A stretch of 63,991 nt of DNA, the filler included, from Raillietiella orientalis (taxonomy: Eukaryota): the NCBI GenBank assembly GCA_036172245.1. It is 4 parts of 4 records of this genome, joined end to end, with 100 filler letters (N's around TTAATTAATTAA, not from the genome) between each part and the next. Parts side by side here need not be neighbours in the genome. Positions count along the whole stretch, not along the records: positions 1 to 17,580 come from JAYWIR010000245.1; 3 more parts are not named here. The stretch is one strand, 5' to 3'. Positions within the stretch are counted from its first letter, which is position 1. Each line of letters starts with the position of its first letter. Positions 1-63,991 of this stretch are shown here, piece by piece. The position numbers and the translations under genes were made by a program. The notes beneath the pieces were generated by a model. It ran no database searches, was not told where the DNA came from, and worked only from the letters and a program-made list of their open reading frames with translations.

Positions 1-129
1 CCCTCGCAATCTCGGTCTTTCGATGTGTCGACAAAGCAGCCCTCCAGGAAGGTTCGAGGTCCTTCCTGGGCTTCGTTCCAAGGCTCTCTTCGGAAGGAGG
101 CAGACAGACAAACTCGACCCCCATTTTTT

Positions 130-1475
130 AGAAGAACATTGAGATGATTCCGACGTTTCATTAGGGTGGGGCACATTGTCCTCTGTGTGGTTTTCATGGT
201 AACCAGTGTCGGAATAAGAAATCGAATGTTTTCCATCGCCCTGATTCATGATGTGTTCCAAGTTTCCACTGTTTGTTTTTTGTACTCTACTCGAAATGAG
301 CAGACTTCAATACTGCACTGGTGCTTCTCTTCCTGACGCATCCATTCGCAGTGAGTTGCAAATTCCCTTGATTGAGAACCGCAGAGCAATAAAATTTGCA
401 GGATCCAAAGTAACATTGAGAAGGGTTGGACACTTGATTAGGGATGGTCACTTTGAACCCTGTATTGTTTTTATAAACACCCGTGTCGGAATTAAGTATT
501 GAATGTTTTCCGTCGCACTGATCCATGATGTGCTCCAAGATTCAACTTTTTGTGTTTCGTAATCAATTCAAAATCAGCAGCCTTTAATATTGCACTGTTA
601 CGTCTCTTTCTGACGGGTCCATTTGCAGTGAGTGGCAGTTTCCCTTCATCGAGAGCCGCACAGCATTCCGATTCCCAGGAATGAGAGTAACATTGACAAG
701 GGTTGGGCACTTCGTTAGGGAGGGGCACTTTGAACTCTATGTTGTTTTCATGGTAACCAGCGTCGGAATTAAATATTGAATGTTTTCAATCGCAATGATT
801 GATGACATCTTCCAAATAAACACTTTTTATGTTTAGTAATCAATTCAAAATCTGGAAACTTCAATATTGGCTTGTTGCGTCTCTTCCTCTCGCATCCATT
901 TGCAGTGAGTGGAAAAGTGCCTTCATAAACAGTGGCACAGCATTCCAACTTTTTGGATTCAGATTGACATTGAAAGGTGTTCGACACTTCATTAGGGTTG
1001 GGTACTTTGAACCCTGTGTTGTTTTCATGGTAATCAGTGTCGGTATTAAATATTGAATGTTTTCCGTGGCACTGATTCATGATGTGCTCTAGGTTTCAAC
1101 TTTTTGTGTTTTCTAATCAAATCTATATCAGCAGGCTTCAATATTGCACTGTTGCGTCTTTTCCTGACGCATTTTTTTGCAGTGGTTGCCTAATTCCCAT
1201 CATGGCGAGCCGCAGAGCATTCCTATTTCCAGGATTCAGAGTAACATTGCGAAGATTCGGCACTTCATTATGGCGGGGCACTTGGAACTCTGTGTTGTTT
1301 TGATGCTAACCAGTATCTTTATTGAATATTGAAGGTTTTCCATCGCACTATTTCATGATATGTTGCAAATTTGCTACTTTTCATGTTTTGTAATCAATTC
1401 AAAATCAGCACTCTTTACCATTGCACAGTTACCTTTTTTCGCGACGCATACATTTGCAGTGAGTGGCCAATTTCT
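130..1475. repeat. ~277-bp tandem satellite, subfamily A (about 5 diverged units)
   Basis: GTTTTCATGGTAAC-like anchor recurs at ~190, 467, 745, 1021, 1297; shared blocks TATTGAATGTTTTC, TAATCAATTCAAAATC, TTTGCAGTGAGTGG. Confidence 0.9.
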
Positions 1476-3445
1476 GTCATGGTGCTATCCGTTTCTACAA
1501 TGTAGAGATAAAGTTTCTTCCCCACAAATTCCTTTTGTGGTCCAAATTTCTAGAGTTTGGTGACTTGAATTCTTTTTCTATTGCTTCCAATTCACCATTG
1601 CTCTCTTTCGAAGCTTCCTCACGGGCGCCCGTACTATGTACGGGTATGCAAATTCACGTTGCTCACATCATCACTGCATCCAGATCCCTTGGAACACCTT
1701 TCGGAATCTCAATAGGCCCAACGTTTTTTAAGGTGGTGCACATTGTTCTTTAAGCTGTTTTCATGGCAAGCATATTTGTAAAAAAGGAATAAAGTTTCTT
1801 CCCCAAAATTCCATTTGTGGTCCTATTTTGCAGTATTTGGTTATTTTAATTGATTTTCATTTGAGTCCAATCCACTAAAGCGCTTTTTCGGTGGTTCCTC
1901 ACGGGTCAATTGGCACGGAGATGCATGTTCACTTTGATAACATCCCCATTGCTTCCGTAACGCTTGCAAAATCACAAAATCGCAGGAGCTTGAAATTTCT
2001 TCAAGGATGTGGACATTGGTTTTTGAATTGTTTCCCTGGCAATAATTTTTGTTCTTTAGGCATCAAGTTTTTTTCCCCCAAAATTCCTTATGTGCACCAA
2101 ATTTTCTGTGTTTGGCGATTCGAAAATATTTTCAATTCCGTGCAATTCACCATTGTGGCAATTCGTAGCTTCATTACGGATCCCTTTCCTCGGGGATGCA
2201 AATAAACGTTCATCGCCTTCCCACTGCATCTCATTCCTTTGTAAGTAGTGAAAAAATCACGAGACACCCAAACTTATTGAAGGAGAGGCACATTTATCTT
2301 TGAGCTCTTTCCATAGCAACCGTTTTACAATGAAGAGATAAAGTTTTTTTTCCCAAAATTTTTTTTGTGGTCCAAATCTCTAGTGTATGCTGATTTCTAA
2401 GTATTTTCAAGTTCGTCCAATCAACCATTGCTCTCCTGCGGAGCTTCCTTCCGGATCACTTTCCACGGGCATGCAAATGCACATTAACCACATTCCTACT
2501 GCGTATTAGTCCTTTGAGAGAAGTGTAAAAATCAAAAGGTACCCATACTTATTCATGGAGGTGCAAATTGTTCTTTTGGTCGTTTTCATGGCAACCATTT
2601 TTACGATGAAGAGATAAAGTTTTTTCCCCCAAATTCCTTTTGTGTGCCAAATTTTAAGTGTCTGATGATTTCAAAGCATTTTATTAGTGCTTCCAATCCA
2701 CCATTGCTCTCCTTTGTTGCTTACTTACGGATCCCTTTCCACGGTGATTCACATACACGTTCATCTCCTCCCCACTGCATCCCAATCCCTTGGAAAAAGT
2801 GAAAAAATTACAAGAGACCCCAACTTATTCAAGGATGGGAACATTGGTCTTGGAGCTGTTTTAATGGCAACCGGTTTTGCAATGAAGAGATCATGTATTT
2901 TTCCTCACAAATTTCTTTTTTTGCGCAAATTTCCAGTTTGTAGTGATTTGAACTCATTTTTAATTGCGTCGTATCCACCATTGAGCTTTTTTCGAGTTTC
3001 CTCACGGGTCTCTTTCCACGGAGATGCAAATGTACGTTCTTCACATCCTTACTGCATCCGAATCCCTTGGAACATCTGAAACGATCACAAGAGGCCCAAA
3101 CTTATTCAAGGATGGGACCATTGGTCTTGGAGCTGTTTTCATGGCAACCATTTTTGCAATGAAGCCATAAAGTTTTATCCCTTAAACTTCCTTATGTGGT
3201 TCAAATTTTCAGTGGTTGGTGATTTGAATGCGTTTTTTATTGTGTGGATTTAAGCATTGCGCTCCATTGGAGCTCCCTCGCGTTATCCTTTCCACGGGGA
3301 TACTAATACACGTTCATCACATCTCCACTGCATCCGAATCCCTCGGAACGAGTGAAAAAATCACAAGAGGCCCAAATTTTTTGAAGAAGACTCACATATG
3401 TCTTTGAGCAGTTTTCATGACAACCATTTTTGCAAAGAAGGGATA
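1476..3445. repeat. ~276-bp tandem satellite, subfamily B (about 7 diverged units)
   Basis: GTTTTCATGGCAAC-like anchor at ~1757, 2027, 2306, 2582, 2858, 3136, 3411; shared blocks GAGATAAAGTTT, TTTCCACGG, CCCAAACTTATT. Confidence 0.9.
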
Positions 3446-3588
3446 CCCTCACCAGCTGTCACTCTTAGATTGGTGTTGCCGAGCCATCTTTTATACTCTT
3501 GATTTTCCCCAAGTCCCACAAGGGGTGGGGTAAATTTGTTTTCTATCAAAATAACATTCACACAACAATTTTACATTCACACTCTCAT

Positions 3589-6500
3589 TCACTCGTTATA
3601 CAAACACTTTTTCACTTTGAAGTCCTTTTGAATCACTAGAGTTCTGCTTTTCAGGGTGGGATTCCAGCTGGATGGTCCCGGGCGTCGTCCTCGATCCTCT
3701 TCAGGATGAATCTGTACGTCCAGGCTTGGATTCTTTCTACAGTTCCTGATGCCGATTTCCTTCTTGATGAGTCCTTGCAGAATCTCCATCGGGTTTGCGG
3801 CTCTCCTGGCTTTCCTCATCTTCCACCACCGCACAAGTATGGCGGTGATGAAGAGGGCAATGGTCGTCCTCACCATGGGATTGTAACAGGGAACATTACC
3901 ATCTCCCTGAAACATCCCGGAGAGGATCTCCATTACGGAGCTGGTGGTACGTCCGATGATCCTTTTCACGATCAGCCAGTCGTGAAGCAGTGTGGGACAC
4001 GTCAAGATGTGGAGTCTTGTATCGATGTCACCACACGCCGTGCAGTCTCTGTCTTCCCTTCTTCTTGTGAAGTGCTGTAGTTGGGACCAGGTCAGGATTC
4101 CTCCATGATAGAACATCAGGAGGTTGTCCTGGGTTTTCGGCGGAAGATCACTCCTCCAGAGCGTTGTGCCGATCGCCAGCAGGTTGATGCGATCGCTCCC
4201 GTAGCGGTCGGCGGCTTCTTGGAGGGCACTGGTGTCTCTTTCATCTTCTTTGATCAGTCTGCGGAGGTTCATTTTGGTAAACCTCGACCACGCGAAGTCG
4301 TTGTGGTTGATCCACACCTCGCGGGTCATGTGGGTGAACCTTCCTAACATCATCTCTATATATTGAAGTATACGAGTGTGGTGTAGGTAGCCTCCTCTTC
4401 TCCACTCCTGGATTCGATGCAGGGTAACTCTGGACCGCCAGTAGATCCAGCTTCTCGTGTCCGGCGGAACAGGAAGCAACCAAGGGATCACCAGGATGGA
4501 CTCGTCCTGCCAGAGTTCCCTGCTTCGTGGCACGATCTTGATTTGGTGCTTCCGCACCAGCCGTTGCTTCCTCCTCCAGGTCGGGTCGATTGTTATCCAT
4601 TCCCCTGCTCGACCTAGCAGCGCAGTCAACAGGCTTTTCGAGTTGTTCAACAACAACGGGTAGGCCCGGTGCGCTGCGTATGGCCAGTCATCCCAGTGAG
4701 CGGCAATGTCCAGGATGTGTCGCGTATCCATGATTTCCATGCAATGTGCAGGCGACTTCATCCCGGAACCGCCTTCTTCTTTGGGACGACACAGGGGTTT
4801 AAGACGAACTCTAGGGCGATAGTGGCCCTACAGTGTTTTGCGCTGCAGCTTCTCTACTTCTCTCGTGGTTTCTTTATTCATTCTTGCGAAGGCCGCCCCA
4901 AAGAGTACCTTTGGAAGGAGTACTCCGTTCCTTAGGTTGGCTCTTCGCTTCATGTTAAAGTCCGGTCGAGTGTATTTCGCCGCTTCTTTAACCGTTTTCC
5001 CCAGGATTTCTGTCCACAGCAGCTCTGACGCAGAGTCGTCGCCGATGTAGACTCTTAGGTACTTGGCCGTGTCCACCGTACGGAATCCACTACCCGTTAG
5101 AGTGGAGAGATCCAGTATTCCGACGGGCAAAAGCTGGCTCTTCTGGGAATTGATTTTTAAGCCCAAGCCCTGTTCCATCAGGTCCACCACATCCAGAAAC
5201 GCACGCTGATTTTTCTCTCCCTTGATGAAGAAGAGTAGATCATCGGCTTATGCCAGATGGGTAAGACATTGGCCATCGATGGTAATCCCGCTCAGTCGTC
5301 CGCTCTTCTCGATGTAAGAAGACAACGCCTCCATGTAGATGACGAACAGCATCGGACTTAGCGAGTCGCCCTGCCGGACTCCCCGTTCCATCCTGATTGC
5401 TGCCGTCTCCTGGCCGTTGATCTTGATCCGGCAGTACTGGTTCTGGAGTACCACCCTCACGAAGTTGCTGAAGTGTTCCGGAAGCCCTAGCTTCTCTAGA
5501 ACCTTCAGCAGCATCCCATGGTCGATGGATTCGAAAGCCTTCTCCATGTCAGTGAACACCAGCGCCAGGTTCTCGCCGACGTATCGGCTGAGTCCGACGG
5601 TGGACTGGGCACACTTGACATTGTCCGACATATGTCGTCCGGGGACTGCACACGTCTGGACCGGAGAGATGATCCTCGACATGACCTTGCCTAAGTGGTT
5701 GGACCAGATCTTCGCCAACCACTTGGTATCGGAGTTCAGGATCGAGATTGGCCTCCATTGAGCGACCTGCGTGAGGTTGCCTCTTTTTGGCAGCAATCTC
5801 ATCCGACTCTCGTAGAAGGACTGAGGGAGGCTTCCTTCTTCGCGGATGCAGAGGGTCAACTGGTGGAACAAACGCAGGTAGGCGTGCAGGTACCGCTGGT
5901 AGTGCGTGCTAGGTACACTGTCAGGGCCCGATGCCACATCCTTGCGTAGTTGGCCAAACGCAGTCTTGACCTCGTCTTCGGAGAATTCCTCCTCCAGTCT
6001 ATTCCTCTGGAGGTCGTCGATCCTCTTCTCGAGATATCCCAGGAAAGCTTTCTGACTGGATCGACAGGGATGTTGTGGTCGGAAGTGTTTCTTGTAATGC
6101 CTGCCAAAGGCTTCCACGATATCCTCCGACGAGTGCCGCTTCTGGCCGTCGTACTGGATGCAGAAGATGTCTGTTGCCAGATTCCTCTTCTCCAGCACAC
6201 CGACTTCCCCTTTCACGTTTTGGAAGACGTACCGGCTCTCGTACTGATCGAAGTACTTTGAGAGGGAGCGATCTTGGATGTTCAGCTCCTGGTACGCTTT
6301 CTGCCTTATTCGATTACTAAAGTACTGCATGTTGCAGAACAAATGGATCCTGTACTTCAACCTGTCCCAGTCGGCGACTCTGCGGATGGTGGTGTCCCGC
6401 AGAATCGCCTCAATGACTTCCTGGTGACAGGGATGCGTTTCGAACCAGGCGGGCATGCAGATGAGCACCGCCTTGGTGGCTTTTTCCTTCCGAGGATTCT

Positions 6501-7170
6501 CTGTGCGGAGTGTTAACCGTACCATTGGGTGATCGGACAACAGGTGTGGAATGTCCCGAAAACCCTGGATGCGGTTGTCTATCTCCGCACTGTAGAGCAC
6601 GTGATCGATCGGTTTGTGGCTAGCTGTTCGGCACAGAAGTCCGAAATCGTCGGACAACCGCCGATACGCCGCTCTTTCTCTTGCATCCTGAGAGTACTTG
6701 ATCTCGTCGAGGATATTCAAATCACCCGCGACGATGATGATGTCCTTCGGTGCCACTCGTTTGCGGAGTTCTTCGTGTAGTTTTTCCGCGCACCGATGCT
6801 TGAGATCTTGAGGTCCGTACACGTTCACCAGAAAGAGGTGAACGTTGCTGGACCAGGACAGTCGCACGCCGATGATCCTACCAGGTACCGGACAGAAGGT
6901 TTCCAGAATGGTGTGGGCGAGCTCGTTTTCGATGAGGATCGCCACCCCCATGGTCTTCTTTTGTCCTTCGCTGGTGAACAGTTGCCCGTTTAACCGACGT
7001 TTCATCTCCAGGGCGTTCTGGTGCCCGAGATGGTGGGTTTCCTGAAGGCACACTACATCTTGTCTTGCGATGGTCCGCATGACACTTTTCCTTTTCCCCT
7101 GGTCCGTCAGTCCATCCACATTCCAGGAGGCGATGTTGATCCTCCTGGCACTGGACAGCGACGAGGCCAT
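3589..7170 (-). pseudogene. Family A ORF2: AP endonuclease + reverse transcriptase, disrupted
   Basis: ASWNVDG, CLQETH, VNVYGP, AGDLN, IDH, SDH (APE); WRPISILN, DMEKAF, GVRQGDSLSP, KYL (RT); CTAC..HILTC. YADD reads *ADD (TAA at 5248), second stop at 4828, frameshift near 4765. Confidence 0.93.
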
Positions 7171-7182
7171 GAAAGGGGGAGT

Positions 7183-9104
7183 CTACTTGCCAGTCTTTCT
7201 TGCTTTCCTCAACTTCTTCTGCTGGGGAGACCTTTGCAGTTTCCTCGTGGAAGAAGTGGGTTTCTCACTACTGGCATCGCTCTCGGTGCCGGTGTGATCA
7301 GTGGACTCGAATTCGTCCACAGAGCGTTTTGCCTCGGCGATCACCTTGCGCGGGAGGGTCTCCAAGGAAACCGTCGCACAGTAGACCGCCTTCACATCAC
7401 TGAGCTGGGCCTCCAGCTTCTCCCGCTCTGGTTCCACAACCATGCGGTTGATGTCGTCCTGGGCCTCGCAGATGCGATTCAGGAGTTGCTCCTGCTGCGT
7501 CTCCGGTTGGCTCTGACGGACCTCCTCTGCCAGCTTGATTACCTCCTCGGTGAGTTGCAGGGAGTCCTGCGACTCCGGGGTGTACTCTGGCGTCTTCTTC
7601 TCCTCTCTCTCTTCCGCCACCACCTCCATGCTCTCGCCTACTGCCGCTTCAGCTTCCTGGGTAGGAGGAATTTGGTGCTCCCTGGCAAGCATCTTCCTCC
7701 TCCTTTTCTTTCCCACCTCCACGAAACCGTCCGCCGAAACCGGAGCGGCCTCTCTCGCCTTCTTTTGCTTTTGTAGCTGAGGTTTAATCACCTCATCCAA
7801 CACCCTTTCCCTCACGGGGATTCTCCTCTCATCGTCCGGTAGTTGGCGTACTCCGGACAACTCCATTTCGCATGCCCGGGTTGCCTGCAAAAGGAGCAAA
7901 GCTCGGGCATCTTGCAGTTCCGGACCTGGTGGCCCATCTTCCCACAGCGGAAGCAGCGGGAACTAGGGCAGGCACCTAGCCGGTGGCCGAAATTTTCGCA
8001 GCCAGTGCAGAAGATTGGCTGCTGCCTGTACCTGACTGAGACGTCTTTCGACGCGTCGTCAATCAGTACATTTCCGGGGATTTCTGCCCCCTCTTCCAGT
8101 TTGATTTGTCGATTACCTCGCCCGAGAAGATGTTTCCGGAGATATTCTGTGTTTTCATCACCAGAACTTCTCCGTATTGGGACAGGAAGTCCCACACCGT
8201 TTCCCTCTCTGTGAGGATGCCAAGCCCGTTTAGGAAGACGGTCGTGTAAGGCATTTCGCCAAAGCCTTGGACCATCTTCCCCTGAATATTAATGCTTTTT
8301 TCAATTAGGGCCTCATGCAGCTCCTCGCAATCCGTGTATAAAATAAATCCCGCTGAATTAGGGATTATCGCTTGGAGGCGGTCGAAATCTACATTGGTTT
8401 TCTAGAGTGTGCAATACACCTCCCTCACGTTGTTAAACCGGATCAGACCGGTTTTAAATGTAATCGGCTTGGACGCCAAGCTGAGTCGAAACATCGGCTC
8501 TTTCGTTCGAGTGATGTTCTCACTCGCCGGTTTGCCGAACACCCTATTCGGCTGTACAGAGGCCTGCCCGCCGTCACCGACGCATAAGAAAAGGGCTGCG
8601 ACGCCGCAGCCGAACAAGATGGCGTCGCTCCCTGCACCGCGTGGACGCCCGCGGGTCCCGCCTGGGACGCCGCCGCCGCGGGCTCAAACCTCGAGGTTGC
8701 CGCCTTTACCGCCGCGGGCGGCACCCTCGGCATCGCAGCCGCAGGCGCGACCTTCTTCGCCGCGGGCACGATCCTCGGCGTCGCCGCCGCGGGCACGACC
8801 TCCGCCGTCGTCGCCGCGGGCACGACCCTTGGCATCGCCGCCGCCGGCGCAGCAAAGCCCGCCGCGGGCGCGATCCTCGGCATCGCCGCCCCCACCTCGC
8901 CAGTGCCGCTAATTACCTCCATGGCTTCCTCCATGGGGGACGCTGGCCGCTCCACACTTCTTCCTCCGGACTGCCTCCTGATGGCCGCCGTGGCTGCCGC
9001 TGGAGAGCTTCGGAGGTCTCCCACCTGAGGGTCCTCTTCGCTGCTGCTGCTGTTGGAGATGTCCCTCGGTGGCACTGTCACTTCCGCACTTTCCTTTTCA
9101 AATA
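7183..9104 (-). pseudogene. Family A ORF1 (gag-like, 3x CCHC), frameshifted
   Basis: CTGCENFGHRLGAC, CFRCGKMGHQVRNC, CSFCRQPGHAKWSC; acidic/charged tail; Ala/Pro N-terminal repeats; split over several frames. Confidence 0.9.
8680..8890 (-). repeat. GC-rich coding minisatellite in ORF1 N-terminus (MPRxxPAA units)
   Basis: Repeated GCCGCGGGCACGAYC blocks; shorter version in copy 2 at ~52380-52545. Confidence 0.75.
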
Positions 9105-9246
9105 CTTGCCCTCTCGGGGCACGCAAAAATTGCCGCGGCAGTGGTTTTACTCACTGCCTTGGCGGGGTATTGGGTAAAGTTTTCAACTAGCAATAATCAC
9201 GGCTTAGTCACCTTCCTCGCCTATGATACTGCCCGTGCGCAAGTGT
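9105..9246 (-). ncRNA. U4: U4 spliceosomal snRNA (gene or full-length copy), ~142 nt
   Basis: Minus strand reads ACACTTGCGCACGGGCAGTATCATAGGC...GTGATTATTGCTAGTTGAAAACTTTACCCAATACCCCGCC, stem GGCAGTG/CACTGCC, Sm site AATTTTTG, terminal hairpin TGCCC/GGGCA; matches the recalled metazoan U4 layout including both U6-pairing segments. Confidence 0.93.
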
Positions 9247-9275
9247 GAACTTTGACATTTTCCAGCTTTCTGGAT

Positions 9276-9294
9276 CATCTTTCATACTCTTTGA
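9276..9294 (-). promoter_or_regulatory. Candidate snRNA proximal sequence element (alternatively a target-site duplication)
   Basis: TCAAAGAGTATGAAAGATG at about -48 to -30 of U4; near copy at 3485-3502. Confidence 0.35.
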
Positions 9295-9349
9295 CTTCTT
9301 TTTCTACATGAAACCATGTGCTGGCATGAAATAGGTTTGCCTTTATACT

Positions 9350-9799
9350 TCACCCGGTAACAACGTAAGTCTGCTCCAGGCTAATTACGTATTCGGCTAC
9401 CTGTCCTAGTCGCGCAGCCCACAGTTTCGCGATTAACTTGACGTCCGTTTTAATAACCGTGATCGGACGCCATTTGTTTAACTTACGGAGGTCTCCTCCC
9501 TTTGGAAGAAGCGTCATCTTAGCTGACCGGAACGAGGCGGGAACATCGCCTTCTTTTCGGATCAGCTGTGTCAACTTATGCACCTAGTGGGTTAACTCTG
9601 CCGCGAAGCTTTGATAAAACTCCGCGGGAAGGCCGTCTTCCCTTGGTGCCTTCCGACTCTTGAGCCTTTTTATTGCGGTGATGATTTTACAGGTCGTAAA
9701 AGGCTGATCGAGGCTTGGCATCTCTTCCTCCTCTATGGTTGGGTCTCCGTCCGGGAGCAGCAGTCGCGAGGCATCCCGCTCGGGAGGCGCCCTGGCGTG
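9350..9799 (-). mobile_element. L1/Tx1 RT fragment
   Basis: KAPREDGLPAEFYQ, LLPKGGDLRKLNKWRPIT, EQTY. Confidence 0.9.
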
Positions 9800-11643
9800 A
9801 GAACGTGTTTTTTCTGCGCTTCTGTTGCACATGTTTGCGAAGCCTTTTTTAAGTGTGTTTGTGAGAGGTGCATCGCCAGTGTCTCATGGCGGGAATGCCT
9901 GAGGACACCACGATGGAAATTGGAGGGGGAGAGGCATGTTTCTCTCCGCAACCCACGTAGGTGGGGGAAACCGCCCCCAAGGAGAAGAGGGCAACCGTTC
10001 CCTTGAAAAGTGGGGCAACCGCCCCCTCGGAAGTATGGGCAACCTTCTCCTTGAGAAAGGGGGCAAAGACCCTCCTGAAAAAGGGTTCAACCGCTTCCTT
10101 GGAAAAGGGTACAATCGCCACCCTGGAAAAGGACGCAACCGCTCCTTTGAAAAAGGGGGCAACCGCGTCCGTGGATCCGTCTTCTGTAAACACGAAGACC
10201 TGGAGCGCCGTGGCTGCAGCGCAATTTCCTGCACCCTTAGCTGAGCAGCGCGCCTACCTGGAACAAAGATACAAGCTGTCCTTGATTCACAAGGTAGGAA
10301 ACCTGTTCGTTGGAAATAAAATCCCTTTATTTCGAGAGGGAATTGCAGCTGCTTCAAGTTAAAGAGGGGGACCTGCTAGGTCTTTCAGTGCTCAGTGGGG
10401 GTCAGCAGGTGGAGCTAACTTGTACAGATGCAAGCCTGGCTCAGCACCTGCTGAATATATTCTTTATGCTGGAAAGCAAAAGGGTCTTCCCGGAAACCGA
10501 GGATCGCTCGGTTGTTGCATACCTCACAGGAGTTATCCTCCACATGACGAAAAGCGGCAATCAGGAGGAACTCAGCAAGTACGGCACTGTTCACGCGCTG
10601 TGGACCAAGCCGAAAGTCTTCCAAACCTATGGAAGATCGTTTGGCGGCATGGCTGCAGCGCGCGTAAGCGTGCATGAAAACAGTGGGCTGCCCCACAAGC
10701 TGGACGTCGGCAACGAGACGGTCGACGTCTGGTACGTGGGCAAGCCCAAGTACAGCGGAAACTGCGATGCCAGAGGGAACCTGAAAAAACGGTGCCCTCA
10801 CATCCAGTGTTTTCACTGCGGGAGAAGGGCCACCTCCGGAAAGTGTGCTAAAGCAGGAACCTCCAGCGCCCTCTGCCTTGAAAAAAGGTAAGGGGAAACG
10901 CTTGGAGAAAACAAGCAAGCCCACTGAGGCAAAGGAAAGGCAGAGCAAAAAGCCAGAGTCCGAATGCCCCCAGCAAACGGCGGTCGAGAAAACTCCCGAC
11001 GACGCTAGTGACAACAAGGACTGGCGGACAGCGAAGCCGAAAAGTAAAAAAAGCCGAAAAACCGAAGAACCGACAGCGGAACCCGCGACAACTTCTCTAA
11101 ATAGAAGGCAACGCCGCGCTTTGCTCCGCGACTGCTCGGTCGCTTTGGAGCGCGTGGTGGTCCCCGAGACCGTCACCGGGGGAGATATTTCCCGCCTCGT
11201 TGCCGACGAAGACGCGATCACGGAAGGCAAACCCTCTGTGCAAACAGAGGAAGAGACGTGCGACGCGCTCTCCGCAATCGAGAACGCTGCCTTCCAGCAG
11301 GCGGCGGAAGAGCTCGCTGCAGAACTCGCCGACCGTGAGAGCGGCTCTCAAAAGGCCTTGCGAAGGCCGGCCGCGAGCAAGACACCTCCGACAGGTGACC
11401 AAGACCCGGAAGCCGGAAGTGCGTCCTCCTCCGCGGAGGTGCCTCCCAAGACTGGACGGAATTCCAAGAATCCAAAGGGGCGCATCCCGACGAAAAAAGA
11501 GGGGGACGCACCGGCAGCCGAGGGGGAAGCCGGCAGCGTGGGAACAAAGGAAGGGATTTTCCCACCCTCCGCTACCGAGCAGCTGGCCACCCCATGGAGG
11601 AGGCTGAGCAGGTAGGTAATTGCCTCCCCCTGCCACCGCTGGG
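9800..11643 (+). mobile_element. L1/Tx1 element F: 5' UTR + decayed ORF1 (ATG 9886)
   Basis: AACGTGTTT start; TWSAV, PHKL, VDVWYVGKPKY, degenerate knuckle and CFHC; stops and frameshifts. Confidence 0.88.
9967..10168 (+). repeat. 24-bp coding tandem repeat (ATAPLKKG-like, about 8 units)
   Basis: GCAACCGCYCCYTTGAAAAAGGGG-like units in tandem. Confidence 0.85.
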
Positions 11644-13635
11644 AGAACGTGTTTTTCCTTCGCTCCCAAGAGAGGCGTAGGAAGCTTTATTTCAGTGGTT
11701 TTCTAGTGTGGAACATCGTTGGTGTCCGATGGCAACCTTGCCTGAGGACACCACGATGGAGGCAGGAGTGGGGGAGGCTTGTCCACCCCCACAGCCTACT
11801 GGATCAAAGACATCTGCCGCAGAGTCATCCCCGACCTCGCCGAGGACATGGAGCGCCATGATGGCTGCGTCCAGCGCGGAAGCCATGGCGGAGATGGCTG
11901 CCTACCGGGCAGCTGGGTACATGCCCAGCTTAGTATACCAGGTAGGCAATCTCTTTGATGGGCGAACTTCACGCGCCTTTACGTAGGCGCTGCAGAACGC
12001 CAACGTACCAGAAAAGGATCTTGACGGCCTATCTGTGCTTAGCGGGGGTCAGCGCGTCGAGGTTGTCTGTAAGGACATTACCTTGGCGCAAACTCTGATC
12101 ACCACCCCGCTCAACATGGATGGGCGCAAGATCTTGTCAGTCACGATGGACCGCTCCGTAGTGGTCCATCTCACTGGCATCACCAGACGCATGACTCGCT
12201 CTGCGGTTGGTGATGAACTCAAGAAGTTTGGTGAGGTACACGCGCTGCAGCCAAAGGGCTACAATAGCCTTTTCGGGGGCAGGCCGCCGCGCATATAACT
12301 GTGAACGAGGGTGGAGCGCTAACTCACAAGCTGGAGGTCTGCCAAGAGCCGGTAGACCTCTGGTACGTGGGGAAACCCCGCTACTGTGGGTACTGTAACA
12401 CAGTAGGACACCTCCGCAAAAGGTGCCCGCATATACAGTGCCACCTGTGCGGGGAACGGGGCCACGTTCGGCGCGAGTGCCCCAAGCCTCAACCCGGTGC
12501 CACCTGCCGCCAAAAAGGCGCAGGTGAAAAAGGAGAGAAAGGTCGCAAGACCTAAAGTTGAAAGTGGCCGGCAGAAGCTGCGACTCAAAAGTCGGAGGAA
12601 CAACCTTCCGAAGTAGTGGAAGGGAAAGAGGGCTGGAAAGTTGTAAAAGCCCGAAAGGAAAAAAAGATTCCGAACTAGGAACCCGTGAAAGCGGAGAAAA
12701 AGCCGGCCAGTAAGGCGAAAAAACCTGGGCCGCGCTCAAAAACTCTGCGGGAGTGCACGGTGGCACTCGAACGAATTGCCGTTCCCGAGGCCGCCACCCG
12801 GGGCGACGAGCCTCCCCTCGCCGTTTCCGCCGCACCCGAGGCTCACGACGGCGAACCCTATGTGCGAACAGAGGGTGAGCCGCGCGACGCGCAAGTCTAC
12901 AGCGAGGACGCCGCGTTCGCGCAGGCGGCGGAGGAGCTCCCGGCCACGCTGGCCGAGCGTGAGAACCCCTCACGCAAGGCCGTGCGAAGGTCGGCTCCGG
13001 CGAAGAAGGTCCTTGCAGGTGAGTGCGACCTGGGGGCCGGAGGCACATCCTCCTCTTCGAAGGCGCCATCCAGGAAATCGGGACAAAAGTCTCAGAAGCC
13101 CAGTAGGCGCCTCCCCTCCACCAACGAGGAGAAGACGGAAGCCGTCGTCAGCGTGGGAACCCCGGAGGAGGAATTCCCACGCTTGGAGGCCGTGGAGCAG
13201 GCCAATTCCATGGAGGAGGGCGATCAGGGAGGTGAAGTTCTCTCTGCAGTCGCCGTGCCTGAACAGCCCGCCCCCATGGAGGAGGACCAACAGATAGGCG
13301 CGACGTTACCCGCGGGCGAACCGCCTCACGCTCCGGCAGCCATGGAGGAGGGTTACCAGGTGCCTTTAGCACCTGACCCTCCTCCTCCTCGCGTCCCGAC
13401 CAATAGGTGGCGGACTCCGCAGAGCCAATTTCCCAGGAATAACACCTGGGCTCGCCTGTCGCCGTCGGATCCGCGTGGCCAGTTGCAGCGTCAACGGGCT
13501 GCGAGACGACGGCAACAGACGACATGCAACCGACACCCTGCGTGAGCTCGACCTGGCCTTGTTGCAGGAGATCAACGTGATCACCGTGGCAGACGTCCAG
13601 GAGATCGAGATGATCGCGGGGGGTCGGCTGTTTAT
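11644..13635 (+). mobile_element. L1/Tx1 element G: 5' UTR, ORF1 (ATG 11729) and APE N-terminus, decayed
   Basis: CGYCNTVGHLRKRC, CHLCGERGHVRREC; then ASCSVNGL...LLQE...IAGGRLF cut by an antisense insertion. Confidence 0.9.
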
Positions 13636-16331
13636 CACCCGGGTGCGCCGGGGCGTTTATTGAAAAACTATCCGGGAACAGATTTCCCGGATAAAGGAAA
13701 CACAAGAGACGAAGGGGGTGGGATCGCCGACACGCAGGTAGGTATGCCGAAAGTCCGGAACGGGAGGGAGGGGACCACAAACACACTAGTATAAAAAATA
13801 AAAATAAAGATATAGAGGGCAGGGGACAGGGGTCTTTGGTTCGGCCGTTCCTTCCTTTCAGAACCGGCGATGGATGACGGCGATCTCACTCCTTACCCTC
13901 TCTGAAAGATTGGTCTACTCGGCAGCCGACGACATGCTTGCGCTGGCTAATCCGGTAGGCTGACGAAGGATGGCCAGCTTCTCCAACTCTCAGTGGGCCT
14001 TGTCGATGGCACGAGTGCAACACACGGTTGCAACGACAGCACCTAAAGACAGGCCGCCTGGCGTGAAGAAGCGGCGCATCTAGTCTCCCGCGGTGTCCCC
14101 CTGGTGCAGGAGAGCTAAGGCCAGCCTCCGCCACAGTCCTAGGAGGGCACCGCAGTCCAGGAGCAGGTGCAGGAGCGTTTCCACTTCCCCGCAACGCTTA
14201 CAGTTTGGGGAGACAATTCCCCCGGAAACGCGGTTCGTCTGCTGGTTAGAGTGAAAACCCCAATGCACCAGCATGATGACGTCTTTCTTCCACGAAAGAA
14301 AGAACACAGAAGTGTTCAAACAGGAGGGAGGGACCACAAGTTCTTCGGGGGGCACACTCAAGTGTTCACTCCACCGAAGGAGTCCCTTCGGGATGTGGCG
14401 AGGCGTGGCGGCGTCTGCCAGCTCGCAAGTCCTCAAGCCGCCAATGGGTCGTGTTGTTCCTGCGATGGTGCAGGCGGCATTTTATCTTTCCGGTTCGCAG
14501 CTGTCATCTCTTGCCCTGAGGGCTGACAGCATGTCGGCGAGGGGCGTGACGGCCAGGCGAGTCCACGTCTCCTGGCTGTTGCACACCTCATCCACCGTGT
14601 AGTACGGGGAGAGGTGAGCCTAACGGAGTTCCTGGAGGGAAGCATCCTGGTGCTTTGCCAAGCCATGCAACGGTACCTGCCGCCAAGCTTGAAAGTTCGT
14701 TGGGCGACAGGAGATCTATTCCTGGGCTGCCAGGAGCCGGTAGAGGGTTTTCAACGGGAAACCGAAGCTTCTCGTGGCGCGCTCCGTATGCATCCGCAGC
14801 AACAGAAGTCCATCGCTGTCGCTGCAGCGCCGCAGGAGCAAGCGTGCAGGAGCGAGCCACGGAGTGGATCAAATGTTGGCGCACAGGGCCAACATCCGAA
14901 ACTGCACCTGCAGCTCCATTCTATCCAGCGTCAGGATACCTAAGCTTGCATCCCGACGCGGAGCCGCCAAGTCTTTGAGGCATATCCTGGATCTCGCAGG
15001 TACCCACAGAGCGTTTCTCAACAGGCTGTGCGCCTGGAACTTGGCCTAGTAGAAGGGCGGGCAAACAAAAAGCAGGGGGCGCAAGAGGGGAGCAGCGAAG
15101 GTGTTAAATATCGCGGCCCGCTCCGACAGGAGGAACCTGCCATGGTGGAACGTGCTCCGAGCATTCGTAGCATTCCAAAGGCAGTCCGACCACACTTCCA
15201 CTGGGCTGATGTTCAACAGCGGAACGTCCAGATTTTGCATGGACGAAGCGGTCGGGATCCCCAGGCGGATCCAGTCGGACTGCCCCTCCCACGCGGCACC
15301 AATACGAACGACCATGCTCTTGCTCCAGTTTACGCTCATACCCGCTCCCCTGCGAATCAGCTCGAAAAAATTATCGAGACTGGACGCTGGGGTGGTCATG
15401 GGTAAAAGGAGAAGCAGGTCGTCGGCATAGACCGCCACAGACGGCGTTCCTGGACAAGAGCTCGGCAGATTGGCCACCGTCAGCCTGTACGCCCTTAGCA
15501 CCAACTCAAAGAAGATGCTGAAGAGCAACGGGCTTAAGCTGTCTCCCTGCCTGATGCCCCGCCGCACCGGCACGCTGTGCACGTGGCAGCCGCCGAAAGA
15601 GATCGAAATCAGCACATGGCGCCAGGAAGCGCGCAAATCGGCCACGAGGTTTTTCACTCGGGTGAGCCGGGGCTTTTATTATTAAAATTTTTACAAGGCA
15701 AAAAATTTCATAATAAAGTCTTGATTTTCCGTTGTTCTGCTTGTTTTTCAGTCGGAACACAAGAAACGACTGACTTGAAGGAGTCGTCCTTACCTACCCG
15801 CAGGCCGATAAGGTCCTCCACACAGGCGCGGGGGCAGGAAGAACCAAAAAAAGAAACAGAAAAAGCAAACGCCTGGGAGTAATGTCCTGGGAGTGGGGAA
15901 GGGAAGGGATCACGGTACGCCGTGAGTAGGCCATTGCACCCGGTCACGGATGCGGAGGAGTGCCTGTAAATGTTTTCAAAGGCGGCGCAAACGGCAAGCC
16001 TTCTCTAAGGAGATGGCTGCCCAGTGGATGGAATTCCGACTGGTATGGCTTCTCCTTGAGAAGATCCACTTGTGCACTATTCCGTGTGTGCAACAGAGCA
16101 CTGCTACACACCCGAAAGCTGGCAAGGCGTCCAGCATCAGGAGTCGAAAGATGTTCTTCGGGTCGCCACGCGGAATGTTGCAGATCGACAAGAGTCGGTC
16201 CCACATATCGCGGAGGGAAACGCACTCTAGGATCGAATTAGGCAAGGTAAAACACGAGGTGCATTGGCAGACCGAGTCGTTTCAGGAGCTCCAGAAGAAG
16301 ATCCTGATTCACGCAGTCGACCGCCTTGCGT
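13636..16331 (-). mobile_element. L1/Tx1 family C copy 1 (RT to 3' end), interrupted by D
   Basis: RKAVDCV, GIRQGDSLSP, YADD, CKRC..HLLLDC; 3' end AATAAA-CGCCCCGGCGCACCCGGGTG. Confidence 0.92.
15651..16252 (-). mobile_element. 5'-truncated L1/Tx1 family D insertion with target-site duplication
   Basis: ORF2 C-terminus + 3' UTR + terminal hairpin; CACGAGGT on both sides (15643-15650, 16253-16260); host RT resumes across it. Confidence 0.85.
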
Positions 16332-16334
16332 GCT

Positions 16335-17580
16335 CCAGGGTGGACGTGTTTTCTCGGTGCTCCTCGTGCCAGGAAGTCTCCCCCAGTGCAAGCGTCGTGT
16401 GGTTCGGTGGTCGATCAGGCAGCGATGCCTGACGCGACCACCAGGGATGGCCAGGGGGCAGCGGCTACGCCGCCCCCAGAGGCGATGGAGAGCCAGGGGG
16501 CGGCGGCAACGTCGCCCCCGGAGGCGATGGAGGTGGGGGCATCTGCCCCCACAGAATCGATCCCCGCTGCAGCGCGGGCGTGGAGCGCCGTTGTGTCGGG
16601 GCCATCGCCTGCAGCCGCGGCGGAATTGTCGGCCTATGTACAGGAGGGGTACAACCCCTCATTGTTCTACAAGGTAGGCAATTTATATTCTTCAGAGAGC
16701 GCGCGCGCCTTCTCGAAAGGCATGTGCGCTCTCGATGTGAAAAAGGAGGAGCTCAGCGCTATGACCATCCGCAGCGGGGGTCAGTACGTTGAGGTCATCT
16801 GCAAACAAGCAGAGCTGGCCCAACGACTGCTTAAAACCACCGTGGTGATGGAAACGCGCAGGCTCCTCCCTATTACGGCGGACCGCAGCATGGTGGTCCA
16901 CCTGTTAGGTGTTCCCGCGCGGATGCGCGAGGAACAGATTCGCGCCGCGTTGGAGGAATACGGAACGGTCCACGCGCAGTGGACGAAAGTTAGTCCTTTC
17001 GAGGACTACACGGGGCTGCAACACGGCCTCACTGCTGCGCGCGTGACCGTTCGGGAGGGCTGCACTCTTCCCCACAAACTGGTGGTCGAAGGCGAAACCG
17101 TCGACCTCTGGTATGTGGGGAAGCCGAAATACTGTGGCTTCTGCAATACGTCGGGCCACCGCAAAAAGAGGTGTCCCAATGTGCAGTGCCAAGTATGCGG
17201 CACAATGGGCCACACGAGGGAGGTGTGCCCAAAAGCAGCAGTGCGGGTGGTTTCCAAGAGAAACCTGAAAAAACGCGCCCGGCTTCTGCAGAAAAGGCTG
17301 GCGGCGAAAGCTGCCGCGAAGGCTGTGCCACCCGCGCCCAAGACCCAGGCCGCACCCGAGACCCCGGCGACCAACGCCGAAAAAGTTGAGGGAGCCGGCC
17401 AGGAGACTGGGTGGCAAGTGGCAACGGCCAAAAAATCAAAGAAGGAGAGGAGGATGGAAAAGAAAATCGCCTACCAACAGAAGAAGAAAGAGCAGGTTAG
17501 CGCGATAATTAAAGATTGCAGAGTCGTTGTCGAACGCGTTCTCGATGTTGCCGAACGCTGCCGGAAAGAACTCGCCGCTA
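16335..17580 (+). mobile_element. L1/Tx1 element H: 5' UTR + uninterrupted ORF1 (ATG ~16425), cut by contig end
   Basis: GACGTGTTT start; CGFCNTSGHRKKRC, CQVCGTMGHTREVC; open to the linker. Confidence 0.92.
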
Positions 17581-17680
17581 NNNNNNNNNNNNNNNNNNNN
17601 NNNNNNNNNNNNNNNNNNNNNNNNTTAATTAATTAANNNNNNNNNNNNNNNNNNNNNNNNNNNNNNNNNNNNNNNNNNNN
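17581..17680. other. Artificial contig linker
   Basis: N44-TTAATTAATTAA-N44, stops in all six frames. Confidence 0.97.
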
Positions 17681-18020
17681 CGAGCTTCCTGGCAGGTCCC
17701 AGGAACTATTGGCCGTAGCGGGGCCTAGTATCGCAGTTGTACTGTTTTTTTTTTTTTAATAAACGCCCCGGCGTTACCTGGTGAAAACTTCCCCGTGTCC
17801 AATGGTGGCGGCGTGCATTGCAGGGGAGTCCCCAATGCAACAGCATAAGCGCCGAATCCTGCCATTTAAGGGGAAGGATCCTTTTTTGGGTTATCACTGG
17901 GGACCACTTGAGGTCATCCGTCCTGATGCCGAGCAGCTCGCCCCATTTTCTTAGTCCTTGCGGAAGGACGCTCTGGGTTGTGGCGTCCGCCAGCTGTCCC
18001 ATTGTCCAACCACTCAACAG
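17681..18020. mobile_element. Family B 3' end (+, 17681-17787) joined to a minus-strand B-like ORF2 fragment
   Basis: AATAAA + hairpin + GTG-AAAA, then antisense LHWGLPCNARR/GWTMGQL fragment. Confidence 0.85.
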
Positions 18021-21000
18021 TACTCCGGCACGTTTATTAAGAAAACGTTTTATTCGTCATTACAGTACGTGGTACAAGGCCCCACTAACGGCCACTCAGT
18101 GCCGGACCTGCCGGGACACTGGGACGCAGCCCGGTGTGACTCTCCTCGGCAGTGGAAGGGAATGGGGGGAAAAACAAAAAGAAAAATAAACCAGTAAAAA
18201 AAAGAAAACAGTTTTTGGAGGGAAGGGAAGGGATCACAGTCCACTGGGAGGAGGGTCCATCCTTAGTAGGATACCCTCGAGGTCCTCCTTCAATCTTCCC
18301 AGCTAGGGCCATCCAATCGCTCTCCACAGGAAGCGAATAGCATATGGGATGACGTCCATTACGGTGGAATCTTCATCTTCGGCATTACTCCAGGCCGCCA
18401 CGATACCACGGATGCAGCAAAGTGCTGCGAGGGCTGCGTCTGGACTGAGGGCGTCCCGCACGAAGAGAAGACTGTAAACATTCCTGGGGTTGCCGTCTTC
18501 CGGTATACCGAGGGCCGTTCCAAGACGATCGCAAAGAATCCGGACGGCACAGCAGTCAACTAGGAGGTGGGGGAGCGACACCCGCTCCCCACACCTTGCA
18601 CACGCAGGATCTACTCTTCCCCGCGTCCTGTGGAAGCGGCGCGCGTTGCAAGGTAGACCCCAATGCAGCCACAGAAGCGCCGATTCTTGCCACTTCAGGG
18701 GAAGAATCCTGGATCCAAGTAGAACCGGGGGCCAATTGAGGTCATCCAATCGAATGCCGAGCAGCTCGCCCCATCTTCTTAATCCACGCGGCTGGACACT
18801 TGGGGTCGTAGCATCTGTCAGCTCTCCCATGGTCCAGCCGCTCATTATCTTCTCTCTGCCTGCTATACGGCAGCAGACTTGCCACCTCGGCTTCCGGCTT
18901 TCGTGAAGCGCCCTTTGGAGGAAGGGCATTGCCGTAGCAAGGGGTGTCCCTTCCGCCCACTTGCAACTCGCTGGAAATTGAAGAATTTCACGCAGGGTGC
19001 GGCGGGCGTAGAAGCCGATTCGCAGGCAGTTCCACGTTTCGTGGCTCCTCTCATGTATCTTCGCCCACGTGCCAACAGTCTCCTCCAGCCATGCGGAGGA
19101 GTTGGCGGGGCAGCATACCATACAGCCGTTCTCCTTAGCCAAGGTTGACATGCGTCCAAGGAGCAGGCCGCATCTTCTCATCTTCCGGCCGGAGCACAGA
19201 AGATAAGACGCTAGTCCTTGCGTCCTGGAGACACGGCTGGCAAGAAGGCGGGCCGGAATGCACCAAGTGGTGCTCCGCAACTTCGCTGCGATGGCCATCG
19301 TGCGCCATCGCAGCTGGATTTCCAAGCGCTCCAGAGTCAGGAGACCAAGACCGCCGTCCCGACGCGGAGCGCATAAGTCCGTCAGAGGCACTCTAGGCCT
19401 CCCTTTTCCCCAGAGGGCGATCCGGAGTAGGTCCTTGGTCCTCTTCTTCAACAGGGTAGGGACGGGGCAAACAAAAAGCAGGGGACGAAGGATGGGAGCC
19501 GCGGACGCGTTCCATACCGCGGCTCGTTCCGGCAAGAGGAACGGAACGGAACCTTGCCCTCCAGGAACGGGCCGATCGCCGACTCCACTTTTTGGAGACG
19601 ACCTGACCAGGCTTCTGACGGGCAGAAGTCCCCCAACGGCACGCCAAGGTACTTCAGGTACCTGGCCGCGGGGATCCCCAAGCGGATCCAGTCAGGCCGT
19701 CCAGACCACGTCGCACCAACCTCCACCACCGACGACTTAGCCTTGTTCACCCGCAGTCCCGTCCTGCGGCTTAACAGATCGAAGAAATCGTCGACTGCAG
19801 CTGCCGGGGTGGACATGGGTAACATCAGCAGATCATCGGCGTACGCCGCTACGGCGGGCGTGCCGGGGCACGAGCTCGGCAGGGGGGCCGAAGTCTCCCT
19901 GTACGCCCTCAGCACCAACTCAAAGTAGGTGCTAAAGAGCAGGGGGCTGAGGCTGTCGCCCTGCCTTATGCCCCGCCGCAAAGGCACGCCATGCACCTTC
20001 TGACTGCTGAAAGAGACGGAAATTATCGCATGGCGCCAGCAGGAGCGCAGGTAGTTGATCAAGGTGGGTGGAAAGCCCATGCGACCCAGGAGATCCAAGA
20101 GGAGGTCCTGGTCCACGCAGTCGAACGCCTTATGGAGATCGACTGCGATCGCTACGGCCCCCTTTCCCGCCCGGGTGTCCCTTCCCTGTCCCACTGGCGG
20201 CCCAAAAGTGGGGTTGCAAATTTTCCCGTTCCCTTCCTTCTTACTCCGCTGCGCGTGCATCCATGTGCTCGCGAGGAAGAGGTTGTCCTCCATACTTCGC
20301 CCGGGAACAGCGAAAGTCTGCTCCGGGCTAATTATGGAATTGGACACCTGCCCCAATCGCGACGGCCACAGCCCGGCGATCAACTTGGCGTCCGAGTTCA
20401 CAATCGTGATCGAACGCCAGTTGCTTAGTTTCCGGAGGTCTCCTCCCTTCGGAAGGAGCCTCACCCTGGCTGACCGAAACGAGGCGGGAACATCGCCTTC
20501 GTTTCGGATCAGCCGTGTCAATTGGAGCACCAGGGGGGCCAGCTCTTCCGCGAAGCTCTGAAAGAACTCCGCGGGCAAGCCGTCCTCCCCTGGCGCCTTA
20601 CTCCTTTTGAGCCTTTTGATACCAGCGAGAATTTCGCAGGTCGTGAAAGGCTCATCGAGGCTTTCTCTGTCCTCCTCCCCTATCGCCACGGAACCACTCA
20701 TGAGCAATCGCCGCGAGGCATCGCGTTCGGGTGGTGTTTTGGCGTGAAGGGAGGAATAAAAACACCGCACGAGATTCCGTACCGCAGCCGGGGACGAACG
20801 TTCCCGGCCCAGATCATCCAGCATGCTGGCCGACCCGGATTACCAGGCTTGCCGCTCGGCCCCGCCACGGTATTCGGCCATGCGACGGACATTGGGGTTC
20901 CTCTCGTGACGACGCGCGTGCAAATACGCGCTTTCGTTGCGAGCCCCCTCGCCAAATCCCCGGGGCACACGGTGCAAAGGGAACTGCTCGCAGAACTCCC

Positions 21001-21668
21001 GGACCGAGTCCTTAAAAAGGTCCCAATCCGTGAGACTCTGGAGGGTGACGCCTCGCAGGAATTCGCGAAGGTGTTCTTTCGCTCCTGACAGGCGCATCCA
21101 GTCCCCTGGCATACGCCAATCCCTTGATGGCGGTCCCTTGTCGCGCGGGCGCATCTCGAATAATAACCGGGGATGGTCCGACAGCGTCGATCCAATTGTC
21201 CCTCGTTTTCCGACCCGTGTGCACAGGTCTTCGTCGAGAAAGACGTGGTCCACGCTGCTGACCATCCCCTGTATTCCTGTCAACAAGTTGCGCGCGCGCA
21301 TGGCGGCGCACAACTCGCTGATCGCGTTCCCCTGTGCTCCGGGCTGATCTGAGAGCAGGCGGACGTTGAAATCCCCTACTATCAGATGCGCCTTTCGCAC
21401 GTCCGTGTCCACCAGCCATTCGCGCTTCAAGGTTTCCAGTAACGCATTGCGCTGCTGGTACCCCTGTTTACCGCTAGGAGCGTACACATTGGTGACGATG
21501 AGGTCGATCGAATCGGACCATCTAAGAGTCAGTTGGCCGATCCGTCCTTCGTCCCCAAAGCGCACGCCCTTCACGGCAGCGTCGACGGCCGGCTTCAAAA
21601 AGAACGCGACCCCGCAGGTGTTGCGGGCGCCACATTTCCAGTACAACCGACCCCCCGCGATCGTCTTC
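18021..21668 (-). mobile_element. L1/Tx1 family B (APE-RT-3' UTR), few frameshifts
   Basis: TNVYAP, GDFN, SDH; DLHKAFD, GIRQGDSLSP, YADD, KYLG; CARC..HLLVDC. Confidence 0.95.
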
Positions 21669-23939
21669 GGTGGAGGTGTGGCCAACAGCAGAGAGTTTCT
21701 GCAGGCCCGCCAATTCTCCCGATGCCCGGACGTCCGGTACCTTGCGGAGTACAAGGCCAAGGCCGAGCGCCAGGTCTGGCAGTCAGGAGCAGCTTGTCTG
21801 CTCGACGACCAGGGCCTGGAGTGCTCGGGCGCGGCCGAAGTTCGCCGCCTCCTAAAGCGCTATTACTCCTTGTTGTACGCTAGGGAGCCGACGGAACGCA
21901 GTCTCTCGGAGCTGCTTCTGCCGGCGGATTCCCCGGCGGTCGACGAGGAGGAACGCGCCACTCTTGACTTGCCCTTCACGGCGGAAGAAGTGTCTTCCGC
22001 CATAGCGGGCCTCAAGAAGCGCAAGGCGCCAGGTGAGGATGGTCTGCCTGCGGAGTTCTTCCAGTGCTTCGCGGCGGAACTAATCCCCCTGGTGCTGAGG
22101 CTTTCTGCGCTGATGCGAGAGACGGGCAATGTCCCGGCCTCGTTTCGCTCAGCAAGGGTGCGTCTCTTGCCGAAAGGCGGAGACATGCGCCATTTAAGCA
22201 ACTGGCGTCCCATCACCTTGGTGAATGCGGTCGTCAAGTTGTTCTCCAGGCTGTGGGTCGCGCGCCTGGGCAGGATCGCTGGATCCGTGGTAAGTCCGGA
22301 GCAGTCTTACGCTGTTCCCGAGCGGTCCATGGAGGCGAACCTGTTCTTCGCGAGCACGTGGCTCGAGCTGCAACGCTGCGTGGCGCACGACAGCCAGGCA
22401 ACCGCGTCTGCGGCTGCCGAGGCTAGGCGTCGCTGCATTCGGCCTGGGGAAGCGCCGGGTGCCTTGGCGGTCGCGGTCGATCTCCGCAAGGCGTTCGATT
22501 GCGTAAATCAGGATCTCCTGCTGGAGCTCCTGGAACGCCTCGGTCTCCCGGTGCACCTCGTGGCGTATTTGCGCGCTTGCTGGCGCCACGCGCTCATTTC
22601 CATCTCTTTTAGCGGCTGCCACGTGTACGGCGTGCCGGTGCGGCGGGGCATCAGGCAGGGCGACAGCTTAAGCCCGTTGCTCTTCAGCATCTTCTTTGAG
22701 TTGGTGCTGAGGGCGTACAGGCTGACGCTGGCCAACCTGCCGAGCCTTTGTCCAGGAACGCCGTCCGTGGCGGCCTATGCTGACGACCTGCTCCTCCTCT
22801 TACCCATGACCACCCCGGCATCCAGTCTCGAGGATTTCTTCGAGCTGATTCGCCGGGGAGCGGGCATGAGCGTAAACCGGAGCAAGAGCGTGGTCGTACC
22901 TATTGGTGCGGCGTGGGAGGGGCAGTCCGACTGGATCCGCCTGGGGATCCCGACCGCTTCGTCCACCCAATATCTGGGCGTTCCGCTGGGGAACATCAGC
23001 CCAGTGGAAGTGTGGTCGGACTGCCTTCGGAAGGCTTCGAATGCCCTGAGCCCGTTCCACCATGGCAGGTTCGTCCTGCCGGAGCGGGCCACGATATGGA
23101 ACACCTTCGTTGCCCCTCTCTTGCGCCCCCTGCTTTTTGTTTGCCCGCCTCCCTACTCGGCGAAGCTCCAGGCGCACAGCCTGTTGAGGAACGCTCTGTG
23201 GGGACCTGCGAGGTCCAGGATCCGCCTCAAAGACTTGGCGGCTCCGCGTCGGGATGCTGGCTTAGACATCCTAACGCTGGAGAGAATCGAGCTGCAGGTG
23301 CAGCTTCGGATGTTGACCCTGTACGCCAACCTTTGGTCCACTCAGTGGTGCTCTCCGTGGTGTTTCCGGGGGAGTTGTCTCCCCAAACTGTAAGCGGTGC
23401 GGGGAAGTGGAAACGCTCCCGCACCTGCTCCTGGACTGCGGTGCCCTCCTAGAACTGTGGCGGAGGCTGGCCTCAGCTCTCCTGCACTAGGGGGACACTG
23501 CGAGAGACTTGATGCTCCGCTTCTTCACGCCAGGCGGCCTGTCGTTAGGTGCTGTCGTTGCAACCGTGTGTTGCACCCGCGCCATCGACAAGGCCCACCG
23601 AGAGTTGGAGAAGCTGGCCATTCTTCGTCAGCCCACCGGAATAGCAAGCGCGAGTATGTCGTCGGCTGCCGAGTGGGCCCATCTTCCAGAGGACGTTAGG
23701 AAAGAGATCACCGGCATCCATCGTTGGTTCTGAAAGAAAGAAATGGCCGTACCAAAGACCCCTCTACCCTACCCTCCATATCTTTATTTTTATTTTTGTA
23801 AAAGTGTATTTGTGGTCCCCTCCCTCCCGTTCAGGACTTTCGGTATACCAACCTGCGTGTCGCAAATCCCTTCCTTCCTTTCATCTGTGTCCTCTGTAAC
23901 TGGATAATTTATTAATAAATGCTCCAGCGCACCCGGGTG
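21669..23939 (+). mobile_element. L1/Tx1 family C copy 2, 5'-truncated, open RT frame, internal deletion near 23360
   Basis: DLRKAFD, GIRQGDSLSP, YADD, QYLG; sequence present in copy 1 (~14235-14855) is missing; 3' hairpin end. Confidence 0.93.
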
Positions 23940-25200
23940 ACAAACAACTGACCCTCCGCGATGGTCTCCATCTGCAGGACGTCTGCCGCAGTGATCACGT
24001 GGATCACCTGAGTAGGGCCAGGTCCAACTCACGTAGGGTGTCGACCGTATCCCGTCTGTTGCCGTCGCCGCGCAGCCCGTTGACATTCCAACAAGCCACG
24101 CGGATCCGAGGACGAAAGGAGCGCCCAGGTGCTAATCCTGGGAAATCGGCGTTGCGGCGTCCGCCACCTAGGGGGCAGGACGCAAGGAGGAAGAAGGGGG
24201 TTGCTTCGAGCACCTGATCCCCCTGCACCATTGGTGCCGCTGTGTCCGGCGGCTCCGACGAGGGAGGTGTCGCACCAACCTGATCGCCCTCCTCCATTGG
24301 GGCAGGCTACTCGGGTTCGGCGCATGCAGGGGGGGCCTCCCTACGTTGCTCACCCTCCTCGATTATGGTCGCCTGCTTACCGGGTTCCGGGCGTGTGAGC
24401 TCTCCCTCAGGGTTTCCCACGCTCACATCTGTTTCCGGCTTCAGCTCGCTCGTTGACGGAAGGAGTCTCCTGGGCTTTTGGGACTTTGATCCCGCCACAT
24501 AAGCTGAACACCTGCTATCCTCTCGATGTCCCGCGCATGTTCTGAGAGATCTGATCGTTCTCCTGCAGCAAGGCACGAGGTCGAAGGGATGAAAAGTATG
24601 TCTCCTCTCCTGCCGTCATCGCAAAGACGGTTGACGTTCCAGCAGGCGATGCCTATTTGACAGCAGATGTCGAGTCCCGGCATTCCTGCTGGGAAAGTGA
24701 TGCTGCGTCTCCAGCATCCCCATCGGACGGGATGCTTTGTGACTGCACCGCTATGGGGGGCGCCTCTGTGACTTCCTCCGCTTCCATCGGTTCCGCAGCG
24801 ACCGCGCATCAGAATCCAGGACACGTGTCCATTTCTCCCCACGCTCTGAGAGCACCATTCGCGTGCACGCTGTGCAACGCGGAATCTTGTCGGCATCGCA
24901 CTGCTGGCGGAATGTGAATGGGTTCCATGGGTGCAGCTATCTTTCCGAGTCTGTCGCCGTCATAACCCCATTCCTCCGGCAACTTCGAAGTCGGGATCAG
25001 GAACGCTTCATGTTCCGAACTCCTTCCAGGATCGCTTTTTCGATCCAGAAGTTGGTGCTGCAGCCATTCGTGCTGGCATTGCGGGATAAAGGCATCTGCT
25101 GACAGGATTCGCTCTCCGTTTCTTCCCGAGGCAAGGCGACCAGCCAACCGCTGCCCCTAATATGAGGTTCCAACAAGAGCAACCACCTTGAGCAACCGTC
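23940..25200 (-). mobile_element. Decayed L1/Tx1 ORF1-end and APE N-terminal remnants (at least two)
   Basis: VACWNVNGLRGDGNRR (~24050-24100) and IACWNVNRLCDDGRR (~24610-24655); right boundary approximate. Confidence 0.75.
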
Positions 25201-25886
25201 GTGGTCCCTCTCTCTTTTTCCCGTTACGCAACCGTGGTGTCAGGGTTTTCCACTAAGCCCGGAAACTAGCTTGGGTGTATTGCGTCAGGAAAGCGGGAAA
25301 GAAAGGGGGACGTTGTCGTGAAATCCAGTCTGCACACGGGCATCTTGCCCGTTCATCCTTTCAGTGCACGTCACTTCCGTCCCGAATGTTTCGCAAGGCG
25401 TGTTCACGGCGACCTTGAGACCCTTGTGCACCGACCACACCGCATGTGGACGATCCGTAGATTGCAGGTACACCTATTGTGCCTACCCTCGACTCGTTCG
25501 TTCTTTTCCCTTGAAAAAGGAACGCTAAAGAGAGAAATATTGCCCTTGCTTATCAAATTCTCGGAGCACGATTCAAAAAATAGACTGAGCCGTGTCGAAA
25601 TGGCCTTTGCGTTCGCTTCATGCCGCCGCACCATCCACAAGATTTCCTCAGCTCTTCCTAGATCACGCAAGCACCAGCAGCAACATCGCAGCGACGAATA
25701 ATTTATTTTCAACCTTAAGGTGTGGCTTACCAACGAACACCGTAGGCATCCAGAAGCATCATCACGCCCATTGCATGTGCTTCATACAATTATGCTTGGA
25801 AACCTGTGATGGTAACAGCCACATTCCCATGAGAACCATGTAAGGTACAGAGCAAACTTTTATTTCCTATACGAGATACCAGCAGA

Positions 25887-28800
25887 TCACCGAGAGCTCT
25901 TGATGTACACGAGGTTGAAACCAGCGTTCATCGCCATGGTCATCACAACGTTGTTTGTTCTGATGTGCAGCATAAATGGAAACACGGGAGCTGAAAGTGC
26001 AAATCACAACGGAAACCTACACTGAACGTCATCTTACTGCACACTTGAGTTCCCGCATTCAACGCAGTTACAGCATTTAGTACCACGCCCCGCAAACGCT
26101 CTTGGGTGCACGTGCCGTTTCAGCCATAAGTACAGCAGCCTTAGAGTACCGCAAGGGATGATAAAACGTCGTTCATACAATTTTGCAAATGCTGTTGCTC
26201 AAGGAAGTCGCAGCAGTCGCGTCAATCGAGAAACCAACTGTAACTGCGTTGGGCATTGCAGTCAGGCACAACGCCCTAGCTGTAGGGGTACGCCTCACGC
26301 ACATCGCGTATTCCAAGTTGGTATTCAAAACCGACATAACGCTGTTCATCCAGCCAAAGGAGGTGATCGTACCTGTGGCCTCAAGGAAGTACTGAAGGCA
26401 TCCAATGGGAGCTGGAAATAAACAAACACTTTGAATACTCGGCACCGTATCCGCGTCGCGATAGGGATACGATAGGATATTCCGTGAAGAAGAAATCCGC
26501 ATCCATTGCAAGATATAATTTGCCACAACCTCTTCATTCCTTTGGGAATTTTTGCTGGTACACGGAGAAATTCGGGGTAAAGAGTGCTGCGAACCCTCCC
26601 TTGGTTTTGGAGTCGACCGACCTCAGCAGAAACCAAAAGGCGGGAAATGCCTCGGTCACAACAGAAAACCCATTCCGTCAGCCCGGCAACATTCCCGGAG
26701 GTCACTCCCACAAGTGCACAACCTACTACCGCGTGCAGGACAGGAAAGGTAGCGCTTTCGTTGCTTGGGGAGCGAATTCGACGAAGCATGGAGTGAGACA
26801 GCGCCTTCCACTTACCCAGATACGCGGATCCGGATTCAATCTGCAACACACGGATGGACCAGGATCTTGCTTCCCCCGCGATGGCAGCGGCGACCGTGAT
26901 GACGAGATTAACTCCCGTAGTTGCAGCGTCCATCTTCACATACACTGAAATCCAAAAGGACAGGCTTCACTGCCTCAGCTGGCATGGGAGTTCTGCGCCT
27001 CCTGACTGTTCTTCAGTCAAGCAGTTTCGCTTAGTATCCGGAACTACTTCACGGATATCTGTCCACGAGCACTGCACCGCTGGTTCATACCAGCGGACAC
27101 TGGCCGGCATGCCACGAAGTCAAAGGCAACAGTGGCACTCTCTTGTCAAAATTCACTTCTGGAATCTAAAAGGTGCACAAAGGCAGAAAGGAGTTTCGAG
27201 GGTGTAGAGGTTTTCCGATAGTGTGTCCCCAACCTCCATCTCTTCTCCTACTACACACCAGATGGCTAGGCCCCGTAGAACGTGATCAACGCCGCGGATG
27301 AACTAACACTTCCCGGGACGAGGGGTTCCTATTTCGGCAGGACTGTTGCTTCGAGTTGCCCCTAGCAACGTAATCAATCCCTGCCCTCTTATGTCAGCAG
27401 GAGCAGACAGGAAATAGCAGCACTGCACGTGAAACGTGTTGGTCGGGAGGAGGCATCGCAGCGCGCGCGACTGAGGTGCACGGCGGCTCTTCGAATGAAA
27501 GAAGAGTCGCATTTCCCCTTGTGGTGCGGCACACCCAAACCGAACAGACGATCTTCAAGAGTCACACCGCGTCAAAGATTGGCAGCGATGTTTCGGAAGG
27601 CGTACTGCATTCCGTGGCTTCCTATAACTACGACCTCCCACGAATAGGGAACCTGCTGGTTATTGCCACTTTCCGGTGTCGAAAAGAGTTACTTACGGTG
27701 ATTGTTCGGGTTCGGTCCGCAAATCGACGATGGGATGCTCTGAAAAGATCCGCTGCCCAAGGGCGTTATCACCAGCGAATCCGGGTCGCACTGCCCGCTT
27801 GCGCGGATTGCTGATCGAAGAGTCAGGGGCTGTAGTTCGATCCTGAAATTCACAGGTGCTTGAAAAACAAATTCTCCTCTGTGTCCCTCCTTTTCCACCG
27901 TGAATTAACCCTCGACAGCCCTGCAGGCAAGGAACAGCGCGTGTGCGAGAGGGAATTTCGTGATGAGGAAATGCGGCCAGCAGTCACGCTGCTTTTCTCA
28001 CTGTGGATCCTCACAATCGAGCGGTGCCTTTAACCCCGGAACCCTTCAGGCAGCTCCTGCGAGTGGGCCTTCTTAGGGCACGCCACGTTTCTCCCAGAAA
28101 AAGGCTTCCTGCGGTGTCTTCCGCTGCAGCATGCGCTTCCCTTTGGACTTCCGTGCCTTTACACGTGTTCTGATTCCCGATGGTTTCCAAGCACCCGTGT
28201 TTTGTGCTGAACCTCATACCCAAACATTGCGCGTTTTGCCTGCCCAAATTTAGCGGACGTTCGTTTTCGATTCTCACAGGAACACAACTGCACAATGATC
28301 CCTATTTGTCCATTGTCCTTCCACTTGAGTGCAAACCTTCCTTTCCAGCATGCGTCCCTCCACGGAAGCCTGTTGCGGCACGCAACGGTATACTCAAAGG
28401 GCACTCCCCCCTTCAGCATGTCGCTTGTCATGAACCTGCGCAGCAAAACTCCCTGACACTGCATATGACTTGATGCGCTTCCCGTAGAAACGCTTTCCGC
28501 GGTTGTTCCCGCGCATTTTCTCAGCGTTGCTGTTTTCGACTGTGGCGGCTGATCGTCATCGGTGGACGGTCTTCCGGATCGTGTTCCCGGTAGGGGTCTA
28601 GGAGGAAACCGCTTTTTGGTTCCCTCACCTCAAAAGTCACGCCAGGAGCCGAGACGGTCTTCAGCGTAGCCGCATTTGGCTGATACTCGGGAACCATCGA
28701 ATATCCATTGATGAGTTGCTGCTAACAGCTACCAAAGGGGAAACCTCTCAAGCTCTGAAGACTAACACGATCGCTCGTCAGGGTCAACCGTTCCAGGACC

Positions 28801-29334
28801 TGGGCGCGTCCTTCCGCGGTGAGAAGACGAGCAGCTCATTCCCAGCGAGCGAGACACTCTTCCTTGTCCAGTACGCCGCGCATTGAGGCCTCATACAGTT
28901 GCCAACGAGCTCTTTCATCCTCGTACTCAACACTTGAATGGCACCGAATCCCATGAGGTCGTTCGTTGCTCAGAGATCCACCTGTGGGTTTGAACTGTTT
29001 CCTCTTTCTCACCTGAATTGCTGGATACGCGAGTTCAGTTTCTGGACCGATGCTTGGCATGTCCCTCCGGTCGTTAGGATGTCCGTCGTGTTCTCGAAGT
29101 AGGTATTGTTTACTCTTGCACTTCGCCCGCATCCAAGTATCACTTTGGAAGTTTGACCATTTTCGGCATGGGACCAATGCGTTTCTTACCTAAACAGCAA
29201 ACACCCAGCCCCAGGGCACATTGCCCAATCCTGCTACCGCCGGCATTACTGCACTCTACAGGAGGGACACGTCCCGTTGCGCGAGTTTTGGAAGCAAGGC
29301 AGATTTTGTATCCGCACTACTTGCATCAGTGAAC
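25887..29334 (-). pseudogene. Multi-exon CUB-domain protein gene with Cys-rich N-terminus, apparently frameshifted
   Basis: GT-AG exons 29334-29190 (NGTC..EC..GG..GQCALGLGVCC), ~28755-28630, 27842-27697 (GQCD..ICGPNPNNH), 26944-26816 (LYV..RSWSIRVLQI), 26411-~26179 (APIGCLQYF..GTITSF), ~26140-26040, ~25990-25887 (PF..GFNLVY); frameshifts in three exons; first exon not found. Confidence 0.78.
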
Positions 29335-29799
29335 CTGAGAGAATGACCAAATGATGAGTACTCGGCGGTTATCCCGAAGAACATTTCCGTTTGCCACGAA
29401 AATCGTGCCCGTCGAAGACATTCTCTTTGCGTGCCATCGCCTCACACTGTCACCTAAGTTCGAGTTGCACGCATTCAGTTGGTTCACTTTCAGGGATGCT
29501 TTCAACAGGAATGGTTTCGATAGTCGAATGAGGAGGTCGTAGGTTACCCGCGTGGCGAGGGAAGGATTGGGGAGAAACAAGTGGAGGGCATGGAACATGC
29601 GGGAAGAAGGAGATTCCAGAGGTGCTCGACTTGCATCTCTTTCGTTCTTGTGCAATGACCACCGCACTGAGGAGGACTTGCAGCACCCAGCAGGCGTTTT
29701 CTTCCGGAACTGGAGGGGGCACACCAATCCGTGGAAGAGAGCAGATGCCTGGCGGCTTGTGTGCCACTGCAGTTCTGCCACGTCGGTTCGTGTGGTGTC

Positions 29800-29877
29800 G
29801 CGGTTGTGAATGTGTGTGTGGATGTGTGGGTGAGAGGTGTGTGTGAGTAGGTGGATGTATGGATGGATGCGTGTGAT
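29800..29877. repeat. Imperfect (TG)n/(TGGA)n microsatellite
   Basis: Directly visible. Confidence 0.8.
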
Positions 29878-32734
29878 TGTGCGTTCGGAATACCGTCAAG
29901 CGAAATCGCGCAGAGGTCTTCGGCAGCACTCGTTACTTACGAGATTGGTGTCTTGAGGTTGTGTTTGCTGCTTCTCCCTGTATGGCGAACATCAGGAAAA
30001 TTCCGACAATCCATGAACACATCTCGACAATCGTGCAGCCACTTTGGAAACCACCTCGAGTTATCAGCATCATGGATCCAATTCCCTACGATTGCGGCAA
30101 CGCTTAGAAGAAAAGGTCTCTGCAAGCTATGATTTTGTGTAAAAAAGGATTTTCTTAAATGATAAAAGTGGAAAACGGTAAGGTCACTTTTTTTTTCTTT
30201 CTCAATACGCATTTGTGCGTTTTTTTGTCAGCTTCCAATGCCCGTTATTTGGAAAGGGTCGTTTGTGGTTTTCCGTTTTGGAATCTGCGGGAATACCAGT
30301 GGATTCAATCCGAATTATTTGGGTGCTTCCATTTTATTACATTAAATAAGACCTTTATGCTGGATTCGTGACCAGGTCTTGATCTACCTCTATAAGTCTC
30401 TTTCATGAGTAACAAAGACGGTATACAGATTCTTAAAGGGCCAAACAAGAGTGGTGTTCTTTTTTGTCCTGCTCAAAGGCCGCTCTCAAACCAAGAAACT
30501 CGCTTCCCGTGAGTTTCGCATTCCAATTTCGAACTGTGCTTTCACGCAAGCGGACGACGAGATGTTAGAGAAGGATGGTATCCAACGCAGTGCAGCGTTC
30601 CATTCCCTTGTGATTTGCATCCTCAGCGTACAGCTCACACTTAATAGTCCACGTAGGGTAAGAGAAAGAAGCACAGGAGAATAGCCTCACATGCCATGTG
30701 GCAGCATGCGTTATCGCGGTCGAGCCAAAGGTGTTTTTTGAGTCAACACATCGAAGGGTCTTCCGAATTTCGTTTTTTCCTGGATGTGAGCTGTTGCTGA
30801 GTTGCCGTCGTAGACGTCTGTCGCGAATGCCTCAAAACGAAACAGCATCTGAAGCGCACATTTGATACCAACAGACGGAGGTTTCTGTACTGCCGCCAAA
30901 AGACCCTAACTGATATTGGAATTGACAGTGTCACTGTACGGCTCTCTGATTGGTGTACCCTTCTTACTTGGGAAATCAACTGGTCATCCGAGGTAGCTGA
31001 CGTAACTTACCTTACTGATGGACTGTGAGCGAAGTTCACCAAAATCATGGCCCATTCATGCATCAACCGTGCACTATGAATTACCAGACAAAACTACTTA
31101 TTGGACACCTCATGTCAAAGAAATGGACATTTGTTTTTCATATGACAGCATTGCTGGAAACATTTCTCAGACAGAACTGTGTTTTGTTCCGTCTAATGGA
31201 TCTGCAGTGTGTGCAGCCTCCATGACCTTTTCGTGCCCGTAGTCCGCTGTCCTTGCGTGATTTCCTGAACGTGAAATGCTAAAAGCAAATAAGCTGAAAA
31301 GACTTTCTACCTTTTACGAAATTCTTGCACTGACTTGTCTGATTCGAAACGGAAGCTTCGGCACTTCTTTGCATTTCCACGGCACACCGAGCTCCGGATC
31401 CTTGCACTTCTGGCCCCAACTTCAAAGGGCATGCGGTCGCAGAAGAATCAACACTTTGTCATGAGATGAAACACTTTCTAGACGAGGAAGCAGAGGGGAA
31501 CAGTCGCTCTTGAATTCCGATTTCCTCATGCGGAAATGGGTGCATTGCAAAGGGCAAACTTTCGGCTCCCTATACCCAATCTTTTCTCCGTTGATACGGG
31601 CATACGTGACATTCGCCATATCAAGCCCTTTTCGAAAAGTGTGCTTCCTTGATAGTCACCGATTGACCTCAACGAAAAGTTTCATTTGCCGTCCGTAAAG
31701 TACGTCGACTGTTGATCTGCTAATTAGCGGTGCAAGATGCTTTGTTCCTTGGTTTCATAGAGTTCATGAGTAAGTAGAAAAGGAAAAGCTATCGGGTGCA
31801 ATCACGGCTGTTTATTTGGTACGATGCTGTTCATGGAAGAGTCTTTGATGTGGCGATAAGCATTTGCTTCCCTGTGGCAAAATTGCAATTTTGGAAGGAC
31901 AATGAGGAATGTTCAAGGTCTAACATCAACCCACTCTGAAACTTTGATGATGGGGAGATGATGGTCAGTTTATGATTTGTTAGGGCGGACATGAAGGGAG
32001 CACCATCAGCTTTGCTGAGCGATGCTGTCTCCTGGCTCTGCCGGTTTCGATGTGTGGCGTCTTCCTGGAAATGAGTCTTGGAAAGCGACTTCCTTGTGCT
32101 TTACAGAAGAAGGGCATATGGGTTACCTTGCAAGGATAGCAAAGGTGCGCATGTTGTGAGTAAGAATGTCCAATTTTAGGTCCCAATTCCCATATGCACG
32201 TTAAGGATTCTTAGGGAAATTATCGGAAATGCATCGACGTACTGTGAAAGCAAAAGAAACTGAGAGAGCTGTATTGGGGTCGACCTTTTGCGTGTCACCG
32301 CGAAATACTCTATTTGAAACATACTTGATTTATTTATTTTGAAATACTTTATTTGTTTCGAGACGTAATGTTGGGAGGAGAGTGAAGGGGAGAAGGTGAG
32401 GTGAATGGTGAGCATAATGTTTTGGGATTAATGGTACTGTCGGAGGAGGGTGGTGGTATTTGCGGTGTTCGAATGATGATTGTATGATAAATGATGATGG
32501 TAAAGTAGTGGAGAATAAGGGGTCCGAATATATGGGCATGGAATGCGGAAATGAATCGATTCATAATGATTCTGTTAGCAACAATAATAATCAATGTATT
32601 TACAAATCTGTTATTTTAAATCTAATGTTTGATTGTTCTAATAAAGTCTTGAGGGTCGCTAGACTTCAAGTGAAAAAAACTGCTGCCACAGATTCGGGAA
32701 CTTTGACTGAATGAGATCCGTGGATGATCTATTA

Positions 32735-32785
32735 CAGGGGTGTCGAACTGGCGGCCCTCGATGTGATGTTATGTGGCCCGCCATG
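32735..32785 (+). mobile_element. hAT (Charlie/Buster-like) transposon terminus remnant
   Basis: CAGGGGTGTCGAACT-GGCGGCCC...TGTGGCCCGC preceded by ATCTATTA (nnnTAnnn pattern); opposite end not found. Confidence 0.6.
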
Positions 32786-34739
32786 CCCAGAAATGAAATG
32801 AAAAAGAAAACACACACGCGCGCACACAATATGTAACGAAGAAAATAGATAATAACCACCGCGTCGTTGCTATGGCATCCGCTACGATGCACTGCTCAAC
32901 CGTGGGAGACCTGTGGGAGATTCATAAATGCATCGTGAGAAATAGTCCGAGTTTTTGTAATGCTTTCCTCTAATTCTAAGCAAAGGCATTTGCTGTAGTT
33001 TCTTTGTTCCGATCGTCCTTCCAAGCATTTGTGGGCCGTGTTTCTTCTATAAATTCTTTTCCAGAAATGTAAGTACTTACACCTTGCTCGGACAAGCCAC
33101 TTTTGGAAGATGCCCTGTGGCCACGGCTCGTATTATGCGGACGAAGACGTTCCTGCATACGTACTAAGGTTCAAGTACGAAAGATGTCAAGTGATATGTA
33201 GGATGCACGTGTGTCTGCATTCAGAAGGAAGAAACATTACAGCCTGAACGCTGCTTTGCTCATGCTGATTTATCAGAGGCTTCTCGGACATTCGTTCCCT
33301 TCCCAAAAATAGCGTGTCACTTTCTCGCGGAATCTCTTCGTTGGCCTGATGGAACTGCTATTCGATAGCTGCCGAGCTGCCTCAGCAGTGCAGTCTGGCC
33401 GGTAAAACACGAAGTTGTTTTCACGTTGGTGACAATCAGCAACCATCCTTTGGGTCTCATCACTGCAGAGTTAGTTTTCGCCGCCAAAAGTAGTGAAGCT
33501 GAGGATCCTCCGGTATCAGAGGATCACGATGGCGAGAAGCGGACAGATCCTACCGCATAACGTGCAGAAACTGAATGTATCTCAGAAAATCAGCGTCCTC
33601 GATTACCGCTCCATACGTGCGTCTTGCTTCCACCTCTTCAGATACCTCCCGAATCCCACAATCCTACCTCATCTATGTCAAACATATGGGAAGAAAAATG
33701 AACTGTATTGGAGCTGTGTCGGGGTCCTAACGGACTCTGGGCTAAATGAGACCTCGGCGACACGATGAGCCAGCGAACCGTTTAAGGAAACATCCGGAAG
33801 CCCTCCCATGCGCTACGCGCAGCCGCGTTTTTTGCGTCGACACGTGACTGGGCAGTCTGTCGCTCTCTCGGCCGAAGTATTTCACGTAAGCAGGAAGTGC
33901 CGCGAACGGACCGTGCGGTGATGGCCCTTCCTGCCCTTGATTTCATTCAGCCCACTGATGGGGAACACTGAACCTTTGGATTGCAAGTTACAAAGGGTCC
34001 CAAGGACTTTTCAGGAGTTTGCATGAGGTCCACTCTGGAACAGATTTGCAGAACTAAAAACAAGCTGGTACAAAAACGGAGCATGGCAAAAGATGGATGC
34101 GACTCTTGTCCGTCGTTCCTTTTGCTGGTAACGCACTCTGTTGGGCGGAGTACTCGTCTTCCTTCGTTGACATGTTCTCCTCTAACAGGCCCGTGACTCG
34201 CTATCTGGACCAGCTGCCCTTCAACATCCCCGGAGATCTGTTTAGCTGTCTTTTGCTGTCAATCCTTCAAGAAAAGGCTCTCTTTGATCATTTTTCAGCT
34301 CGTTGCGATTCGTTCCGTCAGCACAGCGCATACCGCAACAGGAATGAAAACTGTAAATATCTTTGTGACCTGCCACAGTCGTCACTAACCTATTTTCTAC
34401 TATTCCTATTCCTTATCGGCCAACACATCATTCGCTTTTCATGAGGAAATTTTTTTGTTTCCAGCCCCACTCTAAGCATTATAAGGCACCGCCTTATTAT
34501 CAGTGCGATTCCCACAAGAACTCTCTTCCCCGGCTGAGTGGAGGGGGTAGCAGCGCTAAAACCATGTCTGCATCTTGATGGCAATTAACTGTTGTCAGCA
34601 TCATCATCGTGGCAAACTTTGAATCCTCCAATCTGTGACTCGATGTAGCGGTATTGACTTTAATAATAAAGTGCGTCGCAGATCTTTGAAAGAAATTACC
34701 ACAAAAGAATGATCCTATGATGAAGACTTCCGGTTAGAA

Positions 34740-34975
34740 ACACGGAACTGCAGTAGCAAGGTGGCTAGTTCCCGGAATTTTTTCCAGGCGATCCTCTTCG
34801 CCAGCGGCGAGGAGTTGGAGTGCTGTCGTTGCTGCACCATCCCGGCTGCAGTTGCGTAGCAGACTGCCTATAAGCACAGCGGCTACATACCGTCGCTGAT
34901 CTACAAGGTAGGCAGTGTGTTCGACGAGAAAATTGTACGCTCCTTTGAAATGGAGCTGCAAAGACTGAATGTTTT
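34740..34975 (+). mobile_element. Decayed L1/Tx1 ORF1 fragment
   Basis: RSWSAVV...GYIPSLIYKVGSVF matches ORF1s F, G, H. Confidence 0.75.
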
Positions 34976-35152
34976 CACGGTTTTTTCTCGATCGCGCATT
35001 TTAGATGTTTGGAGGTCACGAAGACGAGGCCAACCGTTTCGGGGTAGAACGGATGCCTCAGCAAAGAAAGCCAGGCATAGGAAGCAAGAGCACACGTTTC
35101 TTTCTGTTGATCTGTTAAAAAGCTGCTGCGCTGCTAACGCAAACCACAAATG

Positions 35153-35252
35153 NNNNNNNNNNNNNNNNNNNNNNNNNNNNNNNNNNNNNNNNNNNNTTAA
35201 TTAATTAANNNNNNNNNNNNNNNNNNNNNNNNNNNNNNNNNNNNNNNNNNNN
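35153..35252. other. Artificial contig linker
   Basis: N44-TTAATTAATTAA-N44. Confidence 0.97.
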
Positions 35253-37400
35253 ATACCCGGGCAGGGAAGGGGGCCCTAGCGCTCGCAGTCGATCTCCACA
35301 AGGCGTTAGACTGTGTAGACCAGGAACTCCTCTTGGAGCTCCTGGGTCGCATGGGCTTCCCACCTTCCCTGATTTCCTACCTGCGCTCTTGCAGGAGGAA
35401 TGCGATGATTACCGTCTGTTTCAGTGGACAGAATGTGTATGGCGTGCCGGTGCGGCGGGGCATAAAGCAGGGCGATAGCCTCAGCCCCCTGCTCTTTAGC
35501 ACCTACTTTGAGTTGGTGCTGAGAGCGTACAGGGTGACTTTGGCCCCCTTGCCGAGCTCGTGCCCCGGCACGCTCGCCGTAGCAGCGTACGCCGGCGATC
35601 TTCTGCTCTTGTTACCAATGTCCACCCCGGCAAAGGCGGTCGGAGACTTGTTCGATCAGCTCAGCCGCGGGACCGGACTGCAGGTTAACAGGGCGAAGTC
35701 GTCGGTTGTGCCAATAGGTGCGGCGTGGGCATTGCAGCAGGACTGGGTCCGTCTGGGGATCCCCACGGCGAGGTGCTTCAAGTACCTTGGTGTGCCGTTG
35801 GGGGGACTACTACCCTGCGGAAGCGTGGTCCAGCTGCCTCCAAAAAGTCGAGAAGGCGATTGGCCCGTTCCTGGAAGGCAAGTTTCACTTGTCGGAACGG
35901 GCCGCAGTTTAGAACGCGTTCGCGGCCCCCATCCTCCGCCCTTTGCTTTTTGTTTGCGCTCCCACCGTGGAATCCAAGAAGAGGACGAAGGACCTCCTCC
36001 GTATCGCCCTTTGGGGCAAGGGGAGGCCCCGATTCCTACTGTAGGACTTGTGCGCTCTGCGTCGGGACGGCGGTCTTGGCTTCCTGACGCTGGAGCGCGT
36101 GAAGAAGCAGCTGCGGTGGCGAACCCTCGCCATCGCAGCGAAGTTGTGGTGCACCCCTTGGTGCACTGCAGCCCGCCTCCTGGCCAGCCGTGTGTCCCGC
36201 TGCGATGGACTCGCGTCTTTTCTTCTCAGCCGTGGCCGCAAGATGCGAAGATGCGGCCTACTGCTCGGGCGCATGGCAACATTGGCCAAGGACAACAGCT
36301 GGATGGTTTGCTGCCCCGCCAACTCCCCCGCCTAACTGGAGGAAAATATTGGAACGTGGGCAGTGGTTAAAAAGACAAGCCACGAGACGTGGAATGGTCT
36401 CCGATGCAGCTCCTACGCCCGCTGCACGCTGCTTAATCTCCTGGAGAGTCCAGCAAGATGCACGTCGGCAGAGACGATCTGTCTAGCTAAGGCGCTGCCC
36501 TTCCTAAAGAGGGCACTTCACAGCAGCCGGACGCCAAGGTGGCAAGTCTCCTGCTGCATCGAGGGACGCGAAAAGTCGATTAGCGGCTCGACAACAGGAG
36601 AACTGGCAGACGCCACGACCTCGAGCATCCAGGCGCGAGGACTAAGAAGATGGGGCGAGCTGCTGGCCATCCCTATGAATGTGCTGAAGTGGCCCCCGCT
36701 TCTTTAGGAATCCAGGATCCTGCTTCTTAAATGGAAAGAGTCGGCGTTGCTGTTGTTGCATTGGGGTTTACCCTGCAACGCACGCCGCTCTCACTGGACA
36801 AGAGGAGTTGTGAATCCTGCGTGTGTCAGGTGCGGAGAGCGGGAATCGCTCTCCCACCTTATTGTGGACTGTGCTGCCCTTCGTCCCCTTTGGGAACGGT
36901 TTGGGACGATCCTCGGTCTCCCAACGGGCAGTTCCCCTAGAGAAGTTCTTCGGCCCCTCTTTGTGAAGGACGCCCTGCAGCCAGCCGCAGCCCTTGCAGC
37001 CTTGTGCTGCGTCCGAGGCATCGTAGCGGCATAGAGCGACACCAACAAGGAAGGAGTGGGTCAACACGCGAGGGATGTCATCCCATATGCCCAACGCTTC
37101 TTGGGAAGAGCTGCCGGATGGCCCCAACTGGGGAATATGCAGACTGACCTCGAGGGCTTCGTGCGACGGATGGGCCCTCCTCTCAGCGAACAGTGATCCC
37201 TTCCCTGCCCCCCAACCTCACTTGTTTGTTTGCCTTTTTGTTTTTATTTTTGTTTTTCCCCATCCCCTTTCGTTGCCGGGGAGTGCCACGCCGGGCTGCG
37301 TCCCTACGTCCCGGTAGTTCTTGTGCATAAGGCCGTGAGCGGGGCCTGGTACCGCAATTGTGGAGTTTTTATAAATAAACGCCCCGGACGTACCCGGGTG
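35253..37400 (+). mobile_element. L1/Tx1 family B-like RT to 3' end, decayed
   Basis: GIKQGDSLSP, YAGD, KYLG, CVRC..HLIVDC, AATAAA + hairpin + GTG. Confidence 0.92.
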
Positions 37401-40133
37401 GCAACGCCGAATCCTCGGGGCAGACGTTGCACAGGGAACTGTTCGCAGAACTCCCGGACCGAGTCCTTAAGTAGGTCCCAATCCGCGAGACTCTGGAGGC
37501 TGACGCCTCGCAGGAAATCGCGAAGATGTTCTTTTGCTCCTGACAGGCGCGTCCAGTCCCCTGGCATACGCCAATCCCTGGATGGCGGTCCCTTGTCGCG
37601 CGGGCGCATCTCGAATACTAACCGGGAAAGGTCCGACAGCGTCGATCCAAGTGTCCCTCGTTTTCGAAACCGTGTGCACAGGTTTTCGTCGAGGAAGACG
37701 TGGTCCACGCTGCTGACCATCCCGCTTATTTCTGTCAACAAGTTGCGCGGGTGCCTGGCGGCGCACAACTCGTTGATCGCGTTACCCTATGCTCCGGGCT
37801 GATCTGAGAGTAGACGGACGTTGAAATCCTCTGTTATCAGATGCGCCTTTCGCACGTCCGCGTCCACCAGCCAATCGCGCTTCAAGGTTTCCAGTAACGC
37901 GTTGCGCTGCTGGTATCCATCTTTACCGCTATGAGCGTACACATTTGTGGCGATGAGGTCGATCGAATAGGACCATCTGAGAAACATTTGGCCGATCCGT
38001 CCGTCGTCCCCAAAGCGCACGCCCTTCAAGGCCGCGTTAATGGCTGGCTTTAGGAAGAACGTGACCCCACAAGAGTTGCGGGCGCCGCATCGCCAGTACA
38101 ACCGCCCTTCCGCGATCGTTTCGATCTTCTGGGCGTCTTTTGCGGTGATCACGTGGATCTCCTGCAAAAGTACCAGGTCGAAATCTCGCAAGGTGGCGGC
38201 TGTATCTCGTCTGTTTCCGTCGTCGCGCAGCTCGTTAACATTCCAACTGGCCGCACGGATCCGAAGGCGACAGGCGAGTCCAGGTGTTATTCCGGGGAAC
38301 CTGGCGGTGGTGCTCCCGCCACCTTTTGGAACGGGTCCCTGGACGAGGTTAGCGTCTTGTCCACCAACTCCCCATCCTTCTTTCGTGCCGACGTCTCCGG
38401 TTGCCCGTGCGAAGGGGGTGTTGTTCGTACCTCTTGGCCCAAATCCATTGGTGAGTGTGGTTCAGGTTCGGCGGTTTCAGAGGGCATTGCTGACCCCTGG
38501 TTACCCTCTTCCATTGGGATCGCCTCCTCGTCGGCTTCCGCACGTGGGTGATGCCCGACTTGGGCTCCCACGCTGCCATCCACTGGTTCCTCCACCATTG
38601 CATCCCCCTCGCGCGGAGGCGCAATGCACCTTCGGGGTTTCTGGGATTTTCGCCTCGCTTTCCTTGGTGGTGCTTCCGCAGAGGAGGATGCACTTCCGGC
38701 CTCCCGGTCCGACTCACCTGCGGGGGCCACTTTAGCCGCTGCCGGCCTACGCAACCCCTTTCGCGAAGGGTTCTCGCGTTCGGCAAGCGTTGCCGCAAGC
38801 TCCTCGGCGGCCTTCTCGAAGGCTGCGTCCTTGGTTTCGGCGATTTTGTCGTCCGGCTGACCCTCTTCGCAAACGGGGGGTGGGTTTTCGCGCGCATTCG
38901 TCGCGGCGGGAAAATCGATCGAAGCCGTATCGCCTCCGGTGGTGTCGGCGGGAACGTCAATGCGCTCCAGCGTAACCGTGCATTCTCGGAGAGTTTTTAC
39001 GCGCGACACGGATTGAGCTTTTGTTCCGGCCGCCGCCTTCTCTCCTTTCTTCGGGACATGCTTGTCCTTTTTTTCTTTTTTGGCTTTGACTAGCTGCCAG
39101 CCCTGTTCACCCTCTGCGGTTTCGGGAAGATTTTTCTCCGATGCCGCGCTTGGAGCTTGGGTTATTGGCAGCTTTTCTCGTCCAGTTTCACGGTTTTCTA
39201 ATTTTTCTTTCCCCGCGCGTTTTGCTTGCGCCTTTTTGGCGGCCAAGGAAATTAAGTGGGGCGTATAGGGCACACGCGACGGACGTGTCCCTTCTCCCCG
39301 CACAAGTAGCATACGATGTTCGGGCACCTCTTACGGATGTGTCCGACCGCATCGCATTAGTTGCAATACCGTGGCTTGCCAGCATTCCAGAGGTCTACTG
39401 GTTCTTCCGCGACCTCAAGTTTGTGGGGTAGCTTCGCTTCCTTTTTTGGGGTTACGCGTTCCGCGGCGAGGCCTCCGAAGTGGCGTCCGTAGCCCTCAAA
39501 GATTGTGGGCTTCGGCCACAGCACGTGTACGTCCCCGTACTTACTTAATTCTGCTTTTACGGCAGTGCGCGACATGCGCTTGGATATTCCTGTCAAGTGG
39601 ACCATTACCGAGTGGTCCATTGACACCGGGAAGATCTTACGGCCGTCCATGATCAGCGGGGTATTTATAAGGCGATCGTCTAGGCTGATGCTCTTGCACA
39701 CCAGCTCAACCCGCTGCGCCCCGTTGAGCACGCACAGACCGTCCAGATCTTCCACACGGACATTAGCATTTTGTAGCGATCTGCTGAAAGAGCGCGCCGT
39801 GTTTCCTTCAAACAAAGGGCCTACCTTGTATACAAGCGATGGTTTGTATTGAGAGACCCGATAGGCGGCTTTCTCGGATATGGCCTCCTCACTGGGGGCG
39901 GCGACCATTTCACTCCAAGTCTTCGCCGGCTGCGAAGACGTTCCAGGGACTATTTCCCCCATAGCAGTAGGTGCTGTGGTAGGACTTGCCTCCCCCACAA
40001 CTACATCCATCGCGGTGTCCTCTGGCACAGCTGCCATCGGACACCGACGACCCACACTTTACACCTGACTACACTAAAAACTCCGGTTGCTTCCCACACA
40101 AGCGCTGGCGGAGTGACCAAAAAACACGTCCAC
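37401..40133 (-). mobile_element. L1/Tx1 family B 5' half: 5' UTR, ORF1 (ATG 40037), APE
   Basis: GACGTGTTT start; TWSEMV, PHKL, GKPRYC; ASWNVN, LLQE, TNVYA; APE closely similar to 20840-21668. Confidence 0.92.
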
Positions 40134-40155
40134 CCACACCGGCTTTCGGCGATGC

Positions 40156-41487
40156 CACCCGGATACGCCGGGACATTTTTTAAAAACATTTCAACAATCA
40201 ATACAGAACGTGGTACAAGGCCCCACTGACGGCCACGGAATGCCGAACTGCCGGGACACCGGGACGCAGCCCGGTGTGGCTCTCCTCGGCAGTGTAGAGG
40301 GATGGGGGAAAAAACAAAAATAAAATAAAATAGAGAAACAAACCCCAAAAAAGCTAGTTTGGAGGGCCAGGAAGGGATCACAGAAAACTGCTGGGAGCGC
40401 CCTTCCTTTGCAGGATGCCTTCTAGTTCCATTTTCAGCTTTCCTAGATGGGGCCATCGGGTAGCTCTCTGCTGGAAGCGCGAAGCATACTCGATGACGTC
40501 CCTCACGATGCAGTCTTCATCTTCGGCATCACTTCAGGCCGCCACGATACCACGAATAAGACAAAGTGCTGCCAGGGATGCGGCTGGACTGAGGGCTTCC
40601 CGCATGAAGACAAGACTGAAGACACATCCAACATTGCCACCATCCGGTATCCGAAGGGCCGTTTTCAGACGATCCCAAAGAATGTGGACGGCAGGACATT
40701 CAACTAAGAGGTGGGAGAGCGACTCCCGGTCCCCACACCTGGCACACTCAGGATTTACTCTTCCCCGCGTCCAGTGGAAGCGGCGCGCATTGCAGGGTAG
40801 ACCCCAATGCAGCCACAGAAGCGCCGATTCTCGCCACTTCAGGGGAAGAATCCTGGATCCAAGTAGAACCGAGGGCCACTTCAGGTCATCCAATCGAATG
40901 CCGAGCAGCTCGCCTCATCTTCTTAATCCACGCGGCTGGAGACTAGGCGTCGTTGCATCTGTCAACTCTCCCATGGTCCAGCCGCTCATCATCTTCTCTC
41001 TGCCTGCGATACGGCAGCAGACTTGCCACCTTGGCTTCCGGCTTCCGTGAAGCGCCCTTTGGAGGAAGGGCATCGCCGTAACAAGGGGTGTGCCTTCCGC
41101 CCACGTGCAACTCGGTGGAAATTCAACTATTTCACGGAGAGTGCGGCGGGCGTATAAGCCGACTCGTAGGCAGTTCATCCGGTCTTCGCATTTTTGGTTC
41201 TGCTTAGCCCAGGTGCCAGCAGTCTCTTATAGCCAAGCTGAGAAGTTGGCAGGGCCACAAACCATCCAGTCGTTCTCCTTTGCCAGGGTTGCCATTCGGC
41301 CGAGCATTAGACCGCATCTTCGAATTTTCCGGCCAGGGCACAGAAGAAACGATGCGAGTCCTTCGCAGCGGGACACACGCCTGGCCAGGAGGCGGGCCGG
41401 ATGCACCAAGTGGTGCTCCACATCTTCGCTGCGATGGCGAGGGTCCGCCATCGCAGCTGGATTTCCACGCGCTCCAGCATCAGGATG
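40156..41487 (-). mobile_element. L1/Tx1 family B 3' fragment
   Basis: Closely similar to 18060-19340; terminal hairpin. Confidence 0.9.
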
Positions 41488-42207
41488 GCAATCCGGGTCT
41501 GCCTGCTTGCTGTACGAAGAAGGCCAGGAGCACTCATCTCCAGCGCAGGTTTGCCGCATTCTGCGGGATTTCTATCCTTCTCTTTACGCGCTGAGACCAC
41601 CGGAGCGCTCCTCTGCCCAGCGCCTGCTGCCAGAGGCTGCTCGCGCGTTGAGGGAGGAAGAAATAAACATCTTCCTCCAAGAGTTCACGATGGCGGAGAT
41701 AATCTCCGCCATCACTAAATTGAGGAAAAACAAAGCACCAGAAGAAGACTTCCTGCCAGCTGAATTCTACCAACACTTCGCGGCAGAGCTGGCCCTACTG
41801 GTGCTAAAACTATGTATGCTGATCCGTGAACGTGGGGATGTCCCCAACTCGTTCCGGTCAGCTAGAGTACGTCTCCTTCCTAAGGGAGGAGACTTGCGCA
41901 ACGTTGGCAAATAGCGTCCCATCACTGTAGTGAATGCGGACGCAAAGTTGCTCGCCAAACTGTATGCTGAGCTCCTGGGACGGGTTACGGACTCTGTGGT
42001 CAGTCCGGAACAGACATACGCTGTTCCCGGACGAACCATGGAGGCCAACCTGTTTTTCGCCAGCACATTCTGGCAGTTGCAACAACGCGAGGCGCAGCTA
42101 CGTCAAGAAAGTCCTAGACTCTCCATTGACATGGGGGAGGGAAGCCGGGAAGAAGATGCGGTGCCTGGAGCCCTTGCGGTCGCAGTCGATTTGCGTAAAG
42201 CTTTTGA
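41488..42207 (+). mobile_element. L1/Tx1 RT N-terminal fragment
   Basis: KAPEED, LLPKGGDL, PEQTYAVPG, ends at VDLRKAFD. Confidence 0.88.
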
Positions 42208-45200
42208 TTTTCACCCGGATTTCTCCGGTTCGTTTATTAAAAAAGTAAACTTTGTAAACAAATTATTAATGGCTGTGGCAATGCTCCAGCCAGAAGATAA
42301 GAACCACGGCGCCTGCCAATTCACCAGTTTCTAGAGCGGTACGGTCCACCACGGCAGCAGGGGGAAAAGGGAAAAACAAAAAACAAAACAAAAAGAAAAG
42401 AAAAAACTGGGAGGGTACGGAAAGGGATCACAGATGCTAGTGGGGTTTTTGCACGCTTTGCAGGATGCCGGCAAGCTCCTTCTGTATTCCTGGATCCAGG
42501 TGGGGTCATGGAGACGCCCTCTTCTGAAACTAGGAGGATGGCTGGATGGCACCCTGGTCGTGTGGTCCTCCCGTAACCTTGCTCCAGGCGTTGACGAACA
42601 CGCGAAAGCAGCACAGGGCTGCTAACGAGGCCGCTTCCTGAAGGGCGTCGGCAACGAAGAGGGCTTTTAGTGCGTCCCTGGGGTTGCCGCAGGGAATTCC
42701 GATGGCCGCGGCAAAGCGGAACCAAAGGGGCCGAAGGGCAACACAATCCACTAGGAGGTGGGGGAGGGACTCCCGTTCCCCGTACCTTACACAATTGGGA
42801 TCCACCGCTCCCCAGGTCCAGTGGTGTATACGGGCGTTGCACTGGAGTCCCCAGTGCTGCAACAGGAATGCCGACTCTTGCCAATTTAGGAAGAGGATGG
42901 AAGTGTTCATAAGAATCGGGGGCCACGTCAGATGTTCAATCGGAACATCCAGCAGCGCTCCCCAGCGCAGAAGTCCATTACGAGGCGTACTCGGAAACGC
43001 AGCATCAGTTAGCTGGCCCGTCTTCCACACTCTCTGCTTCTCCTCCTTCCCGAAGATTTTTATTGTAACCTCCCACTTCGCCGCAACATCGCTGTCCTGA
43101 TGTTCTACTAGGGAGTCCAGCGCAGCAGCGAGGGAAGTTCTTCCTGTCCACGCTCTCTTCTCAGGATATTCCAGGATCTCACGGAACGTGCAACTTCTGT
43201 AACACCCAAACAGGAACCTTCGTTCCTGATGGGAGGGTTGCATGCCGAACTGTCCCCACGTACGAACGGTTTCCTGTAACGAGGCACTACCGTTCTCGGG
43301 GAGAAAGGTGATCTATCCTTGATATTTCCTTGCCAGCGCAGCCACCCTCCGTAGCTGAAGCCCACATCGGTTGATGCGGCTTCGATGGAGTGCAAGAAAC
43401 GACGTAAGTCCCGTCTTGCCGGTGGCTTGCTGGAGGAGGAGACGTGCAGGGATGCAGCAACAGGTGCACCACAACTCCGGCACAACTGCCAAAATCCGGA
43501 ACTGGAGCTGCAGCTCCAGCCGCTATAATGTCAGGAGGCCGAGACCACCGTCACGACGTGGAGCGCACAAGTCCTTCAAGCGGACTCGGGCCCTCCCGTT
43601 GCCCCGAAGGGCGCTACGGAGGAGGTCCTTCGTCCGCTTTTTTATCCTCTCTTTGGGGGGGCAAACAAAAAGCATGGAACGGAGGAGAGGAGCCGCGGAC
43701 ATGTTCCAAACCGCGGCCCGTTCAGGCAGGAAAAACCTGCCGCCTCGGAACGGGCCGATAGAAGTCTCTACTTATTGAAGGCAGCCGGACCACGCTTCCG
43801 CAGGGAAGTAGTCCCCCAGCGGCACACCAAGGTACTTGAAGTACCTCACCGTGGGGATCCCCAAACGGACCCAGTCCTGCTTCCCTGCCCACGCCGCACC
43901 AACTTGCATCACCTACGACTTCGCCCTGTTCACCGTAAACCCGGTTCCTCGATTCAGCAGGTCGCAGAACTTCTCGATCACCGGAGCCGGGGTGGACATA
44001 GGGAGCAGTAGGAGGTAGTAGGAGGTAGTGCGCATATACTGAAACCGCAGGCGTTCCGGCGCATTCATGCGGCAGGTGCGCCAGAGTTTCCCTGTACGCT
44101 TTCAGTACCAACTCAAAGTAGGTACTAAAGAGCAAGGGGCTCAGGCTGTCTCCTTGCCGTGTCCCACGTCGCACCGGCGCGCCGTGAACAGTATGCCCGC
44201 TGAAAGTAACATTGATTAGCGCATCCCGCCAGCTAGAGCGCAGATAGGCCACTAATGAGGCCGGGAAGCCCAAGCGTTCCAAAAGCTCAGGAAGGAGATT
44301 CTGGTCGACGCAATCGAATGCATTTCGCAAGTCGACAGCGACCGCAAGTGCTTCCTCCCCCATCAGACCATCCGTCGTATGACTGACGGACTCACCGGAA
44401 TTCCCGGTGCGCATCAAGCCCCTTTCGTGTTGGAGCTCTAGCAAAGTGGAAGCGTGGAACAGGTTCGCCTCCATGCTTCGCCCCGGAACAGCATACGTCT
44501 GTTTCGGGATGATGAAGGCGTTTGCAACCCGTCCCAAACGCTCAGCTTAAACCTTAGCTATCAACTTGGCATCCGCATTGACTATTGTGATGGGACGCCA
44601 GTTGTTCATGCTCCTCAGATCTCCTCTTTTAGGGAGAAGCCGCACCTTTGCCGAACGAAACGAGGCGGGAACGTCACCTGTCTCGCGTATCAACAAGGTG
44701 AGTTGATGTACCAGGGGGGTCAGCTCAGCCGCGAAAGTTTGATAAAACTCCGCGGACAGACCGTCATCCCCTGGAGCCTTTCGCCTCTTCAGCTATCCGA
44801 TGGCAGAGATGATCTCGCTCATCGTGAAAGACTCGTGGAGGGACTTTCTGTCCTCTTCCCCGATCGCAGGAGCGCCTTCCGGAAGCAGGATTCGTGAGAA
44901 ATCCCGTTCGAAAGGCGTTCTTGCGTACAAGGAGGAGTAAAAACGCCACAGCAGACCACAAATCTGAGCGGATGCCGAATGCTTCTGGCCCTGATCGTCC
45001 AGCAAGCTTGCCGATCCTGACTGCCAAACTTGCCTCTTTCTGCCCCATTGTATTCCGCCAGCCTGCGGATGTCAAGGGTCCTGGCGTAACGGCGAGCCTG
45101 CAGATAGGCACGTTTGTTACGTACCTTGTCCCCAAATCGCGCAGGTAGGCGGTGCAGAGTTAACTGGTCGCAGAACTCCTGGACCGACCGTTTAAAGCGG

Positions 45201-45860
45201 TCCCAATCCTGGAGTGTCTGCATCCTAAAGCTCCGTATAATCGTGCGGAAACTTTCCGTCGCGTCCGGAACTTGAGCCAGTCCCCTGACAACCGCCACGC
45301 TGACGAGGGGGGGCCCCTGTCGCGCGGATGGATTTCAATCACGATTGGTCGATGGTCGGAGAATTCGCACGGCAACTTGCAGCGCCTGCCCACACGAGTG
45401 CACAGGTGCTCGTCAAGGAACACGTGATCGATGTTGTCCTCCATCCCTGGTACACTGTCCAAAAAATTACAAGTGTGCCCCGCCGCGCACACCTCGTTGA
45501 CCAGGTCACGCTCGTGATTCGGCCCATCCGGTTTCAGACGATCTTTAAAATCGCCTGCAACCAGATGGGCATTCCGCACGCCTGCCTCGGTCAACCAGTC
45601 GCGATGGAGAGCAAGGAAAAATTCTTTCCTGGCCCTCCTGTTCGTCAGGTCCGCTCCACTCGGAGCGTAAACGTTCGTAACGATCAGGTCGATCGAGTCG
45701 GACCAGCTGAGAGTCACCTGGCCGACAAGACCGTGATCGTCGAACCGAACTGCACGGGCGGCGGCCTCGATGGCGGGCCGAAGCAGGTAGGCGACAACAC
45801 AACTTCTCGATGTTCCACAGCCGCCCTCCGTAGATGCTTTCGATCTCCTGCGCTCGTACA
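42208..45860 (-). mobile_element. L1/Tx1 family E (APE-RT-3' UTR), decayed
   Basis: TNVYAP, GDF, SDH, DLRNAFD, GTRQGDSLSP, KYLG, HLLVDC; hairpin end + AAAA. Confidence 0.92.
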
Positions 45861-47215
45861 GTGCAGACGTGTTTCCGCGTCTAAAAGGCCAACGATCGGG
45901 CAACTTTGTGCCTGTGTTTTTGCTCGCACTTGTGTGTTCCTGTGCAATCTGCCAAGACGCATAGTGCAACATGGCCAGTAAACAGCATAGTGTGGAGGAG
46001 CAAGCCACTGGAAGCACTTCAGCTGCACATGAAGTGGCCGCATCCTCCGTGATGGTTTCCTCGCCCCCGGTGCGGAGTTACGCCGCCGTTACCTCCCAAA
46101 GAACAGGACCCTGCGATGCGGAGTTCCAGGTATATGTGTCATCAGGATAAATGCCTGCACTCCGTTATAAGGTCAGTGGGCCACTAAACGAGAGAATCGG
46201 TCGTGAGCTCAATGATGAGCTCGTCCGGATAGGCGTTCACGAGGAGGAACTCCTTGCCATAATGCCTGCTGGCAGGATGGAATATACGAAGATTCGGTGC
46301 GAGAACGCAGCACATGTGCAGCGCCTTCTCCGTACGCCGTTGACCATCAATGGCAAGGAAGTCCTACCTACCGCGATGGACGACTCTTTTGTCGTTCAAT
46401 TGTGCGACATCGAACCGGAAATCTCCGACCGCGATGTCGTAAGTGTGCTGGCGAAGTTCGCCACCGTGCACGCTCTGTGGAGGAGGCCAAATCCTCTAAA
46501 GGATTTCCCCTCTGTCCACATTGGACAAGCCTCCGCGCGGATCACCGTCGCGAACAGGCGTGTTGTGCCTGAGCAGTTGCAGGTGAACGGCACGGTCGTT
46601 CACCTGTGGTTCATAGGCCAGACTCGCGCGTGCAAGCAGTGCGGCAAGGAGGGGCACCGAATTAAAGAGTGCCCCTCTCCAAGATGCCGCTATTGCAAAG
46701 ATTCCGGGCACGAAATCAAAAAGTGCCCGGTACTTGCAAGAAAAAGAGCCGCAGCGGAAACTCGTCGGGTACAAGAGACCACTGCACGAAAAGCCGCAGC
46801 GGCAAATAAAAAACGTCGTCCGCAAAAACTCGCAAAAAACCACGAGCGATCCGCGGATGAAAAGAAAGCATCCCCGCCCGCAACGCCCCGAAAGGGGAAA
46901 GTCACGGCGGGGAAGCCAATTAAAAAGGGGCGCGAGGGTTTGACGCGTGCCGTGCCTTCCCTCTCTGCCGAACTCGCAGGCACCTTTCCGAGCCTGGAAC
47001 CAGGAAATCTCCGTAACACCCTGGAATGAAAGGTAGGAAAACAGGAAGATCGCAACAGTGCGAAGACTTCTTGCCCCGTTCCGTTGTCCCTTCGGAGTTC
47101 CGGACAGCCCCACTGCAGCGCAGGCCCCACTGCAAAGGCTACGGAAGTCGTAAAAAGCAGCGTCGCGACGAGCAAAAACACGCTGCATGCAGTCGCCCCA
47201 TCGCCGACTCGGCAG
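45861..47215 (+). mobile_element. L1/Tx1 element I: 5' UTR + divergent ORF1 (ATG 45971, in-frame stop ~46148)
   Basis: GACGTGTTT start; RSYAAV; CKQCGKEGHRIKEC, CRYCKDSGHEIKKC. Confidence 0.88.
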
Positions 47216-50200
47216 TTTTCCCCAAGTCCCACGAGGGGTGGGGTAAATTTATTTTTCTAAAATTTTTCTATAAAAACATTCACACTACAATCTCATCCAT
47301 ACCATTAGCACTTTTCTCTTTTACCACTATGAATTCCTTGGATTCTCACAAGTTCTGCACTCATGGTGGGTTTCCTACTGTTTGGTCCCGGGCGTCGTCT
47401 TCTATCCTCTCCAGGATGAATCGGAACGTCCAGGCTTGGATTTTCCCACAGTTTCTAATGCCGATTTCCCTTTTCAGGAGCCCTTGTAGGATCTCCATCG
47501 GTGGTGCGGCTCTTCTGGCTTTCCTCATTTTCCACCACCGCACAAGTATGGCGATGATGAAGAAGGCGATGGTCGTCCTCACCAAGGGATTGTAACAGGA
47601 AACATTACCATTTCCCTGAAACATCTTGGCGAAGATCTCCATTACGGATCTGTTCGTAAGTCCCATGATCCTTTTCAGGATCAGTCAGTCATGCAGCAAT
47701 GAGCTACACGTCAAGACGTGAAGTCTCGTGTCGATGTCTCCACATGCTGTGCAGTCTCGATCTTCCCTTCTTCCGGTGTAGTGCTGCAATCGGAACCCAC
47801 TCTGGATTCCTCCATGATAAAACATCAGGAGGTCATCCTAAGTGCCCGGCGGAAGGTCACTCCTCCAGAGCGTCGTGCCAATCGCTAACAAGTTGATCTG
47901 GTCACTCGCATAGCGATCGGCGGCTTCCTGGAGGGCACTGATATCACTGTGTTCTTCTTGAATTAGTCTTCGGAGGTTTGTTTTGGTTACCCTGGACCAC
48001 GCAAAGTCGTTGTGGTTGAACCACACTTCGCGAGTCATGTGGGTAAACCTTCCTAACAACATCTCTATATACCTAAGTATACGAGTGTGATGTAGGTACC
48101 CTCCACGTTTCCACTCCTGGATTCGTTGAAGGGTAACTCTGGACCGCTGGTGAATCCAGCTTCTCGTGTCCGGCGGGACAGGAAGCATCCAAGGGATTAC
48201 CAGGATGGACTCGTCCTGCCAAAGTTCCCTACTTCTCGGCACGATCTTGATTTTGTGCTTTTGCACCAGCCGTTGCTTCCTCGTCCAGGTTGGGTCGATA
48301 CTTTTCCATTCGCCTGCTCGGCCTGGCAGCGCAGTCATCAGGCCTTTCGAGATGTTCAACAACAACGCGTAGGCCCTGTGCGCCGCATACGGCCAGTCAT
48401 CCCAGTGAGTGGCAATGTCCAGGATGTGTCGCGTATCCATGATTTCTATGGAGTGTGCAAGCGAATTCATCCCTGAACCGCCTTCTTCCCTGGGACGACA
48501 CAGGGGTTTTAGTCGGACTCTTGGGCGATAGTGGCCCCACAGTGTTTTCCTCTGCAGCTTGTCGAACTCCCTCGTGGTTTCCTTGTTCATCCTCGCGAAG
48601 GCCGCCCCGAAGAGCACTTTTGGAAGGAGTACTCCGTTCCATATGTTGGCCTTTCGCTTCATTCCAAGGTCCGTTCGGGTGTACTTGGCTGCTTCCTTGG
48701 CCGTTTTCCCTAGGATCTCGGTCCACAATAGCTTCGACGCGGAGACGTCGCCAATGTAGACACCCAGGTACTTGGCCTTGTCCACCGTACGGAATCCACT
48801 ACCCGTTAGAGTGGAGAGATCCAGAATTCCGACGGGCAAAAGCTGGCTCTTCTGGGAATTGATTTTTAAGCCCAAGCCCTGTTCCATCAGGTCCACCACA
48901 TCCAGAAACGCACGCTGATTTTTCTCTCCCTTGATGAAGAAGAGTAGATCATCGGCGTATGCCAGATGGGTAAGACGCTGGCTATCGATGGTAATCCCGC
49001 TTAGTCGTCCGCTCTTCTCGATAAAGGACGACAACGCCTCCATATAGATGACGAACAGCATCGGACTTAGCGAGTCGCCCTGTCGGACTCCTCGTTCCAT
49101 CCTGATTGCTGCCGTCTCCTGGCCGTTGATCTTGATCCGGCCGTACTGGTTCTGGAGTACCGCCCTCACGAAGTTGCTGAAGTGTTCCGGAAGCCCTAGC
49201 TTCTCCAGAACCTTCAGCAGCATCCCGTGGTCGATGGAGTCGAAGGCCTTCTCCATGTCAGTGAACACCAGCACCAGTTTCTCGCCGACGTATCGACTGA
49301 GTCCAACAGTGGCCTGGGCACACTTGACATTGTCCGACATGTAACGTCCAGGGACTGCACACGCTTGGACCGGAGAGATGAGCCTCGACATGACCTTGCC
49401 TAAGCGGTTGGACCAGATCTTCGCCAACCACTTGGCATCCGAGTTCAGGATCGAGATTGGCCTCCATTGAGCGACCTGCCTGAGGTCGCCTCCTTTTAAC
49501 AACAATCTCATCCGACTCTCGTAGAAGGACTGTGGAAGTCTTCCTTCTTCACGGATGCAGAGGGTCAACTGGTGGAACAAACGCAGGTAGGCATGCAAGT
49601 ACCGCTGATAGTGAGTGATGGGTACGCTGTCAGGGCTCGCTGCCATGTCCTTGCGTAGTTGACCTAACGCAGTCTTCACCTCGTCTTCGGAGAATTCCTC
49701 CTCCAGTCTGTTCCGCTGGAGGTCGTCGGTCCTCTTCTCGAGATAGCTCAAGAAAGCCTGTTGACTAGAGCGACACAGCTGTTGTCGCCTGAAGTGTTTC
49801 GTGTAATGCCTGTGAAAAGCATCCACGATGTCCTCAGACGACTGTCGCTTTTGGCCGTCGTACTGGATACAGAAGATATCTGTTGCCAGAATTCTCTTCT
49901 CCAGCACGCCGACTTCCCCTTTTATGTTCTTGAAGACGTACCGACTCTCGAATTGATCGAAGTACTTTGAGAGTGATCGATGTTGGATGTTCAGCTCCCG
50001 GTACGCCTCCTGCCTCAAGCGCCTATCCCCGAACTCCATGTTCGCAAACAGGTGTATCCTGTGTTTCAGGCTGTCCCAGTCGGCGACTCTTCGGAATGTT
50101 GTTGCCTTCAGAATCGTCTCCAGGACAACCTGATGTCCGGGATGGGTTTCGAACCAGGCGAACATGCTGATGAGCGCCGCCCTGGTGCCTTGCCTCCGCC

Positions 50201-52599
50201 GAGGATTCTCCGTTCTTAGGGAAAACCGCACCAGGGGGTGATCGGACACCGTAGTCATAGTGTCGCGAAACCCCTGGATGCGGTTCCCAAGTTCGGTGCT
50301 GTGAAGGACGTGATCGATTGGCTTGTGGCTTGCTGTTCGCCACACCAGTCCGAACTCCTCGGATAGCCGTCGATACGCCGTCCTTCCTCTGGCGTCTTCC
50401 GAATGAATGATCTCATCCAAGATGTTGAGATCGCCAGCAACAATCACGACGTCCTTAGGGGCGACCTTTTGCCGGAGTGCTGCATGCAGCGCCTCCGCAC
50501 AACGAAGTTTTAGCCTGTGCGGCTAGCACACGTTCACCAGGATGAAGTGAACAGTAGCGGACCGGCCAGTCGCACGCCGATGATTCGTCCGGTTTGGGGA
50601 CAGAACACTTCCAGAATAGTAGGGGCAAGTTGTTCTTGATTAGGACCGCCACACCCTGCGTGTACAGTTCTCGTGTCGCTGACGAAAATCTTCCCGTTGA
50701 ATCGCCGTTCCATTTGCTGACTAATCTCGAGACCCATCTTGTGGGTCTCCTGCAGGCACACTATGTCTTGCTGTGCAATGGTCCGCACAATCCTTTTTCT
50801 TTTTCTCTGGTCGACCATACCGTTGACATTCCACGAGGCGATGTTCAGCCTCCTGGCGGTCGATAGGGAAGAGGCCATAAAAGGGGAAGACCTATTTTTT
50901 GGCCTTCCTGAGCTTCTTCTGTCTGAGAGAGCGTGCTCTTCCAGACAATGAAGAAGCAGCGGGCCTCTCGCTGCCGGCGTCACTGTCTGTTCCGGTGAGG
51001 TCGGTTACTTCCGCTTCCTCCGTCGAGTGTTCGGCTTGCGGGATCAGTTTTCGAGATAGCGTCTCTATCTGGACCTTGGCGCAGAAGTTCGCCTTTACGT
51101 CGAGAAGCTGTTCCTCTAGCTTTTCGCGCTCGGTGACCTCCACAACCTGGTTGACCTTCTCCTGTGCATTGCAGATCTTCTGCAAGATTTTCTCTTGCTG
51201 GGGACCGCTCTGCACCTCTAGGACTTCATTAGCCAGTGATGCCAACTCCTCCGTAGATTGCAGGGCCTCCTGCGACACCGGAGTGGCTTCGGCTATTTCT
51301 TCTTCCGCGCCTTCCTGCGCTACCTCCATCTTCTCGCCTTCTTGCTCTTCACCTTGTAGGATAAGAGAAGTTTCTTGCTCCTTGACGAGCATCCTCCTCT
51401 TTCCTTTCTTCCCTACCTGTATGAAGCCGTCTTCCGATACCGGGACGGCTTCTTTCACTTTCTTCGGCCTTCCTGCCTTCTGAGGCTGTTCCGCCTCCTT
51501 AATGTTACTCTCTCTCACGGGAGAGAGACCTCGAATCCTTCTGCAGTTTGCAAACTCCGAACAGCTCCATTTGGCATGTCCGTGTTTCTTGCAGAAGGAG
51601 GACACCCCTGGCTGCGGGCAGTTTCGCACTTGATGTCCTACTTTGCCTCAGCGGAAACAACGACACGTTGGGCAAGAGCCGGCCCTGTGGCCGAACTGCT
51701 TTGCACCCGGTGCAGAATATCGGTTGTTGCCGGTAACGCACGTTCACTCCCTGGAATTGTTCGTCAAGAACGGCTAATCCAGGGATCACAGCTCTCTCTT
51801 TCAACTTCATTTTGGCGATCATGTCGCCAGAAAATATATTTCCAGAGAAGTTCTGGAATTCAAGGTCCAGAACTTCCCCATACTGCTCCAAAAAGTTCTA
51901 CACCGTTAGTTGCGGTGTGAGGATGGAGATGCCGTTCAGAAAGACGGTTGTGTATGGCATTTTGCCAATGCCACAAACCATCCTCCCTTGTATATTGATC
52001 CCCTTCTGGATCAATCGCTCTCTAATCTTTTCACAGTGTGTGAAGACTGTGAACCCATTGTTTGCTGGTGTGATCGCCTGTATGCGATCAAAATTCATGT
52101 CCGTTTTATCGAGGGACAGATACACCTCCCTGATATTACTGAACTTGATCAGCCCAGTCTTGAAAATGATGGGCTTCACATTCGGCCCTAACTCCACGAT
52201 CGGCCGATCCACCTTTTGGACTTTACCGCATAGCGACTTCCCGAATTTTCTTGGTGGGTGGACACTCGCTTGTCCCGCAGCCACCGACGCATAGGAAAAG
52301 GGCTGCGCCGCCGCAGCCAAACAAGATGGCGTCTCGCCCTGAACCGCGTGGATGCCCGCGGGTCCTCCCTGGGACGCCGCCGCTCCGAGCGCAACCCTCG
52401 ACGTCGCCACCGTTGCCGCCACGGGCGGCACCCTCGGCATCGGCGCCGCAGGCGCGACCTTCGCCGTCGTCGCCGCGGGCACGACCCTTGACATCGCCGC
52501 TATCGGCGCAGCAAAGCCCGCCGCGGGCGCGATCCTCGGCATGCCTGCCACCGCCTCGCCGTTGCCGCACGTTACCTCCATGGCTTCCACGGGGGACGA
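47216..52599 (-). mobile_element. L1/Tx1 family A copy 2, 5' end cut by contig end
   Basis: Colinear with copy 1; ORF2 ATG 50878; 869-codon open stretch 47838-50447 with intact YADD; frameshifts in APE, ORF1 and C-terminus. Confidence 0.95.
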
Positions 52600-52699
52600 N
52601 NNNNNNNNNNNNNNNNNNNNNNNNNNNNNNNNNNNNNNNNNNNTTAATTAATTAANNNNNNNNNNNNNNNNNNNNNNNNNNNNNNNNNNNNNNNNNNNN
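52600..52699. other. Artificial contig linker
   Basis: N44-TTAATTAATTAA-N44. Confidence 0.97.
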
Positions 52700-55499
52700 T
52701 CCAGTGATTGTGTTGCTGTAAATCGACCGTAGTAGTTCAATTCCTTGAAGTTGAATCTCGTTTATTTGCATAACATTACAGATAACATAACATTGCAGAT
52801 ATTTTTTGAATATTAGTTGTGTGTATTGTAGCTTTACCACGGTTTCCCAATTCTTTTCTTTTTCAATTTTTAAAAAATCCAACAAATGTCTAAGGCCAAC
52901 TAACGCCTGCAGGTGTGAATTTTCACACAACTTTTTGTAAAAATTCTTCATGCTGCGAAAAATTTTCGAATCTACACAGATATAGAACAAATGTGTGAAA
53001 CCTTCGGTTTATACAACAATTGATGAAATTTAATTGGTTTATTTTTATTTGCTCATTTATATGGCAAATGTGAAAGTCAACTGCACAAATTGATGCCTTC
53101 TAGGAATGCTCTTTAATTAGTTCTTGAATCGCTCAGAACAGATACTGCGACTGCAGCAAAAAATCATTTGAGAATCTTCGAATGTCTTGAGGCTTTTGTG
53201 GTTACATATAGTTTGTTCGTTGTGCAGTTAGGTTTCCCATTAAATGATGAACGAACAGAATACATTGCACGCTTATTTTTAATAATTGTGAAAACATCAC
53301 ACCAGCATCTAAAGAAGCTTACTAATTTGTAGCAAGGACACGCAAGTCTACACACTTGGACTTTCGCCATACTAATAGCATTTCACGAACCTATGATTTA
53401 GACCAATTATTCAAATTCTAATTACTAATTTAAAGTTGATTTGTATCACTAGGTGGGAAAAGAAGCGGTAACGAATCAGAATCACAAAGATGAGAAAATA
53501 TTCACAAAAATACGGGAAAATGGGTGCGTGAAGGGTTGTCGAGAATGTTTGTCATGATGGCCTTAATATGCGCAAATCGCTGTTCACAAAGCGGAAAGCA
53601 TTCTAAACAACATCCAAATTCTAGCAAAATTCTGATACTTGGAGCTAACCGCAAAAGGAAATAGAAAAGTTATTTGATCAATCGGAAGATGCAAGAAATG
53701 AAGAACCTTATAAATGCTATATAGAGCACACGAGATTTGTGCCCACTGGTCAATATGTGAATATTCGATGGCGAGAAAAGATGGAGAACAGCAGTTTAAA
53801 CGGTTTGATGTCCATTTTCTTTATTGTAAGTGTGCATCTCCGACGGAGATAGCATTTCACAAACGTATGATTTAAGACAATATCCTGCTGCACAAATTTT
53901 CATTTAAAAAACTTTTACTCGATCCCCTTTTTATTGGCAAATTTTCGCATTGTCAATACAGTCGAGTACTTGCTTCATCCTTACATAAACATTGCGTCTT
54001 GGTAAGAAATCTTCCAAACAGTGTGACCTAGGAAGAAAGAAAAAAAAAACCAACTCTTGCAATTAACTTCGAATTCGAATTCTCATAGTTGAAGTGCATT
54101 TTTCGATACAAACCACACATGCAGAATCAAATTTGAACAAGATGTATTCATTATATATTCTCTTAGCTATTCATAAACATATTAGTCATGTGGTTTTGGG
54201 TTTTCATGTCACATACTTATGTCACATCACAAGCAAACATGAACCAGTAGATCGTAACCTTCACTCTGGAGTTCAGTTGTGTTGGCAGTACTTTCGCAGA
54301 CTCGGAACTGTGTGTTTCTTCGAAATTCCCCATGTAATAGTCCATGAGGGAAGTTACGGGATATCCTGATGCTAATACTTACACAACATAAACAGGGTGC
54401 AATTGAGTCCTGAGAATATTCGACGCTAATTTGAACAGAGTTCAAAGGTAATGGGTTTACTTGAGTGACGTAGAAACGTATCGATTAAATTCGAAAGACT
54501 GCATAAGTTTAAAATGATGCAGCAAGTGACTTTCATGTAACTTCGTTTGAGAACTTGTGGCAAACCTACATACTTCTCAGGAAGAAGCATATGAAAGCAA
54601 AATTTTAGAGAAATGTTGGTGAAATGTGTTCCGAGATCAAGATCTAAAGAAACAAAATTTCATGTGAAAGAATTTCGGTTGCGTATCGAAATGACTTGGC
54701 CGGGGAAAGGCAAATAAAGAGTTTATTTGCAACTTGACAGAAATAAGGCTTTGAAACGTGTATACTGGTCATTCCTATTCCCCATAATTTACATGTAGTC
54801 ATATCACATGACTTTTCAACTTTGTATCGTGGGCAGTATCCAAAACCACATAAATCCCAGCATACCTCAATGGTCCACATTTTAAACTAGTATCGACAAA
54901 CAAGTCGATCAATTAGCTGTACCAAAGGTTTCTTCATACCTACCTAATTTTCATTTAGAATTTCGTTGACTGATCTAAGTGTCTCCCTCCCATTTGTGCA
55001 TGCAGGGTTCAAGTAGTTTTCGCAGAATAGGAGGAGGTAGAGCACAGAACGTAGTCGAAAGAGTGTCACAGATTAGATCGAACTTTCCGAGTACACTGTG
55101 GTCATCTGTATTGGATACTATCAACAAGTGCTTTGTCTCTTTTGTATGCACATCACATGCGTATACGTTCTGGTAATTTTAAATTGTGTTTCCACCTGTT
55201 TTTCCAGTCAATTTCTCATCATTTTAAAGTCGAGTATTCGAAGCATTCGTATACTTTGAATTCGATAACTTTAAGGACATGTAAGAGAAAGTAAAAAAAA
55301 AACTTGTAGCAGAAAGTGAAGAAGGATTAACTTGATTTTCCCGAACTGTTTGAAGAGTTCTGCTTGAATCAGCAATATTCGAATCACGTGTGCTGTTTAT
55401 TACAAAACTTTCATCCAAAGCACTGGCATAATGTTTGTGCTTTCACCCCATGGATCTTTCTTTCTTCAATGTGAATTACTTGATTCAGTCTATGACAGG

Positions 55500-55860
55500 A
55501 AACAAAAGTAATGCACACCATTTTTGAAACTGAATGCATTTAGTGTGTGGAGGATAGGTAGTATTAGGCGAAAAAAAAAAGCTTATTAAATAATCAGAGC
55601 CCGTGCGACAATGTTATTTACGTGGAAATTGATTTCCATGTTACGAAGCATAACTTCCATGTCCAATAAAGATTTCAGTGCTTTTAAGATGCTGGGAATC
55701 CTGCTTACATGCAGAACCACAGGTCACAGTTTGGGAAAGTTACTATTCCGATGAGAAAATCCCGTACCACGGAAAAGTTATGTACGTACTACAAAATGAA
55801 TCCAAGACATTAAGAAGGTACAAGTGTTTCGATTTCGAATGGTGGAGACCCTTCCAATGA
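55500..55860 (+). mobile_element. Possible highly decayed piggyBac-like transposase fragment
   Basis: SDEKIPYHGK...RYK resembles the recalled SIDE.MIP.xG...GYK segment; weak. Confidence 0.35.
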
Positions 55861-57437
55861 AAGCGTGGAAAGTATGAAATTGCAGTGAAGACATTTTCGT
55901 GCAAATTGTTTATTAGTGTACAATCAGCGTCAAGGATCAGAAAAGCGAAATGATGAACCAAATTCAATGAATGAAGCATCTGCGCCGGAGGTAACGTGAA
56001 GACCCTTTACGTTTTTAAATCACGTAAAATACACTTAAAGTTAAAACAGGTAGCGCAGTTGGCCATTAGACTCTATACCATAGTGTTTTGTTTCAAAGTG
56101 ACGAAGGATTTGATTGGTAAACATGGATTTCTTAGAAGCAAAAAGAGACGCTACTTTTTCCAAATGGGCACTTCTGCCATCGCAGGAAATTCCACGCACT
56201 GCGTAGTTCCCACATCGTCCCGGAAATCGCATTCTGCTGCGTGCTGAGGTCGAGAAAAATTTACCTTGCCTGCAATAGTGGCAACTGTTTCGTGGAGGAT
56301 CAGTCTTCAGAAACAGAAAAAAGGAAAGTAACCAGAAACACTTTTACAATTCTTCCTGGATTGAAAGCAAGCTTGAAACTTGTACGATACATGTGTACTC
56401 CAAGGGAAAAGTAATATGCTGTTCACACTAGCTTCGAATGTCATTTTACTCGTTTCACTAGCATGGCTCCTTCTAGCATTACGTGAGATTTGAAGAATAC
56501 TTTATTGGCTCATGAAACAATACTGAAGACACATTACCTTGAAAACTGATGGAATTAGGAATGCAGAGTCACTAGTCGGTTGACAAATATTTCAGTTTTC
56601 CTGGTTCACTACATTAATAGAATGCTAGCGGTTCATTCGAGACATTTTGCTTGTAGTGTGCTATTAAAATGTTTACACAAAATGCCTCACACTCAAACAA
56701 GAAAGCAAATCCTTGCCTGATTCGCAGTCGAAACTTGTGAATGCTTGTAAATTTCGAATGAGGTTTTTCTCAATACTCATTAGAGGTATATAAATTGAAA
56801 AGCAATAAATTATAAACAATTTAAAAATGGTAGACTGTTTATAGAGGAATACACTGCTGTATTTGGAAAAAACACACTTCATCCGTTAGCTTGAGGTGCT
56901 CTTAATAAAATTCTAGTTGAAAGCTGCTATGAAAGTAAAATTGTTCCGAAAATAACTTGCGAACAGTATTAATTATTTTTAAATCTGGAATGAAGCAATA
57001 GTTGAGTAGTTGTTGCACATTTTCGCAATCCCTCCCAAATGATACACCTTGTATAAGTACATAGGTTATATACTGAATCAATCTACCATGCATTTATTTT
57101 TATAGACTATATTCCAAAAACTCATTTCTATTACAAATACATTAATGTACACGCGTACTCAACTGTGTAAGATTTACTTAATTACAGAACATCTGCAAGT
57201 TATACTTTACGCAAGTGCAGAACTACTTTTTCATTTATTTCCACTATTTTATTTTCATATCCATTGTTCGCACTGTAAAATTGAAAGGCTGGGAACAAAT
57301 CCTCATCTCATGTAACTAACCGAATTGAAAACTGGAATATTCTGTTTACTAAGAATGAGTTAACAAATTTCCATGTTGTGTTAAAGAAAAGCAATAATGA
57401 AATGAGTATTTTTATTTGCCCAGATGTGTGCATATCT

Positions 57438-57482
57438 ACACACACACACACACACACACAATCACGCACACAAACAAACAAA
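57438..57482. repeat. (CA)n microsatellite
   Basis: Directly visible. Confidence 0.85.
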
Positions 57483-57595
57483 TAATTATTAGAATCGATT
57501 AAGCGCAACAAACTCATACCTAATACTCTTATGTGTCTTCCAAAATAAAGCTTTCAATCAATTCCTAAACTGTTTTCACCTGCTTTCTGATATAT

Positions 57596-58022
57596 CTATT
57601 CCAGAGATAGGTCCCCCTGATAAGATAAAAATATTCACAATTTACACAGAGATCACATTAATTGAGAATTACCTACGTTCATGGCACCTGGCTGGGGGTA
57701 TGGCTGAGGTGGAGGTGGTACAGGTTCAGAAGGAGGTACTGGTGATGGCTGACTTCCAGGTACAGGGATATTTTGACCTGCATTAGCAGGGTTTGTTGAG
57801 GCAGCCTGGCAAATACATCATGTTCCAAGTGATTAAAGGAAGCAGCTTCAAAAAAAATTCTTTTTTGCATACTTTTTCAGCTTTCATTTGCCGTTCTAAA
57901 ATTGCAGCTTCCTTGTGCATGCCCATGGAACGATAATATTCTAACCACTGAGCACTATAATCAGGGTGACCTGTAGTTGGTGTCGCTGCCACAGGTACAG
58001 GGGCAGCAGAACGTGGCACAGG
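57596..58022 (-). CDS. 3' exons of a PSI/FUBP/KSRP-like gene (Tyr-rich AB/DUF1897-type motif + Pro-rich tail)
   Basis: PDYSAQWLEYYRSMGMHKEAAILE; GT-AG exons 58022-57873, 57805-57677, 57616-57596 (GDLSLE*); no KH domains seen upstream. Confidence 0.75.
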
Positions 58023-58070
58023 CTCATCATAATAATAGGAATAGGAATTAGCAAATACTAGAAGGCACAC

Positions 58071-61000
58071 AGATGGCACTTCATCTGTGCAAGGCCGATT
58101 TGCAAGCAGTTCCTGCTCAAAATTCTGATGCTTTTGAAGTTTTCCATTCAAATTAGTGGGATCCTACATCAGCTATATTGAGTGTAAAATTTAATTCTCA
58201 AGCTTACCATGTAATTTTCATCTGTCGCTACTTTAAGCTTCTCATTGATCCATCCCTTAGTTTCATCACAATCTCTCTCAAACTGCTGCAAGCGATAAGA
58301 CTCATCTAACATAAAACGTCGATTATTTGATTTGTCTAAAAGTGCTAAGCGTCGCTCTAGAAGCTAAAAAAGAGTTGCTTTTTCTGAAATATACATCCAA
58401 TGATCCTGACCAACTGCCTGCGATGCGCCACATCATCAAGTGCATAATGCTGCTCATTAATAAGCTTGGTAGCAAAAACCTCCAAAACTTTGATCTTTTC
58501 TTCTTGTGCAGCTAAAGATTTCTCAAAATCCTCGTGCTTTTTTATAAGGGCTTCCACAGAATCTAAAGAATCGCCAAGATCGTCACTGATCAGGAAAGCT
58601 TCTTGCTTGGCCATAATTGCATCAGCTTGTTCAGTATCGCGATAAAATAATTGCAGATCCAAACACTGTTCATAAAGAATTCGTCTATCTTCCCACAGTT
58701 TCAATAAGGAATTCTTCTCGGATCTTAAGGTGTCAAGCTTTTCTTTCACATCCTCAGAAGCAAAATGTCCTGCATCAAGCAACTTTTGGCCAGATGCCAT
58801 TGTATTCTGGAAATTATCGCTATGGGCATCGATTTCTCCTTTGTGTTCCTGATGACATTCTAACAGAGCTTCAGCTCCTGAGACTTCTTTGGCTAACTCA
58901 TCAGCCAGTATAATCGTTTTCATGTCTGCAATCCAAGACATCAGATCACGATAATCAACCAAAAAACAGTGCAGCAAGTAGGACTCATCTAAGCGCCTTT
59001 TTCGATCCTGAAGTCGATAATTAATTGGTACACAATCTTAATCGACAAATTGTACCTGAGCTTTTCCCTTTAGATTTTGCCAGTTGTTTACTATAACTTC
59101 ATGTTTTGTTTTGATTTGATCACTGTTCTCAGGATGTGTGTAACACAGATGTTCAGCCTCTTCACCCAAATTGCTCACTTTGTCCTCCAGAGCTGCTAAA
59201 TCTCTCTCCATTCCCTCATGTTTTCTCTGTAACAAATTGGTACATGACAGGAACTACCTTTCATCTTTTGTTATAGACCTGTAATGCTTGCACACTAGCA
59301 AGGTCTTTGCCTAAGTCATCTGAAGACAAAACTGAATCTTTCTCCAAAATCCAGGCAACCGTCTCATCAGCATCTCGATTGAATCTTTGAATTTCATGGG
59401 CCCCAAATAAACGCTCCTGTCTAAGAATAGCCATCTGTTTCAAATGCTGCCAAGCTTCCAACATTTCCTGCAATTACTATAATCTTGTCATGCTACCCAC
59501 AACAACTGACCTCCTTTCTTTTGATTATCTGGTCTTTTTCAGGATGATGTTCTTCAATTAATCGATTTGCAAATTCACATACTTCCAAAACCCGATATTC
59601 CTGAGAAGCCATATCTTTTTGAAATTCATCAAACTTTCTCTGCAAGACTTCGACATGCTCAAGATCATTACCAAACTCATCTGCACTGACGAAAGTTTCC
59701 TACATATTACACACATTTGTTATTTCTTGACCACTCATTCATTTGTGCACTAATAACTTGATTACCTTATCACTTATCCAGAACATGACTTCATCACACT
59801 GTCTCAAGAATTGCACTAACACTAATGCCTGTTGCAATTTCATACCTTTTTCTGCTAGACGAGAAAGAAGCAGTTCCCATAAATCATGCAATTCTTCTAC
59901 AAAAGAGTAAGTATATCATAATCTCCTCAATACCTATAAACAACTTGCCTAATCTTTTTTTGATAGCAGCGGATTCAAAATGATTCTGATTAATCATTTC
60001 CCAACCAGTATTATCTAGTACCACAATTGCATTGCTGTGAGCTGATACTTCAGCCTCGAATGCTTGATGTTTCTGAATTTTCGCCTGAAACGGGCTTGTA
60101 GATAAATTTGTGACACAGCAGTGAATAACCTGTAAATTGGATGCATCCTTGTAGCTTTCATCAGATGCAGTTTGCAATTTTTCATAGATCCACGACTCCA
60201 GTTCATCACAATCTCGTTTGAAGTACTAAATATTTGCAAAGTAAGGGTCAGTTACACATAACAAAATACTCATCACTTTTAAAACAAAAACAGTTTAATT
60301 TGTATATATTCGTTTGGAGGAAGAGAATCTCCGGCTTTTTTTAACACGACATTTTTCGATGGTTATTACGAAGCTCACAACAAGTTATATTAAAAAATAC
60401 GCAGTTGACCAATAAAAGCTATAACAAATAAGAAAAACTATGCACTTGTGTTTTCAATGATAAATCCGTTTCCTCATAAATTAATGTATGCATGTACTAA
60501 TTACATGCCTTCCCTTGTGGGAATATACCAAAACCATGCGTATCTTCTTAAGCAATTTGCATACATGAATGATTTACATGATGGTAATTTCAATCAACTA
60601 CTAATTTCAAACAAAGATAAGAACACCTCTATGATTATACAAACATATGTTCAATGTGGGGAGACATAATGTGATGACCTGAACATTTTCATACAAAGTA
60701 TTATGGAGCCAAACTCCCAAATGGAAAATTATGAAATGTATGCAAGAAATATAGCTTATCCAATTAAAAAACATTTGTATTGTAAGTGTACAAATTCACA
60801 GAAGCAAACTCTCTAAGTAGGCATGAAAAATGATGAAACTCCCATGCAGCGTTAACTTTTTTACCAGGGAACGGTACCAAATTTGTAATATTGCAAGCAG
60901 TGCAGCAATTACGTACTATGACATGATAAATAATATAAAAACGAAATCAATTACGTTATTCACACTGAGCACTTCAATGTACTTAAACTGTAATCAACCT

Positions 61001-62780
61001 TAGTACAAATTTAAATTAAGTAACATTACACCTGATGTGCAATTTTATGATAGCAATGAAACAGAAAGAATTGCATTTTTGGCATGTGAAACTCATTTGA
61101 CCAACTCATTTAAAACAACAATAAACATTAAACAGTACAAATATTTTTGAAAGTAATGAAAATAAAAAAAAATTGAATATCTGGGAGAGATTTCCCATTA
61201 CATGGTGTTTTTCTTGTATTTATCCACAGCTCGCAAAACAAAACACTGATATCAAGAATACTGCCAATCAATGTTTTCTGTTATTTTCTACTCAACTCCG
61301 ATCCTGTCGCATATTTTAAAGTCTCAATACATAACAAGAGCTGCAACTTGAACTTGGACCTGTTCACGGAGAAAAGAATATAATGGAGACAAAACAAAGG
61401 CTGCAAATAAGAATCAAAGAACTTGAATGCAAACGCATTAATTATAGTGATAAAAGAAACACTATGTAAGGTTCAGACCTGCTCAGCATTAAAAGGAAAC
61501 AATAGGAAATTCCAAAACGTATTGCTAAATCCATGAAGGGGTAAAACACTTGGATATCCCAAAACATGGACATAATTTACACATTAATGTCAAGAATCAC
61601 ATTAGATTTTCTAACTAATAGGCCAAAAAGAAAAAGCAGTTCATAACAATAGGTCATGTACATTACAACAGCTGAAACTCAAGTCTTACGACATAGAGGA
61701 ATGGTTGGGAAAAAAATACCCTAATACGTTTTGTTGAATGATAAGCCTATATGTTATTTTCAAAGGAACTGTTTGTGAATGATAAGTAATTCCTGAAGGG
61801 AAAAGAGTGATCCATCTTTCAAAACAGATTGCAACGTTACAAAGAACCAACATACATAAAACTTTCTGCAAACATAGAAATAAAACTTACGAAGAAAAAT
61901 TCTTAAATGTTATGCACACAACATCTTTTAAAATTTATCATCTTTTGCTGAAAAAATAATCTAGGTAAGGAATCAAATCACATGACAGAATCACTATTGA
62001 TTTGCAGTTTCATATCATGCAATACATATGCTGAACTTGAATTCTAACATACACGCTGATACAAAAAGTTACTGACAAACTTGACAGTACAGAAGCACAC
62101 AAAGTTTTACTCATAAACTTTTACATAAATGTTTACTCAGGTTTCTGGGACTGGGTTCGGTACTCTAAGCAAATATGGTGAATCGCATGTAAAACTTTCA
62201 AGAAATCATTTCCTTTTCAGTAGGCATGCTTATTGGTGTGTTAAGATGACTTCATAAATGAGCTATGAGCAAGAGGGCACATATTTTTGTGAAAAGTGCA
62301 GATCGATAAAGTGCAGGGCATACGAGGAGCTCATCACGATGCGAGTTTCAGAAATTAATTCATTTTTTCTGAACTTCTACGTCCGTACATGCAGGAATTT
62401 TGTTTGGATTAATTCCGTTCGATTCTGCTAAATACTCAACAGGGCACCGATAGTTTTCCGCCCAACGAAAGGGAAGACACCGCACCAACATTTACTTTCG
62501 TGAAATTTTAAAATTTTCTACGAAGATGGAATACTCAGTGAGTGGAAAATAGCTGATCATAGCATATTACGACGGAAGGCAGGTTAAAAAATCCTACTTT
62601 TCACGGTAGGGAGCGAGCATCCATTACCTGGTATTTCCGGGATTCATGTAGCTTATCCCTTTTATTGCGTGCTTCCAATTTACACTGAGCATACCTCGTC
62701 AAAACAGAATTACGTCTCTCCTGTATATCTTCCACAGTCTCCAAAACTTTTACATCATTCACAACAACGGACTGATCCAT
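58071..62780 (-). CDS. alpha-Spec: Alpha-spectrin, 5' part only (N-terminal helix to about repeat 6), 10 exons
   Basis: VKVLETVEDIQERR, YFKRDCDELESWI, KHQAFEAEVSAH, QRFNRDADET, KKHEDFEKSL, DPTNLNGKLQKHQNF; exons 62780-62628, 60225-60130, 60084-59949 and onward splice in frame. Confidence 0.93.
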
Positions 62781-63991
62781 TCCGACCGCAGAAGCACCTA
62801 CTGACACACCTCCGACTCCGACCCAGCCTCGCCCCTATACTTGGGCCTCCACAGAAGACCGCCGTTGCGCAACCAAAAATAGTTGCAGAATCGAATTTGA
62901 AAAGTAGAATATTGTAGAATGCTACAGCATGTAGTGCAGCAGTATTTAGGCCAGATTCCCTCCTCTAAAAATCATTAAGGATTTGTTCAATGTCTGTCTA
63001 TTGCAAGAAAACGTGCCATCATTCCAAATGATCGTTTGCTTCCTTAAAAGAGTCACTCGGACATTTCTTCCAAAGTTTAGTTTCGTGTCCGAATTTATGC
63101 AATGGACATTGGGTATGGTTCTATTTCTAGTTGGTTTCCTTTATCATCATCAGTCTGCAACACGCTGTGACGAATTAACAAGAACAAAGTTGCTTACAGT
63201 CACTGAGAAGTGATCAAAAAAAAAAAAAAAAGTTCACTGGAAGTTCCCAAGAGGATTTCGCTCGCTTTGTGAAATTTCATAATTCATTTCGTTGTTTGGA
63301 TTCGAAAATTCGACGAATGCTACTAAATGATTTCAGTGAACGTAGGTAGGACCTACTTCGATATTTCTCTCTTGTGCCGCTGCTAAACTGAAACCCACAA
63401 GAAGATGCACAGAGCTGTTAAGACAAGTGTACGAATTGTGACAGCACTGTATCGTGATGTAAGTTGTCTGTAGTGAAGTACCAATATTTTCACATCGAGA
63501 AACTGTCAGCTTCTTTGGTGAGCTAATGGACTCTTGAACGCAGAATTTCATTCAAAGAACTCACAAGCAGACTTCCGAGTACGAAGAATTAATAGCACAC
63601 GTGACCTTTGATCTGAACGAAGATTGCTTGCTTTCACAAAGAGACAGATTTTCCAAAATGTTTCTGAGACGACATCTAATGACGTTCGTGATGCATTGAA
63701 GCTGTTTGTATCGTTATCACTTCAGCTGTCATGCAGTGCTTTGCAAGTGATGACGATATTAGGAAGGCAAGGAAAAATTGGGAATGACCCCGGAACACAA
63801 CTACGGCTGCAAATAATATTTTCGCCAACATTGACACTTGGAAGCAAGCTAAGATTAGCATCGTTGATTAGTATTTTATACTATTTTATTTATTTAAATT
63901 GCCGACAAATTTTATACTTTTAATGGAAAACTTGTTGTCAGAATCATTAATTTGAATTTCTACTTTTCTTGCTGTTTATCCATTTACAAGG

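What the first reader, a model, noticed from the sequence alone, without database searches (positions are those of the whole stretch)
3485..9294. Full-length U4 snRNA fused head-to-tail to an L1/Tx1 retrotransposon, bracketed by a repeated 18-19-mer
Seen: a complete U4 (9246-9105) lies on the same strand and directly abuts the open ORF1 frame of family A, with no 5' UTR or RACGTGTTT start between them. TCAAAGAGTATGAAAGATG lies 29 nt upstream of U4, and TCAAGAGTATAAAAGATG follows the element's 3' AAAA directly. Known: Tx1-group elements are often specific for multicopy RNA genes (Keno for U2, Mutsu for 5S, Dewa for tRNA arrays), and U6-L1 chimeras arise by template switching. I know of no U4-specific family. 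Inference, three models: (a) insertion at the U4 3' end with readthrough from the snRNA promoter; (b) the 18-mer is a decayed target-site duplication and U4 travels as the element's head; (c) the 18-mer is the snRNA promoter element and is the cut site. Only one junction is visible, and copy 2's 3' end sits in another element's ORF1, so targeting is not strict.
Basis: partly seen in the sequence, partly recalled or inferred. Interest (0 to 1): 0.85.

Follow-up and report, generated by a model that had tools for sequence, protein, structure and literature searches.

The report
U4 snRNA riding on a LINE retrocopy
A complete copy of the spliceosomal U4 RNA sits on the front of a near full-length LINE jumping gene, and both were pasted as one piece into another LINE; this is a known kind of composite, but here it probably reflects a LINE lineage that lives next to U4 genes.

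Summary
Rfam finds one full U4 (9246-9108, minus strand, 89.4 bits), followed on the same strand by a ~5.6-kb APE/RT LINE ('family A') that ends in GGGGAAAA at 3503. A second copy on another piece of the window fixes that 3' end.

An 18/19-mer occurs only twice in the window, directly after the LINE's tail and 29 nt before U4. It behaves as a target-site duplication. The unit 29 nt + U4 + 173-nt ATG-free leader + LINE therefore arrived in one event.

The landing site is not a U4 gene. Upstream lies the reverse-transcriptase region of another LINE ('X'). The 18-mer is not shown to be a promoter element, and neither family-A target resembles U4.

My best reading (0.45) is that U4 was already on the RNA template, co-transcribed or 5'-transduced from a source copy lying behind a U4 gene. 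The main rival (0.35) is a one-off template switch onto U4 snRNA.

Among 80 distant LINE relatives from metagenomes, 7 carry U1, U2 or U5 sequence, always in sense. One intact element carries a U5/U4-derived head.

Earlier scan notes report U4-headed LINEs and LINE-U4 arrays on other pieces of this genome. I could not check them.

Conservative verdict: new member of a known kind.

The parts
9276..9294 (-). 5' copy of the target-site duplication (19-mer)
   Evidence: matches the 18-mer at 3502-3485 with one mismatch and one extra A; these are the only two occurrences in the window
9247..9275 (-). 29-nt 5' extension inside the duplication, origin unknown
   Evidence: no other match in the window; not significantly like the linker of LINE X paralogues (112 of 1000 shuffles reach the score against the closest copy)
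9108..9246 (-). complete U4 snRNA sequence
   Evidence: RF00015, 89.4 bits, model 1-138 of 138; Sm site and both stem-loops aligned
8935..9107 (-). leader between U4 and the first ORF1 ATG; holds a weak 3'-box-like motif at 9105-9090
   Evidence: no ATG in any frame over 8935-9105; open frame is chance-level; no exact 3' box; one 2-mismatch match starting 3 nt after U4
7183..8934 (-). ORF1 of LINE family A, frameshifted, with CCHC zinc knuckle
   Evidence: (PF00098, E 2.7e-05)
3589..7170 (-). ORF2 of LINE family A: endonuclease, reverse transcriptase, zf-RVT; two in-frame stops
   Evidence: (PF03372 3.9e-15, PF00078 7.5e-21, PF13966 0.0041)
3503..3588 (-). 3' UTR ending GGGGAAAA
   Evidence: homology to copy 2 ends exactly at 3503/47216
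3485..3502 (-). 3' copy of the target-site duplication (18-mer)
9295..9800 (-). target: RT-region fragment of another LINE (family X), cut again at 9800 by an antisense LINE
   Evidence: tblastn 9287-9784, E 8e-23; 76% to 20261-20747
3446..3484 (-). 39 nt of unique flank between the duplication and the satellite
   Evidence: satellite homology ends at 3445; the 57 nt at 3446-3502 match nothing else except the 19-mer
47216..52599 (-). second family-A copy, 5' end lost at the end of its assembly piece

Best explanation
One target-primed reverse transcription event inserted a composite RNA into the RT linker of an older LINE (X) and left an 18-19-bp target-site duplication. The composite was 29 nt + complete U4 + the full-length family-A LINE. 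That step is shown by the sequence, and I rate it at about 0.8.

The next step is inferred. U4 was already part of the template RNA because the source family-A copy lay directly behind a U4 gene. The transcript ran from upstream of U4 through U4 and its short 3' flank into the LINE. This is a 5' transduction or co-transcript, of the kind site-specific LINEs use when they depend on their target gene's transcription.

On this reading the 29 nt is the U4 gene's proximal upstream flank. The first bases after U4, with the 3'-box-like motif, are its downstream flank. This copy is an off-target, dead-on-arrival retrocopy. The stated confidence is for the inferred step.
For: Single event:
- The repeat occurs only twice, and one copy starts exactly at the element's 3' end.
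- U4 alone has no flanking repeat of its own (1467 of 2000 shuffles reach the score).

Co-transcript:
- 29 nt of foreign sequence lie inside the duplication, upstream of U4's first base. A single jump onto mature U4 does not give this. Kojima 2015 describes 31- and 42-nt 5' extensions of snRNA-headed SINEU-2 and traces them to master-copy flanks or further jumps (PMC4494074, section 17 read).
- A 2-mismatch match to the snRNA 3'-box consensus starts 3 nt after U4. There are 129 such starts on both strands of the window, so by my arithmetic the chance of one within 30 nt is roughly 0.03. The consensus is quoted from PMC9006982 (passage).
- The LINE part is complete, with an ATG-free 171-173-nt leader.
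- In 80 distant relatives from metagenomes, Sm-class snRNA sequence was found in 7 loci. All 10 gathering-level hits lie on the LINE's strand.
- The junctions I read show true snRNA-gene insertions: U1 in L019 and L049, U2 in L005, L047 and L064.
- One intact element (L023) has a head made of U5 and U4 5' pieces and sits at a non-U4 site.
- Unchecked scan notes report U4-headed LINEs and LINE-U4 arrays on other pieces of this genome.
Against: - No genuine U4 gene of this genome could be read, so neither the 29 nt nor the bases after U4 are shown to be U4 gene flanks.
- The 3'-box match is weak, lies closer to U4 than in mammals, and the organism's own signal is unknown.
- The transcript would have to start upstream of the normal U4 start site.
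- The only other family-A copy has lost its 5' end, so U4 is seen on 1 of 1 readable 5' ends.
- The two family-A target sites are unrelated to each other and to U4 (615, 914, 191 and 583 of 1000 shuffles reach the scores).
- Family A groups with the window's own X family, not with any snRNA-associated metagenome element.
- In the metagenome relatives the upstream snRNA part is a 5' fragment, not a complete snRNA as here.
Confidence: 0.45

Rival explanations
1. One-off chimeric retrocopy by template switching. The family-A reverse transcriptase reached the 5' end of its own RNA, jumped onto a mature U4 snRNA and copied it completely. It then jumped once more, or added filler, for 29 nt before the 5' end was joined.
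For: - U4 is complete at both ends and in sense, and both parts lie inside one duplication.
- U1, U2, U4, U5, U6, U3 and 5S chimeras with LINE-1 are known in human (Law and Burns preprint, passages).
- Tx1-mobilised SINEU elements gained U1/U2 pieces at their 5' ends many times (PMC4494074, sections 17-18).
- L023's head consists of 5' portions of U5 and U4 in series. Serial jumps with internal entry would give this pattern.
- One scan note reports U4 and U1 heads on copies of one lineage (unchecked).
Against: - The 29 nt needs a second event.
- In human chimeras the LINE part is usually strongly 5'-truncated; here it is complete.
- The 3'-box-like motif after U4 would be coincidence.
Confidence: 0.35
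2. In-situ reading, the reader's models (a) and (c). This is a resident U4 gene into whose 3' end the LINE inserted, and the 18-mer is a promoter element or the family's cut site.
For: - Relatives do insert into snRNA genes.
- U4 scores well above the Rfam gathering threshold.
Against: - Homology to LINE X's RT region runs to about 65 nt upstream of U4, leaving no room for a normal snRNA promoter context.
- The duplication encloses U4 instead of lying at the U4-LINE joint.
- No U4 sequence follows the element.
- The motif occurs only twice.
- Copy 2 has a different 3' flank.
Confidence: 0.05
3. The arrangement comes from two unrelated events or an artefact. Either a U4 retropseudogene and a LINE landed side by side, or the contig is misjoined and the 18-mer match is chance.
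For: - The region is a dense nest of LINEs with many insertions.
- The window is stitched from four assembly pieces.
Against: - Repeat statistics: 0 of 100 and 1 of 2000 shuffles, and the 3' copy starts within a base of the element's end.
- No separate repeat flanks U4.
- No third copy of the motif lies after U4 (3300 and 2812 of 5000 shuffles reach the scores).
- The stitch points are far from this locus.
Confidence: 0.1

Closest known systems
snRNA/LINE-1 chimeric retrocopies of mammals (U6/L1 commonest; U1, U2, U4, U5 also listed)
   Same: The snRNA lies 5' of the LINE in sense. One target-site duplication surrounds both. The LINE keeps its own 3' end.
   Different: Here the LINE is full-length with its leader and both ORFs. 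29 extra nt precede U4. The element is a distant APE/RT LINE: its nearest database proteins are about 26% identical over nearly the whole query, and short partial matches reach 32%. Similar cases seem to recur in this genome (scan notes, unchecked).
SINEU of crocodilians (U1/U2-derived heads, mobilised by Tx1-Mar; Kojima 2015, PMC4494074)
   Same: Sm-class snRNA sequence forms the 5' head of a retroposon moved by an L1/Tx1-type machinery. 5' extensions of about 30-40 nt come from master-copy flanks or further jumps.
   Different: SINEU is short and non-autonomous, and its heads are U1 or U2. Here the body is an autonomous-type LINE and the head is U4. Heritability of the head is shown for SINEU and not shown here.
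snRNA-gene-specific LINEs: Keno (Tx1 group, U2) and Utopia (U2)
   Same: The domain architecture is of Tx1/L1 type. Distant relatives fetched here sit in U2 and U1 genes with 13-19-bp duplications.
   Different: Those elements interrupt the snRNA gene, so snRNA sequence lies on both sides. Here a whole U4 lies only upstream, inside the duplication, at a non-U4 site. The Utopia paper lists only Keno, Utopia, Dada-U1 and Dada-U6 as snRNA-gene targeting (passage).
5' transduction and target co-transcription (SVA-MAST2, R2 in 28S rDNA, as discussed in PMC4494074 section 18)
   Same: Upstream non-element sequence is carried along inside the duplication because transcription starts in the flank.
   Different: The source locus is not identified here. 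The carried piece is a whole small-RNA gene body.

Membership tests
snRNA/LINE chimeric retrocopy (template-switch type) | snRNA 5' of the LINE, same orientation | tested here: met
   U4 at 9246-9108 and the LINE at 9107-3503, both on the minus strand
snRNA/LINE chimeric retrocopy (template-switch type) | one target-site duplication encloses both parts | tested here: met
   18/19-mer, 2 occurrences only; 0 of 100 and 1 of 2000 shuffles
snRNA/LINE chimeric retrocopy (template-switch type) | duplication abuts the first base of the snRNA | tested here: not met
   29 nt (9275-9247) lie between
snRNA/LINE chimeric retrocopy (template-switch type) | LINE part keeps its own 3' end at the 3' duplication | tested here: met
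   homology with copy 2 ends at 3503, directly before the 18-mer
snRNA-gene-specific LINE (Keno/Utopia type) | snRNA gene sequence on both sides of the element at a fixed position | tested here: not met
   no second U4 piece in the window even at E<=1; flanks are unlike U4
snRNA-gene-specific LINE (Keno/Utopia type) | independent copies at the same target | tested here: not met
   copy 2's 3' end lies antisense in another LINE's ORF1 region; the flanks are unrelated (2 copies examined)
5' transduction / co-transcript | non-element sequence at the 5' end inside the duplication | tested here: met
   29 nt + U4
5' transduction / co-transcript | carried sequence is colinear with the flank of a source locus | not testable with these tools
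   no whole genome is held; scan sequence look-ups found nothing
heritable snRNA-headed retroposon (SINEU-like) | several copies share the same head-body junction | not testable with these tools
   the only other copy is cut at its piece end, 10 nt before the ORF1 ATG
L1/Tx1-group LINE | APE + RT + C-terminal zinc-binding domain in ORF2; ORF1 with CCHC knuckle | tested here: met
L1/Tx1-group LINE | placement inside the Tx1 clade against named reference elements | not tested
   No named references were in hand. In one search family A groups with the window's X family (SH-aLRT 98), apart from 79 metagenome LINEs that include snRNA-specific ones.
functional U4 snRNA gene | promoter context upstream and 3' box downstream | tested here: inconclusive
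   Upstream from about -65 is LINE X. There is no exact 3' box and one 2-mismatch match at 9105-9090.

The most novel reading that the evidence does not exclude
Family A belongs to an autonomous LINE lineage that lives on U4 genes. It sits directly behind a U4 gene body and is transcribed from the U4 promoter through a weakened 3'-end signal. It therefore spreads as a U4-headed RNA. Copies may home back into U4 sequence, including each other's heads, which would build LINE-U4 arrays. That would be the first U4-specific retrotransposon and an autonomous counterpart of the snRNA-headed SINEU.
Probability: 0.25. Interest if true: 0.8.

Novelty: new member of a known kind. Interest (0 to 1): 0.5.

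Why it matters
If U4 is only an accident of copying, this is one more snRNA/LINE chimera, unusual only in being full-length and non-mammalian.

If the U4 piece comes from a source copy parked behind a U4 gene, it points to a retrotransposon lineage that borrows an snRNA gene's promoter. U4 would then join U2 as a LINE target. It would also give a simple route by which snRNA-derived heads arise on retroposons.

The question can be settled from the assembly alone, by comparing family-A 5' ends with the flanks of genuine U4 genes.

Tried and rejected
- Whole-genome search: no genome is held for this window.
- Scan look-ups by sequence and by place (near, relatives) returned nothing.
- Homology of the 19-mer, the 29 nt or the 39-nt 3' flank to the RT linker of four LINE X paralogues: none beats shuffles (97 to 1000 of 1000 shuffles reach the scores). 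Similarity therefore cannot say which of these bases belong to X. A 48-bp duplication that was later partly deleted remains a less economical alternative.
- Satellite derived from the LINE's 3' UTR: no similarity above shuffles.
- A separate duplication around U4 alone: none.
- A third copy of the 18-mer right after U4: not significant.
- Target sites resembling U4: not significant.
- Exact snRNA 3' box: absent.
- Protein database search: 104 relatives, the best full-coverage ones only about 26% identical, and none of the close hits carries an informative family name.
- Tree: family A is not sister to the U4-headed metagenome element L023. Only 79 of the 80 loci were used, because L035 had no segment spanning residues 470-610.
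- Coding reading of the leader: rejected as chance-level.
Full report
**What is there**

Rfam's U4 model matches 9246-9108 on the minus strand. The score is 89.4 bits against a gathering score of 46, and the model is covered end to end. A more permissive scan of the whole window (E<=1) finds no second U4 or U4 fragment.

On the same strand follow, in order:
- a 173-nt leader;
- a frameshifted ORF1 with a CCHC knuckle;
- an ORF2 (7170-3589) with endonuclease, reverse transcriptase and zf-RVT domains, broken only by two in-frame stops;
- an 86-nt 3' UTR ending GGGGAAAA at 3503.

**Boundaries**

A second family-A copy lies on another piece of the window. The window itself is four assembly pieces joined by N/linker blocks at 17581-17680, 35153-35252 and 52600-52699.

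blastn aligns copy 1 (8942-3503) with copy 2 (52598-47216) at 77.9% over 5483 columns. The alignment stops exactly at the GGGGAAAA ends, after which the flanks differ. The 3' boundary is therefore firm. Copy 2's 5' end is cut by the end of its piece about 10 nt before the ORF1 ATG, so this window offers only one 5' junction.

Directly after the tail comes TCAAGAGTATAAAAGATG (3502-3485). The only other match in the window at up to 3 mismatches is at 9293-9276. With one extra A this becomes the 19-mer 9294-9276. Chance expectation is 0.03 matches, and 0 of 100 shuffles gave two. When the first 30 nt of the 3' flank are aligned to the 200 nt upstream of U4, 1 of 2000 shuffles reaches the observed score.

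I read this as an 18-19-bp target-site duplication. The insert is then 29 nt (9275-9247) + U4 + leader + LINE. U4 alone has no flanking repeat, and the motif does not recur after U4.

**The landing site**

Upstream of the 19-mer lies the RT region of another LINE, which I call X.
- tblastn with family-A ORF2 hits 9287-9784 (residues 372-537, E 8e-23).
- blastn aligns 9314-9800 with three paralogues at 76, 71 and 68%.

In the three paralogues read directly, and in a further X-family copy at 21795-23300, the frame runs on through a hypervariable linker of 32-36 residues into the AVAVDL-(H/R)-(K/N)-AFD motif. In the copy here the frame reaches the 19-mer and breaks off.

Because the linker is hypervariable, neither the 19-mer, the 29 nt nor the 39 nt after the 18-mer can be shown by similarity to belong to X. 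X is also cut at 9800 by an antisense LINE that starts AACGTGTTT at 9802. On the other side, 39 unique nt separate the 18-mer from a 275-277-bp satellite that ends at 3445.

This is not a U4 gene locus, and the 18-mer has no feature of a promoter element.

**The leader**

The first in-frame ATGs are at 8934 and 8922, and the second sits in a good start context and is kept in copy 2. The 171 nt before the first ATG contain no ATG in any frame, and 912 of 5000 shuffles are equally free of stops. It reads as an ordinary leader.

Five other LINE starts in the window begin RACGTGTTT and have leaders of roughly 85-110 nt. Family A has no such start.

**Family A**

Between the two copies, over 1040 aligned ORF2 codons, differences per codon position are 0.117, 0.078 and 0.251. 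Most of their divergence therefore arose while the lineage was still coding.

The two 3' targets are X's RT linker in sense and another element's ORF1 region in antisense. They resemble neither each other nor U4. Within this window there is no sign of site specificity.

**Relatives elsewhere**

The nearest proteins in the large database are about 26% identical over nearly the whole query and carry no informative family name.

With an alignment of 14 sequences I fetched 80 distant LINE loci from metagenome contigs. I scanned all 416,810 bases with Rfam at gathering level. Seven of the 80 loci hold Sm-class snRNA sequence. All 10 hits lie on the LINE's strand. An eighth locus holds a 5S gene in antisense.

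Reading the junctions and a permissive rescan shows the following.
- L019 and L049 are LINEs inside U1 genes, with duplications of about 13 and 18-19 bp. L019 also has an intact paralogous U1 gene with the same upstream flank in the same contig.
- L005, L047 and L064 sit in U2.
- L046 follows a complete U1 plus an A15 run.
- L023 has both ORFs open. Its head is the first 79 nt of U5 fused to about 37 nt of the U4 5' end (Rfam U4 28.3 bits, E 0.014, below gathering; alignment to the window's U4). It lies 341 nt behind a full U5 and has no U4 or U5 remainder downstream.

In a quick tree of 84 RT segments, family A groups with the window's X family (SH-aLRT 98) and apart from all 79 metagenome rows. 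The snRNA-associated rows are scattered. The association with snRNA genes is thus a trait of the wider group, not evidence about family A itself.

**Earlier scan notes**

These are AI notes and unchecked. On other pieces of the same genome they report two things:
- complete U4 on LINE heads inside single duplications (e1-7592583, e1-7590796, e1-7631437, e1-7592755, e1-7592754, the last also with U1 heads);
- head-to-tail LINE arrays in which the upstream element ends at about U4 nt 19-20, or the next element starts just behind U4 (e1-7632066, e1-7510149, e1-7633528, e1-7633542, e1-7632789).

I could not read those sequences. They raised my prior that U4 association is a property of a lineage here and not a single accident.

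**Weighing the mechanism**

The single-event insertion is well supported. Two routes remain for how U4 got onto the template.

A jump of the reverse transcriptase onto mature U4 explains the exact, complete, sense U4. It is a known process: passages of the Law and Burns preprint list U1, U2, U4, U5, U6, U3 and 5S chimeras and note that the LINE part is usually truncated. Kojima 2015, sections 17-18, describes recurrent U1/U2 additions on SINEU. This route needs a second event for the 29 nt.

A co-transcript from a source copy lying behind a U4 gene explains three things at once:
- the 29 nt, as upstream flank;
- the complete LINE;
- the weak 3'-box-like motif starting 3 nt after U4. This is a 2-mismatch match, one of 129 such starts on both strands; there is no exact match; the consensus is from a passage of PMC9006982.

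I put the co-transcript at 0.45, the one-off jump at 0.35, two events or an artefact at 0.10, and the in-situ gene or promoter reading at 0.05.

**Comparison and novelty**

The locus works like a mammalian snRNA/LINE chimera or a 5' transduction. It resembles SINEU in having an Sm-class snRNA head on an L1/Tx1-type retroposon. It fails the tests for a Keno/Utopia-type insertion at this locus.

I found no U4-specific retrotransposon in print.
- The search 'U4 snRNA' + 'non-LTR retrotransposon' + 'target' gave 5 papers.
- The search 'U4 snRNA' + 'retrotransposon' + 'chimeric' gave 5 papers.
- None describes one, judged from titles and abstracts.
- A passage of the Utopia paper names only Keno, Utopia, Dada-U1 and Dada-U6.

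The held library is incomplete, and Repbase reports are not in it. The preprint's supplementary tables, which list the human chimeras, were not seen.

**Limits**

There is one 5' junction, no access to genuine U4 genes of this genome or to the other windows, and no reads. The classification as Tx1 group rests on domain architecture only.

Noticed in passing
window 17581-17680, 35153-35252, 52600-52699: The window is four assembly pieces joined by N44-TTAATTAATTAA-N44 linkers. Neighbourhood across these points is not real, and copy 2 of family A lies on a different piece from the U4-LINE.
   Followed up: yes
window 115-3445: A 275-277-bp satellite (about 12 units at 70-75% identity, in two phases or variants) abuts the insertion site 39 nt beyond the 18-mer. 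It is not related to the LINE's 3' UTR.
   Followed up: partly
window 42190-42260 (+): A LINE X paralogue is broken right after its KAFD codons by foreign sequence. This fits scan notes of a family that targets the RT KAFD motif.
   Followed up: no
window 9802, 11646, 16343, 45866 (+), 40130 (-): Five LINE 5' starts share RACGTGTTT (5 matches against 1.03 expected) and have leaders of about 85-110 nt. The one at 9802 cuts LINE X in antisense at 9800.
   Followed up: partly
L019:1-6210 and 7540-7730; L049:480-520 and 6080-6146: Two metagenome LINEs sit inside U1 snRNA genes, with U1 5' parts upstream, U1 resuming after the A-rich tail, and duplications of about 13 and 18-19 bp. L019 has an intact paralogous U1 gene as an empty site. 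The passage I read from 2015 lists no U1-specific LINE, and a further search found none.
   Followed up: partly
L023:2067-2760: An apparently intact LINE (ORF1 612 codons, ORF2 1159 codons open) has a composite head of U5 nt 1-79 fused to about 37 nt of the U4 5' end. It lies 341 nt behind a complete U5.
   Followed up: partly
L005:74-99 and 5786-5960; L047:15-55; L064:1-37: Keno-like U2 junctions. The upstream U2 stops at about nt 26-41, and in L005 U2 resumes at about nt 41 after the A-rich tail. L064 joins U2 almost directly to ORF2, with no ORF1.
   Followed up: partly
window 3592-7170 vs 47442-50561: The two family-A copies differ mostly at third codon positions (0.251 against 0.117 and 0.078). 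They therefore represent sublineages that diverged while active, not one decayed insertion pair.
   Followed up: yes

Follow-up and report, generated by a model that had tools for sequence, protein, structure and literature searches.

LINEs that insert at fixed sequences are known from rDNA, telomeres, small RNA genes, microsatellites and DNA transposons, and they are natural models for programmable, RNA-templated DNA insertion. R1, R2, TRAS and SART are the sequence-specific LINEs of rDNA and telomeric repeats, R2 using a restriction-like endonuclease. Closest to the case presented here are the target-specific LINEs of the Tx1 clade. In the sections of the report on which we draw, Tx1L is found in the piggyBac-type transposon Tx1D, Tx1-Mar in Mariner-N4_AMi, Tx1-8_Crp and Tx1-4_AMi in LTR retrotransposons and Tx1-9_AMi in Harbinger elements (PMC4494074). 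The same sections describe tandem insertions that sandwich a target-site duplication (TSD) for Tx1-Mar/SINEU, ascribe the target choice of Tx1-type elements to the encoded endonuclease, and give as a working rule that in a target-specific LINE more than 20% of the flanks are of one sequence type (PMC4494074). Zepp and ZeppL of green algae, as an excerpt of their description has it, are GC-rich LINEs whose nested copies cluster and give rise to local peaks of GC content (PMC3446292). Our literature search, with Repbase reports and subscription journals outside its scope, returned no article describing a LINE that targets coding motifs within other LINEs.

We have analyzed a stretch of 63,991 nucleotides (the window) from the genome of Raillietiella orientalis (GCA_036172245.1), made of four contigs (c1 to c4). 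GC-rich LINEs with APE and RT are deeply nested in three of them, and the blastn and tblastn map shows at least 15 nested LINE fragments over c1–c3, an arrangement that is Zepp-like without implying homology to Zepp; c4 carries spectrin and FUBP C-terminal domains, which mark the genome as that of an animal. The nested region consists of repeats stacked and broken up at dozens of junctions, in short contigs whose ends lie within repeats. Pfam recognized Exo_endo_phos and RVT_1 on ORFs of the window (for example 5248–7182, E=3.9e-15 and 7.5e-21). The APE matches of B and H were weaker (E=6e-4 and 2.8e-5, at or below the gathering score), and the C family gave an RT match only, because its APE lies outside the window, within which no C-family endonuclease sequence was found. 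The best solved-structure match of the family A ORF2 was human LINE-1 ORF2p (E=2e-44, vs. 6e-27 for R2), and a protein search with the same ORF2 returned distant relatives alone, at 30% identity or less. Pfam detected zf-CCHC in ORF1 of I, and the translated ORF1 of both K and I contains two CCHC motifs. Such zinc knuckles in an ORF1 upstream of ORF2 are an architecture typical of the L1 superfamily and the Tx1 clade. We propose that the C family would be an L1/Tx1-like LINE with an APE endonuclease, a label given from sequence and independently of RT phylogeny.

The marks of target-primed reverse transcription (TPRT) are present in these elements, namely a defined 3′ terminus, 5′ truncation and target-site duplication (in C2 and P). 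A scan for 3′ motifs located a common motif followed by a tail on seven LINE ends of the window; in the C family this end consists of AATAAA, a CCCGG...CCGGG palindrome and a short A-rich tail. A conserved 3′ hairpin was considered and rejected: RNAalifold gave a 5-bp stem with covariation in 0 of 5 pairs, so that we speak of no more than a conserved palindrome. In a metagenome scan the C 3′ terminus had a single match (L001), an unrelated coding stretch that we judged to be due to chance.

Two C-family elements end at the same point of the APE gene of other LINEs. In c1 the host G (11646–13630, + strand), identified by tblastn to the ORF1 and APE of H, by translation and by its 5′ motif, runs from the conserved 5′ terminal motif at 11646 through ORF1 and the APE N-terminus to ...E-M-I-A-G-G-R-L, closed by the Leu codon at 13628–13630. 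There C1 (13631–15650, − strand; 3′ motif scan, tblastn and alignment to C2) begins with the reverse complement of its tail (TTTAT, 13631–13635), its body starting at 13636 and extending through the 3′ motif, 3′UTR, C-terminal domain and RT up to the insertion of P. An upstream remnant of C1 (R-K-A-V-D-C-V-N-Q...L-P-M-H-L-V; 16253–16332, − strand) lies between P and the 5′ end of K. In c2 the body of C2 (21666–23944, + strand) reaches 23939, its tail ACAAA occupies 23940–23944, and the host G′ (23945–24493, − strand), an ORF1 tail plus APE N-terminus to ...T-I-A-E-G-Q-L, starts at 23945. When aligned, the C1/G (13630/13631) and C2/G′ (23944/23945) joints coincide to the nucleotide, directly behind the Leu codon of I-A-G-G-R-L, and have the same orientation. 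Both C-family 3′ ends of the window are thus at the GGRL site, with n=2 and a single window. The equivalent site of H (E-T-I-A-E-G-R-L-Y-W; 38074–38123, − strand) is empty, the nick-equivalent position being between 38098 and 38099.

At its other end C2 is 5′-truncated, starting at its own F-G-G-G codons, and it has lost ~620 nt internally relative to C1. The flank B (18021–21669, − strand), which comprises an APE from (K-T)-I-A-G-G-R-L-Y-W, an RT and a C-terminal domain with a damaged 3′ tip, terminates at 21669, where C2 starts. The two flanks overlap (21644–21669, − strand, the downstream copy, vs. 23945–23970, the upstream copy); this overlap had been given as ~24 nt with 3 mismatches, and is 26 nt with 4 mismatches (22/26 identical). 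The simplest reading of 21669 is as the 5′ junction of that one C2 insertion. The preliminary description had seen in these flanks different host families, brought together by recombination after separate insertions. Neither idea is supported: B and H are 85% identical beside the site and G′ and H 78% just above it (50/59 vs. 47/60), host identity to H shifts smoothly across the site, and with no significant step there a recombination between two host families is rejected. One host (G′ plus B) and a target duplication account for the flanks. The duplication is not proven, since the overlap is a conserved motif at which G of c1 matches B about as well as G′ does. The 5′ end of C2 falls on the G-F-G site of C2 itself, so that 21669 is readable also as B inserted into C. 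A 3′ transduction, in which 549 nt of antisense G′ would have travelled with C as read-through, is rejected because the match of B to G′ (22/26) is much closer than that to M (19/30 by hand count), and because M is ~60% identical to H whereas B is 85–91% identical. Twin priming or 5′ inversion was likewise discarded for the C/G joint, in which the APE piece adjoins the 3′ tail and not the 5′ side.

Four junctions had been presented as recurrent hits within ~45 nt of this site. All of them are present within a few bases of the positions given and are antisense as claimed (alignments and translations), over an actual span of ~54 nt, but they do not add up to four separate events: 21669 is part of the C2 insertion, and another element is involved in the joint between E and I. 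In c3 the conserved 5′ motif of I begins at 45866 and abuts the APE of E (45818–45871, − strand). E is unbroken through Y-G-G-R-L (its Leu codon is the reverse complement of 45818–45820), and the joint therefore lies 43–54 nt upstream of the C site and not at it; this position (~45866) is probably a separate site. We found a further break, absent from the earlier account, in M (24494–24700, − strand), a third and more distantly related LINE of which the APE N-terminus is present. Its I-A-G-V-Q-L site is intact, the APE ends at ...I-A-G-V-Q-L-M-W, 7 nt beyond the Leu codon, and M is joined there to the 5′-truncated start of G′ (24494/24493). As for the nucleotides at the site, within the window GGTCRG is occupied and the GGGCGG of H and E is empty; the 9-mer GGTCRGYTG is also present, unoccupied, at 59503.

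Similar joints were detected at other motifs. D and J, one family by their 3′UTR, both follow host-sense ..TTCGGCG in the post-APE G-F-G^E codons, and the 5′ end of H (B-family by its APE) is located 15–22 nt before the same point. The intact B-family 3′ ends are at GFG^E in 2 of 2 cases, as with the 2 of 2 of C far too few copies. E follows ..AAAGCTTTTGA (RT K-A-F-D codons) of L, and the 5′ end of K joins C1 at R-K-A-V-D. D sits in H, an insertion into the element's own kind, and J, O and H form a tandem array of insertions around a TSD. Exceptions to antisense placement and to shared sites exist among the nested insertions: P is in sense orientation in C1, with a 7-nt duplication. The two 3′ ends of family A have unrelated flanks, so that within the window nothing points to a fixed target for this family. 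The C-N-A-R-R..T-R-G codons of the C-terminal part were not counted as a further, fourth shared site, since only Q into N is a clean joint; near these codons, the P 5′ end is ~38 nt away and the internal deletion of C2 ends ~14–17 nt before them.

The main rival to repeated insertion is the caveat already made in the preliminary description, that 13636 and 23939 are copies of one old event. A single old insertion of C into a G-type host would have been copied as a composite, through a segmental duplication or through mobilisation of the broken host in trans, and part of C would later have been homogenised by gene conversion with other C copies. In line with this, a blastn alignment of 13079–14229 to 24494–23362 runs straight across the junction, identity is ~80% on either side without a step (APE vs. 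C 3′UTR, p=0.58), and the APE differences between G and G′ are spread evenly over codon positions (16, 14, 15), which resembles neutral decay. However, a dead block should diverge evenly, and the identity between c1 and c2 is 70% in the ORF1 tail, 81% in the APE, 83% in the C 3′UTR and 90–94% in the C coding region. Overall, G and G′ share 409/555 positions (73.7%) and C1 and C2 1227/1379 (89.0%; chi-square p=6.7e-17), a difference that is also found for the APE part alone vs. C coding (142/176 vs. 942/1036, p=7.6e-5). Over the 202 nt of the APE N-terminus, G shows the same identity to G′ and to H, the copy with the empty site (81.2% both; G′-H 77.6%), indicating from the sequences compared that G and G′ are not sister copies. 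The dN/dS between C1 and C2 was 0.50 over 266 RT codons (bootstrap 95% interval 0.31–0.86, 0.6% of bootstraps at or above 1), which is not expected of dead DNA, and part of the divergence would therefore have arisen under selection, in active source elements; the third-position excess is not significant without CpG transitions (20, 17, 30; p=0.13). The outer flanks are also unlike, G continuing to its full 5′ end and G′ stopping at M. Given the contrast between hosts and inserts, the equal distance of G to G′ and H and the dN/dS, two independent hits appear likelier than one copied composite (n=2), and we regard the latter as unlikely.

A stretch that is fragile or prone to recombination would require no site-specific nicking, the joints arising by microhomology end joining, by template switching or inversion during reverse transcription, or by ectopic recombination within the nest. 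Indeed, five of the six APE N-termini outside family A (G, G′, B, M and E) are broken within ~60 nt, with only H intact; the M/G′ joint contains no C element, CACGTC is shared between the E/I joint and the conserved 5′ end of I, and TTCG is common to both sides of the B/C2 joint. Yet both C joints consist of a complete 3′ terminus and its tail, placed at the same base, and C2 is flanked by the 26-nt duplication, marks of endonuclease-initiated TPRT on double-stranded DNA, while a 5′ inversion would leave the inverted piece at the 5′ side. Besides, separate families use separate fixed sites. This makes fragility a decidedly improbable explanation. Still further down we place chance coincidence, or an assembly artefact joining repeat copies, which we consider extremely unlikely even in a pile so dense and in contigs that end in repeats. 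Among the seven clean 3′ junctions, 2 of the 21 pairs coincide to the nucleotide and orientation, against ~0.002 expected (an estimate for ~5 kb of host, two orientations and uniform insertion), and mis-joins would not land twice exactly on an element tail in copies only 80–90% identical.

On balance, we favor integration of the C family by TPRT at one fixed nucleotide of related LINEs as the probable explanation. In two diverged hosts the C 3′ end is found at one nucleotide and in one orientation, C2 being 5′-truncated and flanked by the 26-nt duplication, and the site of H is empty. The host sense strand would be nicked directly after the Leu codon of I-A-G-G-R-L (..GGTCRGYTG^TAC) and its 3′-OH would prime the copying of C RNA starting at the RNA tail, so that C would come to lie antisense; a second nick ~20–26 nt upstream would produce the duplication. 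The endonuclease of C, or another DNA-reading part of its ORF2 protein, may recognise the site. More speculatively, the antisense rule could reflect pairing of the incoming LINE RNA with the homologous host copy, the displaced sense strand being nicked and used as primer. The retrotransposon group targeting the endonuclease gene of its relatives, as first put forward, thus keeps the shared APE nucleotide and orientation of C in two clearly different hosts, with other families behaving alike at other codons, and loses the four recurrent hits. The GGRL case may be one instance of a more general pattern in the genome, with every LINE family homing on a conserved coding motif of sibling LINEs that is particular to that family. 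We tentatively consider, as a reading that could well be right but that we hold with some reserve, a guild of related families whose integration machineries each read a different short coding motif of their siblings, their own family included (APE I-A-G-G-R-L, post-APE G-F-G^E, RT K-A-F-D and others), with insertion at a single nucleotide and, in almost every case, in antisense orientation. Its members would then live inside and break one another, and GGRL would be one more address.

If true, close relatives each reading a different 10–25-nt coding motif would provide a ready series on target change in APE-type endonucleases or ORF2 proteins, and a case of transposon competition or niche-sharing, with safe harbour in dead and living relatives. 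Homing on relatives would explain the very deep nesting of repeat islands in the R. orientalis genome. For annotation, 'chimeric' LINE models here should be taken as real nested insertions.

Like R1, R2, TRAS and SART, the elements described here have nucleotide-precise 3′ junctions, fixed orientation and a multicopy target, but theirs are multicopy genes or repeats of the host and not other LINEs, and the closest solved relative of the family A ORF2 is human L1 ORF2p and not R2. With Zepp and ZeppL they share GC-rich LINEs piled in nested clusters with local GC peaks; the excerpt on the algal elements describes clustering and not a fixed nucleotide target in a coding motif (PMC3446292), and here the genome is that of an animal. 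The resemblance to the Tx1-clade LINEs, as far as the sections cited describe them, includes the APE type, the fixed position and orientation inside other transposons and the tandem insertions around a target duplication (PMC4494074). In contrast to them, the targets are here conserved coding motifs of sibling LINEs, own kind included (D into H), several families have one motif each, and the 3′ end is a palindrome plus a short tail. By this comparison, made independently of an RT tree and with a presumed role for the endonuclease, the Raillietiella elements would be a variant of the Tx1-like target-specific LINEs.

The window, in which the contigs (c1, 1-17580; c2, 17681-35152; c3, 35253-52599; c4, 52700-63991) are joined by N spacers, comes from an animal, since c4 carries host exons on the minus strand (57783-60225) with spectrin repeats (58357-59037 and 59884-60225) and a FUBP C-terminal domain (57783-58163). 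The other three contigs hold a nest of GC-rich (55-60%) elements within AT-rich DNA. These are LINEs, with CCHC knuckles in ORF1 and an APE-like endonuclease and reverse transcriptase in ORF2; the best relative of solved structure is human L1 ORF2p (E=2e-44), with R2 at 6e-27. The copies and fragments, mapped by self-blastn and tblastn, follow in the order A1(-), R(-), F(+), G(+), C1(-), P(-), K(+) in c1, Q(+), N(-), B(-), C2(+), G'(-), M(-) in c2 and D(+), H(-), J(-), L(+), E(-), I(+), A2(-) in c3. By 3'UTR similarity C1 and C2 make up one family and B, D and J another, with E, P and Q each alone; H belongs to the B family by its APE (89.7% identity to B). The 3' end of A1 adjoins, at 3503, a satellite (127-3445) of two tandem-repeat blocks (~127-1482 and 1489-3445) with self-alignments at ~277-nt offsets and 69-77% identity. 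Positions 24800-34800 of c2 are ~10 kb of 45-55% GC with many ORFs of 110-206 aa; the 13 scanned had no match to the LINE queries and none reached the Pfam gathering score, one showing a weak DUF7155 match (E=0.006, 17 vs 27 bits).

A motif scan detected seven LINE 3' ends (13636-13661, 15655-15683, 17758-17783, 23914-23939, 37374-37400, 40156-40182 and 42212-42238) with a common arrangement: AATAAA, CCCGG, 4-6 nt, CCGGG, TGR and an A-rich tail of 2-5 nt. The CCCGG..CCGGG palindrome is predicted to form a 5-bp stem, and none of its five pairs covaries. Full-length 5' ends have in common ..GGACGTGTTT, and the start motif (GGGTG)GACGTGTTT lies at 9803, 11646, 16343, 40122 (reverse complement) and 45866 in the full-length F, G, K, H and I, respectively. 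In this LINE group it probably marks a conserved 5' terminus or the start of the promoter.

The C-family 3' ends share an insertion site. Host G breaks off after a Leu codon ending at 13630, where the reverse-complemented C1 tail and body take over. The C2 body extends to 23939 and the C2 tail to 23944, beyond which lies G' in antisense. When aligned in host sense, G and G' end at the same nucleotide, right after ..GGTCGGCTG and ..GGTCAGTTG, at the end of the I-A-G-G-R-L codons of the APE (the GGRL site). This junction observation is solid, and it bears out the preliminary description, which had placed antisense C 3' ends in APE codons at 13636 and 23939. The related LINE H has the site empty, and its sequence continues through E-T-I-A-E-G-R-L-Y-W. 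On the other flank of C2, B restarts 26 nt upstream of the G' end point. The two 26-nt copies, identical at 22 of 26 positions, look like a target duplication left by one insertion of a 5'-truncated C2. The two host families previously proposed around C2 are not needed, the identities of B and G' to H next to the site (50/59 vs 47/60) showing no significant difference. The identity of B to H is 85% adjoining the site and climbs to ~91%, and that of G' to H is 78% there and drops to ~60% in the ORF1 tail. C2 lacks ~620 nt present in C1 (14230-14848 vs 23357-23371), belonging to the C-terminal domain (~aa 146-358 on the B scale), and the end of this deletion falls 14-17 nt before the equivalent of the T-R-G site.

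An alternative reading of the joint at 21669 is that a 5'-truncated B entered C at the GFG site of C. The C2 5' end falls in the F-G-G-G codons of C2 itself (TTCGGTG, the motif where B-family elements land), 7 nt before the B-family insertion point, and its neighbor is B (21660-21680); however, such an insertion requires a B 3' junction that is absent and the loss of the upstream half of C. Each reading involves one positional coincidence, lessened by the common TTCG microhomology. We prefer an insertion of C into G' plus B because of the intact 3' junction and the matching duplication. Both readings exclude the separate C insertion at the GGRL site formerly assigned to 21668.

Because blastn aligns the C1/G and C2/G' composites across the junction, whether they come from one event or two is a real question. 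A single insertion, later copied as a block, would agree with the absence of an identity step at the joint (80% either side, p=0.58), with APE differences spread evenly over codon positions (16, 14, 15) and with a third-position excess in C that is not significant without CpG transitions (20, 17, 30; p=0.13). However, a dead block copied whole is expected to diverge evenly, and the composites were 70.4% identical in the ORF1 tail (267/379), 80.7% in the APE (142/176), 83.1% in the C 3'UTR (285/343), 89.9% in the C RT (721/802) and 94.4% in the C C-terminal domain (221/234). Overall, the host gave 73.7% versus 89.0% for the insert (p=6.7e-17; APE versus C coding, p=7.6e-5). Besides, at the APE N-terminus G was as near to the empty-site H as to G' (81.2% each). 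The C1/C2 dN/dS was 0.50 (bootstrap 95% interval 0.31-0.86), and the G/G' ORF1-tail differences were biased to third codon positions (46 vs 25 and 30). Taken together, these data suggest that both hosts and both inserts probably derive from separately active lineages, i.e., two insertions. Independence of the C1 and C2 insertions is probable, and a single copied event considerably less so; the GGRL specificity of the C family rests on n=2 events.

The fourth junction of the preliminary description (~45860) does join element I, by its 5' end (motif at 45866), to the APE of E, but the joint lies 43-54 nt upstream of GGRL and E is intact through Y-G-G-R-L. CACGTC is common to the end of I and the H-V codons of E, and the 3' end of I lies beyond the contig. 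Since other duplications here are of 14-26 nt, I most likely used another nick than the C site. An extra break beside the GGRL site (24491-24503) has no C element: M, a distant relative (~60% identity to H), is intact over I-A-G-V-Q-L and 7 nt on is joined to the 5'-truncated start of G' in the same orientation.

Other conserved coding motifs were also hit. The D(+) tail follows host-sense ..GGATTCGGCG at the P-R-G-F-G^E codons of H (37394-37414; ^ marks the joint), an insertion into its own family, and the J(-) tail follows ..GCTTTCGGCG in O, a 15-22-nt remnant between the J 3' end and the H 5' end (40142-40164). Both B-family 3' ends join host-sense ..TTCGGCG, in the G-F-G^E codons that follow the APE. 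Since H is itself B-family by APE, J-O-H amounts to two B-family insertions with a target duplication between them. The tail of E is antisense after ..AAAGCTTTTGA, the K-A-F-D codons of the RT of L (42150-42215), and full-length K is joined by its 5' end to C1 shortly before the R-K-A-V-D codons, with 7-12 unassigned bases between (16253-16345). The Q 3' end (+) lies antisense to the C-terminal C-N-A-R-R..T-R-G codons of N (17758-17830; host-sense ..CGGGGAAG), the window's only clean joint at this motif. Among the seven clean 3' junctions, 2 of the 21 pairs fall on exactly the same nucleotide; our own estimate of the expectation is ~0.002 (uniform insertion, ~5-kb host, two orientations). Hits in the nest are nearly all antisense, but not all, since P (15651-16252, minus strand), a 602-nt 5'-truncated LINE end, sits in sense orientation in the C1 RT at H^L-V-A-D-L-R with a 7-nt duplication (CACGAGG, + strand). 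Family A is another counter-example, its two 3' ends having unrelated flanks, and the short target motifs alone are also found unoccupied in the window.

The C joints combine precise, tailed 3' termini on the sense strand of the host with 5' truncation and a ~26-nt duplication, the marks of target-primed reverse transcription started by an endonuclease on double-stranded DNA. The host sense strand would first be nicked after ..YTG, and the opposite strand ~20-26 nt upstream of that point. The endonuclease may set the C-family site, by analogy with sequence-specific APE LINEs, whose endonuclease determines the site according to the introduction of PMC4494074 (citing Takahashi and Fujiwara, 2002); the window contains no C-family APE. 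A literature search gave no report of LINEs targeting coding motifs of sibling LINEs. In the portions of the literature considered, the closest parallel comes from Tx1-clade LINEs aimed at other transposons, a likeness of targeting habit. The J-O-H arrangement resembles Tx1-Mar and SINEU, for which tandem insertions with the target duplication sandwiched between them have been described (PMC4494074).
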